Positions 1 through 64,000 of a DNA stretch of 64,000 bases are shown in pieces. The position numbers and the translations under genes are program-made. Location of the stretch: the NCBI GenBank assembly GCA_050575255.1, contig JBNZDD010013732.1:21090244-21154243 (forward strand), read 5' to 3'. This DNA is from Harriotta raleighana. Taxonomy: Eukaryota. The first letter of the stretch is position 1; the number at the start of each line of letters is the position of its first letter. Below the pieces are notes generated by a model that searched no databases, had not been told where the DNA came from, and saw only the letters and a list, made by a program, of their open reading frames with translations.

Positions 1-659
1 ACTATAAGTGAATGGACTGTATATTTTGAGGGTGAATTGTGCACAGCAGTGTCCCACAAACAGTCGTGGATTGAAACAACCAATTTTTTTGAGGGATTAT
101 TATCAGGTATATTACAGGGCTTGATAAGGCATCTGAACACATCAAAACATCTCAAAGCACTTCACAGCAATTACAGTTTAGCGCAATGACTGATTTGTAG
201 GTGAACACAGCAGGCACTTTGCTTGCAACACACAGTTAAACAGTGCTAATTTAACTGGAGGCTTGTTGGGTAGGACATTGGGTAAAACAGCCTTCTATCA
301 AATTGCATCATGGGTTCTTTAATATCCACCCGAACAGGCATAGAGAATTTTGGTTGAATGCCTCGCCTAAAGAGTGACACCTCTGACTAAACAGGAACAC
401 TGCACATGAATGCCATTGTAGATTATGTGCACAATCTTCAGGATTCATTTTATGGAGAATTAGGTGACCTGGCAGGATCCTTTGGGTTTTAAAAGCAAAA
501 AAGTGACAAAAGGAATACTTTCCAGAGATCACATGCCCTGGAAATTAGCAAAAACTTGATTTGTCTATACAGTGCATAATACCAAGTAGCAGTCAAGCAT
601 TCTCCAATATAAACTGATCTAAAAACTAATCATAGGAGCTTGGTGTTGTCCTGTACTAT

Positions 660-1015
660 TCCTCGGTAGGGAGGGAAAACGGAGATTAGTAGTTGCTGAT
701 GGGACCATCAAAGTGGAGAGTTTGAGGCAGTTATTGAAGGAGGCCAGAAAGGGGGTGAGGCGGAGGGACTGCGGGATGGCTAATGGCTCACCCACCAATG
801 GTGGGATGGATGGGTCGGGAACGTGTAAACCAGAGGCTGCTGAGCGGAGAGGGCGGACAGGTTGATAAGGGGTTAGAAGGTCACTTGGATGTAGAGTGGG
901 GCGAGGTTGTGGAGGGCTTTGAATTGGATCCTCTAGGTGATGGGGAGCCAATGGAGTCGGGCTAGGATGGGGGAGATGGGGTCACAGAGTTTGGAGGAGA
1001 GGACATGGGCCGCAG
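660..1015 (-). mobile_element. L2-clade LINE 3' fragment
   Basis: Similar to the 14350-14898 copy (ggtgatggggagccaatggag, the reverse of the LHWLP region); boundaries approximate. Confidence 0.7.
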
Positions 1016-2799
1016 AGTCAACTGTAGAAAGTTAGCTCTCATCCAGAATGATGCAGTAGAAAATCTATCTCTGTGTTTCAATGTTGTCATTTGAAGGACA
1101 TGGGCCTAAAATCTGCTCTCAGAATGTGGTGTGATTTGCCCTTGTACACAACCTTCTTAAAATTCTCCACAAAACCCTAGCTGGAGTATTATTGTACAGG
1201 TTTGTGACTTCTGAGATGTTTAGGCCTATCCAGGTTTTGGAATTAGTGGCAGGTAGATTACTTTGAAAGCCTGTCATTGTTTGAGTGGATTTTATAAATG
1301 TCCTCACAGAGCTTCTGGTGTGGTACAACATATTCTTTCATATCCTTCAACAGAACGATAACCAGTAAAATAATTCTGTTTTGAAATCCCTACACCGTAA
1401 TCTTCTTTAGCAGAGAGATTTAAAAGGGCTGTGATTGACTGAAATGAATGATTCTGAGAGGAGCAACGCCATATCGCTGAAGCTTTATGAATACAAGATA
1501 CAGTAAACTTGCTGTGTGCAGTACAGTAGAAAAATGCTAGCTATAAATACTGGAGGTAGGTCAAGTTTCCTTCTTTTTATAACAATTTGTTTTATTGAAA
1601 AATCCAAACGTTTGTGTATCTGGGAGGTACAGATTGGTGAGTCCAGTCATTTCCTTTCAAACTCTAATCATTATTTTAAGGTATTGATCAACATTCTGAG
1701 ATATATAAAGGGAATATAAGTGTCTCTAGGTGCCTTTAATTTTCTGAACTAAAATAGCTTGGACACGGATGACGCACACTGGCTACATCTCTTCAAAGTC
1801 ATAGGAGATAATAAAATGAACTACTCTGGCACTTTATGTAATTTTGTGATTTCCTGCCTCTGTAGGTCAGTGCCAGCTTGATTTAAACTCGTTATGAAGC
1901 TGGTCCTGTACCAAAAGTGGGGAGTCAGAAGTTAACTGTTTTGGTGTTCCTGACAAGTTGTACACCCCAGCAGTAAAGAGTAGTTGTAATGAATGCCACT
2001 TTCTGAGGCAGTGATTATCTTAAAAACGATTGAAAGTTTCAGTTTAAAAATATAATGTAATTCCCTCAATAGCCTGCTAGACATCATTTGTTTCAAGCCA
2101 AAACTGTTATTCAGAGAGAAGGGATGCTTGAAAGTCATACAGTGAATATGAGTGACAGTGAGTGTAAAGTTCCAGACTAACCACGGATGGCTTCATCCCA
2201 CATGCCAAGACAATTTTGCCCTCCATCTTCTTTAGGGTCATTGCTGATGCAGTTTAAGAAAACCTCTGGTTGTTTTACCCCGTTCAAGAATGACAAGTAT
2301 TTGATGCTCTGTTAATGGAATGATAACTGCTGTGCTATTTCAGAAATGTCTCCAGAAAGTGCCAGGAGAATAATTACGTCCCATCCCATTTAAGAAGAAA
2401 GGTGCTCAAAATATTTTATATTCTTGCAGTAGTGTTTACAACAAAGGGATGTTCTTTGATTACATTAAATTAATAATAATAATCCTTGCATTTGATATAT
2501 TGCCTTATCATGGTTTCAAAGTGCTTCAAAGAATATATTGTAAAGTGAATTGACTGTATATTTTGGGCTTTGGAATAATATTGTAAACTTACATTTTAGA
2601 TTGGTTTTATTTCTGCATCCATCACCATGGAGGCTGGTGAGCCACAGGTGTGCACCTGTAAATCACCAGAGTTTGAGACGCTAAGTTTAGCTACACCATT
2701 CAACAAATAGAGATCATATTTGTTGCCCTAACATATGTCCCATTATTTCAAGATGGTTTTGAGATTAATACTGCCATTAACTTTGCAAAATTTTTTTTT

Positions 2800-3188
2800 T
2801 AAATCACAGAATATTGTATAGCTACTTTATTGTAAATGTTGAACACTATTATATAATAATAGACTAAATACACTAATAACAGATACTATAATAACAGAAT
2901 ATTGTATTAGTACTTTATTATTTACACTTAAGTTCTGCAATGGCCACCACGGAAGGAAAACAAAACGGCAGCGTGACTTTTTAACAAAACGACAGTAGCG
3001 TGACTTTAGGCTCAGCTAGCGGCCAGCTGATATACCTGCACAGTACTTGTGTGCACAAATCGATTCATTAAATGCATCATCGCTATTCTGCTGGATAATT
3101 TCTGGTTTATCGAATCAGGACTTTTTTTGAGGTGCCGGTTCAACAGGTTTTCCGGTTCATTGAATCATGGATAAACGGGCTTTTACTG
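2800..3188. mobile_element. Partial pogo/Tigger-like MITE (right TIR only)
   Basis: Ends GGATAAACGGGCTTTTACTG|TA; 3060-3188 is a diverged reverse complement of 43857-43980. Left boundary approximate. Confidence 0.7.
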
Positions 3189-3964
3189 TATTATTAACAG
3201 ATTAACTACTAAGATGCTGACTATGGGTCAACGAGTTTGATCTTGCTCACAAGAAAAACAACCCCCAAATTCTTTGCATAATTACTGATCCCCTGAAGGC
3301 TATTGTTGAATTTGTATCATAAAAAGGTTTTTTTTCCTTTGTAGATTGCTTACTGTAGATTGCATTCTTTACTTGTTCTGTGATATTTAATGACTCAGGA
3401 TTTGGTAGGAGCTTGATGGGCAGCAGACTTTTATCTTACCAAAGGTGATGGCTCTACTGTATTTAACCTTTTCTGCAGAGGTGACATCCATCTCTGTATG
3501 TTCCGCCCACAAATATACAGTCAATTCACTTTACAGTATATTCTGTGACGTGCTTTGGGACATCGTAAAAAGTGCTATGTCAAATGCAAGGAGTATTATT
3601 TATTATGTTTTTAGCTGAAGCATTAACCTACATGTTTAAGGAAACATCAATATTTGCAATATAATACAATTAAAATACAATTTATATAGAGTATTTTATG
3701 TCAAGAGCACTTCTCAAAGTACTTGAGAAAGTATAATTCATCGGGATAGCTTCTGTTGCTAGTTAATCAAATATACATGACACAATTAAAAATAAAAATC
3801 ATTATTAATTGTCACTTTCACCTTGTATGCCTCCTTTCTCATCTTCCTGCTCTATCAGTTGCGTGATTGTCTTTCTTTCATTTATTTTGCCACTCCCTCC
3901 CTCCATTTCTTTCATTACTTTTGTTCGTTCGTACATTTGTTCTCTTCTAATCATGTTTATATGC

Positions 3965-4622
3965 TCCCGCTTGGTGACATTAATCCACAGATATGGGGTC
4001 AACTTTCATATGTTTGCAGATGACACCCAACTCTTATCTTTCTGCCTCTACCTCATTTCCAGGACGATTGCTGTCCTGACAGACTGCCTAACAAGTCCTG
4101 GATGAGATTTAACTTTCTAAGGTTGAGTGTCAACAAGACCGAGGGACTCCTGATTGGTTCACGCTTGTGCCTCTGCATCTCAGGCACTGGCAGCATCAAC
4201 CTCCATGGATGCACACCCCATTTCACCAAGTCAGTCAGGAACCTAGGTATCTTGTTTAATCCTCAACTGTTTTTTCTCCCCCACATCCATGCCATGGTTC
4301 TCTCTGCCTTCCTTCACCTCTGCAACATTGCCTGACATCAGGTCCAGGCGCGACTATGCCAACACCCTTCAGCCACTCTGCCCCCATACTTTTGAATTCC
4401 ATCCCACAATATCTCCGCCTCATCCCCTATCTCGCCTCCTTCAAGTCCCGCCTCAAGACCCTCCTCCTTGACCATGCCATCGGTCATCCCCTTTCCCCTC
4501 TTTTCCCTTCATCCATCCCGATCCTGACCCCAGCTTGGACCTGAAACAATGACTATCCAGCGCCTTGGGGCATCCTCCTGATGTGAAAAGCGCTATACAA
4601 GGGTAATTTTTTTTTTGTTGTT
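3965..4622 (+). mobile_element. Degenerate L2/CR1-type LINE, RT C-terminal region plus 3' tail
   Basis: Frameshifted peptides FHMFADDTQL (YADD motif), NFLRLSVNKTEGLLIG, VRNLGILF; L2 tail gtgaaaagcgctataca...ttgttg. Confidence 0.85.
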
Positions 4623-5209
4623 TTCTGAATCTATTTTCAGCATTTTCTTTCTTAGATCACACTGGTCCCCCTTTGAAAGATAGCACCTATTTTATCTAAG
4701 ATGGGCAAATTTAGCCTTCAGCAAAAAGGCTGGTTGTCATGTTACTGGTGAGAACAGATCAATCATAGAAATAATTTTTCATGTCAAGAATGGAAAGTGT
4801 GAGCTCCAATACAATATGTATTTATGTAGGGCATTCCATGTCAGGGGGATGTTTCGAAGCAGCAGTTACAGAGTTTGCTAGGCATCTGAACCATGGGCAT
4901 GTGGAAATATTTTGGACGGCTCGAAGAGTTAATAATCTTGCATGCGTCAGCAATTCAGCATAGCAGGTTTGCAAGACATTTAATTTAGATCATAATGCAA
5001 TAACCTCCCAAAATCTATTTCCTGGTTTAAAGGGGACACATTGTGTTATTATAGAGGATCACAGAAGACAAAATGTTCTGCATTAACTTTAATGGCTCTC
5101 AATTTTAATCATGTTGGCTGGCACAAAATGCATTTTAGTTTGGCACAGGTACATGAGATTTGCACCAGTTACAATGAACAAAGTAATGTCCTTGTAATTT
5201 TCGACTAAT

Positions 5210-5637
5210 ACCATTGGGTCTTTAATTTCTACCTGTACAGTACAGGCATGCAGGGTCTCGATTTAATGTTGTATCCGAAGGTTGTACCCACAGCCTTTTG
5301 TCTCAGAGATGGGAATTCTATCAGCTGAGTTTGGGATACACCTATTACAGTACCCTTGCAATGGGGGAGGGCTTTAAAGATGCAATACAGTTTATATTTT
5401 TTTGATCCCATGATGTTATTAAAAAAGAGGGAGTTACTCCTGCCATCTAACCAACAAACCAGGATTTGGAGCGGGGGAAGCCGTCCTTCAGATGAGACAT
5501 TAAACTGAGTTCCCAAATTCAGCTGGTAGAATTCCCATCTCTGAGACAGAAGGCTTTGGGTACAACCTTCGGATACAACATTAAATGCTAGGTTTGCATG
5601 CCTGTACCATACAGGTAGAAATTAAAAACCCAATGGT
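5210..5637. repeat. Inverted repeat, about 127-bp arms (5210-5336, 5511-5637), 174-bp spacer
   Basis: Arms are reverse complements at roughly 90% identity by manual alignment. Confidence 0.95.
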
Positions 5638-8600
5638 CTGTTCAGGTGGATGTTAAAGATTCCACAGTTCAATTTGAAAAAAGAAGGCAGTTTCTCTCAG
5701 TGTCTAGGCTAACAATCTCCCAATTTTTTTTAAAAATGGTCATTCAGATCATGACTATTTGTGGGTCTTGATGGCTCCAATTAGCTGCTGTGATCATCCC
5801 CATAATATGCTGTTACTTCACTTCACAACATGTTCCATGAAGTGCTTTGAGGGGTCCTCCTACAACTTGTTATATCAAATGCAAAGATCATTTATTTTAC
5901 ATGATTATTTCAAAGCACTGCCTGGGGGATTCATGGTAATTGATTCCCAAGGATATCCTGTGCAAAGACCAGAGGCAATTACAGCTGGAATATCAGGGGA
6001 CTCGCTTTTGGAATGTTGCAATTCATAAGAGATAAGAGGCATGAATTAGAAATAAGAAGCAGCAACAAATGTTACAGACAGATGCCTGTGGAAGAAATAT
6101 ATTTGATTTTTTTTGAAGAGTGAGAATACCTTGCTGTATTTTATTCTGTGGTATACAGTACTCCATCCAGGGTTTATACATTTGTTGGTTTCCATTTTGA
6201 CTACCAGTAATATTTGTTTTTGAAATGATTTTTGTCAAAGAAGGATCAACATAATGGAATTGTATTAACCTAGCAGTAATTCCAAGAAGTGTCAAAATAT
6301 TTAACTTACTTTGAGGTTTTTTTCTACTACTTTGTTAAATTTGGACCTCGGCTTGATTTTAGTGAACAACTCAATTCAATTTGATGTGACACAAAGACTT
6401 GAAAGAAAAGGCACTTGGGCCAGCCTGCGGACATGATTTATGATGCACTTTCAATCGCAGAGGCACCAAGCAGGAAGTGAGAAGAGGGCATCTGTCTGTC
6501 ACAGACTTATTCTCCCAAAAAAATTTTTAGGTTGTGATGGTGTTTCAGAGCTTGGCTCAGAAAGTAAAGGCAAAAAGAGGGAATTCACTTTTTAAAAAAA
6601 AAATCCTTTCCTCCATGTGGATGTACTGCATATGTTCAGCGTATATTTCTAATGGCAAAGCATAAATCAGAAGCTGATTGGAAGGAGGGGTGGCAAGAAG
6701 AAAAGCAATCTTATGGTACAATGTCCAAGTCGCTTTATGATCCATGCCCTGCTTTATGCTGACATTAGAATCATTTATTTTGTAAACACAGAATTGATAT
6801 TTTCAAATCCTATGCAGAAGGAAAGGAATTTGAATGATTATTCACAAGTCGAACAAAATCACTGAATGCTTCAATTAAATTGCAAAATGTGACATTACAA
6901 CCAGGGCTCTGAGATACTGTTGGAATTCACTGTGTACGATGTTAACAGTGATAGATGACAGTGGCTGTTGTGCAACCGTCCTCAAATTAGATGTTTCATC
7001 GAATAGGAAGGATTATCAGCACCACCTGGACTGCTGAATGCCACCTTCTGACCTTGCAAACGATTGACCGTGAACATTTTTGGTTTGATTGTAACATTTT
7101 TTACTAAAAGAACTGCTGCAGATTGATTCTTTAATATTGACCCTGGAACTTCTGTTCTAGTTCAAGGAAAGTCACTTTGCAGTAGGTACAGTGGCTGACA
7201 TCAATCCTAATTAGCCCTAGTTACAAGGATTTCATTCCCTCACCAACTGACACTCTAAAAATCTCCAGAACTATAATCCATCAAGGGGTTTGAAGAGTGC
7301 TTCACATCTTTCCTGCACTTGATCAAGTTAAAGCAAACCACCCATAAGGAAATACCAAGTAGCTAGTTATGCTAGAAATATTAAATGGCAATTAAATATC
7401 ACAAAGTTACCTTCCATGCTACAATTGGAGAACTAAAGGCAATGTTTTTTGCTTGCAAAAAAGTTATCCAATCACTATTCAGTTGTTGTTTCAATGATGA
7501 GTCTCACATTCCTACATTGTGTTAGTAGTTTCTTGCTGGTATACTCTTCTCCCTAGTTCTCCTTAGAGTATTTGACTTCTGCTGGGCATTGTTCTGTGAG
7601 CATCGGTCACTTCTGGTACTTGCCCATGTGGCAGTTATTGATATGTAAGACTTGACAGCTTGTGTCAGCAGGCCATTATAAAAATAAAAATTATAAAAAT
7701 TATATTGAATAATAAAAATTGGTCATTTCAATTCACGACTGTTTGTGGAACAGTGCTGTGCGCAATTGGCTGCTGCATTCTGCCCACAAATATACAGTCA
7801 ATTCACTTTACAGTATATACTGTGAAGCGCTTTGAGACTTTGATAAGATGTGAAAAGCACTATATCAAATGCAAGGATTATTATCATTATTATTACATTA
7901 TTAGACCATTGCAGCTAAGACTGATCTTGATAACACTTTGAAATCCACGTACATTCATTTTCAAAAGGAGCGGAAACACAAGTTGATTTTGGAGAGAAAT
8001 GTGCAAAGCAGTATTAATGCAGCAGGGTTTCCTTAGTTATTGATCAGGGTTGTGCTCTATGTTGTAAAACGATGCCCAAAGTAGAAAGTTGTTCTGCTGC
8101 CAAGCAACCTAAAAAGATAAATCATAAAAAAAACTGAAAAGATTTGTAAGTATGAAACTAACAGAGCTGGAATGAGTCGAGTGTTCCTCCCAAGCTTCTC
8201 TTTGCTTCAAAATGTTTTACAGAATCAATTTGTGACTGTCCCAATATCCATACTCTTCTATGTTTGTGTGCACAGCTCCAAACGTTTGTGATAAGTTCTG
8301 TCTGTTATACCTCTGATAGATTCTTCAGAGCATCTGTCTGAACTACATAAAATGATTAAATTAAAGTAGTTTTGAAAATAAGACTGAATAGAGAAAACAG
8401 AATCTGAGAGAAAGAAACAAGGCAATAAAAAATAAGGTGAAAAGGCAAAATAAATGTTATCCATTGTAACATTTATCATTGCAGACAGGCTCACCAATAC
8501 AACGTTAAAATACTCTGAAAATGACCTAATATGAATATTCAAAATATAAATACAGTAAATTAATATACAATAATTTTGTCCTCCATGACATTTAATGGTA

Positions 8601-9533
8601 TGAAATATGAGTGGTTCTATTATTTATTGTGGAGGTAGTTAACATGCTTTATGGAATTAAACTGCAAAACATTGACCCTCATAATTATTTCTGGTAAACA
8701 ACTTAATTTGAGTACTTGCTAATGTCCGGAGCTTCCTTTGCATTCTTGCAATGAATGTAAGATGTATTTGACACCAACTTATGATTGGTTCTATTTTGCT
8801 GTGTCTATATTGCCAAAATTTGAACTGATCAGTACAGTTTTCTAACTTGGATGGCTCACATGTCGTCTTGACATGCGTAATTTTTTAAATGTTATGCAGG
8901 AGCTAATTAAATAAGGTTGATTGGTCTGCAGCTGTGGAACAGGAGTACACCTCATGAGGATAACCTGGGAAAGGCTGGAAGGTACTGCTTGACCTCCTCA
9001 GTTGATAGGGATATGCTGCATTAATTTTGTGTAAACAGGTATTGGCTTCAAGGGTTTGACATATGGGTTGCTGGCAGCATACAGTGTGTTTAATAAAGGA
9101 TGAAGTGAACTCCTCAAGGTTATGCAAGGAAAGCCTGACCAAGTTTATCGTTTGCTGTGTAATCAACATATCAGGAGGAAATGGGCAAATTTACATTTTG
9201 CTTTGCTCTCTTCTTGTCAAATTAATCTTGAAACAAAAATGCTAATGTGATCTGAAGAAGGTTTGATACCTCGTCCTTCCACACACATCCCTGCATAGAT
9301 TGCCATTCCCTATCTCACTCAAAGCCTCCAACTCAATTTACCCATTTGTTCTTTCCATTCAGCTAATGCCAGCCTATCATCCAATCAGTCCCACCCATCA
9401 CTGGGCAAGCTTTCAGACATCCTGCTTACTGGAACTCCAGACCCAGGTGTCCTCCACTAACTCTCACCCATCACATTTTTAATGCCCACCTTAAGACCTT
9501 TCTTTTCACCCTACCCCCATCCCATTATTGTTG

Positions 9534-10076
9534 AGTCCTGTAGCTCAGTGGTCAGAGCTAGTGAACTGGGTTCTATTTCTGACAATGTGAAATATTGGGC
9601 AAGATTCCTTACTCTACACAACAACAACAACTTTGATTTATATAGCCCCCCTCCTCGCCGGATGGCGTCTCAGAACACTTCACAATAGTGGATCCCGGGA
9701 CGAGCTAGGGGTAGGCGTAGAAAGGTGAACAAAGGCGGGGTCGAAGAGAAAGGTCTTCAGCTGGGACCTGAAACTGGAAAAAGAGGGGACGAGGCGTGAG
9801 TGAGTGAGGAAGGTAAACACACCTTGTTTACCTAGCAGTAAATAGGAACCCAGTTGCTAGAGTTATTAGTATATTCGTAGATCGCTTTTCCAGGGATGAG
9901 AATCCCTAATAAAAAAAGATTTGGTCATTCAATCCATGGCTGTTTGAGGGACACAATTGTCTGCCATGTTTCAACCACAATATACAGTCAATTCACTTTA
10001 CAGTATATTCTGTGAAGTGCTTTGAGACGTGTAGAAGATGTGAAATGTGCTACATCAAATGTAAGGATTATTATTA
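9534..10076 (+). mobile_element. tRNA-headed Deu-core SINE with a nested antisense L2-like 3' end (about 9618-9812)
   Basis: Head gagtcctgtagctcagtgg, core ttgtctgccatgttt, tail aaatgtaaggattatta; the insert begins with an (aac)n tail. Confidence 0.75.
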
Positions 10077-10086
10077 AACATCAGAA

Positions 10087-10490
10087 TACAACAACAACAA
10101 CAAAATTACATTTGTGTAGGGCATTTCATGTAGGGAGGACGTCCCAAAGCACTGGATAGACAATATTCCATACCTGAGCTGGGGGTAGGGATTAGGGAGA
10201 GTAGGGTGGAAGAAAGTTGAACCAAAGCACGGTCAAAGAAGAGGACCTTCAGATGGGTGAAGAGGAGGTACTGTGGGCTAGAATTCCAGAGAGATTGGGG
10301 GCAGAATAGCTGAACACCCGCCCACAATGGTGGGGTGTGCGAGGTGGCAGACGTGAAGCAGGCCAGAACCTGGGTATTAGGAAGTCGCAGAGGTAGGGGG
10401 CAGCAAGATATGGAAGACTTTGAAGGTAAGGACCAGGATATTGAACCGTACTCTGTGTGATAGGAAGCCAATGGAGTCAGGCGAAGGTAG
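10087..10490 (-). mobile_element. L2-clade LINE 3' end
   Basis: (aac)n aaaattacatttg...gggaggacgtcccaa tail shared with the other L2 copies. Confidence 0.75.
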
Positions 10491-11389
10491 GAGTGTGTAA
10501 AGCGCTTTGAGACATTCCTCCCCACATGAAAAATGCTATATAAATATAAATTGTGTTTTTTTATCAATGATAATGATAAAATCAGTAATAATCCTTGCAA
10601 TTGGTATAGCAAATTAATATCGGAAGGACATCACATAGCCCTTCACGGGATTTACTGGAAAATGTGCTTTTAGAAAGCAGAATATATGCATTTGGGTGCA
10701 ATGTGTTCTCCTGAAAATTCAACTTACCCTAAACTATTCAGTAATGTCATCATTGAATATCAAGTTTCAACCTTACTTTGGTCTTGTGTAGTACTGCCCT
10801 GCAATGTATCAGCTCCCTCTAGTGTTTGTTGGTGCAAACTGTTGAAGTTTCAAGTAAAAAATGTTTTTGCAGGATTTCCAGTAAAAGTAATTCTCATCAT
10901 TAAATTTTTTTTTAGACTTTATTTTTTCCCCTAGTTTGGACCACAAAAATGTTTTGGTTTGTAAGAATCTAGTGAATATCACTCCCTCCCCCCACCACCA
11001 CCCCAAACACGCTCAGGTCCAAATCCCTGACTGTCCAGCCCTGGAGACGTCCTCCCGATGTGAGAGGTGCTCTACAAATATAATATTCTATTGTACTGCA
11101 TTGCTTTGCAGGGGTGTTGGGTGGAAATCATTCTGAATTATATGCATCATTGTGGTTTAAGTATGATTAAGCATTTTGTAAATTATAATTAAGCTCTTTG
11201 CTGTAATATTCTATGAATCAACTTAAATGTGATACATTAAGGACTTAGAATGGGGAGGAAGGAGGCTCTTGAATTTTGGATATAAAACTTCCCCTTTTTA
11301 AACAAAATTGACACAGTTATGAGGCTGGGATTAAGGCCCACAATGGCAATCTACAAATGAAGGCAAGTTTTACTGGGATATGTTGCTAA

Positions 11390-11810
11390 ATCTGTTAAAT
11401 TCAGATCCCTAGAGTCACACTCAACCTGAATCGTTTAGACCACATCTCGAGTACTGCATACAGTTCTGCCCACTGTGACATGCTGATGAGAGCAGCAAGG
11501 AAGATCCCCAGTGGTAGAGGAATAAGATATGAGCAAAGATTAGACAAGTTAGGGCTCTTTAACCTTGAGAGAAGATGATTCAAAGGGGATTTCATATACA
11601 GTAGGTATAACCCAGTTCAATAGTTTCAGATACAGCAAAACAGTACAACAAGAAGGATGTTGGTTTAGAATTGTAAAAGGCAATTTCAGGACAACAATAA
11701 CTTTTTCTTGTTTTTCTTTAGAGGGTAATCAACAACTAGAAGAAGTTGTCCGGAATGGTTGTAGAGCCAGGACACTGAACTTATTTAAAAAGCAGCTTAA
11801 TGCAGAGGAG
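11390..11810 (+). mobile_element. Degenerate CR1-type LINE 3' ORF2 fragment
   Basis: agaccacatctcgagtactgcatacagttctg (RPHLEYCIQF-like) and gagaagatgattcaaaggggat (RRLRGD-like) remnants. Confidence 0.6.
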
Positions 11811-14349
11811 GTGGTGGGGGAAAGGGTGGGTGATGAGTGTTGTGATGAGACATTCTGAGATGCCGCCCGGCGTGGGGGGGCGCCATATAAATGCAAGTTA
11901 TTGTTGTGTTTGGATGAAATTGAATTGGCCAAAGAGCCGCTTTGTCCAAGGCAATATTGGGATCTTGTGACTCAAGAAGCACCTGACTTGATAGTTGACG
12001 AAAGTATCTCCTTCACCACCATTGACTTCTCTCACCTTCATCAGAGAAGTCACAGCAAAAGAAAAACAATCTGTTTGTAATTGTGAAGAGAAAATACAAT
12101 CCCTTTGGGGGAAGAGATTTCAAGATTCTGCTCCAGCTAATCACTCCTTATTCCCTTGTGCCATACTTGGATATTCCCTATCTGACAGAACGCTTTGTTG
12201 ATCACTCTATTAGCAGTCACCAGGAGATGTTCAAAGGTGGCCAAACGTGACTCTATCTGTCTTCTCACTCCATCATTGGAAGGAACAACATGGGTTGCTT
12301 TTAAACTGTATGTCCATTAGACTAATAAATGGCAATTAGAGCCTCTTAAACCTAAATGATTTAGTTTAATAATCACAAAAAACCACTAATGTCTATAGCT
12401 ATTGCTGCAACTCTGTGACAAAGTCATATTTAGGTAGGATTTTCAGCTCCAATGCAACACCTAGGCGGCACTGAATTGTTGGCGATGGTGTCCTTTGGAT
12501 GAAATATTTAAATTACGTCTCATCTGCCCATTCAAGTGAATGGTAATGGTTGTATTCAAAAAGAGATGAAAGATTCTTGAGCCACCAATCTCCCCAGATT
12601 AAAAAGATGTAATTCGCTTCAAGGCTGTTTGTGAGACATTTCTGTGCATAAATTGTCTGCTTCATTTACCTCTCAATAAACAGTCAATCATTGCACAATA
12701 CAGAAAACTCTGAGGTGCTTTGAAATGAGTCCCAATATCTTTTATATTTTATAACCATCGATGATATTGCTCAATTTTACAGAGCAGAACTAAAAATGTC
12801 AGTAAGAGCATTTTTCTACGGTTTGACCTTGATTGATACGCCAGAAGGAAAGAAAGGTTTTTATAAAACCAGCTTTACTAAGAATAAACCAAATTAATTT
12901 GAGGTGATTATTAAACTGGCAGCTAAGTACAATTTTAAATCCCCTGTGCCGTTTCTATTTCATATGAGCTTGAAGTTGCTTCTCAGAATTCAACAGAGGG
13001 GGCAAAAGGGCTTTTCAGTGCCCTAGATAGAAAGTTCATTATCAGTTTAAAATAGCATAACTGCATACATTTAAGACTCTTATTCGAAACCACTGCATTG
13101 TTCTTTCTTAATGTATATAAACATAGATCATAATCTATGCTTGAGAGATGATGATAGAATCTTAATTTCCACAGTCCAGTTATGAGGCTGCCAAGAATCC
13201 TCACAAAAGTATGTTAAACATTAAATTTAGATAAGGATAACGCAGAATACTACTTCAGATCATCTCAAAGTAGGACAAGGAGACTTCAATTTTAAATAGC
13301 GCAGAATAATTTTAAAATTGATATTATAAAGAGCCTTTTCATTCGAAGACCCCCGCCATCCAGCTTCCCCTAACCCTGCCCACAGCTCAGGTCTGAAATA
13401 TTTTCTGTCCAGCACCTTAGGACAGCCTCCCAACGTGAAAGGTGCTATACAAATGTAAATTTGTTGTTGTTAAGTGTTTGGATCAAATTTTCTTGTAGGG
13501 TGATAGAGGCAAAAATAACAAGAGAAATGATGTTCCCAGTGACCCTGACCAAAACTCCCCGAAATGAAATTTGGCATCCACTCCATGGATGCTTTGGGGA
13601 CATTGCTATGCAAATTGGCTGCCGCGTTCATCTAACAAATGCACAGACATGACCCGATTGGAAAACTTTGCTTTGAGACTTTTCAACGTAATAGACGCTA
13701 TATCATGTGCAAGGATTATTATTTCTATTAACCACAGATTCGGCATTTCAAAGCTGTTGATGTTTCCCCATTTTGGTCAAGCAGAAATTTTATTTTGACC
13801 CTCAGTCCATCGAGTGTGCAGAGAAATACATAGATTGTATTGTACAGAGCAAGGAATAAGGTTTGTAGCATTCCATTGAAGAGAATATACTGCAAATTCA
13901 AAACAAATTAAATTAGCACACAATCATATTTATTGACCAAAGTCCCTGAGGATTTGAAACTCTCCACCCTGGTTTCAGCATATGAAAGCCCAGCTGTCAT
14001 GCAGCGTGTCCGTGCCCTTTAATACTGTGTGGGCAGGACAGTAGAATCATCTTTATCCGCAACAAGATTATCCCCATTCCAATTACTTCTCATAATTGGG
14101 AAGGCAAATAATCTGCTCAAATCCTGCATCTGTGACTTGCTTCATACCACCCTAACCTATCTGAAATGTACAACCAACTGCTTTCAACAGGCATTAAGAG
14201 ATAGCTCTAATTGAGACTTGTTGATTTGTTTTCCTCCACACCTTTCAAAGCAGTACTGCCGCAGTAACTCTGATACCAATTCCAATGGGCCTTTCTCACA
14301 AATTGTTTATTTAAGGTTAAAACTAAACTCAATCATGTCCCCACCTGAT

Positions 14350-14898
14350 AACAACAACAACAAAATTATATTTGTATAGTGCTTTTCACGTAGGGAGGAC
14401 ATCCCAAGACACTGGACAGTCAATGTTTCAGACCAGAGCTGGGGTTGGGATCGGGGAGGGTGGAGGGAAAGGAGGGGATTTGGGTAATGTCGAAGAGGAG
14501 GGTCTTGAGGTGGGATTTGAAGGAGGCTAGGGAGGGGGCGAGGCAGAGGGTCTGTGGGATGGAGTTCCAGAGATTAGGGTCAGAGTGGTTTAGGGCTCGC
14601 TGCCGATGGTGGGGTGGGTGGGTCGGGAAAATTGAGCAGGCTGGAGTCTGCTGATTGGAGGGAGAAGGCAGTTTGGTAGAGGGTTAGGACGTTGAAAGGT
14701 AGGGTGGGGTGAGTCCATGGAGGGCTTTGAGGATGAGGACCAGGATCTTGAATTGCATCCTCTGGGTGATGGGGAGCCAATGGAGTTGGGCAAGAATGGG
14801 GGAGGTGGTTTCACTGAGCATGAAGCAACAGAGGACATGGGCCACAGAGTTCTGGACGAACTGCAGCCTATGGAGGGAGGAATTGGGAAGGCCGACAT
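14350..14898 (-). mobile_element. L2-clade LINE 3' end (ORF2 C-terminus and tail)
   Basis: Minus-strand peptide LHRLQFVQNSVAHVL...PILAQLHWLPITQRMQFKILVL...ALHGLTPPYL and a (gtt)n tail. Confidence 0.9.
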
Positions 14899-14919
14899 GA
14901 TAACCATGCACTGTGGCTT

Positions 14920-15258
14920 AATAACAATAATAATTCCTGATATGGTGCCTTTTCAGCTCTTCTAGATGTCTCAAATTGTTTCACAGAATATATAGTGAAT
15001 TGACTATGGGTGAAATGTGGCAGCCAATTGTGCACAGCAGTGTCCCACAAACAACAACAAAATTACATTTATAGAGCGCCTTTCACATCGGGAGGACGTT
15101 CCAAAGAGTTGTGGATTGAAATGACCAATTATTTTTGAGGGATTGTTATTGGGCGTGTGGAGTAAGGAAATTTACCCAAGGTATTACCCTGCCTGGAATT
15201 GAAACCAAGTCTCTCACTTGTAAGGCAAGTGCTCTAGCAATTGAGCTACAGGACTCCA
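14920..15258 (-). mobile_element. tRNA-headed Deu-core SINE (antisense) with a short L2 tail inserted
   Basis: Head reverse complement ttgagctacaggactcc at the right end; core ggcagccaattgtgcacagcagtgtcccaca. Confidence 0.75.
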
Positions 15259-16828
15259 TAGGTCTTCTAGCAGTCCAATGGATAGTTTGCTGATCAATGG
15301 TTGCGGCATCATGTCTTAAAATAGCATCAGAGTTAGCAATTCCCTATCACCAGATATAGAGCACAATCTCACTTGCCAACAATAACAAATTACATTTGTA
15401 TAATCCTTTTCACATTGGGATGGTGTCCCAAGGCATTGATCACAAAACTAATATGAATCAAAATTAAATAATGATACACGAGTACCAAGAAAAACTCCCC
15501 TTTCAGGTAAATCTTTAGTCTTTCTTGTTCTACCACACTTCAATTTGTTGCATTTCATTTCTGGAAATATGCTTTGTGTATCTTTTTGGAAGAGCCTTGG
15601 CATCCAACACCTCTAATGAAGCCACTAATTTGTAAAACCATGTTTTTCTTAAAGCCCTCACAAATATAAAATACGCATACAAAATATGGTCACATTTTAC
15701 CGAAAATCCCGTAAAGCACTTTCAGACTTGCTCCTAATGTGAAAAGTGCTTTATCAAATGCAAGGATTATTATTTGAGTATTCCGTGAAGCATTTGCTTA
15801 TGATGTTGTGCTGGTTAAATGTTTGTCTTTAAATATTAATGTTGGATTTGGAAATGTGCAAAAATGTGTAATTCTATAAGTTAATGGCAGTTTTATTTTA
15901 AAATGATGCTTAACTATGTTTTTTTTTCTTTTGCCTTTGTCCTGCTTACATGCCTTCAAAGCTTGTTCCCAAGTAAGCAGAGTACACAGTTTGAAGAATT
16001 TTGATTAAATCAGGATTATTTTTTTCATTTAGAGGATTTTAAATCCCTGGCGTGTTTGATTGCATGAGCTTGCTCTTTGCATAGTAAAGACTTCAGAGCA
16101 AACAGCGGGCTTGTGATTTTCACAGCACTGCTCGTGTTGAATGAAGCCAGGCCAATACCGTGAATCCTGGAGATAGGTGTAAACAATGTGGAGATGACAT
16201 GTGTAGCTCCTTTATGGCAGCCCTAGATGTGAATGGCAATAGCCCATTATAGGTAGGCAGGTGGCAGGTTTGTTATTGACATAACTTCCTGGATGAGTCG
16301 AAAAGGAGATTATGTTATAATATCCTGATGGAAAATGGCTTTTAAAGCTCTGGTACATCAAAGATCATAGTCCCAGCTGTGCGAGGCTCCTGCTCTGCGT
16401 TGTGTTGTTATTTTAAACATTAAAAAAATCCCCCTGTGTTTACTGTGGTTCTCTCGCTGAGCACCACTGTCATCTGTGTTTAGCAGTTTGCATTAATGTA
16501 TTACCTGGCTCTACTGTGCTGAAACCACAGATTCTACAGTTTAGTCTTTTACCCACCTGGTAATACAAAAACATCACTCATCTCAAGGGGAATGGAATTA
16601 TGAGGCTTTTCTTTGTTGATCGGATTCCCTGGGTTCAGTAGTGCTATAGTAACAAGCAATGGAGGAAACCAGGTTGATAACGCAAAGGCTGTGAACTGGG
16701 AATATCATTAAACTCCAGGACTTAAAAAAAAAACTTTTAAATGTTGAGGGTTCTAATAACAGAACAAGGACACACTAAAACCACCCTGGTAGTTCTTCAC
16801 GGACCGAGCTGCTGAGTCCTCGAGAATC

Positions 16829-17042
16829 ATGATTCCGAGTAAGATTTTGGTCTACCGTGCTACAAATGGAGCCACGCGAACCGAGACCATGAGAAGCACC
16901 AGGAGACGTAAAAAATCCCTGGGCGACCTGTTCCAGAACGGATACCGTGTCAAAGCTGGTCACGGACACAATGTGGACAAAGAGGAGCAAGACAACTTTC
17001 AACATTCCATAGCCTCCTGCTATCGGATTGTATGTTACTGGG
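16829..17042 (+). CDS. Candidate alternative first coding exon of KCNMA1 (71 aa + G) that splices in frame to exon 6
   Basis: Two in-frame ATGs with purine at -3 (16829, 16889); in-frame TAG upstream at 16790; locally CpG-rich; donor TGGG|gtaagg in phase 1, matching the phase-1 acceptor of exon 6. Confidence 0.55.
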
Positions 17043-19303
17043 GTAAGGCAACTCTTTCAGCAGCGTTACAAAAGGTTACAAAGGAGAGTATGACTTTGCG
17101 TATGACTCTGTTACAATTTCTCTAACGAGTTGGGAAATGTACTGTTAATGGTGACATTGTCCGATGATGTTTTTACGATATCTCAGCAATTGCATTTTAA
17201 TCTGTATTTAGAAAGCCGTCAACAGGATTTGTTATTCAGTGAGTTTTGTTGAATACCAGAGGCTTGGAATGTGCTGTTAAATTTCAATTACAATCCGCGG
17301 CAAAACAATATATTTGTTTAACAGAATTTTCAAATTTGTGTTAGTGCTGGGAAATATTTCAGCATTACTTGATGTGATGTTTCTGACTATATTTTCAGAT
17401 TTTTCATTTTATGATTAAGGTAATAACTGAATGTTAAACAACTGACCAAATCTTGTTTATGATTTCCTCTCCACAGCTTTTCATATATATATATTATATA
17501 TATTTTCAATTATTCTAGTTTCATCCCAATATTTTTGTTTACTTTAACCATGAAATGCATAACTTCTGTCTGATCAGGACAGGAACAAAACTGATTTGCT
17601 TACATTTCTAAATGCTGAACTCTCTTCATGCAGAGTTTGCTGAAATGAACCAACTCAGAGAAGTTCCTTTAGTTCACAGAATAAACTGAAATGAAGTAGC
17701 ATTGTCTGGTTGGTTGCAGAACTAAATCTTTTGCAGTTTTCAAATGGTTAACAGCCTACGCATTAATTCAGAGCTATCTGCCCTTGTTTTCCATTGGCTG
17801 TTTGTGCAACATCAGACTGTTTTTAAGATCACTCTACTTATGGTCCCTTTAGGTTTGCAAGTCTAAAAATACTTCAAAATATTCAGGCCAGTGTATTTCT
17901 TAAGGCCAATTTATCAAACTATGAATGGGAGCTGCTGGCATTCCAGATCACATTGAATTTAAGCTGTGAATCGCAGGTCTGGCATAAATCCCTGATAATT
18001 TTGACTCTGCAACCAAGTGACATTTGTCCCATATTATTTGCTTAGAAATTTCCTATTGAGCTTCATGCTCAAGAACATAAGAATTTGCTGGGGAAAAAGA
18101 AGACCAAGGCCCATGAAGTTCATCTTCCACCATCCTGGCAGTTGCTTGACATGTCATGTCCCAAACTATACACTGTATCCTGAGATATTATTTTCTAAGA
18201 GAAATCTGAACCAATTTGATCTTCAAACATACTATCTTGATAGTTTTCTTGAAAGAATATGAGGAAAACAATATTTGGATACACTAATTTTTCTTTAATT
18301 TTTTAGTTCTTCTCTAGATTTGTTATGTGCAAGAGATTGTCATATGCATTATGGTGGTCACCTTTGGTCCTGGGATAATGTCAATGTACTGAGTGGATTG
18401 ATCTTAGCCTCGGTGAAAACTGGTGCCGCAGTAGTAGTAGCTTATAAATTTCATGTTAGGCTTCATTGTATCCTGACAGTATCATTTAGATATATGAGTA
18501 GCACGTCCGAGTTAGGGAAGGAAAAATCATCCTGTAGTTCTTTCTCCCAAGCAACAGGAGACTCCTGTTAGACAGGATCAATTTGCCCCCCTCAAATTGT
18601 GTTTTTGGAAGGCTTTAGCCATTGTGAACTATTTTCGATCAATGAGCACCTTTTGATCAAACAATCTAGCTTTCATATATTTTACTTATTTTTCATGTCT
18701 TCTCCTGGGAGGCTTGGAGAGTGTGAGGAGATTGTATGTGCGAGCATGAGTCATGAATTCTCCTTGATCACTCTGTCTATCTGATCTTACATAAGCTGTT
18801 GTTTGAACAACAAAGGTTTAGAAACTTGCCTTTGAATGCCCTTCCAATCTGAGATGTGCCCAGCCTCCTTATGATAGTCTCTTCAAATGGTCTGAAAATA
18901 AACTACAGTATACATTCATCTAGCTAAACCACAGGAGTGTCAAGTGTCGAGGCAGGCTTGAGTCAATGAAACATCCTGTGGTTCCAAGTCAAATATTGAA
19001 CAGCCTTGGGTGGAATTCCTATTCTTTGCATGTGTAGCAATATGATGCTTTTGTCAGAGCCTGTGGAGAGTGGACATGTTTAATCTTCACAGATGCAGCT
19101 TCGCATTAAGGGCCATAAGCTTACAGCCAGGCCTAGAGTCCGTACACAAATTGTATTTTCATTTGAAGCTTATTGCCCATCTCACCAGGGCACTGTTAAT
19201 ATGTAAATTACTAAAGTTCAATTTTAATATGCAAATCACTGAGGTCCAGCTATTCGTTTGAGTTCATAGTATAAAGAGTGACCTCACTGGTCTGACGTCC
19301 ATG

Positions 19304-19661
19304 ACAACAACAACAACAACAACAAACAGCAACAAAATTACATTTGTATAGCACCTTTCAAGTCGGGAGGATGCCCAAGGTGCTGGGCAGTCAGTGTTTC
19401 AGCTTCGGGATCAGGGAGGGTGGAGGGAAGGGAGGAGAAGGGAGCTGACGGATGACACTGGAGGAGGGTCTTGAGGCGGGACTTGAAGGAGGCTAGGGAG
19501 GGGGGTGAGAGGCAGAGGGATTGCGGGATGGAAGTCCAGAGGTTGGAGGCAGAGTGGCTGAAGGCTCGCCCATCGATGGTGTAGGGGGACATGGAGTAGG
19601 CTAGAGCCCGCTGAGCAGAGGGAGAGGACAGGTTGCAGGGGGTTAGGATGTCACAGAGGTA
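19304..19661 (-). mobile_element. L2-clade LINE 3' end
   Basis: (aac)n tail; minus-strand peptide GRAFSHSASNLWTSIPQSL...FKSRLKTLL. Confidence 0.85.
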
Positions 19662-19746
19662 CAATTCTCACTCCTAATATATTTTCCAATGATTCCTCCC
19701 ACAACCTGATACATGTTTATAATAATGGGAAGAATACAATGCTATA

Positions 19747-20533
19747 CAGTTAACCCTCGTCGAACGCGAATTTGTTGATTGCGAATTCAAGTGTATGCGA
19801 TGAAACAAAAGTATCACTTTTTTGTGCAGTGGTTGTAAAACCTGTGTATATGCGCTGGCTGGCCCCCGTGTGCATGCGCATGTGTGAGGATGCTGATAGC
19901 TCCCAACTAAATCTGATGATTCCTCGGCTGGCTGGCCTCACGCGCAATGCATTCTTGAGTAACTTTTAGATAATTCTTTGGCCTTGAAGCATCCTGATGG
20001 CATTGATGGTAAACAGAAGAGACAGAGAGAGAAAGAGTCTCCTAATAGTAATTTAGCCTAGCTGTGCTTTTATTGCTTTATTGCTTTCTTTTTATTGCTT
20101 TACTGCTTTGTTATTGCTTTATAGTGAGCTGTAACCTTTCTGCATCTCCTGTCCCGACCGCCTGCGGCTCTCTGCCCTCTGCCTGACCCTTCGTGGCTCT
20201 CTGCTCCCCCTCGCCCCCTCGTGGCTCCCTGCTCCCCCCCCACCCTTCTCCCCGATTTTTCTCTGCCTCCCTCCTGGGCACCCCCTGATTTCTCACTCCC
20301 GGGTGGTTGGGGAGACGAGAGCAGGAAGAAGGTAGCAGGGGGGAAGCAACAAGAGCGGGGAGAGGCGGGCAGAGCAAGGTGCGGGCCAGCCAGCTGTAGC
20401 CCGCCTCAGTATGTACCTTGCATTTGGATGTGCCTGGAGGCTTAAGGTGGGTACCTGCGACTGGATTCCCCTAAGCTTACATAACACAATTTTATTGAGT
20501 GCACAGTTTTCCATGATCGATGAGGGTTAACTG
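19747..20533. mobile_element. Non-autonomous Tc1/mariner-pogo (Tigger-like) element
   Basis: TA|CAGTTAACCCTCGTCGA ... TCGATGAGGGTTAACTG|TA terminal inverted repeats with a TA target duplication. Confidence 0.88.
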
Positions 20534-20537
20534 TATA

Positions 20538-20934
20538 CAGTAAAAGCTCATTTATCCGGCACCCTCAGAAACTGACCGGTGCCGGTTATTTAAATCTGAC
20601 GAATATTCAAGAAGCCGGTTGCCGAAAATCCTACACAAAATATTTACTTATTTTAAAACATATCATATTAATAATAGACTAAATAATAACAGAATATAGT
20701 ATGGATACATAGCAATAAAGCATTCCAGTACACTCGCTAAAATGATCTGTAAAATAAAAATTCCAGCATTCGTTAAGTTTAATAAGTGCGCATGCACACG
20801 CATTGCACGTGTGCGCAAAGTGAGCATACTCGCAAGTATCCCGGATGGCTTCGGCATGAGATCCTTTTGCTGGAATGGTGAATTTTGTTGGGAGATACTG
20901 GTTGGTTGGATGCCATATAAACGAGCTTTTACTG
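20538..20934. mobile_element. Second pogo/Tigger-like MITE
   Basis: TA|CAGTAAAAGCTCATTTATCCGGCACCC ... GGATGCCATATAAACGAGCTTTTACTG|TA. Confidence 0.88.
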
Positions 20935-21379
20935 TAGCTACATTTAATAAGTATAGTAATTTAATTACCCTAATAATGTAGATAATGTGGATACTCTAGT
21001 TGTAAACTTATAGCGATATATTCCAACTGAATACAATGCAGTATAACTACCATGCATATCATCTCTGTCAAAAACAATCTTAATAATTCCATTTGGAAGA
21101 CTTCAGATAGTAAAAAAANAAAAAAATTTGTTGTATTAATCAGGTCAAGATATGAAGTACATTACGGAAATGTTTGTTATTTTCTTGCCTTATTCAAACG
21201 TTTTCTGAATGATTTTTTCCCCATCCTTTAGTTAAATGTTAACTCAGCTCTTCAAAGTGTGTTTTCACAACACGTGTGGAATAGATTGTTTTAAAAAAAA
21301 ACTTTATATTGCATACTGCTTTATTCATTTCAATTGCTTTAATAATCCCATGTTTGCAAATAACACTGTCTCGGAAGTG

Positions 21380-21680
21380 TAATCCTATAGCTCAGTGGTA
21401 AGAGCACTCGCCCTACAAGGAAGAGACCTGGGTTTGATTCCAGGCAGATCAGGGTGAAACCTTGGGCAAGTTTCCTTACTCCATATGCCTGATAATAATT
21501 CCTCAAAAAAAACAATAAGAAATTGGTCACTTCAACCCACGACTGTTTGTAGAATTGGGTGCCACGTTTTGCCCACAATTATACAGTCAATTCACTTTAC
21601 AGTATTACAGTGTTAAGCTCTTTGAGATGTCTACAACACGTGAAAAGACGCTATATCAAATATAAGGATTATTATCATTA
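21380..21680 (+). mobile_element. Full-length tRNA-headed Deu-core SINE
   Basis: A box tagctcagtgg, B box gggtttgattcc, core aattgggtgccacgttttgcccaca, tail tatatcaaatataaggattatt. Confidence 0.85.
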
Positions 21681-22734
21681 TATTCATGTATTTCTGTTCA
21701 CAGATCATTGTTTCAGCTAGTTAAATTAGTCTGGCATATTTGGTTTAGAATTGTTTCATTTAGTAATCTAGGCTTTGTATTGCTTTGCATGAAAACAGAG
21801 CAGTAAGGTAGATTTTTAGGTTTATATTCTGCGAAGATCATAGAAATACTCTATTGTCATCACAATTAAGGGACGTTAAGTTTCCTTTCTCAGTATTTCT
21901 TATGTGGAAGTTTGTGATTAACTTCCTGTCGTCAACATTGATGATACTCAAGTTTTGATGCCACAATTCTGCATAATATTGAATGATATTGAAGATCAGA
22001 ATTAATCAATTATTTAATAAGCATGATAAATATGGAATCTTTGAAGTTTAATAAAGCTTCAGTTAGTCTATTCCCCTTCCACAAATCTCAAAAATATTTA
22101 TATACAACAGATAGCTAATTAGAATAATATTCATTATTGACACTTGTACATTCCTTTGGGGTATTTACCCAATCAGTGTTGCATCTTTGTGAGAATTCCA
22201 GGTGAATAATCATCAAAGGCTGTTCCTTGCTATTCCTTTTTTATTTTATCATTCATTATCTTAAAAAAGGTAAACCATGTGGCATCTAGGATAGGGCCAC
22301 GTTACCCTTTGGGGATTTGACATAGAATTGAGACGTGCCTTCACTTCCAATTCTTATTCATGTGCCCGAAATGCTTGTTAAACTCGAATAATACTTGACA
22401 TTAAGATAAACCTGACTAGCTTTGCCATAATACTTCCTCAAAGCCAGTTTTGGCCCAGGGATATCCTAATTGCACCAACCCCTTCTAACTGATGAATCTG
22501 TAAGTAAGCCTGATTGAATTCAAACTCCGAATGTTTCAGTTCTTTGGCTTTTGTCTCCTGGTTGAGCTGTCTTGCAATTAAAGAAAAGATTGTTAAAAAA
22601 CAGGATTTGTTAAGGTATTAAGATGTAATCTCATTCGTATTGGATTGTATCTGGAAAGTAATAAACCAGAACATTATGATTGAATGGGGACAGTGGAGGA
22701 GGTTTGCCAATCTATGTACTTCTCAGCAATTTAT

Positions 22735-23024
22735 GGAGTCCTGTAGCTCAGTGGCACTAGCCCTACAAATGTCAGACCTGGGTTCAATTCCAGTCAGGGC
22801 AAAACTTCAGACAAGTTTCCTTACTCCACACTCCTGTTTCTAATCTCTTCAAGAAAAAATTGGTCATTTCAATCCATGGCTGTTTGTAGGATACTGCTGT
22901 GTGCAATTGGCTGCTGGATTTTGCCCACAAATATACAGTTAATTCACTTGATAGTATTTTCTTAGAAGTACTTTGAGATGTTTGCAAGATGTGATAAGGT
23001 ACTATTTCAAATGCAAGGATTATT
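22735..23024 (+). mobile_element. Full-length tRNA-headed Deu-core SINE
   Basis: ggagtcctgtagctcagtgg...gggttcaattcc...gtgcaattggctgctg...aaatgcaaggattatt. Confidence 0.85.
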
Positions 23025-23622
23025 CTTCTTACAATTACCAGTGAAGTGCTTTGAACTCTTTTGCTATATCAACTTTTCCAAATTTCCTCTTCTCCAATAT
23101 TATGCTCAGTACTAGCTTGTTTTATTTGTGTTTTATTGTGTTATGAATTGACGTGCGGGCCGGCAATGGTATAAGGGATTCCAGTTTATGATTCATTCTT
23201 AAAATTCGGAACAGTATCACTAAACCTTGGAAGTTTTTTTAGTTTCTGTTATAACAGTGTATTTGAAGCCATCGAGAATTAGGACTATTAAGATGTTGTA
23301 CATTCTGTAGTGTGTGCACACCGCAGATACTGATGCTCACCATTCAAGATGATAGTTGATGTCACAAATCATAACTATTACACTTGGGTCTAATATGTAG
23401 CTGCTTTTACTGTGATTTCTTAAGGGGAAATCATAAGTACTTCACTCTAACTTGGAGAAACTGCAATCCAGTGCAATCTATTTTCAAAGCCAATTTAAAA
23501 TGTGTGATGGACTAAGTTACTGGAAGTAATCTTAACAGATTCCTTATTTTGTACACATAAACTCTTAGCCTGTGCTTGTATCTCCAGAACTCTGAATGTC
23601 ATTCTTTTTATAATGTTTGTAA

Positions 23623-23751
<129 letters not shown>

Positions 23752-25578
23752 TAAGCAGTCTCAGCATAATCAATTTTCATAACTGAAGACAATTGCACAT
23801 ATTGCTCCCATTGCAATAGCCCGATTGGACCTACCAATAGATTTTCAGATGTTTTGCTTTGCTCTTAAGCTATCTAAAAAATGTTTTGATTATTTGTTAG
23901 TTGGGTAAAAATATTCTGCAGCATGCAAATTAAATGTACTTAGAGGAGATAACTGTGTTTTTATTCTGCGTAGGTTTAGCTCCTAGAAGAGCTTTGAATA
24001 ATATGCTTTAAAAGCATCCACACTAAAGCCTCTGTGTCAGTTATCAGGAAGGTTTTGCCCTATAGCAGTTAATGGATCTGCTCCAGTGTAAACTCTAGTG
24101 TTTTCGGTACTTGTAAATTTGTTTTGCTTAGAATAACCTTATTACTGCTGGATACCAACAGTGATGTGATTTCAATTGTTGAATTGTTACATACTTTTTC
24201 TTTCAATGCTACATACGTTACCTCAAAGAGTTTACTCACATCAATAGGTCTTTTGATTAACTAAATGCATCCCTACATAAAAATCCAAATTGGACATTTT
24301 TGTTTTTGATCTGAAGTGCTGATTATTTTTTTTTAAAAAGGGGAGTTGGGAGTAATTTTCAGAACATTGTGATTTTTTAAGTAATATGGAAAAAGATTGT
24401 GCAGAGTGTTAAATTGAGATGTCGCAATCCAGTGGTTTAAAGAATGGACAAAATGGATCAAACATTCTATGTATTTATTCTATGTATGACACATAACACA
24501 AATGGAAGTATTGAAAGGTAGATATACAATTTGAGTATCTAAATTTGTAAAATATACAGCTAACGTTAGTCCATTTACTTTATAATAAGAATTTTTCAGA
24601 AAATGAGATTACAATTACAGAAAATAATACTACTGTATATAGTGAAGATAAAATATGTACATGAGTGCATTGATCGAAATTTGAAAATTCTATCCAGTGC
24701 ATTCTTTACAAATTCCACTGTGCTGGCCAACAATCTCCTAAATAAAATTGATCTTTCACTATATGGCTATTTGTCGGATATTGCCGTGCTGTTATATTCA
24801 CCTACAAATGTACAGTCATTACATTTTATTATAATCCTTGCATTTTATTTTTGATAGGTGTGTTGCTCTATCTCAGTTGGTAGCACAATGTGTTTTTTTG
24901 TTCCTTACTTTCCTCTTGCTTCATTACAGGTTGTCCTGTTCAGGCTTTGCTGTCATATTTTGTATTATCTATTAACGCCACCAATTTTCTTGCCAATTTC
25001 TAACCACTATTATTATACTTTGAGTGGCTCCATGTCATGTCATGCAAATGCAAATGCTTTGTGAGATTATTGAGGCAAGATTAGGGTCTCCTGCTGACAC
25101 GGACATCAATCTAACACCTTTATCTGTATATATTAACACTATGCTTGGTCAGCCTCAAATAACACGTATTTTATGAATTGTTTTATTTTATTTATGTCGG
25201 TGAACCATTTGCATTGTTGTATGTGAAGTTTTGAGGTGCAAAATCACAGTTGATATAAACTAATGTGACAGAGCAAAGCAGCCCAAATAACTTAATAACC
25301 TGTCAAACATCTTGGCTCTCACCTAGCATTTCCCGCTCTGTGTAGACAGGACGCACTGACCTGAGCATAATTGTCGACACTGGAGTTATCATACCATCAC
25401 ATCATCTACAGTCGATGGCTGAGATTAAATTTGATATCTCTGCCACTGTTATTCCAATGCTGTCTGGGGGATTCTGCTGTGAGCAAGCCCATAACAATGC
25501 GATTTCATGTTCATTTGTGCAGAGAAATGCTACATTGCCCACACTACATAAAAAGTATGTGAGAAAAATGGATCCGAA

Positions 25579-25669
25579 CAGAGCCACTGTTCACTTCCAA
25601 ACTAGACTAAAGAGTTAAGCACTAGTTGCTTAACTCTTTAGTCTAGATTGGAAGAGAATAGTGGCTCTG
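25579..25669. repeat. Near-perfect palindrome/hairpin (43-bp stem, 5-nt loop)
   Basis: CAGAGCCACTGTTCACTTCCAAACTAGACTAAAGAGTTAAGCA-ctagt-TGCTTAACTCTTTAGTCTAGATTGGAAGAGAATAGTGGCTCTG; 3 non-Watson-Crick positions. Confidence 0.95.
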
Positions 25670-27723
25670 AGAGAGAATAGTGTCCCAGTATAAGTGCCCA
25701 TTGCAAGTTTTTTCAAAAACTGCCGTGTTTCATCAATATAAGGTATATTTCCAGAATGTTAGAGTCAGATGCAACAGCCGTACAAGTGTGCTTGTCTTAA
25801 TAATAACAATCCTTGCATGTTGTAAATAAAAGGGACGGAATTTGTAAAGTTACACTGGCCATATGTAAGTTTTTAAATGAGTAAGTATCATTAAGGTTTG
25901 GGCGCCTTGGGATGTCCTTCTGGTGTGAAAGGCGCTACACAAGTGTAATTTTGTTGTTGTTGTTTGGATAGCACTATTGCATAATCTTTTACACTAAATA
26001 AAATGCTACACAATTTCTTACATCACCAATAAAACAACATACTGCCATCCCATCGTTCCATCATTACCTCCTCTATGTCTGAACAGAATTGTGAGCCCAG
26101 AAATATGGAAATGAATATTTCTGTGGGCTGATGATAGCCAGAGTATCAAAGTGAAGCTAAGAATCAATCTTATTGTTGAAGCATGTAATAATAACAACAA
26201 CAACAACAACAACAAAATTACATTTATAGAGCGCGTTTCACNCACTTAACAGAATTTACTGAAATGTGTAGTGACTATATTTTGTAGTACAGTATCTTTG
26301 ATTTTCTCACTTAGATTTCCTCATCTTTCTCGAGGGTTTTAGAATTTATGAATTCAGATGTAAAAAAATATTAAGAGATATACGTTGCCACATTTTATGA
26401 GAATTTTATTCATTTCACTTTCTTTATTGAAGTTGATCATTAGGTTTTGAAGCATGTAGATATGGTACAGTTGATTTATTGGCAAATAAATCACTGAAGG
26501 TTGTATTAAATTCATGTCGTGTACATTATTTGGAGCAAAGAAGACTGCATAATAATCAGTCAGTCTCGCACATGATGGATTATTGTATTAATTCATAATA
26601 AAGTTAAAATGCCACTGTTATGAATAATCTCTAGTGTAGTGACAGATGTTCATTTTATAGCAGGAGACTTGGGACCACCTCCTGACGTGAAAGGCATTCT
26701 ATAAATGTAATTTTGTTGTTGATATTTCAAACACCGAGCAAATTAGATGCATTTGGTCCAGCTATAAATGGTTTCCAGGAGTTAATATGTTTGTTTCTTT
26801 CTGAAATTGTTACCAAGTGGAAGCCTCACCCTCTCTGTAGCACAGATTCTCATCACTGAATTTAACATGGTAGAAACTTGTTAGGATAGAATCAATGTTT
26901 CAGGATGCCAATAAGTGATATGCACCAACACAATAACATGCTGCAGAATAGACAGTAGAAGAGGTTCATATTGCAGATAAGATTAGCCATTCATAACATA
27001 AAATTGATGTATAGTATTGTTAGAATACTTGTCGGACTAGTTGAGACGTTGATCAGAATTAGAGCAATGTACAGATGTCAAAGAGCTTAAATATGCCCCC
27101 TGATTAATCCTCTGGGCGTGTTTCATTCCTCTGAATCAGTGGAACACAGACACTAATACATTTCAACATACTTTCCTGGCAGCTAGAATTGAAACCCGTA
27201 AATACTGGAGTATGCGGTATGCATTAAAATGAACACATATTGCATGATATACTGTAATGTGTTACTTAATCATATCCACCTAAAAAGGATTTTCCCCATG
27301 TATCTCTTGTAATGGGTTTGATCATTATACAGTAGTAAGTATTTTAGTGCTCATTTCTTTCAACTGTTGCCTTTGATGGATTTTATTTACTGCCTGGGAG
27401 ATTTATGAAACATTTTCTTTTTTTTCTCAAATGTTTTTCTTCTTTCACAGATTTTCTCCCATCCCCTTCCCCCGCAGGAGGCATTTAACTCTTTTATATT
27501 TCTGTGGGAGCTATTTTCCCTCTGACGATGCAGTCAAAGAGTCATTTTTCTTGTGTGAACCATGATCTGTTAAGTTGGCAAAGTATTTTGGCCAATATTC
27601 TCCTTGCCTGGCATATACATAGTAGGGTCCACAAGATTTTGATCACTGCAGTGGCTAAAATCAGTTAACTGTGCAGACAGGGATCAATCCTCGGAATTTC
27701 GGTAGTTGATTTGGTTTAGCGAT

Positions 27724-27762
27724 TCGCTGAATAAACTCACTGACTCGCTGAATAAACTCACT
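27724..27762 (+). repeat. Short tandem duplication (21-nt unit tcgctgaataaactcactgac)
   Basis: Direct repeat visible in the sequence; second copy partial. Confidence 0.85.
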
Positions 27763-30071
27763 CACTTTGGGGTGGGTGAATTTCTAACTTACAGCGAGGT
27801 ACATTAATCCTTCAATTTCTACCTTGTGGTGAGGTACATTAATCATACTTGATGCTTTTTGCCACTTTGATGCACACCGCATAATATGAATGGATGGGTT
27901 TCAGTCTAAAAGTCTGCAAATGTTTCCTATTCTAGCTTTGGTTAAATCGAGGGTAAGATTTTTTTTGGATAGTATTGTAAGTGTTTATTTTACTTCATTA
28001 TTAAAGAAGAAAATTGGGATAGTGATAGACTTCAGGGAACCTACAAATGTTTGAATGCTGAAAATGGGCAGTAAACTGGTGCCTGCCACACAATAATTCC
28101 TTTTGAAATGGGATTTCTTAATAAAGAATGAGTGAAAACAAAATCTACCCTTTCTTAACACACCATCCGGGTTTACTCTAATATTTTTATATTCTTTTGG
28201 ATAATGTCATTATTCATCTTGGAGACAAATTATCATGTTCAGATCTTCATGTTGAACTGTCCGCTGCTAAAGTTCACAAGATTGTGTTCGTCAACTGTTC
28301 AGGAGCTGATGCTGGCACGTTAAAGTTATTTGTTCTAATAATAGCTGTTTTGTTATTTTCCATCCACTTTCTTGCTCACATTGTGCACTGCCCTATTCTC
28401 TAGCAACAGCATGGCCTTGGAATGTTCATCTGACTGTACCAGGGACATATATATGTGCCTTTCAAAGCTAGGTGTTTCTCCTTCAGTTTGAAAGCAGTTA
28501 ATGAGGATACAATATCAAGGGGAAACTGCCAATCAGAGGAAACTGTCCCAAAACTCTAGATGTGTTCAACCCGCACATCTTGCTGCTGCATGAATTGGAA
28601 CTACATCACTGTCTTAATCAGATAGCACACACTACAGATTATGCTTTGATGATCTGGCAGATTATGATCTGACCTTGATGCATCTGATTACCAATAGTCA
28701 AACCACAACCAGCTTCATGTTGCGTAAAGTTTTCGTGCAGCAGTGGCAGTAGAATGGCAACAAAAAGAGCGTAACCATATTTGTTGACACCGGTTATAAA
28801 CGTGTATTGCCAGAGACAAAGAAACTGTATCAACGGAATGCAAAGCTGTACTGTAGTGCAGCTCATTCAATGGACCCACCTTTGTCAATATACAAGGGAC
28901 ATAGCTTGATTAAAAAGTAATTCAGAATATTTTTCTTTTGTTTTCTATTATTTTGTCACTTGTGATGCGCATATGCCAGAAAAGGCACATTCCTACACTT
29001 TAATCTCCCCCATCCTCACCCTCACCCCCACCCAGCCACACCAAACAAAACAAAACATGTTACTGCAGCTACAGATCCAGTAAAAACCATTACCCAGGTT
29101 ATTCCCACTCTGGGGGTATTGAGTTAAGACTCTTCTTCACCAGGTTTCCCCTCCCTAAGATGGGGAGTCCTGAAGTCAGATATAACACCAATATAGTATT
29201 GCTGTGGTTGAGATCAGTACGCCACTGTAAATCAAACATGATCCATTTTAATTTCTCTCCATTTTCCTAACTGTGCTCTTTATCAAAGACAGGGAGAAAG
29301 AAAGCGTAGACCTTCTGAACCCCAATGATACTCAGTAGGATGTACATATATGATTATCTATGGTTGACTCTCTAGCCCTACTATCTAAGGATTTGGATGC
29401 AATGTGTGCTTGTGGGAACTTTGCCAGTTTATATGGGTTGAAATATGAAGCAGCAAAAGTCTTCTTTCAAGCTTCATGACATTTGATGAGATTTACAATG
29501 TTCTGATGTATGTCATAAATCATGGCACATTTTTATGAAATAGTTTCTTTGAATTTAACCTGCTGTTGAAAGATGCTTTATGCCTTATTTTGCATAGTAC
29601 TACAGGTTGAGGATCACAAAGCAAATGATCAGGAAAACAAAATCCTTCATTCAATAATAGAGGTTAATTCCCCATCAAGTGATCAATCTATGTGTTGTAT
29701 CATAGGTGTGCAATGGTGTTCACTTTCTGCTATGTCATTTGGTTATTTCATAAATTACTTCTAATTTATTGTAATAATAATCATTGCAAAGTTTGTCAAA
29801 GGATTTAATATATATTGTAATCTATTTATTATATATTTGTGGACAAAGCTAATTATTTGACCACAGCTGATCATCACACCTTCACTAGAGCTCTCTGTTT
29901 ATTTGTGATAATCCTTGCATTTCATGTTGTGTCTCATCATGTCTTTGTAAATTAACTGTATATTTTATGGACGAAACGCCTCAACCAACAGAAGTGTTTC
30001 ACAGCAGTGTACAACAATCATTGTGGATCCAGTGACCAAATTATTACTGTTATTTAAAAATATTAATTTAA

Positions 30072-30225
30072 AGGATTATTAACCCCCAGAAAATGGTCCA
30101 CCAATATCTACTCCTAGGTAACAATGTGGATTAAGAAAATTTGCCTAAGGATTCGCCCTGCCTGGGATTCAAACCCAGGTCCTTTCGGAAGCGAGGCAAG
30201 TGCTCTAACCAATACACAATGGGAC
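30072..30225 (-). mobile_element. SINE 5' half (tRNA-derived head), antisense
   Basis: gggattcaaacccagg (B box reverse complement); near-identical layout to 52955-53109. Confidence 0.7.
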
Positions 30226-30668
30226 TGCAATGAGCAGAAGTACAGCAGATTCGGCCCTCATTTCTACAGCATGCTGAGTGGGGGGGATCTAATATTTCTG
30301 TTGCCATATCAGTTGAGATCCTGGTCTATATGAATCAGTTGCTCATTGGACGAATATCCCAAGCCATTGGAGAAACTAATTACGTGCAAAATGAAACTTT
30401 TTGATGGGATTCCTGCTTCGATTATTCATATAGTCACATTAGGATGTTCTTTGAAGATCATCTGGATGGTCATTCACATTTGTGTTTTGTTAGTTTAGTA
30501 TCATTACTAACCTCATGTGACTGGTTAAGATGCAAGTGTCACTTTTGATGGTGAAAATGTTAGGATTTCACAAACTTTTAAATCTTTGACACATGGAGAG
30601 AAGCACACATATTGTGACCTTTCTACATTTTCACTCACATCACTTAATATTTTTCTTCTTTTGAACAG

Positions 30669-30744
30669 CAATTCTATCAAGCTTGTGAATCTGATCTCCA
30701 TATTTATAAGCACATGGCTAACTGCAGCTGGATTCATACATTTG
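30669..30744 (+). CDS. KCNMA1: KCNMA1 exon 7 (S4-S5 linker and S5): (S)[25 protein letters not shown]
   Basis: ttgaacag|CAATTCT...CATTTG|gtaagt; 76 nt; phase 2 in, phase 0 out. Confidence 0.98.
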
Positions 30745-31579
30745 GTAAGTACTCACTGTCAAAACAAGTTACCCAGGAGTGTTATTTCTCCTCAAAGCAG
30801 ACAGCTCCTTTCTAAATGTTCAGATCATTTAGTCTTCTCTACATTTCCATCTGAATTTTATTTTCCACAATTGTTTTGTCCTTCGTTTGAAAATCCTAAA
30901 TTATAAATTCAATAATTAAAGTCAAGTACAACATGAATGCTCAGGAAGTCTGTGTTAACCAAATTACCTTCAAAGGCATCAATCCTATTGTGGGGTTCAG
31001 ATGCCTTAAAGACTTTATTACAGTCATCTGAAACCTGCATTGCTACAAAAGGTTTGAAATCACTCCCATGAATTATTTTCGAGTGAATATTATGGAGTTT
31101 ACCAGAGGGGATTGGGCTTTTGGAAATTTTAGTAGAACACCTTTTGCTAATGCAGAGAAACCACATTTTAATGTAGTCATCTGGATCCAATATTAATTGT
31201 CTGTTTGTATAAAATATGATTTCAACTGCAATAAAGTTCCATGTATAATAAAAGTCAGAGCAAATACAGAGTAGTTTGTTCAGAATTTGCAAAATATGCA
31301 TGAAACAAAAAATCGAGGCTATGGTCTGGGATTGGTCCTTACCTACTTTGTTTGGATCTCACAAACCAAGTAAATCACTAACCCAGTAAGTAACTAACCA
31401 AGTAATTCACTGTTCTCTGGTCATTTTGTATAAGGAGTGAAATGTGTGTGTTGTGCCACTTGATGGCGCTGCAGTTATATCCCTGTCATAGGCCGCTCAG
31501 TGCCTGAAGAGTTCTTCTAAACTTCTACATTTATCTATTTTACTTCCCCTCTTCCCCCATTTCCCATTGTTGTTCATAG

Positions 31580-31819
<240 letters not shown>

Positions 31820-32781
31820 TAAAGCAAAGACCAAGCGAGACAGATGCACTGAAATCAAACTGAAAAAAAGACCTTTGTCTGCCTTGTTTGAGAAGCACAA
31901 ATTCCAGAAAAAAATCAATATATTAATGTTTTGCGTGTGAAGTTTAAACATTGATATTAGTTTGTAAATCTTCCAGCCCTCCGAAAAAAAAATATTGAAA
32001 TGAAGGAAAAATGTTGGATCCAGAATTCTTTGCACTGAATCACAAGCAGCTTCTATCAGTCAATCAGAAATCTGACAGACAGTTTGATGTCTGAGAGATG
32101 TATTTTATGCTGCAGCCTTCAAGGTCACTTACGCATGTGACTTAACAGCAGACCTATTGAAAGATGCATCTAATTGATGGAATAGTAATTAAATTGCTGG
32201 GTAAATCCACTAATTATTTCAAACAAAGTAAGGCAGATTTCAACTTAAAATATGTAAATAAGCATATTCAATGCTTTTCCTTTATTGGTTTATTTTATCT
32301 GACCTGCCACCTTACATTTGGCTACATCTTTTTTAGTAATCTTTGACATGAAGGGAAGCTAAGCCTACAGAACGTTTCTGTTCACATAATTCCCACCAGA
32401 TACGTAGAAAATAATTGTTTCCTGTGATGAGTGATTTTTCACTTTTCATCATTACCTGTGCTCTGAATAGGCTGCTTCAGTGATAATATCCCTATCAGAC
32501 AGGAATTGTGTGGGTCACATAATAACTCAATTTGTTTCACCATAATTGTAGATTGGATCAATCTGGGAGCCAATTCAGAATCTTGACATGACCTCAAACA
32601 CATAACCTTCTGTCTCGGATGAGAGGGTTAGCAACTAAGCCAGGCAGATATCTCACTGCTCTGAATTGAGGTATGAGCAGCTTGGCTACCACACAAATCC
32701 GAAGCTCTCCCCATTCTGGGACACACATGACCCTGAGACCATAGATATATTTAACGTCCTATGAATCTGCCTCCCCTGATT

Positions 32782-33095
32782 GGAGTCCTGTTAACAGTGG
32801 TTAGGGCACTTGCCTCACAAGCAAGAGACCTGGGTTCAATTCCTAGCAGGTCAAAATTTGGGCAAGTTTTCTTATTCCACATGCCTGACAAAAATCCATC
32901 GAGAAAAAAATAAATAAATTGGTGTGGTCACTTCAACCCATGACTGTTTGTAAAATACTGCTTTGCGCAATTGGCTGCCGCGTTTTGCCCACAAATATAC
33001 AGTGAACAGTGAATTAACTTTACAGAATATTGTGTGAAGCGCTTTGAAACATTTAAAAGACGTAAAAAGCGCTATATCTAATGCAAGAATTATTA
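32782..33095 (+). mobile_element. Full-length tRNA-headed Deu-core SINE
   Basis: ggagtcctg...gacctgggttcaattcc...gcgcaattggctgccgcgttttgcccaca...aatgcaagaattatt. Confidence 0.88.
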
Positions 33096-33439
33096 CGATA
33101 TAATAACCTCCCTTTAACAAGCTGGAGAAACTGAAAAGATGGTGCATAGGGCTCTATCGAAACTTATGAAACTTGCTGCTCTTCAGCACAGTTCATTAGT
33201 ACACCAAGCAGCATTTTTCAATGATCTTCAAGAATGCAGTTCAGCAGTTGGTGTTCCATAGTTGAGGAATACTTGCTTATTGCAAATAAAAATTTATTCT
33301 TTGCACTGTGGTGTTATCAGGCTGCTTGCGAGGCATTGCAGTACATTGAGATCTCTCAAGTTATGGGTGTGCACCAGAATTTGCAGAACCATTGGTATTC
33401 AATGAACTCCTCGTCCATTTCTCCACTGTGCTTTCGGGT

Positions 33440-33965
33440 TTCGTTCTTCTGCCTCATGGTCATATGTGGGATTCCTCAGCAAAATATCCTCAGTTCTCCT
33501 TTTTCTCATTGACTTGCACCCTTGGTGATGTCATCCACAGGCAGATGGTTCATTTACACATATATGGATGGGGATGACTCCCAAATCAACCTTTCTGTTA
33601 CCACCCTGAAATCCAGAACCAGTGTTGTTCTGATAGACTGTCCAGACTTTAAATCCTGGATGGGTTTCTCCTACTTATTATCTGCAAAACAAATGCTATT
33701 TTGTTTGTCATCCCGTCGTGCCTCACCTTAAATCTGCTTTATGCTCTTCCCCCATTTCACCTAGTGAATTTTCAGTCAGTTTGACCTCACTTCTGCAACA
33801 CTCCTCTGCCTTATCACCTCCCTCTGTGCTTTCAAAACCCATCCAGTCACCAAACTTCTCTTGATTGCACCTGATTCCATCTCCCCCTATCCCTTCTCCC
33901 AGTTCAGGCTCCCAGTTAGTCTTTGCAAAACATTTCGAGACATTTTTCCTATATGAAAATTGTTG
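33440..33965 (+). mobile_element. Highly degenerate L2-type LINE RT fragment
   Basis: Remnants GIPQ..IL and YMDGDDSQINL (YADDTQLYL-like); L2-like tail near 33930-33965. Confidence 0.55.
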
Positions 33966-35179
33966 TTTCTTAGTTATATTTGCTCCATTTCCATATCCTC
34001 TTCTCATAAATTGGTAACAGGCTTTAACAGCACCATTGCATTTTTCAGCAAGCAAACAGTGAGTATTCTGGATCCAACATTTGCAGTAATTATAGGGTGT
34101 CAACATTACCATTGCAAATATTCAGGCTTTTAAAATGTCCATTGTTTTTGCTGAAGACCCTTTGTATCTACCTACTGTTTGGTACTTTTGCAACAGTTTC
34201 TGGACATGATTGAGCAACAATAATGGTGTTTTTGCTATGTTGCATAGAGGAAGAGGATTTGAGCCCATTTATGTTTTCACCCATTGCCCTTGCAACATGT
34301 CACCTGTGCAGATACATTTTTATTGATTAAACTATATATTGAATATATCCTCATATGTAAATTTTTATAACTTTCATATTTAAATACTGTAATTGTGTTA
34401 TGATTTGAAACAGTCAGATTCCAGCCATAGAAACGCATTTGGCTGTTGGTCGATTTATAAATTAGAATTTGAAGAATTTTTAAGAAATATTTTGAGTAAT
34501 TTAAAAATGGTTTTTGAACATGGAATTGATAAATAATACAAATATGTAACAATGCTCATGGGGATCAAAGTTAAACAAGGATTACTAGATAGAGAATTCC
34601 TCCATTGATGTATTGAGAACCAATTCTTTTAAGAAAACAATTTCAGCATTTATAATCCAAATAGCATTTTAACCTCTGGGAGAGAAAAATCTTAAAGTTG
34701 TTTCAAAGGGCAATTCTATCTCCTTAACACTTTTTGTTCAAATATATATTTATATTCTCTTTAAATCACTCCTTTTGCTAGCCTTTGCTGTAAGCTACAT
34801 GCTTATTGTGGAAATGAGGAGCAATTCATTATGTTTCAACACATTCATTCATATTGGACACTCCCTACATTAGCCCCAGTGTCACAGTTGGGAGTTTTAC
34901 TGGCGTACATGATTATTTTTGTAACTATAATTTAGATTATACTTATTATTTTGATATAACCCAATCTTCTACGATACAGCAATGGGAAATGTCAAATGGT
35001 GGAATTTTCCAAGCATGTTTTTCCGATCTGGAACCACTATGTAAATCAGGAACTAATCCAGTAACACAAATGAAAAGAAAGCTCATAGAAAGTAAACCAA
35101 CAACAATCAAATCGCTTATTCTCATTGCAAATGAGGTCCATATTACAGTTCCCCACACCACATCCCCACACCCAATCAG

Positions 35180-35500
35180 TCTCTCTCTTTATATCCGTGG
35201 CATTTGCTCTATTGACTCGCTCCTTGCATTTCTCTTTCTCTCCCACTCTCTTAACACCTCTTGCATTTTGTTCCTTGCATCTATTTCTTCTCTCTTTTAC
35301 TTACTTTTTTCATCTCCTTTTTCTAACCCTTTTTTTCCCATCCATCTCTTTCCATCTCTCTCACTCTCTGTACTCCCCATCCCTTTCTTTTCTCTCTATC
35401 CTGTCCCTGAATCTCTTAACTCTGTTCACTTTTGCTTCTTGAATTCTTCTCTTTCTGCCCTAGTTTTACACTCTATAGATCTCTCTCAGTTTCTTTGAGA
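35180..35500 (+). repeat. Pyrimidine-rich low-complexity tract
   Basis: CT-rich run of about 300 bp. Confidence 0.8.
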
Positions 35501-37678
35501 ACCATCTCCATTTTAAAACTGGAAATACCAAACTAGCAGGAAAAGGATGTCCCTCCTCTGTATTTGTACCACAAATCCCATTAAATATGGAAATACTCAG
35601 AAAATCTGAGATTGCTGCAAAGCAAAACATTGTCTTGTACTGTTGGAACCAGGATCTTTCCAACAACAGCCAAGCAGAAAGTGGTTTAGAACAGATCTCA
35701 GAGGATGTTTGTTCATAAGTAAACCGTGATCTTTAAAACTTGGAGATTAAAATAGTTTAGGTGAACAGTTTAGGTCAAGATGAGAAATAGAAATGTGCAC
35801 CTTTATCGTCCAGTGCCACCAATCAGACTCCCAAGTTATTATTCACTATTTTATTGTTGACTGGGTTATTAATTACATACCTGGTTGTAAGGATTACAAA
35901 GTGAATCATGTTCTGTCATCATACTTCTTTTTGGTAATGATGATTACCAAAGCCCACTTCCAGGTCATTTGCCATATTTTAACTTATAGTCCCGCACCCC
36001 CAACACACACAAACATTGATATTTTTTGAAAGGGGTAGAATTGCCCTTAACTTTGATAATACTCAGATTGTTTTGAGTGCAGATTTTTTTCCCAATTAAT
36101 ATTTGTTTTTCCAAACTGCGATTACGCAACCTAAATGTGTTCTTAATCTCTTTTACATTAAAGTAATCTTCTGGGAATTATGGAATTTTGGCTGTTTCTC
36201 ATTTAAAGAATAGTTATGAAAAAGCTTTCAGTTAATGCAGAAACCTCAGAAAACTGTGTTTAACTTGAATTGTTTGATAGTGGAAGATTTGAATTTTCCG
36301 GCTTTGTATGTGTACACATGTCACTGTAAGTAATCCATTGTGTGATTTGTTCTTTTTTAAGAAAATTATGTTTAGAAGATTTTTTAGTGCGGTTTCCTTC
36401 TATGTCCCTCTCCAACTGCTAACAAACACGTGGTTTGGGGTGCTCTACAGAGCCTGTATCCCTGGATGAGATGAAGCTAATTGTATAAAATTGGAATCTA
36501 AAACTTTTGGGGAATATTTTAAGTGTTGGAATGATGCATTCAAATTATTGGTGTGCTGATGCAGTCCATGTGTATCCTCTAAAGATATTATTTGAGGAAC
36601 ATTAATTCTTGTAAAACCTTAATCCTGAATTGGCACATTCAATTTTATAATAAGAGCTTAAGCCCACATAAACAAACTTCTGTTTGCCATACATCTAGGT
36701 TGGCCATTAGACACACTTAAAAGATTTTCCTAATTATAAACTCATCACACAAAAGTTCAATAATTTTACCAACTATCAGAGGATAACACTTTGTGACTTT
36801 TTCCAACTTATTTGATTTATGAAATGAAGGCAATATATATTTGCAAATCTATGTGCATTAAGGAGGCCTCAATGTGATTTTGTTAAGCACTGCTTGGTGA
36901 AGTTTCAAATGTGTATGGTGATGTTAAAACACAAGGGTAAGAAGAATGAATTGTGAAATTGTGTCAATTATGACTCATTGAAATACTAAAACCTCCTTAT
37001 TGAACTAGATGATTCCCCATATCAATCATTCAAAACTCTCATCCAGCTGCAGCTCTTAGAAGCAGCCTTCCATGGGCAATGTGTTTGTTGCAAAAAACAT
37101 GGCAGATAGAAATTTTCTCTCGACTACTTTTGCATTTTTTTTCTTTCGATGTTGAATCCTATTAGCAGACTTTTTGAACTTGTTTACATAATCAGCTCTG
37201 ACTGACTTTGGATTTTGATTTAACTTTGAAACATTATTCTGGTCAAATTTGTTTTTGTGGAACATTTTCCCGAATCTCACAAACTAAAATGGCATAAACT
37301 GTTCCAATCTCCTTAATCTCATTTGCTGTTTTAGTGGATGTTTTGGGTTTTTTGCTTTTAGCTTCTTTCTAAGATCAGTGCTGCAGCACTGCTACAGAGA
37401 AACTTTACAAGTCGATGGAAGTTTCAGAACCTAAATGCAAACCAAAAACGGAGTTCCAGTTTCTTTAGCTAAAAAACAGTTCCTCCCTCTTAGAAGCCTT
37501 TTTACTTTGTGAGTTCTAGTCTCAGCAGAGCCAAGTTTTTTTAAATTATGTAGATCTGACTAATTCTTTTACAATTTCAGATCTTAAGAATATCTTCTGA
37601 ACCTTAGAACACAGCACCCTCTCCCCCTCTTCAGCCTCTCTTTTTAGTCTATTCTTCTGTCTCCTATCTTCTTCTTAG

Positions 37679-37771
<93 letters not shown>

Positions 37772-37855
37772 TAAGTATCCCATGAGGCTCTACTGCCTCT
37801 GCTGCAGTAGAACACTCTCTGCATGCCATTCTCTTTTTCTGTTTCATGCATGTAG

Positions 37856-37947
37856 GCAATGTTTGCTCGCTACGTACCAGAAATTGCTGCTCTCATCCTT
37901 AATCGGAAGAAATACGGAGGGAGTTATAAATCAACTCGAGGCAGAAA
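37856..37947 (+). CDS. KCNMA1: KCNMA1 exon 9alt (mutually exclusive paralogue): [30 protein letters not shown](K)
   Basis: tgtag|GCAATG...GGCAGAAA|gtaagt; same length (92 nt) and phases as exon 9; open frame; 85-nt spacer intron. Confidence 0.95.
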
Positions 37948-40900
37948 GTAAGTCAAACTGGACAAGGTGTGGCTGTGTGACTTCTAGACCCTTGAATATT
38001 AACCTCTGATCCACGGAGAGAGAATATTTGGTTTTGCAGCGTGACATTAGATGTCGCGGCTAGGATTGTCACACCGTAAACAGAGACCATGACGAGGCAC
38101 ATGTCCCATTTGTTACATGTTTCCGTCAATGAATGCCTTGCTTTCTTTTCTAAAACAAAAACAATCCTGTTTTTTTGTTTTCTCAGCTTTTTCCATGGGC
38201 CGTCAGAGAGTTTTAGTTACCCTTATCTTTGGCAGTCACAAAAACCACAACATTATTACCTTAATTTTCTTGCAGTGTCAATCAATTTGATTTATTGCAA
38301 GATCCCATAATTATTTTTTAATGTTTATTCTGACCTTGCCAATCCATTCTTCCATTGCTCTTATATTTTTGTCTACTTCATTTCCTGCATGCAGTTTCTC
38401 CATGTTTCATTAAGATTCATGTGACTCTTCCATGGCAACAGTTTCAGGAGAATTTGCCAGACTCTTGTCTGTCGCCAAAGTTAAGTTCTTCAATATTGTG
38501 CTGCCTGAAAACTTGGCCCCAGTCTTTAGTTAAATCCCCAAGCCTCAAGGCCACAATTCCCAGACTGTAGGTTCCAAAGTACTATTGGCTTTCTTTAAAG
38601 CCTCTGGCTTGGACAGGCATTTTGTTCGTACCTAGTCAATGTTTGTTGCTTCTGCTTCATGTTGTTTCTGTGGATCACCTCAGATTCCTCAATCCCACCC
38701 TAATTAAAACTCAGCTCTTTCATCAGCACACAAAAAGCCTGATGGAGTTAACATTCCTTATCTACAGCTCTTAATTTATGATCAAAGCAATGTTTCTTTT
38801 AAGATCCTCACTGGTTTAGGCTGTTTACCAAAATGTGAAAGACAATGTGAAAGTCAGCATCCGTCATTTTTTAGCGTTGTTTTTCCCATTAGCAAGTTTA
38901 GACTGATGAGATGTTATGTTTTGGCCAACACTTTGATTTTTGTTTCGAATCTTGCATTGAGAGAATCCATTGTCAGAGCTCCCCGACTTGTCGATAAGAT
39001 CTTGTGGTATCAAGATCCTGCTTTTGCATTGCTTCTACTACAGCTGGCAAATATGTCTTCTGGCAGTAGCCGTGACGGCTGGCTATAGTTTCATTGTTTC
39101 AGATGCAGTGATTTTTTTTAAATGAGGATAAAAAGTTAATGTATTATGGCATTTTATAAACTTTCCAACTGTCTAATTTTAATATGCAGAACTAAACATG
39201 AACCTTCATTTTCCCACAAGGGCAGTGTCCAAACAAAAACTAAAATAGCTTGTGGTTCCTGGTTTGTTAACTGTCGTTTTTAATAACTGAGAGTGACAGT
39301 GAAATAAAACATACAATCATTTTATGCAATTGAACTGCCATGCGTCCAACCCATTCTAGCTGTTTACCAGTTACGCACATAGTGGTAAATAGGACTGCAT
39401 CTCCTCTTTCAGCCCTATTAAGAAAAGCTTTTGAAATCCTGAGGAGGTGCAGTTGTGATCACAGGGATAGTGGAGGGAGTGAAACAGCCAGAGCCATTTT
39501 TGTCAGATTGATATCTCATGCTGCAGTGTGCCTAGGAATAAAACAATTGTCATATTCTAGTGCTTGGCAAAGGTAGGCACGAGGTTTGCCATGCGCTGCC
39601 ACTTGAACAATGACAGTGGGAGCAAAGGCACAAGGATTAGAGCAGTAGACAAAGGTATGGTGCTGATGCTGGAGCTGTTGTTTACTCGTAATGCTCTATG
39701 GGATCTCTGCTGCATGGCTACATTTGCACGGTCGTTACTGGAACCCTGGGTTTTCCTATTTTGAGGGCTTTCTGTATCTTTTTATTTGCCTTCTCTATGA
39801 TATAATGTGTTTGAACAATGTCTGATTTCTGTTATAAATTTTGTGGGAATAAGCAATTTCAGATATATTTTGGGTTTTGACAGGAATTTTAGGCACTTGT
39901 GAAACTGAAGACTAATCTTGGCAACCTAGAGCAGTCCATGAATGTTTCTCAGATCACATACATTTCACCTCTCCTCCCTTGCCTACCGCCCACCCCCCAC
40001 CACTGCCAAAAAGAAAAGCTTGGTTGGGACATATTCACTGTGTATTGACAAACAATTTTGAATGTAGCAAGTCAAAAGGTTGGCATGAGTCATATAACTG
40101 CTATCCCTTCTGACCATCGGGAAATCCACAAAAAGACGCCTCCTGGAGTTGAACCTTAGCATTATCAGGATCCGAGTACAATGGGAACAATGGGAACACC
40201 TAAGTGATATCACATATTCAGCATCAGACTGCAAAGGTTTGGAAATCATTCCCCTTCGGGGGTGGGGGAAAACATGTTATTGTTTGGATTGATTTTTAAA
40301 ATACTTGACAAGTATTGGGGCCTCCATCTCCAGCCCACTAATGGCTGACTGTCATTTATACTGTCTGTTATTACCCGTTAGTGGCCATACACAAAGGAGC
40401 ATTTTCTCCACATTGCTGCAGGAGTGCATGGAAATGGCTTTGTGTATGTGCAGGAAAACATTTTAAAATGGGGCCTATTGCATTTCTTTTTCATCAATCC
40501 TATATTCAGACACATCAGGCTTTCAGCCATGATGGTGCATGTAGTCAGTATAAATATCTTGTAGTTTGTTTTAGCAAATATTTTATTTATGTATTTTTTC
40601 AATGTAATCCTTTTCTTAGCTGAATCACTACTAATGATCCCATGTATTGATAATTGCACAGCTATCCCTGGTGCAAGGAAGATGGTGCAAAGTGCATTTT
40701 GGCTGCATACAGTAGCTACATATCCAATATCTAATTGACGTTTTAATTAGACAATTCAGGAAGATTCAATGAGAGGCAGCCTGGATAGGTGTCAATATAA
40801 CAAATATTGATCTTCAGCATTATATATCAACAGTATAGTTACTTACTGGCCTCTATGATGCTTTCATCTAGGGCAGAATGGCTCTCTTTTGGGGGGATGA

Positions 40901-43575
40901 AGTTACTTCACTTGTGTGCAGAAATGTTTGTACAGCAATACATATATAGTTAGCACATTTGGCATTGTGAGGCATTAATGGGATTTCCCCATAATAGTTA
41001 TGCATTGCTAAAGGCAATATTTGCATTATTATTGAACAAAACTCCAGCCCATAGGACTTTAATTCAGTATTGGACTCATGAACCAATAATTGTGAAGAGT
41101 TAGAACGGAAAGCTAGTTTCAGAATCCAAGACACAATGTTGAGCTATCAACTGACATTGCAGTCAGAGTTCAATAAAATAAATGACTGAATCAAATTTTC
41201 TTGCCAAATCTCCAACTAGCCAAGCCTTTTATTGAACTCTGTAGTGGGAGTTGAGAGCAGTCTGCTTGAGATCACTTGAGATAGTCGATGATATTTTCGC
41301 CCACAAATATACAGTCAATTCACTTTACAGTATATTCTGTGAAGCGCTTTGGGACGTCGATAAGATGTGAAAAGCGCTATATCAAATGCAAGGATTATTA
41401 TTATTTATTATTATTATGCGAAAAGCGCCATATCAAACGCAATGACTATTATTATATTAACAATCACATAATTTTTTTTTCATATTCCCAGACATTGACA
41501 GTTCTGTTACCTAAGAAATTTAAACAAGTACTCCATGCATATGTACACTTAACGCACTATACTATGCATTATCCACATGTCAACTGAACTGTATTACACT
41601 GTTTGGCTCAGCAAATCCTGAAACCTATTAGTTCAATGAGATAAGCGTTTTACTGTTTGAGTATCTTTTGCATAATGTCTGCCAAGGTACATCAAGTCAT
41701 ATAAAGATAGAAATAAAAAATAGCTAATTGGATTTCCCAGACCTCAACGAATAAATGACTGGGATAGTGGTGTGTAGACACAGCAGATTGCGCTTGCGAC
41801 CGGAGATTTATATCAGATCATCTGCATATTTATAATCTGTGGTACAAATTACCTGATCTCAGCCTTGAGATCACATTTAGCCTCAGCATTCCTGGGTTTG
41901 GCCAACGTTCCTGTTTCTAAAACCTGTACAATGATCTCTTCCGTGTGCGCACGATGATGGTGAGGATGGCTTTGGGATTCTCTGTAATGCAGGAATTTTA
42001 TTGGTGTGGTTTAGGGGTGGAATATCAACTCTTTCAAGGGTTTGCCTTGGCTAGTGTATAGTGTGGGGATAGAGGAATTCTAGAAGAGAGTTCCAAAGAG
42101 GCAAAGTGTCTGAAAGTTGATGAGAGTAAGGTGAGAAAAAGGGATGACTTGAAAAGATGGCCATTGTTGGCACAGTGGAGTGTTTTGATGGAAAGGGTGA
42201 GGATCTATAAAGTCAATACTCTTGAAGTTAGGGAGCTAGTGGAACTAGGGGAGATAATGTGGTCTGTGAAGTTCTGGGTGATCTGGAGCTTGGAGAATGG
42301 CAAGCAGTGCAGTACATGTCTAGAGAATGACAAAGGTTAATGTTTACATGGTCTACGAAAGGAAAGATTTGATGGGCCAAATGGTCTTATCAGTAACTCA
42401 CTCAGTCTGTTTCTATAGACAATGACTAATCCCTACATATCCATCTGAACTTCTGCTTGTCTGACATGAACACTAGTTTTTTTACTTCAATAATTTCAAT
42501 GTTGCATTAGATTTGCATCAAACTTGTCAATGATTTCTCCCTATTAGACTTGACACAAATTCTGCAATGAAGACAGGCTGTGAAGCAAAACAAAATGCTG
42601 TGTTTGCTATGCTTTTGTCCCATTTAAGATGTCCTTGCAATCGGTTCCAGTATAATTCTATGGACCACAGGATTTGAGTTTATTTTCATACAGATAGGAA
42701 AAAGTTTCAATGCAAGATGAGACTTCACATTTCTGAATCTGCTGCACTGAACCTTAATGAAACACACACAGACAACACCCATGTCTCTGGGTAACAGTGT
42801 TTAACTTTTGCACTTATCATTCTGATTCAGGAAAATGAACATTTCTGAGACTGAGGGTTTAGTATATTAGTAGAAATAAAGCTGTGGATATGCTTATTTC
42901 ACAGACATCATTCCGGTCGCAATGCATCAGAGAGAAAGTGATCAATGTCTTGGTTACAAGCCCTGACATCATCATCATCATAATAATAATCCTTGCATTT
43001 AATATTGCACCTTATCATGCATATGGTTTCAGCCTGACATCCTTTTCCCCATACACTAATCAATAGGTAAAAATTGACTGTTTTTAAGAATCATGAAACG
43101 TTGCATATTTGAAATGAAACAGACTGTAAATTGTGACTGAGAATCAATACATAGGAACCATGTTCCTATGCATATAGAACCTATGATAATTCTAAATGGT
43201 GTGTCATGAAGAAACCAATGAGCAATTTAGCCAATTGTCAATGACTCTAAATTGGGTAGATTTAAACAATTGTCTCAACTTTAGCAAAAGCAAGTTGTTG
43301 TTGGTGGAGATCTAACACATAGTCATAATAAGGTGACTGAGCCTGCAAGTTGAGGCAGGCTTGTATGCCAGTTGCAGGCTGGTTCCTTACAGCTGATTAT
43401 GGAAGGTAGAGGGGATGGAATTGTGATTTTTTTTTTTGTCTGATGAACGCAGGATTATCAAGGTCACATCATTGCATCACATCACCCCAGCATTACTGTG
43501 TCATCACTCATCATTTTCTATGTCAAATAATGAGAATGTATGTGCTATAGTTGTAATATTGCAATGTTGATCTGA

Positions 43576-43704
<129 letters not shown>

Positions 43705-43856
43705 TAAGTAAAAAAGCTTGATTTACAGAGTGTAACGCCAAATCAGAAATACCAAAGAAAGATGCCCATCTTGCTATGCTCTGTTCCACCATCAGTTTAA
43801 GTGGGATGGACAGAGACCCTGACATCCTATCCCTGAGTAAATCTCAAAACATAATA

Positions 43857-44628
43857 CAGTAAAACCTTGTTTATCCGTGACTCGATGAACCGGAAAACCC
43901 GTTCAACCGCCACCTCAAAAAAAGTCCTGATTCGATTAACCGTAATTTATCCAGCAAATAGTGATGATACATTTAATGAATGGACTGTTGCAAGCGAGTG
44001 CAGTACTCGCAGTTGGCCACTAGGCGTGTCTAAACTGGTGAGATGCTCAGAGCCCTGGGCAGCAGCCATTTTTACAGGTGAGAGAGGGACACCCACACAC
44101 AGATAGAGAGACAGACACAGATAGAGAGACACACACACAGAGAGAGAGAGAGACACACTNNNNNNNNNNNNNNNNNNNNNNNNNNNNNNNNNNNNNNNNN
44201 NNNNNNNNNNNNNNNNNNNNNNNNNNNNNNNNNNNNNNNNNNNNNNNNNNNNNNNNNNNNNNNNNNNNNNNNNNNNNNNNNNNNNNNNNNNNNNNNNNNN
44301 NNNNNNNNNNNNNNNNNNNNNNNNNNNNNNNNNNNNNNNNNNNNNNNNNNNNNNNNNNTTACTTCGTTCGTTTTTATCTGCAATGGAAACTCACACATAG
44401 TTATGCTTGTCGAAGCTATTACAACACAGAAGTTGCTACTTTGGTCGATTTAACCTAAAATAGGTCATGTGAGGGCTTCGATTGCAAATTGAAGTGTAAA
44501 TAAAAGTACTAATATTCTGTTGTTATTTAGTCTTATTAATATGTTTTTTTAATTTTAAAAAAATCCATTCAACCGGAAAAATGGTTTAACCGCCACTGGC
44601 CAGGTTCCATAGGTGGCAGGTTTTACTG
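43857..44628. mobile_element. pogo/Tigger-like MITE spanning a GA/CA microsatellite and an assembly gap
   Basis: TA|CAGTAAAACCT ... AGGTTTTACTG|TA; same family as 2800-3188. Confidence 0.8.
44160..44358. other. Assembly gap (199 N)
   Basis: Run of N next to a (GA/CA)n microsatellite at about 44090-44158. Confidence 1.
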
Positions 44629-45668
44629 TAGTAAGATAAGATGTGAAAAGCGCTATAAGAAATGCAATGATTCTATTATTATTGTATTATTGTATTCTCA
44701 TTTGAACAAAGTACTATCAATGGGACAAAACAGTTCTCAAAGTTATGGCCTCATGATTAAGATACTGCTTTATCTTAATTTAAGAATTAAACCTGGGAAG
44801 TCTTTGAGTTGTCATGTTATTGTGATTGTAATGTTGGCCAACGGCAACGATTGAATTAATGTGAACACTGATGACTTCATTTGTTACCTGTGGTTCCAAT
44901 CATCCGTTCTGCTGGAGTAACACAACAGCAGGGGATAGTTGCAAACTAATCTCAGCAGCATCTCTAATTGCTATTTATCTAATCTGAAATGTGGACAACA
45001 ATTATGTGTAGAAAGGAATTATTCTGCTTTATCTATTTTCCCACAAGGCACAACAACCCCCAAACAATTCATACCCCTAAAAATCTTATCTGTACACATG
45101 GACTAGTAGACATTTTATGTTTTGGAAGGCTCTATAGCCCATCCTGCCTGCATTGGTAGTAAGAGTTGAACTGGAAGACAGACTTGCTAAACTAAAGATG
45201 TAATTTTCCCCTTAGGACCCTGATATTTATCGGTAAGTTTTAGTCTTGGCTTTTGAAGTAAATCCCCAAGTGAGCACATAAAGGGCACAAGGGAATTTGT
45301 AAAATAGGTTGTGTGAAATTTATTTCTGCTATTTACCGAGCAGAATATAGCATACACTAAAGCTACAAGAAGATTGTAAATAAAAGTACATAATGTAAAA
45401 ATAGTTTGTGGAAACGCGGTCCGCTTTATTGAAATTGTATTCCTTATTGCCCTGTAAATTTATATTATCTATATGATGCAATTAAATGTATAAACAGGAA
45501 TGAGATTTTGCTATAATCTGAAAGATTTGTGGGCAAATTGGATTAAATATGAATTTCAGTTGGGTAGACTTTTCTTCTAAGGGTGACATTGCTTTATGTA
45601 CTCTAATGCAATCTCCATATTCTTACAGAGTGTACTGATCAACAACTTTGCAATCTTGTTTCCTTCAG

Positions 45669-45774
45669 TGTTTCCCCTAACCTTGAGCTAGAAGCCCTTT
45701 TCAAGAGACATTTCACTCAAGTGGAGTTTTATCAAGGATCTGTGCTCAACCCTCATGATTTAGCCAGAGTGAAG
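45669..45774 (+). CDS. KCNMA1: KCNMA1 exon 11 (RCK1; E399): (N)[35 protein letters not shown]
   Basis: ccttcag|TGTTTCC...GTGAAG|gtaaca; 106 nt; phase 2 in, phase 0 out. Confidence 0.98.
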
Positions 45775-46815
45775 GTAACAACTGCAGGCTTCTTTCGTTA
45801 TGTGTGTATATATGAACATTTTACTGTAGTACATTTATTATTTTTTATCTTAGAATGTAGAAATATTGCTCCAGTTACTGGCTTAATATCTGCTCTTTTT
45901 CAATCTCTCCAAAGATCTTCTGGTTTACTTTGTACTTATCACTAGATGCTTTTTGTTTCAATAAACTGTATAGAACACATAGCATGCCATGTGGAAGAAC
46001 CCAGTATCATTAGAATTGTTATTCCCCAGAAACGGTTCTATTCTCACAGTTCAGATGATCTACAGGGTGAGGAAGGAGGAATACAGAAAAGAAGGGGAGA
46101 GGGAGAGTCGAAATTGGCTAACCTGCAAAATACATCTGGATATATTTAAGATTTGTAACATTTTGACTAGGTTTTGTTTCAAGAATGCATTGTTGTATAT
46201 ACAATTAAATGTGGTTGTTGAATACACAAGAATAGAAACACAGTGAGGTTGAAAAGTATGTCACGCATGAACTATTTGGGCTAAAATGACAACACGTAAT
46301 ACTAGAAACATTGTAGTAGCAGAAAAAATGAGCTCCAGTGGAATTCTGGAATTTAAGGAAGAAACCAGCCGAAACTGTTGAAATAAAATTCTCCTCTGTC
46401 TGATTAGTGTGAATTTGAAGTAGTTAAATTCTAGGTCACCCTCAGGATAGCTGTAGCAAAGGAAGGTATTTTCCTGAGGTGGGCAGAATGGAGGAAGCTT
46501 TGATTCTTGTTTAAATGTATTATCTGAAACTTTTACTGGTTGTATATATATATATATATATCTGGTGGGGATAGTACTGTTTCATTTGTTCCCTCTATGG
46601 CGTTTTTTCTTGTCTGAACATATTAAAACTTTTTCCTTGGATAAAAGGTATATACTTCTTTAAAAATCAAATTTTTCTTAAAGCATCAATTTATTGTAAA
46701 TGACGATGTTCGGTAAGGATGTTTGAGTCTGTAACATATTAGTATATTATTTTTAAATCTGCTCTCCATCTGCTTTGCCACTTTTCACTTGCTCTTTGTG
46801 TTTCCCACATCTCAG

Positions 46816-46898
46816 ATAGAGTCAGCAGATGCCTGTCTTATTCTGACTAATAAATACTGCGGAGATCCTGATGCAGAGGATGCATCCAACATTATGAG
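46816..46898 (+). CDS. KCNMA1: KCNMA1 exon 12: [27 protein letters not shown](R)
   Basis: atctcag|ATAGAG...ATGAG|gtaaat; 83 nt; phase 0 in, phase 2 out. Confidence 0.98.
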
Positions 46899-46946
46899 GT
46901 AAATGATGATTTATGAAGGCTGAACCCCCAATATTTCCTGTTCATT

Positions 46947-47092
46947 CAATCAATCAATCAAAATTACATTTATATAGTGCCTTTCATGTCGGGAGGACAT
47001 CCCAAGGTGCTGTACAGTCAAGGAGGAATCAGAGCGGGGGAGAGGGGTCGGGGGAAGGAAAGTAGGAAAAATTGACTATATTTGTGGGAAAA
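46947..47092 (-). mobile_element. 3' part of a Deu-core/L2-tail element with a (gatt)n tail
   Basis: (caat)n caaaattacatttatatag...gggaggacatcccaagg; same family as 50412-50645. Confidence 0.75.
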
Positions 47093-48016
47093 ATATCATT
47101 CAATATTCACAGGAATTATTCAAATACATGTTTGTTAATTGAGAGATTTCTCAACTTTGTTTTGTGAGTGCAGAGATTGTATATGTGTGTGTGAGGTGGG
47201 GGTGAGGCAGAGGGTGGCGGGGGGGATGAAATTCTTCTTGACGCTGAGTGTGGGTGACTTTGAGGAATGTGTGCTTAGAATGGGAAAACCCCAATAGAAA
47301 ACATTCAAACCAGTCAAGTCATTGAACACAGTAATGAAAGGAATTCCCTGTTTTATATGTTTGGAACTCTCAAAGTTATTCTACTGACAAACCTGGATTC
47401 AAGATTTGACAAATAAAAAGGTTAGGTGGTAACAAACATGCATGTTAAAAGGCTGTAGAATGCAGAAGGGAAAGAACAGTGAAAGAGGTAAGGATATCCA
47501 TAGCTTTAAGATCCTGGGAAAGAACAAGTTGGAATGAGTTTTGATACCAACACAATGATTATACAGGATGTAGGAGATCTGCTTTTGATGCTTTGGCGAG
47601 GAATCCCAAGAGTTGTACATTTCAAACTCAATGTGTTGCAACTCATGAAAGGGACACCTTCCTTATTTGTGTTTCCTTTGAAATGTAGTTTGCAGCTGGA
47701 CTGTTATGACTTGATCCACATCCTGCTTCTCAGGAAAATTTTGTTAAATTGCTTTCACATTTACTGTACATAGGTACATTTTCCAAATTGTTCTTATTTT
47801 CTGTCTTTGAATATTCCTGATGTATTTAAAAGCTCTGATTGCCTCGATGAATGGACATTTCATCAAAATATTATTTCAAAAAGCCTCAAACCGCTGATAG
47901 ATGGTATGGAAATTGAGTCTTGTTGGGGATGTGAATTTCATTCAGTGTTTTAGCTAAAGCATATGTTTTTTTTCGAAAAGCATCCAGATCTTAATAAATG
48001 TTTCTTTCTCATTTAG

Positions 48017-48086
48017 GGTAATATCCATCAAAAACTATCATCCAAAGATAAGAATCATTACGCAGATGTTGCAGTATCACAACAAG
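48017..48086 (+). CDS. KCNMA1: KCNMA1 exon 13: (R)[23 protein letters not shown]
   Basis: catttag|GGTAATA...AACAAG|gtcagc; 70 nt; phase 2 in, phase 0 out. Confidence 0.98.
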
Positions 48087-48874
48087 GTCAGCGCACTTTT
48101 AATTGTATTTATCTGCTCAGATTTGTGTTTGGAAATATCTAAAAAATATTTGCCTGGTTTTTAAAAATTCTAAAGTTGAACTTATTGAACACACCACCTT
48201 ATTGACACCAATGTCTTCGCCCTTAAATTCCCTTCACTCACTGGCACCTCTTGAACTCTATCTTCTGCTACCCTACTCGTCTGCTTGTCACTGCAGCTTA
48301 GCGACCACAGCTACCAATACAAGTTGCCAATACAGCTACCAATGCAGCGTTCCAGAGAGTTGTTGCTGTTGGTTGATGTTTAGTAAAATGCCATTTCAAC
48401 CACGTCAACAATTGTTTGGATGCCAGTTACATAAAATCTATGTAAATTTCTTGCCTCCATCTTCTGTACAAAGTGTTCCTGACCTCGACTGTTCCACTGC
48501 AGGAATCCCTGAACAGATGCTTTGAAATACCCTAAGAAACCTTTCAAAGTCACTCACAATTATTAGCACATTATAGACCAGTGCTAAGATGTAGCTTCTT
48601 AATCTGCAGTCATTACCCAAAAAATAGGAATTATCTACCCCTTTCAAGGGAAACGTTTGTGCTGAACTCTGGGGTTATTATTGAGCACTTTTTGCAAGCA
48701 ACTGATTTGTATTCAGAACTTGCACTATAATCACGCAATGAAAGATTGACTACAGCTGACAAACAGCACAGGATAATATCTATTCCTAGTTCCAATTTAG
48801 GAATAATTTTGAAAAATTGGAAGATATTTGGCTAACTGGAAAGTATGTGCACAACTACCGCATGTGCATAAAAG

Positions 48875-49392
48875 GAGTTCTATAGCTTGGTGGTTACAGC
48901 ACTTGCCTCACAAATGAAAGACCTAGGTTCTATTCCTGGCACAACAAAATGTTGGGCAAGTTTCCTGCCTCACATTCCTCTGTTTACCTAGCAATGAGTA
49001 GGAACCAGGTTGTTAGTTGATTGGCAGATCATTTTTCCAGTGATAATAATCCCTAAAAAAAAGTGGGCACTCAATCCATGACCTTCTGTGGGACACTGCT
49101 GTGTGCAATTGGCTGTCACATTTCGCTCACAAATATACAGTAAATTCATTTTACTTTTCAAATCAGGAGGATGTCCCAAGGCTCTGGACAGTCATTGTTT
49201 CAGACCTGAGCTGGGGTCGGGATTGGGGAAGGTGGAGGGAAAGGGAGGGATTTGCGGTGACTGAGGGGACAGTCAAAGAGGAGGGTCTTGAGGTGGGATT
49301 TGAAGGAGGATAGGGAGGGGGCAAGGCGGAGGGTCTTTAGGATGGAGTTCCAGTGAAAAGCATTGTATCAAATGTAAGGATTATTATTATTA
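48875..49392 (+). mobile_element. Deu-core SINE interrupted by an antisense L2 3' fragment (about 49150-49352)
   Basis: tRNA-like head ggagttctatagcttggtgg, core gtgcaattggctgtc, tail aaatgtaaggattattatt. Confidence 0.75.
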
Positions 49393-50411
49393 CAGCTAGC
49401 AGTTTGCTGGTAATCATGATTATGATTTTCTGATGCTCCCTTTCCATTCACCCTCCAAAGAAACTTTGGCGCTGTAGCATGCAATTAGATTTAATCATCT
49501 TAAAACAGAAACACAACACTCGTGTTTTGCTTTTACACATGTTTCTGAGGAAGTGTTCCCTGGAGCCACTTGCTATTCATTACTTGTGGAAGCCATTATC
49601 TCCCTGGGCTCATATCACAGAACATGGCATTAAATGAAGCACATACAGCAATTTGTATTTCGTCCTTTCACGTTGGGAGGACGTTCCGAGGCGCTGGACA
49701 GACAAAATTCTGGACCCGAGCTGAGGGTAGGGATTGGGGAGAGTGGAGGGTAGGGTGGACGGTCAGTGTGGCTCTACCATGTGAATGCTATGGCTAAATA
49801 GATAATTATTTTTAAGGAATATGACTTCCTGAGAATTATCGCATTGTTTCAACTAGTCCCAGGCTATCTACAGATATTTCTATAACATCTATTCACCTGC
49901 CAGCATTGGCAACTCTCACCTTGATTGGGAAAACTTCAGATGAATAAGAAACAGCATTGTAGCAATACTTTTCTGTAGTGCACTGAAAGGAATCAGAACA
50001 AAAGTGTGAGATCAGAGTGCGAGGACACCAATGAATTTAACTTGTTTCTGACCAGTGTTTTAAACCCCAGCTCTTATTCATTTTCACGGTAAAGCTCACA
50101 GGCAAAAAAAATTGTATCTGGTCAGCTGGGTGTCTGACACATGTGGAAACCCATCAAGAGTATCCAAACCAAGCTGAGAATTCCATACATCCCACCTACA
50201 CATGGAAATTCCAGAGATAAATTGTTGGAATGGAATGCGCACTCTCCCAGGAGGGATACATCCTGCTTACCTAATTCTTAGGCACAGGTAAACAAGAGCC
50301 ATGGCTTGGGAACACCAGAGTGTGCGTTGGGGTATGCTAAAACTGCAAAGCTTGTCCTTAAGGTGACGTAAGGCCCAGAATTCCTCCCAGTCAAATTCTG
50401 TGTCATGGTAG

Positions 50412-50645
50412 AATCAATCAAAATTACATTTATATAGTACCTTTTACTTCGGGAGGATGTCCCAAGGCGCTGTGCAGTCAAGTAGGGGTCAGAGCGAGGG
50501 TGGGAGGGGTCGGGGGAAGGAAAGTATGAAAAATGGACTATATATTTGTGGGCGAAAACGCGGCAGCCAAATTGCGCACAGCAGTGTCCCACAAACAGTC
50601 ATGGAAGTGGGGTTAGGGGAGAAAGGAGGGAAAGATGGCGATTAG
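50412..50645 (-). mobile_element. Deu-core element with L2-type tail and (gatt)n end
   Basis: Contains gcggcagccaaattgcgcacagcagtgtcccaca with CpGs retained; reverse complement of 59420-59651. Confidence 0.8.
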
Positions 50646-51684
50646 AAATCTAGTTCTTCAAAAAGTCTGACTTACAAGTTGAGACTAAATTTAAAGAATT
50701 TTCCACAACCTGGGGTCTTTGTTTAGAAAAAATGCTTTGGCAGCCTAGTGAGGCAGAATTTGAGGCCTCCAGTTGATTGGCTAGCAAGTTTATTGATTGG
50801 TTGGTGAATTTTCACCATTTTTTTTTCTGTGAGGCTTTGCTTAAGAAGCAGAGGCTGTTTGAAACAGTTGCTTTAAACAATGCAAGTATTGTTACTTCAA
50901 TAGTGCCTGAAGCCAACACATCACACCAGTGAAACTAAGTGTCTTGCCTCAGTGTGTGCACTGATCTTTGAGATTGTTAAAGGATAAATTAAATTATTGC
51001 TGGGTAAATGAACATCATGGAATGCAATTGTCTGCCAACTCCTAATAAGTTTCTCAACACAACATTGTTTTGTGTTCGATTGCTGGGGAATGAGTCAAAT
51101 AGAGGCGTGAAAGTGGCTCAGATCTGAGCTTTCCTTCCACAACAATTTAAGAAAAATGTTCTGTTGCACATCTTACTTTGCCTTTGTGGACCTAAATGTG
51201 TTTATTTTCCTCTAATGGGCATTATCGCAATACCACTAACAGAGGTGGCTCAAGCTGATTTTATTACTGTATTCAGATTTTGCATCCAATTTCACCTTAT
51301 ATTATAAAAATACATCTTACTTTTAAAATCCAGATGCACACTACAGGTTGGTTGATTAAGCACTGTCAGTTCCAGTACAGTGTGAACAGGATGCAAAATT
51401 TATGTTTCTTACAATGAATGTGCTGAAGCTACCCTACAGCTTTGCAGCTCATTCAGGACAAAAATTCTTTGTCGGCATTTTTTGTATTAATAATGATAAA
51501 TAAAACAAAACATTTAGTGCATAAGATCTGAGGTGCTCAGGGGAGTCCACAGATGAATTGACAACAGATGTGAATACAGATTTAACTGCAGAATGTTGGT
51601 GTGTGGGTTTTCAAGTGCGTCTTGTTGCAAAAAGATTGCAAAGAAAAACAAAGATGCTTATTCTGATCCCATCAACCATTGTGA

Positions 51685-51993
<309 letters not shown>

Positions 51994-52260
51994 TGAATAA
52001 AAATGTAACTCGAAGGAAAACCAGACAACCCAGAGAAGAAATGTTGGATAGTTGCTTGTTTTTTTACAGCAGGTGCCTCCTATACTGTTGATGCTCAGTA
52101 GTTAACCTAGTACAGTACTGCAATACCACTGGTTACACAGCAAATCTGTGCTAATGTGCTGATGTGCTCATTCAGTTTGGATCACCAGTTCACAATTTAT
52201 GTGTTTGGTGTCCTTTTTTTAACAAAAAAAGTTGAAAAATACTATTTAATAAGAAGGTAT

Positions 52261-52590
52261 TTAATAATAATTATAATAATATTCTTTGCATTTGATAAAG
52301 CACCTTATCACATCTTCAAGACGTCTCAAAGTGTTTGACAAAATATACTGTAAAATGAATTGACTATATTTTGTGGGTAAAACATGGCAGCCAATTGTGC
52401 ACTGTGGTGTCCCACAAACAGTTGTGGATTGAGTGACCAATTTGTATAATAATAATAATCCTTGCATTTGATATAGTGCTTTTCAAATCTTATTGACGTC
52501 TCAAAGCACTTCACAGAATATACTGTAAAGTGAATTGTAAAGTATATTTGTGGGCATACTGTGTATACTGTAAAGTATATTTGTGGGCAT
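52261..52590 (-). mobile_element. Two tandem antisense SINE 3' halves
   Basis: Two (taa)n-ttgcatttgat tails starting at about 52261 and 52447. Confidence 0.75.
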
Positions 52591-52954
52591 TTTACATATA
52601 TTTCTTTAAGGAATTATTAGCCCAGTAGGACTAAAACCCAGTTGTTTGTAACTCTTGAGTAGAACTGTGCAACTATAATCCACACACTCTACCTTTAAGG
52701 AGTTAATACCCATCTGCGATTGATTCCCTTTCCATCTGTTGCTTTGTTGTACACCAAGAAGCGGTTTATCTCTTGCTTTACTTTGATGGATCGTGATGTT
52801 GCCAATGCTTCAAAACAGACATAAAACATACATTCGAAAGAGCTTTAGCAAAGGAGCAGACCTGATAGCCCTCTAAAAGGGGAGCCATCATCTTTCAAGT
52901 TGATTAAAAAAGGACAGCACTGGAACTGCTCCTATTCCAAAATACAAACACTTA

Positions 52955-53109
52955 AGGGATTATTAACACCCAGAAAATGATCTACCTATATCTTCTGCTA
53001 GGTAACAGTGTGGATTAAGAAAATTTGCCCAAGGTTTCGCCCCACTGGGAATCAAACCCAGGTCTCTTGCTTGCAAGGCAAGTGCTCTAATTGTGAGCTA
53101 CAGGACTCC
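52955..53109 (-). mobile_element. SINE 5' half (tRNA-derived head), antisense
   Basis: gggaatcaaacccagg...tgagctacaggactcc. Confidence 0.75.
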
Positions 53110-56100
53110 ACAAACAGGAAACCTGAATATAGACTTCAGAGACAACAGTAAAGTAATGTGTGCAGCTGAACATTATACTGATTAGATACCTGTATAAAGC
53201 ATTCCTCAGCCCCAAAAGCAAAAATATCCATTTGGAAACATCTGGTTTTAAATTTACAGTCATCAACTGTTGAAAGATCTTAAAATACAACATTTACACT
53301 GTTGAGGCTTTGACAGTTAATGTGAAGAATCCCCTATTCAGATTTCCTGCAGTGGAAATGATGGTGTGGACTGACTGCCATACGATACATCTATGAAAGG
53401 ATTATTTATACACCTAATGGGTGAGTGGCTTCCATGGAAATAAATAAAGAATTTCTTTTATGAGGAACAAGTTAAACCTGATTGTGAACTTAATACCTTA
53501 GCCTCAATTGGACAGATAATATTTTATACTAATTGTTATTCAAATCCATACTGTATCTTTAAGTACTAGAGGATTTTTTTTGTGTGTAGTCTTTGGTAGT
53601 CAGTCATTGGATGCTGGGGACACTTTTATGCAGCTTTGGAGATATTCAGCTGGCAGTATTTCAGGTTTCCATTGTGAAACTTGGACCACCAGCTGGAAGT
53701 ATTGTCCTGGGGAAGCCGAGCACAAAAATTCTATTTTAATACAAATTGATCCATCCTTAAAACAATCCTTGCATGTTATTGCTCTTTAATCTTTCTCACT
53801 GCAATACTGTACCATTGAACAATGACAAAAATGTTCCCAAAGTAATTGGCTCCATTCCGCAAAATGATACAAAGCCTTGTCCAATGCAATGGTCTGGCTG
53901 TCAAGGCTGCCAGAAGATTTCAAGGTCTGTCACAACATGTTGATGACCATTAAACTCATAATGACATCTGCAGACCTCTGTAAATCTGTTTGCACGTAAT
54001 TTGGGGCTTACCATTCCAACTCCTACAAATGTATCCAAATCCACAAAGGAGGAAATGATTGTCCAACTCTTTTGGCTACTTTGGCCCACATGGATGCCAA
54101 TTAACAAATTCTGATACAAGGCTAACTTTATGATAAAAATGCAATATTGAAAACAGCAGTCGAGATAATTGCTTGGAACGGGAAGCATATCAATTTAACT
54201 GAAGAACATCCCAAATAGCTCAGTCTGTTGAGCTCGAATAAAAACATTCATATCTTAGTGGATCTACTCAGAATTTCATCCATTATAGACTGATAAATAT
54301 GTATTATGTCTTTTAAAAAAAATGGTTTTAGCAGGGTTGAACTGATTTTATGAAAGTTTGTTTAGTCAGGAAGGTTTGTGAATGGATACAAATGAGCCTA
54401 TGTAGACTTGCCCTCTTGAGAGCTAAATGGGTCAAACCAATGGACTGTCCTTAGTGGACAAGTACCTCAATAAGTGGTTGTCATTATTCAACTAATGTAA
54501 GACATACTACATATTCTGATTAGTGGAATGTTGTTTTTAGTTATGAACTACTAAACTAATACAATCCAGGTCTTCTATGTTGACCTTGGAGAAAATGTAA
54601 AATACTGTAGTAAGCAAGTGTATATGGAACACCCATGTTTGTGGAGGTACTAATGATTTTTTCCCAAATTATTCGGTGGTATGACATGTGCAACAAACCC
54701 ACCTTCTTATGTACATATTGAATATCTGGACCCACGTGATAAAATACCACTATAATTTACTTAATATTCCAGAACCACAGTTGTTTGTATGCAAACAGGT
54801 ACTAGCTTTGAAAATACATACAAAATGGAATTTCAGGTCAAATGAGTTTGTACTTGTACTTTCGGAGCTGTGCATGCATCAGTGCAGCTATCTTCACTAC
54901 AAACGTATGTGGTATTTCTAAATAAATAGAAAAAGTATTGACTTTTTCTATGTTTCCGAAAGCAATTGAGTATTCCGGTTGCAACTAGAACAATATGTGC
55001 CATAATTAATAAGTATTTTTGCAGCAATGAATGATAATTTACCATGGTCTGCATTCTAAAAATACTTCGCTTTATTCTATTTGTAGATCTGAAAGTACTT
55101 ACTGTCAAAGTTTGAAAGGATACTCCACAGGTGGTACTCTGAAACAGAGATGCCATAGCTATAGGAGGAATGAATGATCCCAAAGCATTTCATTGAAAGA
55201 CCTTCAGAGAACTTGAGGGAGCTCTGAATGCTGATGTCCTAGAACAATGCATAAAAGAGTTGCTGGTTTCACATCAGAATAGTGAGCAGATTTACTATAG
55301 ATGCAAGCTGTTCTGCAAACTGTATCAGTCCAAATACATAATATTGTCCAGTAGGCCAATACTGTGCGTTTAAGTTGTATCAAAGAAAACACGGGCATAT
55401 AAATTGTTGTTGGTATTCTGATGTAGGGCCAAGTCCTTCATCTTGCGTGAGTTCAGACAACAGTGTCTTATTGGTAAGGCTTATCCTCACCTAATAGCGA
55501 TGTGAAGGCATATAGGACAGCAACCAGGAATGGGAAATCTGGTGTGATTTCACTTCCACTTTCATGGCAGAAATCAACAAAGTCAGCTCAGACCAAGGAT
55601 GTAACCTGAGACCTCCCAATCTGTATGGTTCTTTGCCGCAAGATGCAGTGCAATCGTCCACTGAACCATTGAGGCAGCCCTGTAAGTGTGCTTTCATTGT
55701 TCACTTAAATTGCTTTAGATTTTGTGGGCAGTAAAAGTTTGCAGAATATTTACAGTGGTCATCTTTAACAAGCGTTTAAACTCTAACCATGTGTGGCTGT
55801 CTTACAATATTGTTAAATTTCTCTGCCTTAATTGCACCTTGATCCATAATGTGATGGTGCAATTTATGTACCTGAATGATTGATCTTTTGAGAGACAGTG
55901 TATAACATATAAGTGAAACCAATCCATTGGATTTTATGATAAGCACATTTTATATATAACTGCAATTGACATTCCTTTCCTACCATTGGTTAATGCGCCT
56001 GAAGCTTCTCTCAGACAAGACCTTGATTTTGTAATTTTAGAAAATAAAACAGACCTTACCCATTAGGACCAGCCCTTAAACAATAGATTCACTTAGGCTG

Positions 56101-59100
56101 CCTGCTGTATGATTCATTTTAAAGTAAACACAGGACCAGAATCATCTGATTTATTATTCAAGTTTCTACAGTGTTCATATGGAACCTTTTACTTTTAACA
56201 TTTGGCAAGAAATGAAAAAGAATTTGACTTCTAATATATTTTTAAAGTTCAGCATGCATTTGTAATAAAACTGATTTTTTTAAAAAAACAATGAGTAATG
56301 ATTTCAATAGAATTCACATGCTAGTTTTCTATGAGTGCCTCCAGTTATGGTGTTCTAGTCAACTTTTCAGGGTCAATTTATCTCAGCATTCAAGAGCATT
56401 CCTTAAAATAGAGATTATCCAAACATTTCAAATATTTTATTACATGTGCTGAGCAAATTAGGTTCACAATTAAATTACATTAGAAAGTAAGATTTTGCAT
56501 TGAAGGATAATATCTGGCCAAATTTGGGTCATGTATCTGACTTGCTTCTTTTCAACAGATAATTTTCATCAAACTAGTCTGAAGGATGACTGCAGTTTTC
56601 ATAGAGTTGCCTCTGAATTCAGACTCAATTGAAATATTTGCCGAACCTGAATATTTCTGATCTGGAGAAAGTAATGTGGCATATACAGGTGGCATATAAA
56701 GCCTGTACAAGAGTTTAAGCATCTCTACTTCTCGAAGGAAACACTTTGTCACAGTTTTTTTTATGAGAGTTGAGGAAATTGGCTCTCAATTTTGTCTGCA
56801 ATGACCTATGTTGATTGAACCCAATTCCATATCTAGTAGCTCTTAAACCCCTCACTGTGACCCTTTCCTGAAATAAAATAAATCTTTAAATCCCTACAGC
56901 AATATTTGAAAGTATCACATCAATGCACCTAACAAACTTATAGATCCTCACATTTAAGCCTTGCTTAAAAGTTATTACACTTGAAGCGCACTACAAATTA
57001 TGTTTTTGTACCTGACCAACATATATTTTCTCTTTCCTTGACTGCAGATTTTCTCTTCCCCCCACAGTCCCTTCCACTTTCCTAAAGGCATTGAGTGATG
57101 ATCACATATGACATTTGTTTTAGGTTTCTATGAAACCTGGAAACCTTGAAAACTGTGTTCTGGTGTTATATGTGAGAACTGAAATTGAATATTTGTAAGT
57201 TCAATGATGGGGCTATGCCTGGTTCTGTCATAACATTCATTAGGTAGCAAAAAGAAGATAGAATCCAAGCAAATTTGATCTGCTGTCTAATCCATGGGTA
57301 ATCCATTTAAAATGAGATCCAATATTTTGGCCCCCATCCTTCTTCCCAATAGCCAAATACCCCAACTAAAATTAAATAACTCAACCAGCAGATTGAGATT
57401 TGAACGTTGGACTTTCTGGTCCTAACTCACAGCTGAAACCAATGGTTGAAATAGAAATTTTTAATACATTTAATGTACTAGTGAGGGAGAAAGCAATAGT
57501 GATCTATGGAGAAGAATGTGTGTGTAGGAGGGGAGGGGAGAAGGAGGGTTTAGGATGGGTAGAGGCTCAAATGGAGTATAAACAAAAGCATTGACCAATT
57601 GGGCTGAATGGCTTGATTCAATGCTGTATATTCTATGTAAGTATATATGCTTTCATGTTCTCATCTAAAACATGATTATTGGTCTAAATATTACTTGTAC
57701 ATTACTTTGTCATCTATAAATTTACAGCTTTTTGTTAAAAGAGCAAACAAGAGATTGTTGTGTGTTTTGTCGTTATGAACAGGATGGTGTGCACTGATTT
57801 ATGCAACAATTAATTTTATACAGGAATACTGCTTAGACCTCAGATTATAAAGTTAACGATGGATATGAGTTTAAAGCAGTACTGTATATAGTGTTATGTT
57901 TTCATGATCACAACTTTAGATCCTGGGGAGATTGTTTTTTACGTTCATTGATTCACATGAGCTGTGACATAACAGCTCCTAGTAGCACAGACTGTGTCTT
58001 TAGCTACAGGGATATTTCTGTCAGTTCTTTAGAAGCCTAAAGTGTCTGTATCATTAAGGAAAGGCTGTATTTCCTGCATCCATAATAGCAAAAATTGAGT
58101 CTTAAAAATCGTAACTTTCCTGGGAGTGAAATTGTACTCTGAAAGTTATCCACAGAGAAATTCTATGATCACCTTCCAATTTAGTTGACCTTCAATGCCC
58201 TTAAGGAAACATTTTACTTGTACTTAAAACTTGATGATAATGGTGACATAGGAATGGAAATAGCTTTTGTAAAAATCGGTACAGTATTGGGTGTTTCCTT
58301 CAGCACTACACTGCTGACTGTTTCAATGTTTTCTGAATTCTGTTGTCATCCATGGGAAGCCAACTGGTCCACTACCATTGGTAATATCATGGTCCACACA
58401 GCCCATCAGCAATTTAAAACATTGTCTCACCTGCTATTTGCTTTTCAAAACAATAAGAGAACAAAGGTTAGTAGACCTTTTAAAACTACCAATGTTTTAA
58501 ATACTCTCTGAAGTCTCATTCATGGTAAGGTGTGAATTAACTGTTTGTTCAGTATGCTGTGTTTCCCATTGCAGTCCATCTAATGTCAAAATTACTTGTG
58601 TCCCCCTGAACAACTTGAATGGCTTTCTAAAGTTCAAAGAACATTCATGCATTGTGGAATGTGAAAGCTGTTCAGAAAGAGCACTTAATTCTGAGGGCAA
58701 AAGCATCAGAAAGTTGTACCTCAGGTTAAGGACAAGAGAGCAAGAGGAGAAAACCATTGAGTTTCAAAGATGCCTGGTATCTGACATTTTGAAACTATCA
58801 ATGAGTTTCTGGTAGTATTGTGTCCAATTTCATTTTATTTTATCTACTTAAACCTTTACATTCCACTGTGTATATAGTAGTTTGTGTTTAGTAATGTATT
58901 AATTATCTGCTACTATTCGAAAAGTGGAGGGAGTTTAGTTTCTTCTCATGTTCTGGCCAACAATCTCCAAAATAAAGTTATTCATTCACTCAACTGTGGT
59001 TAGTTGGGACAGTGTTGTGTGCAAATTGGCTGCTTTGCCTGCCTACAAACTATACAGTTACTCCACTTTATAGTTCATCCTGTGCAAAGCTTTGAGAAGT

Positions 59101-59364
59101 CCTCTGATGTGAAAAGTGTTATGTCTAATGAAAAGATTAGTACTGTATTATGAATTAAGCTATTCTTAGTGGAAAATACTTAATCTGAAAAAAAAAATAT
59201 TTTTCAATGCTCAAGACGAGACTGTAAAACCAAACCTAGTATTCCATTAATAGATATTCAGATAGGTCAGACTGAACTTGTCATTTGTATACGTGGTAAG
59301 TTAATGCATTCTGCATAGGCTTGAGAGGAATGACTGGGAAAGCCAAAGAGGTTGGCTCTCTTAA

Positions 59365-59651
59365 GCCCACAAATATACAGTCATTTTTTCCTGTTCTCCT
59401 TCCCCCTATCCCGACCCCTTCCCTTGCCATCTTCCCCCCCTTTCTCCCCTAACCCCACTTCTACTACTGTTTGTGGGACACTGCTGTGGGCAATTTGGCT
59501 GACATGTTTTTGCCCACAAATACACCGTCAATTTTTCCTACTTTCCTTCCCCCTCCCTCTCTGTTCTGATCCCTACTTGACCGTACAGCGCCTTGATACA
59601 TCCTCCCGACCGTGAAAGGCACTATATAAATGTAATTTTGATTGATTGATT
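59365..59651 (+). mobile_element. Deu-core element with L2-type tail and (gatt)n end, with an internal partial duplication
   Basis: gcccacaaata...ttcct unit occurs at 59365 and 59512; ends aaatgtaattttgattgattgatt. Confidence 0.8.
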
Positions 59652-62600
59652 AAGCATGTATTTAGGTGGCATTTGATAAGATGAAGCAAGAACTATTTAC
59701 AAAATCATGACAAGCTTAATAATTGACTGATCAAAATAGACAGGTCTCAATCTGCATTATATGCTTTGGCAGCATAATGGTGCCCATTAGCCTGCATCAA
59801 GCATGATTCATGCACAGTATGAATCATATGTAAGTCCATCATATGTTTAAGACTGTGTAGAAATGTTCCAATCCTGTGGGATGCAGAATCATCTTAAGTC
59901 TTTCATTGGTGGTCTTCCTGAATGTTTGCCCCCAAAAAACTGATACCGTCAAACTTTTTATTAGATTTATTTATTATATTTTATTAGATAGCTCAATATT
60001 TTATTTGATAGCTCGTACTTCAATTCTTGTCACTTTGAACTGATCTTGAGAATCTACTGGAGGCACCGAAGGGTGATGAACAGCCTCCAATCATGTTTAG
60101 GCTGTCTGGTATCAACAGCTCCGATGTGTTTGCTGACAATAGCCTATTTCACGTCTCTGCTCTATCTGCCCCACCGTCAATGGTGGGCTTTCAATCAAAG
60201 CCTGTCCTCTGGAATTCCATTCCCTCCCTTCAAGGTGTGTCTGAAAGCGTTCCTCTTGTGACTTCGCGTTTGATCATCAAGTGACAATAGACTTGCTATG
60301 AGTCAGTACCGAAAATACACAGTACCATGTGTCTGGGTATTTTAACAGAGTTAGTGAATCGCACTTGTTGAATCAATGAACTGCCTCTTTTCCAAGGACC
60401 AGGAGAGGTGCTACAGGAAGGAAGCCACTTTTGTCGTTGGATCTTTGTGTAAGGATAGATTTTAGGGATTGATTTATTTGTCCATTGTTAGCAAATTACA
60501 CAATTAGGCAGATCTTATGTGCCTGGATGCATCTTTCTTCAATGTGGAGATGGCAATTAAAACATCCAAATCAGTATATGTTATGAAAGGACAAATATTG
60601 TTATGTTGGACATAGATATCTAGGCAATATGTAATTTCTTAAAATCTCAAGTGATCTATACTTATACATCTGTGAGGGTGGGGAACTTTTTCTTAGGACT
60701 GTGCTGCAGAGCATTGGGAATGAATTGGTTAATTATCAGACTCTGAGGAATGCTTTGTTAACATGAATGAAGTAATTAGTTTAGGTAAGGCTTCACATCA
60801 TTTCAAAACATACATATATCATAGTTGTCACCAAGTTAAGAAAAGACGTTAGCTTTTTTTTTCCAAAGTGTACTGGATAATTTACTGTTGTGGCATGGCT
60901 TTTATTCGCCAGTCGAATCTCCAGGGCCACGGCTTTTAACAGAGCAGTTCTGCAGGCCAAAGCTTTTAGGGAATAAGGGAATAATAAAACTTCCTCTATT
61001 GGCTGCAGGAGCACTGAACCTGTCTGGGAATTAAAAAGTTGGATTCCATCCACCATCTTTATTAATGACAGCTGTTGTTTGTTTATTCACGTTCCGCTGA
61101 AATAACTAATCACCCGGTGATCCGTTGATGAAAAATGATTTGTTTTAATCAAAATCTCATTCGAGGGTTAAGAAAACCTGAAAATGATCAATCACTTGGT
61201 CTGTGTTGTCACTCAAGAATTTGGTGTGAAGGGAGTTTATGGAGCATTTTGGAATCCAAGTGCTGATTTCATCTTTCAAAATTAAGGCTGAAAATAAATG
61301 GTGCATATTAAATGTGGAGTTGATAAAGTGCCAGAAACACTATGACAAATCACTACATTACCTGCTCTTGTTCAAATCTTTTCTATTTTATAATTAAGAA
61401 AAACTGATTTCCATAATATCCAGGCTTTAAGTATCAAGCTCAAATTTAAAAAAAGATTTTTTGTTAGTTTAAAAAAAGTTTCAATACTCTCAACTTTAAC
61501 TTTAACCACACCACCTGGAAATTATTAAAAATTGTGATGTATTTGGACTTTGTTCAAGCAATACATTTTCTGAAGCATAATAATTTGCACATAAATCTAC
61601 TAAGTCTGAGGAGAATTCCTAAGTACTCTCTGCCAGAAGTGCTTTGCTTTGGTTCATTGTGGGAACTCTCATTGTACAGTACTGTACTTTTAATTGAGGT
61701 ACACTTTTTTTTGCCTTTGACTGCTTCCACTCGTTCTGGCTTTGGTCCCTTTTCATCTTACAGATTGATTTACTGATTCTGAATGCCTCGGCTACAACCT
61801 CAAAAATCAACATCATAAATTACAGCTAATTTGGGACCTTTTCCTGAATTACTTCAATTTCCCCCCCTGGCAGAAGTTCTCCCCTACATGTGGTTTCCTT
61901 TTTTTTAACCCACGATTTTACAAAGGCACACATACTGCAATTCACATCTCTTCTTCTGCCTTAATGCAGTAAACTCAAGTCAAACAGTTTGAAGAAAGAG
62001 AGCACAAAATTAAGACTGTGTTCAAAGTGAGTGAGCCTTTTATATTCTGATTGTTTTCTCAACGTTTATGGGAGTGTGAGTTTGTAGAGCTGGTTTACTT
62101 TCAAAAGTTTTAGTTTGAAGGATTTTTGGTCATCTCTAGGGTCTGTTTTCAAAACAAGCATGACAGTAAGTTGCCTGTGGCATTCAGCATATAATTCAGC
62201 TTTTCAAATGTGGTTTTAAATAACTTTTGGCTAGATTGCTGCAGTGCGAGTATTCTCAGTATTAGAAGGAAATTTAATGATTCACAGGCCTCCCCCGTTC
62301 TTTTTCTGCCATACCCAAGTGTTCAACACAATATCAGTGTATCCCAAAGACAGATTAACTTTAACCCAAAACAGAGGTAATGATTAACTTTTCAATATCT
62401 GATTATCCATTAGACAGATCTGTGTCACAATCTGACAAAACTGTATTCCAAAGCTAGGTAATTTTTTTTAAGAAGTCTTGTGTCATTGCTTTTTTGTAAT
62501 CCTTAGCAATTTGTTTCAATTGTACCCCATCTTTGTCTGTGATTTATAATTATGTTTCCACCCTGAAACCTGTGACTTCCTGCCCCTTATTGTATCTGAA

Positions 62601-64000
62601 AGTACTGTATTTCCCTGGATTTATTTTCTCATTCGATTTTAGCATCTCTGAACTTGGCTGTTTAACTGCAACTCTGACAGACTTTTTAAACTACACAGTT
62701 TAAACAATGTTTGCCAATAAAGGGAAACAGGACTGCTCCTACCTGTGAAAACAATGATTGATTTTTCTTGTGAGCAAAAGAGCAGGTGGACGGCCCCATC
62801 ATTACATGAAACAAATATACAATAACAAAAGTCCAGACTAAAAGTTCAATCAAATCACACTGCCCCTTGAACATACATCTGTCAGAATCAGGATCAGAGT
62901 CATGCCATACTTTTGCACTTCAATTTGCTTTCCGAGTCATAATATAAAATGTCCAGTTTTCCCAGAGTTGAATTTCAGAACATCCTACTTAGAGTTGGAC
63001 CTCCTATAGTGTCCGTACAAAACCATGATACCAGAGCAACCAAACCCATTGATGTTGCGCATGTGCATGTATCCCAACAACAGCATCAAAGAGGCATAGG
63101 CAGATATGGCCTAAATGATGCCCCTCCCCCTCCACCCCCCTCACCTTCCCTAACGCTCCCCCACCCCCGCTATCAGAATGCATGCCATGAGCCTATCTGT
63201 TCCGATTCTCTTAACACTATCCTGGAGTCTGTCTGGCTTACTTTTTCCCTCATATTGTTCAAGGTTCATCTCAGGACTTACCATTTTGACCGTGCTTTCG
63301 GTCTTCTATCTTTTCCCCACCCCATTTGGCTTCCACTCCCAGCTCAAATACCAAGCCTTGGGAGTCCTTCTGATGTGAAAGGTTCTGTATAATTGGAAAT
63401 TTGTTATGTTTAGCATCAGGCTTTATTGTAGGCACAAAACATTGTGAAAAATTTACTTTGAGATCCCCACTGTTGAAATGGCAGTCGTGGAAGCACCCAT
63501 GACCAATGTTACCTGATGTTCAGAGGCGTATTCTGGCCTTCACAGCCATTATTTGTGAATTGAATATCACAAAATATATTTATGACATTGTTTCATGCAT
63601 GTGTGAAGTTCTGCCTTCATCTGTCAACTTAATTTGGTAATGTTAGGACGTTTTTTATGCCATGAACATCAGTCGTTGCAGGTGACCTCGGAAAATGTAA
63701 ATGAGGACGTGGCAAAGTTTTGGACTAAAGCAAAGCCACATTTGAGTCTCAGGAGATGCATTGTAAAGGCAACACAAATTTCTAGTGAAATAATTAAACA
63801 CATTCATTCATCAGATATAGCACATGAAAGAAAAAGGCATTAAAAAAAAGTGTTTTAAAAGCAGTCATGAACTGTCAGCACTCCTAAATTTTTATTTTTA
63901 TGACTGGATTGGAAGGTTGAATTAATCTCATAGCAACTGCTTGTGGCTCACAATTTTTCAAAGGCTTCATCTCTAGTGTTAGGTGGAGGAGGAAGCCTGT

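Follow-up and report, generated by a model that had tools for sequence, protein, structure and literature searches.

A conserved coding exon in intron 5 of KCNMA1 as a possible alternative start of a BK channel subunit lacking S0–S3

The BK channel (Slo1), encoded by KCNMA1, is the textbook voltage-plus-calcium channel, and we know of no BK variant that does not keep the voltage sensor. The STREX insert of BK is a palmitoylation switch. Outside BK, we take KCNQ1 isoform 2 to be another truncated K+ channel subunit made from an alternative first exon, as in KCNN3, where part of PMC10543433 reports that such an exon gives a truncated, dominant-negative channel (SK3-1B). Passages of PMC5677106 describe Slo1 as non-domain-swapped, with a Mg2+ site at D99/N172 and sensor residues D153, R167, D186 and R213, and give MthK as the pore-plus-RCK template for Slo1. 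Passages of PMC6934384 place the auxiliary subunit beta4 against S0, S1 and S3 and also against the pore helix and S6, and passages of 10.1101/2023.11.01.565197 place gamma1 against S0, S0–S1, S2 and S3, with its polybasic stretch near the inner leaflet.

The window analyzed here is a 64,000-nt stretch of the Harriotta raleighana genome (GCA_050575255.1, contig JBNZDD010013732.1, positions 21,090,244 to 21,154,243, forward strand) that carries KCNMA1 exons from S4 into the RCK1 region (Table 1). The exons from the S0–S1 linker to S3 lie upstream and are present in this genome, exon 5 ending in phase 1 about 9.4 kb ahead of the window (position 587 of locus L033, G/GTAAGT, where the slash marks the splice point); the remaining gating-ring exons lie downstream. 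Inside intron 5, a plus-strand frame of 71 codons plus the first base of Gly72 encodes what we call the leader. A first-pass annotation of the window had proposed a hidden alternative first exon here, and its ATG (16829), second in-frame ATG (16889), upstream TAG (16790) and translation were all found where it placed them, as were the donor G/GTAAGG at 17042/17043 and the start of exon 6 at 23675 after cacag/, both in phase 1. It had also called the segment non-repetitive, which agrees with the single genome match obtained for the exon and for its flanks; a repeat-derived origin was rejected on the same ground. In the KCNU1-like paralogue, intron 5 is about 0.7 kb long and has no leader.

Table 1. 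Features of the KCNMA1 locus in the window and database models carrying the leader.
Feature	Position or accession	Strand	Basis or remark
Conserved non-coding element	16288..16370	+	~460-540 nt upstream of ATG
In-frame TAG	16790..16792	+	13 codons before ATG 16829
Coding part, alternative exon	16829..17042	+	frame, protein matches, orthologues, DNA loci
Basic motif RRRKKS, residues 25-30	16901..16918	+	K29, S30 in 99/99 rows
Predicted amphipathic helix, residues 49-70, directly before S4	16973..17038	+	AlphaFold
Phase-1 splice donor GTAAGG	17043..17048	+	CTGGG/GTAAG in window and 3/3 orthologous loci
KCNMA1 exon 6 (S4), phase-1 acceptor	23675..23750	+	
S4-S5 linker/S5 exon	30655..30750	+	tblastn limits, approximate
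Pore exon, TVGYG filter and start of S6	31580..31753	+	approximate
S6/C-linker exon, two tandem versions	~37676-37770, ~37856-37948 (37676..37948)	+	
RCK1-region exons	near 43591, 45667, 46816, 48015, 51778 (43591..51942)	+	
Predicted isoform with leader	XP_072138824.1		Mobula X7
Predicted isoform with leader	XP_043911727.1		Protopterus X9
Predicted isoform with leader	XP_049666003.1		Accipiter X18
Predicted isoform with leader	XP_040128822.1		Ictidomys X26; cluster member only
Human model with leader	KAI2556381.1		460 aa partial
Further models with leader	PNJ40466.1, PNI75289.1		

Judged by its conservation, this segment is a genuine protein-coding exon of KCNMA1. A search with the 71-aa frame matched 34 proteins among 99 candidates (best E 7e-29), a similarity that far exceeds chance, and a profile search across 1.84 billion representatives returned 57 matches at E<=0.001, 55 of which were the leader or part of it. 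The other two were long repetitive proteins with multiple weak stretches and were taken as spurious. No named jawless or invertebrate match appeared in the profile search, which is weak evidence of absence, and its three most diverged matches group among teleost sequences. Orthologous leaders with 36-76% identity to that of the window were found in more than 35 named species, including a ray, lungfish, both teleost paralogues, reptiles, birds, platypus and placentals including human; their tree, built on few columns, agrees with the species phylogeny: teleost leaders form two sets, and that of the window lies next to Mobula (98/95). The leader gave no Pfam family and no PDB relative (best E 0.39).

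The earlier annotation had named a missing orthologue, a broken frame or a repeat as grounds against the exon, and had asked for an orthologous frame with a conserved donor and for signs of codon constraint. In all three orthologous DNA loci (L035, L036 and L037) the frame was intact, ATG and donor were preserved, and an in-frame stop precedes the start, at 5, 14 and 30 codons with no intervening Met. Some mammalian genomic reading frames are open upstream of the leader Met. The exon is under purifying selection, as codon comparisons indicate: differences between the window and L035 fall 13/13/43 over the three codon positions, pN (0.17-0.40) was below pS (0.72-0.91) in all six pairs, five of them saturated, and omega was 0.13 in the sole unsaturated pair.

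Residue counts given here refer to 99 aligned rows, or to the 98 distinct leaders among them. Sixty of the 98 are unspliced and run on into W-[GSC]-K, which is the donor in translation. Another possibility is that the exon is conserved because it yields something else, a short unspliced peptide or a soluble fragment for instance, or that it is decaying in mammals, the long isoform being a by-product. Mammalian leaders are indeed more diverged (47-59% identity to the window), with motif changes in some rodents, and several mammalian models are partials of 332-460 aa. We nevertheless think it very unlikely, because donor and phase are retained even where the last exonic base has changed (W-S-K and W-C-K read-throughs), the read-through tails agree in neither sequence nor length (27, 5, 3 and 16 codons), and full-length leader models are present in Ictidomys, Myotis and platypus.

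The exon had been called hidden, yet it is already present in RefSeq predictions from many species and in a human model, albeit a partial one. As the first-pass annotation had predicted, it is in phase with the S4 exon, and public models join the leader to S4 as a new N-terminus; these RefSeq and GenBank predictions share the exon and the S4 junction with the window, and are annotation only. The splicing evidence consists of gene models of other species, possibly copied in part between species by homology. In the Mobula model the leader is followed by the Pfam domains Ion_trans, RCK and Slowpoke_C. Sequencing run X1 looked like genomic DNA of a related organism, with intronic pieces, about 5-7% other letters and many repeats; it yielded nothing for the leader–exon 6 junction and does not bear on expression. 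Literature searches aimed at the isoform or its precedents found no paper describing it. The gene section of a 2023 review (PMC13674577) lists exon 1 with three start codons, besides four splice sites, and mentions no internal first exon; at the 'first exon' of KCNMA1, PMC9138340 reports a methylated region and no internal start, KCNMA1 is absent from the main text of PMC13429693, and passages of PMC11659587 deal with KCNE6 constructs. The isoform is in databases already, but apparently unstudied.

The junctions would also permit use as a cassette exon flanked by exons 5 and 6, as the exon 5 donor, leader donor and exon 6 acceptor are all phase 1; the S3–S4 loop of the full-length channel would then gain about 75 residues. 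An open phase-1 AG precedes the ATG at -20 in the window and at -2 in L035 and L036, and the exon is internal in models from Gymnothorax and Danionella and in a Prochilodus partial, all named 'hypothetical protein'. However, L037 has no such AG, so that no in-frame acceptor, as expected of a cassette or poison exon, is conserved across the four loci, and the candidate in the window is GAG behind a weak pyrimidine tract. Conservation begins abruptly at the leader Met, where 50 of the 52 stored models splicing the leader to S4 also begin, and in a cassette the basic phospho-type motif would be extracellular. This arrangement is hardly credible.

Upstream of the ATG, a single-copy element was matched in L035 (81% over 69 nt, E 6.5e-11) and L036 (80% over 55 nt, E 1.8e-7), but not in L037, and is thus present in two of the three orthologous loci. 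The alignment scores of 69 and 55 compare with maxima of 30 and 31 for 70 control tiles, one-base indels in the alignments indicate that it is non-coding, and it has no Rfam match. We regard it as a candidate internal promoter or enhancer. If transcription begins at the element, translation would be hindered by the ATGs between it and the leader start (five in the window, 5 and 8 in orthologues). The first-pass annotation had instead pointed to a CpG cluster. Its 14 CpGs were confirmed between 16800 and 17024, the top count for any 226-nt stretch of the window (next 12, then 11), where overall CpG o/e is 0.30. Eleven of them fall within the coding part, five of those at codon position 1, and the orthologues have 7, 5 and 11. 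The 300 nt upstream of the start contain 5 CpGs at 41% GC in the window, and 3-7 CpGs at 36-41% GC across all four loci. Since the CpGs sit mostly in the coding part with few upstream, they do not form a conserved promoter island. Nor is the second ATG (Met21) a shared feature, being present in 1 of the 99 aligned rows. The perceived echo between the leader junction (YWG) and that of exon 5 (WLG) reduces to a shared split Gly codon and a Trp in different register; the leader had no match to exon 5 at E<=100, and an origin by exon 5 duplication was rejected because the two do not align.

The leader carries a net charge of +7, its maximum 19-residue hydropathy is -0.19, and it has no transmembrane segment; S4 follows directly. 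Sequence computation likewise agreed with the earlier statement that it lacks a signal peptide. The basic motif singled out at the outset is the most conserved part of the leader (Table 1): RRR.K is near-invariant, [RK][RK]xS occurs in 96/98 leaders and RxRxxS in 63/98, and the Ser stands exactly at position 30 in 86/98. S30 is a candidate phosphorylation site, kinase assignments following consensus motifs that we presume to apply. Further conserved blocks are a hydrophobic start, a G-[DE]-L-F-x-x-G-Y-R-V block and a Cys-containing helix, and both leader sequence and Met-to-RRKKS spacing have been fixed for about 450 million years. In the AlphaFold model (pLDDT 60.7 for the whole model, 66-75 for the helical block), the terminal helix has a hydrophobic moment of 0.45 (shuffle p 0.025). 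Two juxtamembrane cysteines had been noted, of which C64 is conserved (81/99) and C69 is not (10/99); at least one Cys is found among the last 14 residues in 92/98. A model of the full-length lungfish isoform (pLDDT 27.5) was discarded, and a predicted complex of the leader with S4–RCK1 scored 0.00, giving no answer either way.

An Arg-rich leader would suit a dominant negative of the SK3-1B type, in which the short subunit pairs through pore and RCK domains and the leader retains the complex in the ER, with less BK at the surface until S30 is phosphorylated. The KCNN3 precedent, the near-invariant arginines and the presence of neither signal peptide nor S0 to set topology speak for this scheme. 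It is rather unlikely, as the hydrophobic start, the G-[DE]-L-F-x-x-G-Y-R-V block and the Cys helix are not obviously explained by simple suppression.

We favor, at a probability of roughly 0.45, the reading that the exon, conserved in jawed vertebrates, is an alternative first exon that gives a BK subunit with a 71-residue leader and without S0–S3, and that this subunit co-assembles with full-length subunits and weakens voltage and auxiliary-subunit control. Its transcript would be driven by an internal promoter that coincides with the conserved element or lies near it. Having no transmembrane segment and a charge of +7, the leader would remain in the cytosol, with its last helix placed along the inner leaflet, where Cys64 may be palmitoylated. 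With the helix so placed, S4 would be either interfacial or paired with it in a short hairpin. The K+ filter, S5–S6, RCK1 and RCK2 are all encoded, and because S5-P-S6 and both RCK domains are intact, the short subunit could enter tetramers. As Slo1 is non-domain-swapped, every short subunit taken up would cost the tetramer one voltage sensor, half a Mg2+ site and one gamma/beta docking face, with the Ca2+ sites kept. The invariant serine of RRRKKS would likely switch trafficking or partner binding through phosphorylation. S4 is weakly hydrophobic (1.05, against 1.7-2.0 for S5 and S6), so the subunit may misfold, and to our knowledge BK without S0 gives no current on its own. In mouse bladder muscle, BK protein was 'essentially completely gone' after exon 2 inactivation (passages of PMC4673641), indicating that the short form, if it exists in Mus, is not abundant there; no Mus-named record carrying the leader was among those found.

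Rather unlikely, in our estimate, is that the short subunit forms tetramers of its own. The tetramer would be a K+ channel laid out like MthK, as two pore helices plus an RCK ring, and gated by Ca2+ with little dependence on voltage. It may serve cells in which the main promoter is inactive, or be sent by the basic motif to the membrane of an organelle. Its pore and both RCK domains are complete, MthK serves as the template for Slo1, the long conservation of leader sequence and spacing goes beyond the needs of mere truncation, and low-numbered models begin at the leader in some species (lungfish X2, Labeo alpha-1-like X1), although low numbers may only mean incomplete annotation of upstream exons. 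Against it, the retained S4 would need accommodation without S1–S3. Since S4/S5 contacts and sensor state control opening (abstract of PMC9750137), a sensor-less pore may also be stuck shut or open. It is similarly improbable that jawed vertebrates possess a second kind of BK from the same gene, a Ca2+-gated tetramer without voltage sensor, with its own promoter and a phospho-regulated targeting leader. Such a channel would be free of gamma and most beta subunits, would persist in mice with an exon-1 or exon-2 knockout, and could underlie some BK activity of organelles or non-excitable cells.

A natural form without S0–S3 that has persisted for about 450 million years, and in both copies of the teleost gene, would test the role of the sensor in assembly and Ca2+ gating. 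Of the mouse null alleles, those aimed at exon 1 or exon 2 would leave the short isoform intact and those aimed at the pore exon would remove it (targets from passages of PMC4673641), which would make differences between lines interpretable. In KCNMA1 channelopathy, the interpretation of human variants in the leader exon, and of truncations upstream of it, would change, and C-terminal antibodies and probes could presumably not distinguish the short from the full-length form.

Compared with canonical Slo1/BK alpha, the leader isoform comes from the same gene and has identical S4, pore and gating ring, but carries a 71-aa basic leader in place of S0–S3. By an assignment of Slo1 residue numbers to exons that we assume to be correct, it loses D99, D153, R167, N172 and D186 and keeps R213. 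Like the STREX insert and the gamma1 polybasic stretch, the leader would set a basic stretch near cysteines or the inner leaflet. It resembles KCNN3 SK3-1B in that an alternative first exon yields an N-terminally truncated K+ channel subunit (part of PMC10543433), but here the leader specified by that exon is substantial and strongly conserved, and the loss takes in most of the voltage sensor. With MthK, a prokaryotic two-helix RCK channel, it would share a pore and a Ca2+-binding RCK ring without a complete voltage sensor (passages of PMC5677106); the resemblance is one of layout only, the leader isoform having Slo1 sequence, tandem RCK1–RCK2, a retained S4 and a vertebrate-specific leader.

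Mapping placed the window within KCNMA1, the end of exon 5, with a phase-1 donor, lying ~9.4 kb upstream of it and the S0–S1 linker and S1–S2 exons farther upstream still. From the mapped positions, the leader exon, a 71-residue frame proposed in the first-pass annotation to splice to exon 6 (S4), lies ~26 kb into the 33-kb intron 5 and 6.6 kb ahead of S4. The stop, both ATGs, the frame, the donor and the acceptor were all located where that annotation had them, and counting confirmed its 14 CpGs; no other 226-nt stretch of the window holds as many, the next totals being close at 12 and 11. The CpG cluster is thus present; it coincides with the coding part, and its count varies among orthologues. 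Membership of a repeat family, which had been named as a possible refutation, was not borne out, the exon giving a single match in the genome as DNA and as protein. The tandem S6/C-linker exons match exons 9 and 9alt, known to be used in a mutually exclusive way, and a leader model from Aplochiton takes the alternative version. The leader was absent from the 0.7-kb intron 5 of the Harriotta paralogue, which is likely KCNU1/Slo3, a name that we infer.

Features of the exon region and of related loci (bare coordinates are forward-strand window positions)
Feature	Position	Remarks
Dense interspersed repeats	14300-16100; 19300-23100	either side of exon region
Low-copy segment	16170-18070	low-copy in DNA of a relative (depth table)
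Non-coding element	16288-16370	
In-frame stop, TAG	16790	
CpG cluster	16800-17024	
Leader ATG	16829	
Second ATG (Met21)	16889	
Leader donor, G/GTAAGG	17042/17043	
Exon 6 acceptor	23675	
S4-to-RCK1 exons	23675-51942	
S6/C-linker exon	37676-37948	two tandem versions
Slo-family paralogue	G000:C13069:23902-49747	compact, short introns; 41-70% identity per exon (loci L009, L012, L020, L025, L032)
BK C-terminal exon matches	G000:C11694:3755-3970; 9497-9712	two equal matches (54%; loci L018, L019), with 5.7 kb between them, on a small contig; either local duplication or assembly repeat
One teleost copy	L037:2000-3000	exon retained; upstream element missing, present in the other copy

Sequence comparisons show that the leader is a conserved coding exon. 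Three orthologous DNA loci were recovered, one bird-like (L035) and two teleost-like (L036 and L037); all three start with ATGATT, end with CTGGG/GTAAG and carry an in-frame stop upstream without an intervening Met. Differences between the window and L035 numbered 13, 13 and 43 by codon position, third positions dominating. The suggested dN/dS check gave pN of 0.17–0.40 versus pS of 0.72–0.91 across the compared pairs, and an omega of 0.13 in the sole unsaturated pair of six. That the exon is decaying, or serves another product, is quite improbable. Of the 98 distinct leaders, 37 are joined to S4 sequence, and 60 continue as W-[GSC]-K, which are genomic read-throughs with the donor read as codons. 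In four records (P0078, P0116, P0122 and P0125) the final exonic base before the donor is altered (W-S or W-C for W-G) with the phase retained.

Searches with the frame matched 34 proteins among 99 candidates, a profile matched 45 among 7584 longer candidates, and 55 of its 57 matches among 1.84 billion representatives were the leader or part of it. Orthologues emerged, named carriers including manta ray, lungfish, many teleosts, lizards, birds, platypus, bats, rodents, apes and human; no Mus-named record was among the proteins recovered. From 136 stored proteins we extracted 126 leaders (98 distinct, 80 of them with 70 or 71 residues), setting aside 2 unrelated matches and 8 models that were partial or joined in another way. 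Because the extraction pattern selected for the Met, Leu7, Gly38 and the final Trp, invariance at these residues is in part built in; K29 and S30, which the pattern did not demand, occur in 99/99 aligned rows, and L7, V8, Y9, K29, S30, L34, G38, Y39, R40 and W71 are invariant in an unfiltered 35-sequence alignment. By contrast with these, Met21 is private (1/99 rows), and of two cysteines noted earlier Cys64 is conserved (81/99) and the other is not. Nor did alignment relate the leader to exon 5, whose junction it had been thought to echo, and no relative was found in Pfam or PDB. The leader tree (36 rows, 71 columns, many forks open) tracks species relationships, with teleosts in two sets and the window paired with Mobula (98/95), a position that fits a cartilaginous fish. 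Drift is greater in mammals. In several mammal-like genomic ORFs (P0025, P0027, P0032, P0084) the frame stays open 75–150 codons upstream of the Met, an extension missing from fish and bird loci.

Although described as hidden, the exon is already annotated in database gene models. Fifty of the 52 stored proteins that run the leader into S4 begin at its Met; the other two, like one additional partial model, are labelled 'hypothetical protein'. A cassette exon is most improbable, as conservation begins at the Met and no upstream acceptor position is shared across the window, L035, L036 and L037. With gene models as indirect evidence, the leader is very probably a first coding exon. RefSeq 'isoform X' models are usually RNA-seq-based and may borrow from homologues. 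The leader begins low-numbered isoforms in Protopterus (X2; P0041) and Labeo (alpha-1-like X1; P0061); this means either that annotation of upstream exons is lacking or that the short form predominates in the gene copy concerned. The human model KAI2556381.1, partial with one RCK1 exon skipped, looks like a single-transcript annotation, perhaps derived from the long-read re-annotation that raised KCNMA1 transcripts in GENCODE from 24 to 91, according to the available part of PMC6889285.

The strongest candidate for a promoter or enhancer inside the gene is the non-coding element. It aligned at 81% over 69 nt with L035 and 80% over 55 nt with L036. These alignments scored 69 and 55, respectively, whereas 70 control tiles reached no more than 30 and 31 and the downstream intron gave 22–26; of the three loci, L037 yielded no match, possibly reflecting regulatory divergence of teleost duplicates. 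Five ATGs between element and leader speak for a true start site nearer the leader or for damped translation.

The leader opens with a few hydrophobic residues and continues through a linker that is variable but constant in length, RRRKKS, a conserved G-[DE]-L-F-x-x-G-Y-R-V block and a charged spacer, also variable, to a helix (49–70) predicted to be amphipathic. The lack of a membrane-spanning segment and a net charge of +7 predict a cytosolic leader, in which case S4 would have no S1–S3 beside it. The isoform would lose sensor residues D153, R167 and D186 and the half of the Mg2+ site between subunits that D99 and N172 supply (available text of PMC5677106), the entire gamma1 face (likewise 10.1101/2023.11.01.565197) and much of the beta4 face (PMC6934384, in part); it retains the pore, C-linker and both RCK domains. 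Because Slo1 is non-domain-swapped, as PMC5677106 describes in the same text, a sensor-less subunit could in principle join a tetramer with its neighbour's pore intact. For these reasons we favour, at a probability of roughly 0.45, mixed tetramers that would have fewer voltage sensors and auxiliary sites, be gated more by Ca2+ and be controlled through S30. By analogy with the dominant-negative SK3-1B (accessible part of PMC10543433), the isoform might instead be an ER-retaining dominant negative, which we consider doubtful; a stand-alone Ca2+-gated channel is unlikely. Inactivating exon 2 is reported to remove essentially all BK protein from mouse bladder muscle (portion available of PMC4673641), where the short form can therefore be no more than a minor component.

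Full-text searches for the isoform, its motifs and related precedents, with supplementary tables and most subscription papers outside coverage, yielded no description of the isoform, and the available part of review PMC13674577 gives no internal first exon for KCNMA1; long-read or promoter atlases may list it in supplements. The isoform is a real, ancient and annotated variant of a well-known channel, and apparently unstudied. Two resemblances may serve as leads: its hydrophobic-then-basic N-terminus is similar to inactivation ball peptides, and its basic signal on a flexible linker to inner-nuclear-membrane targeting.
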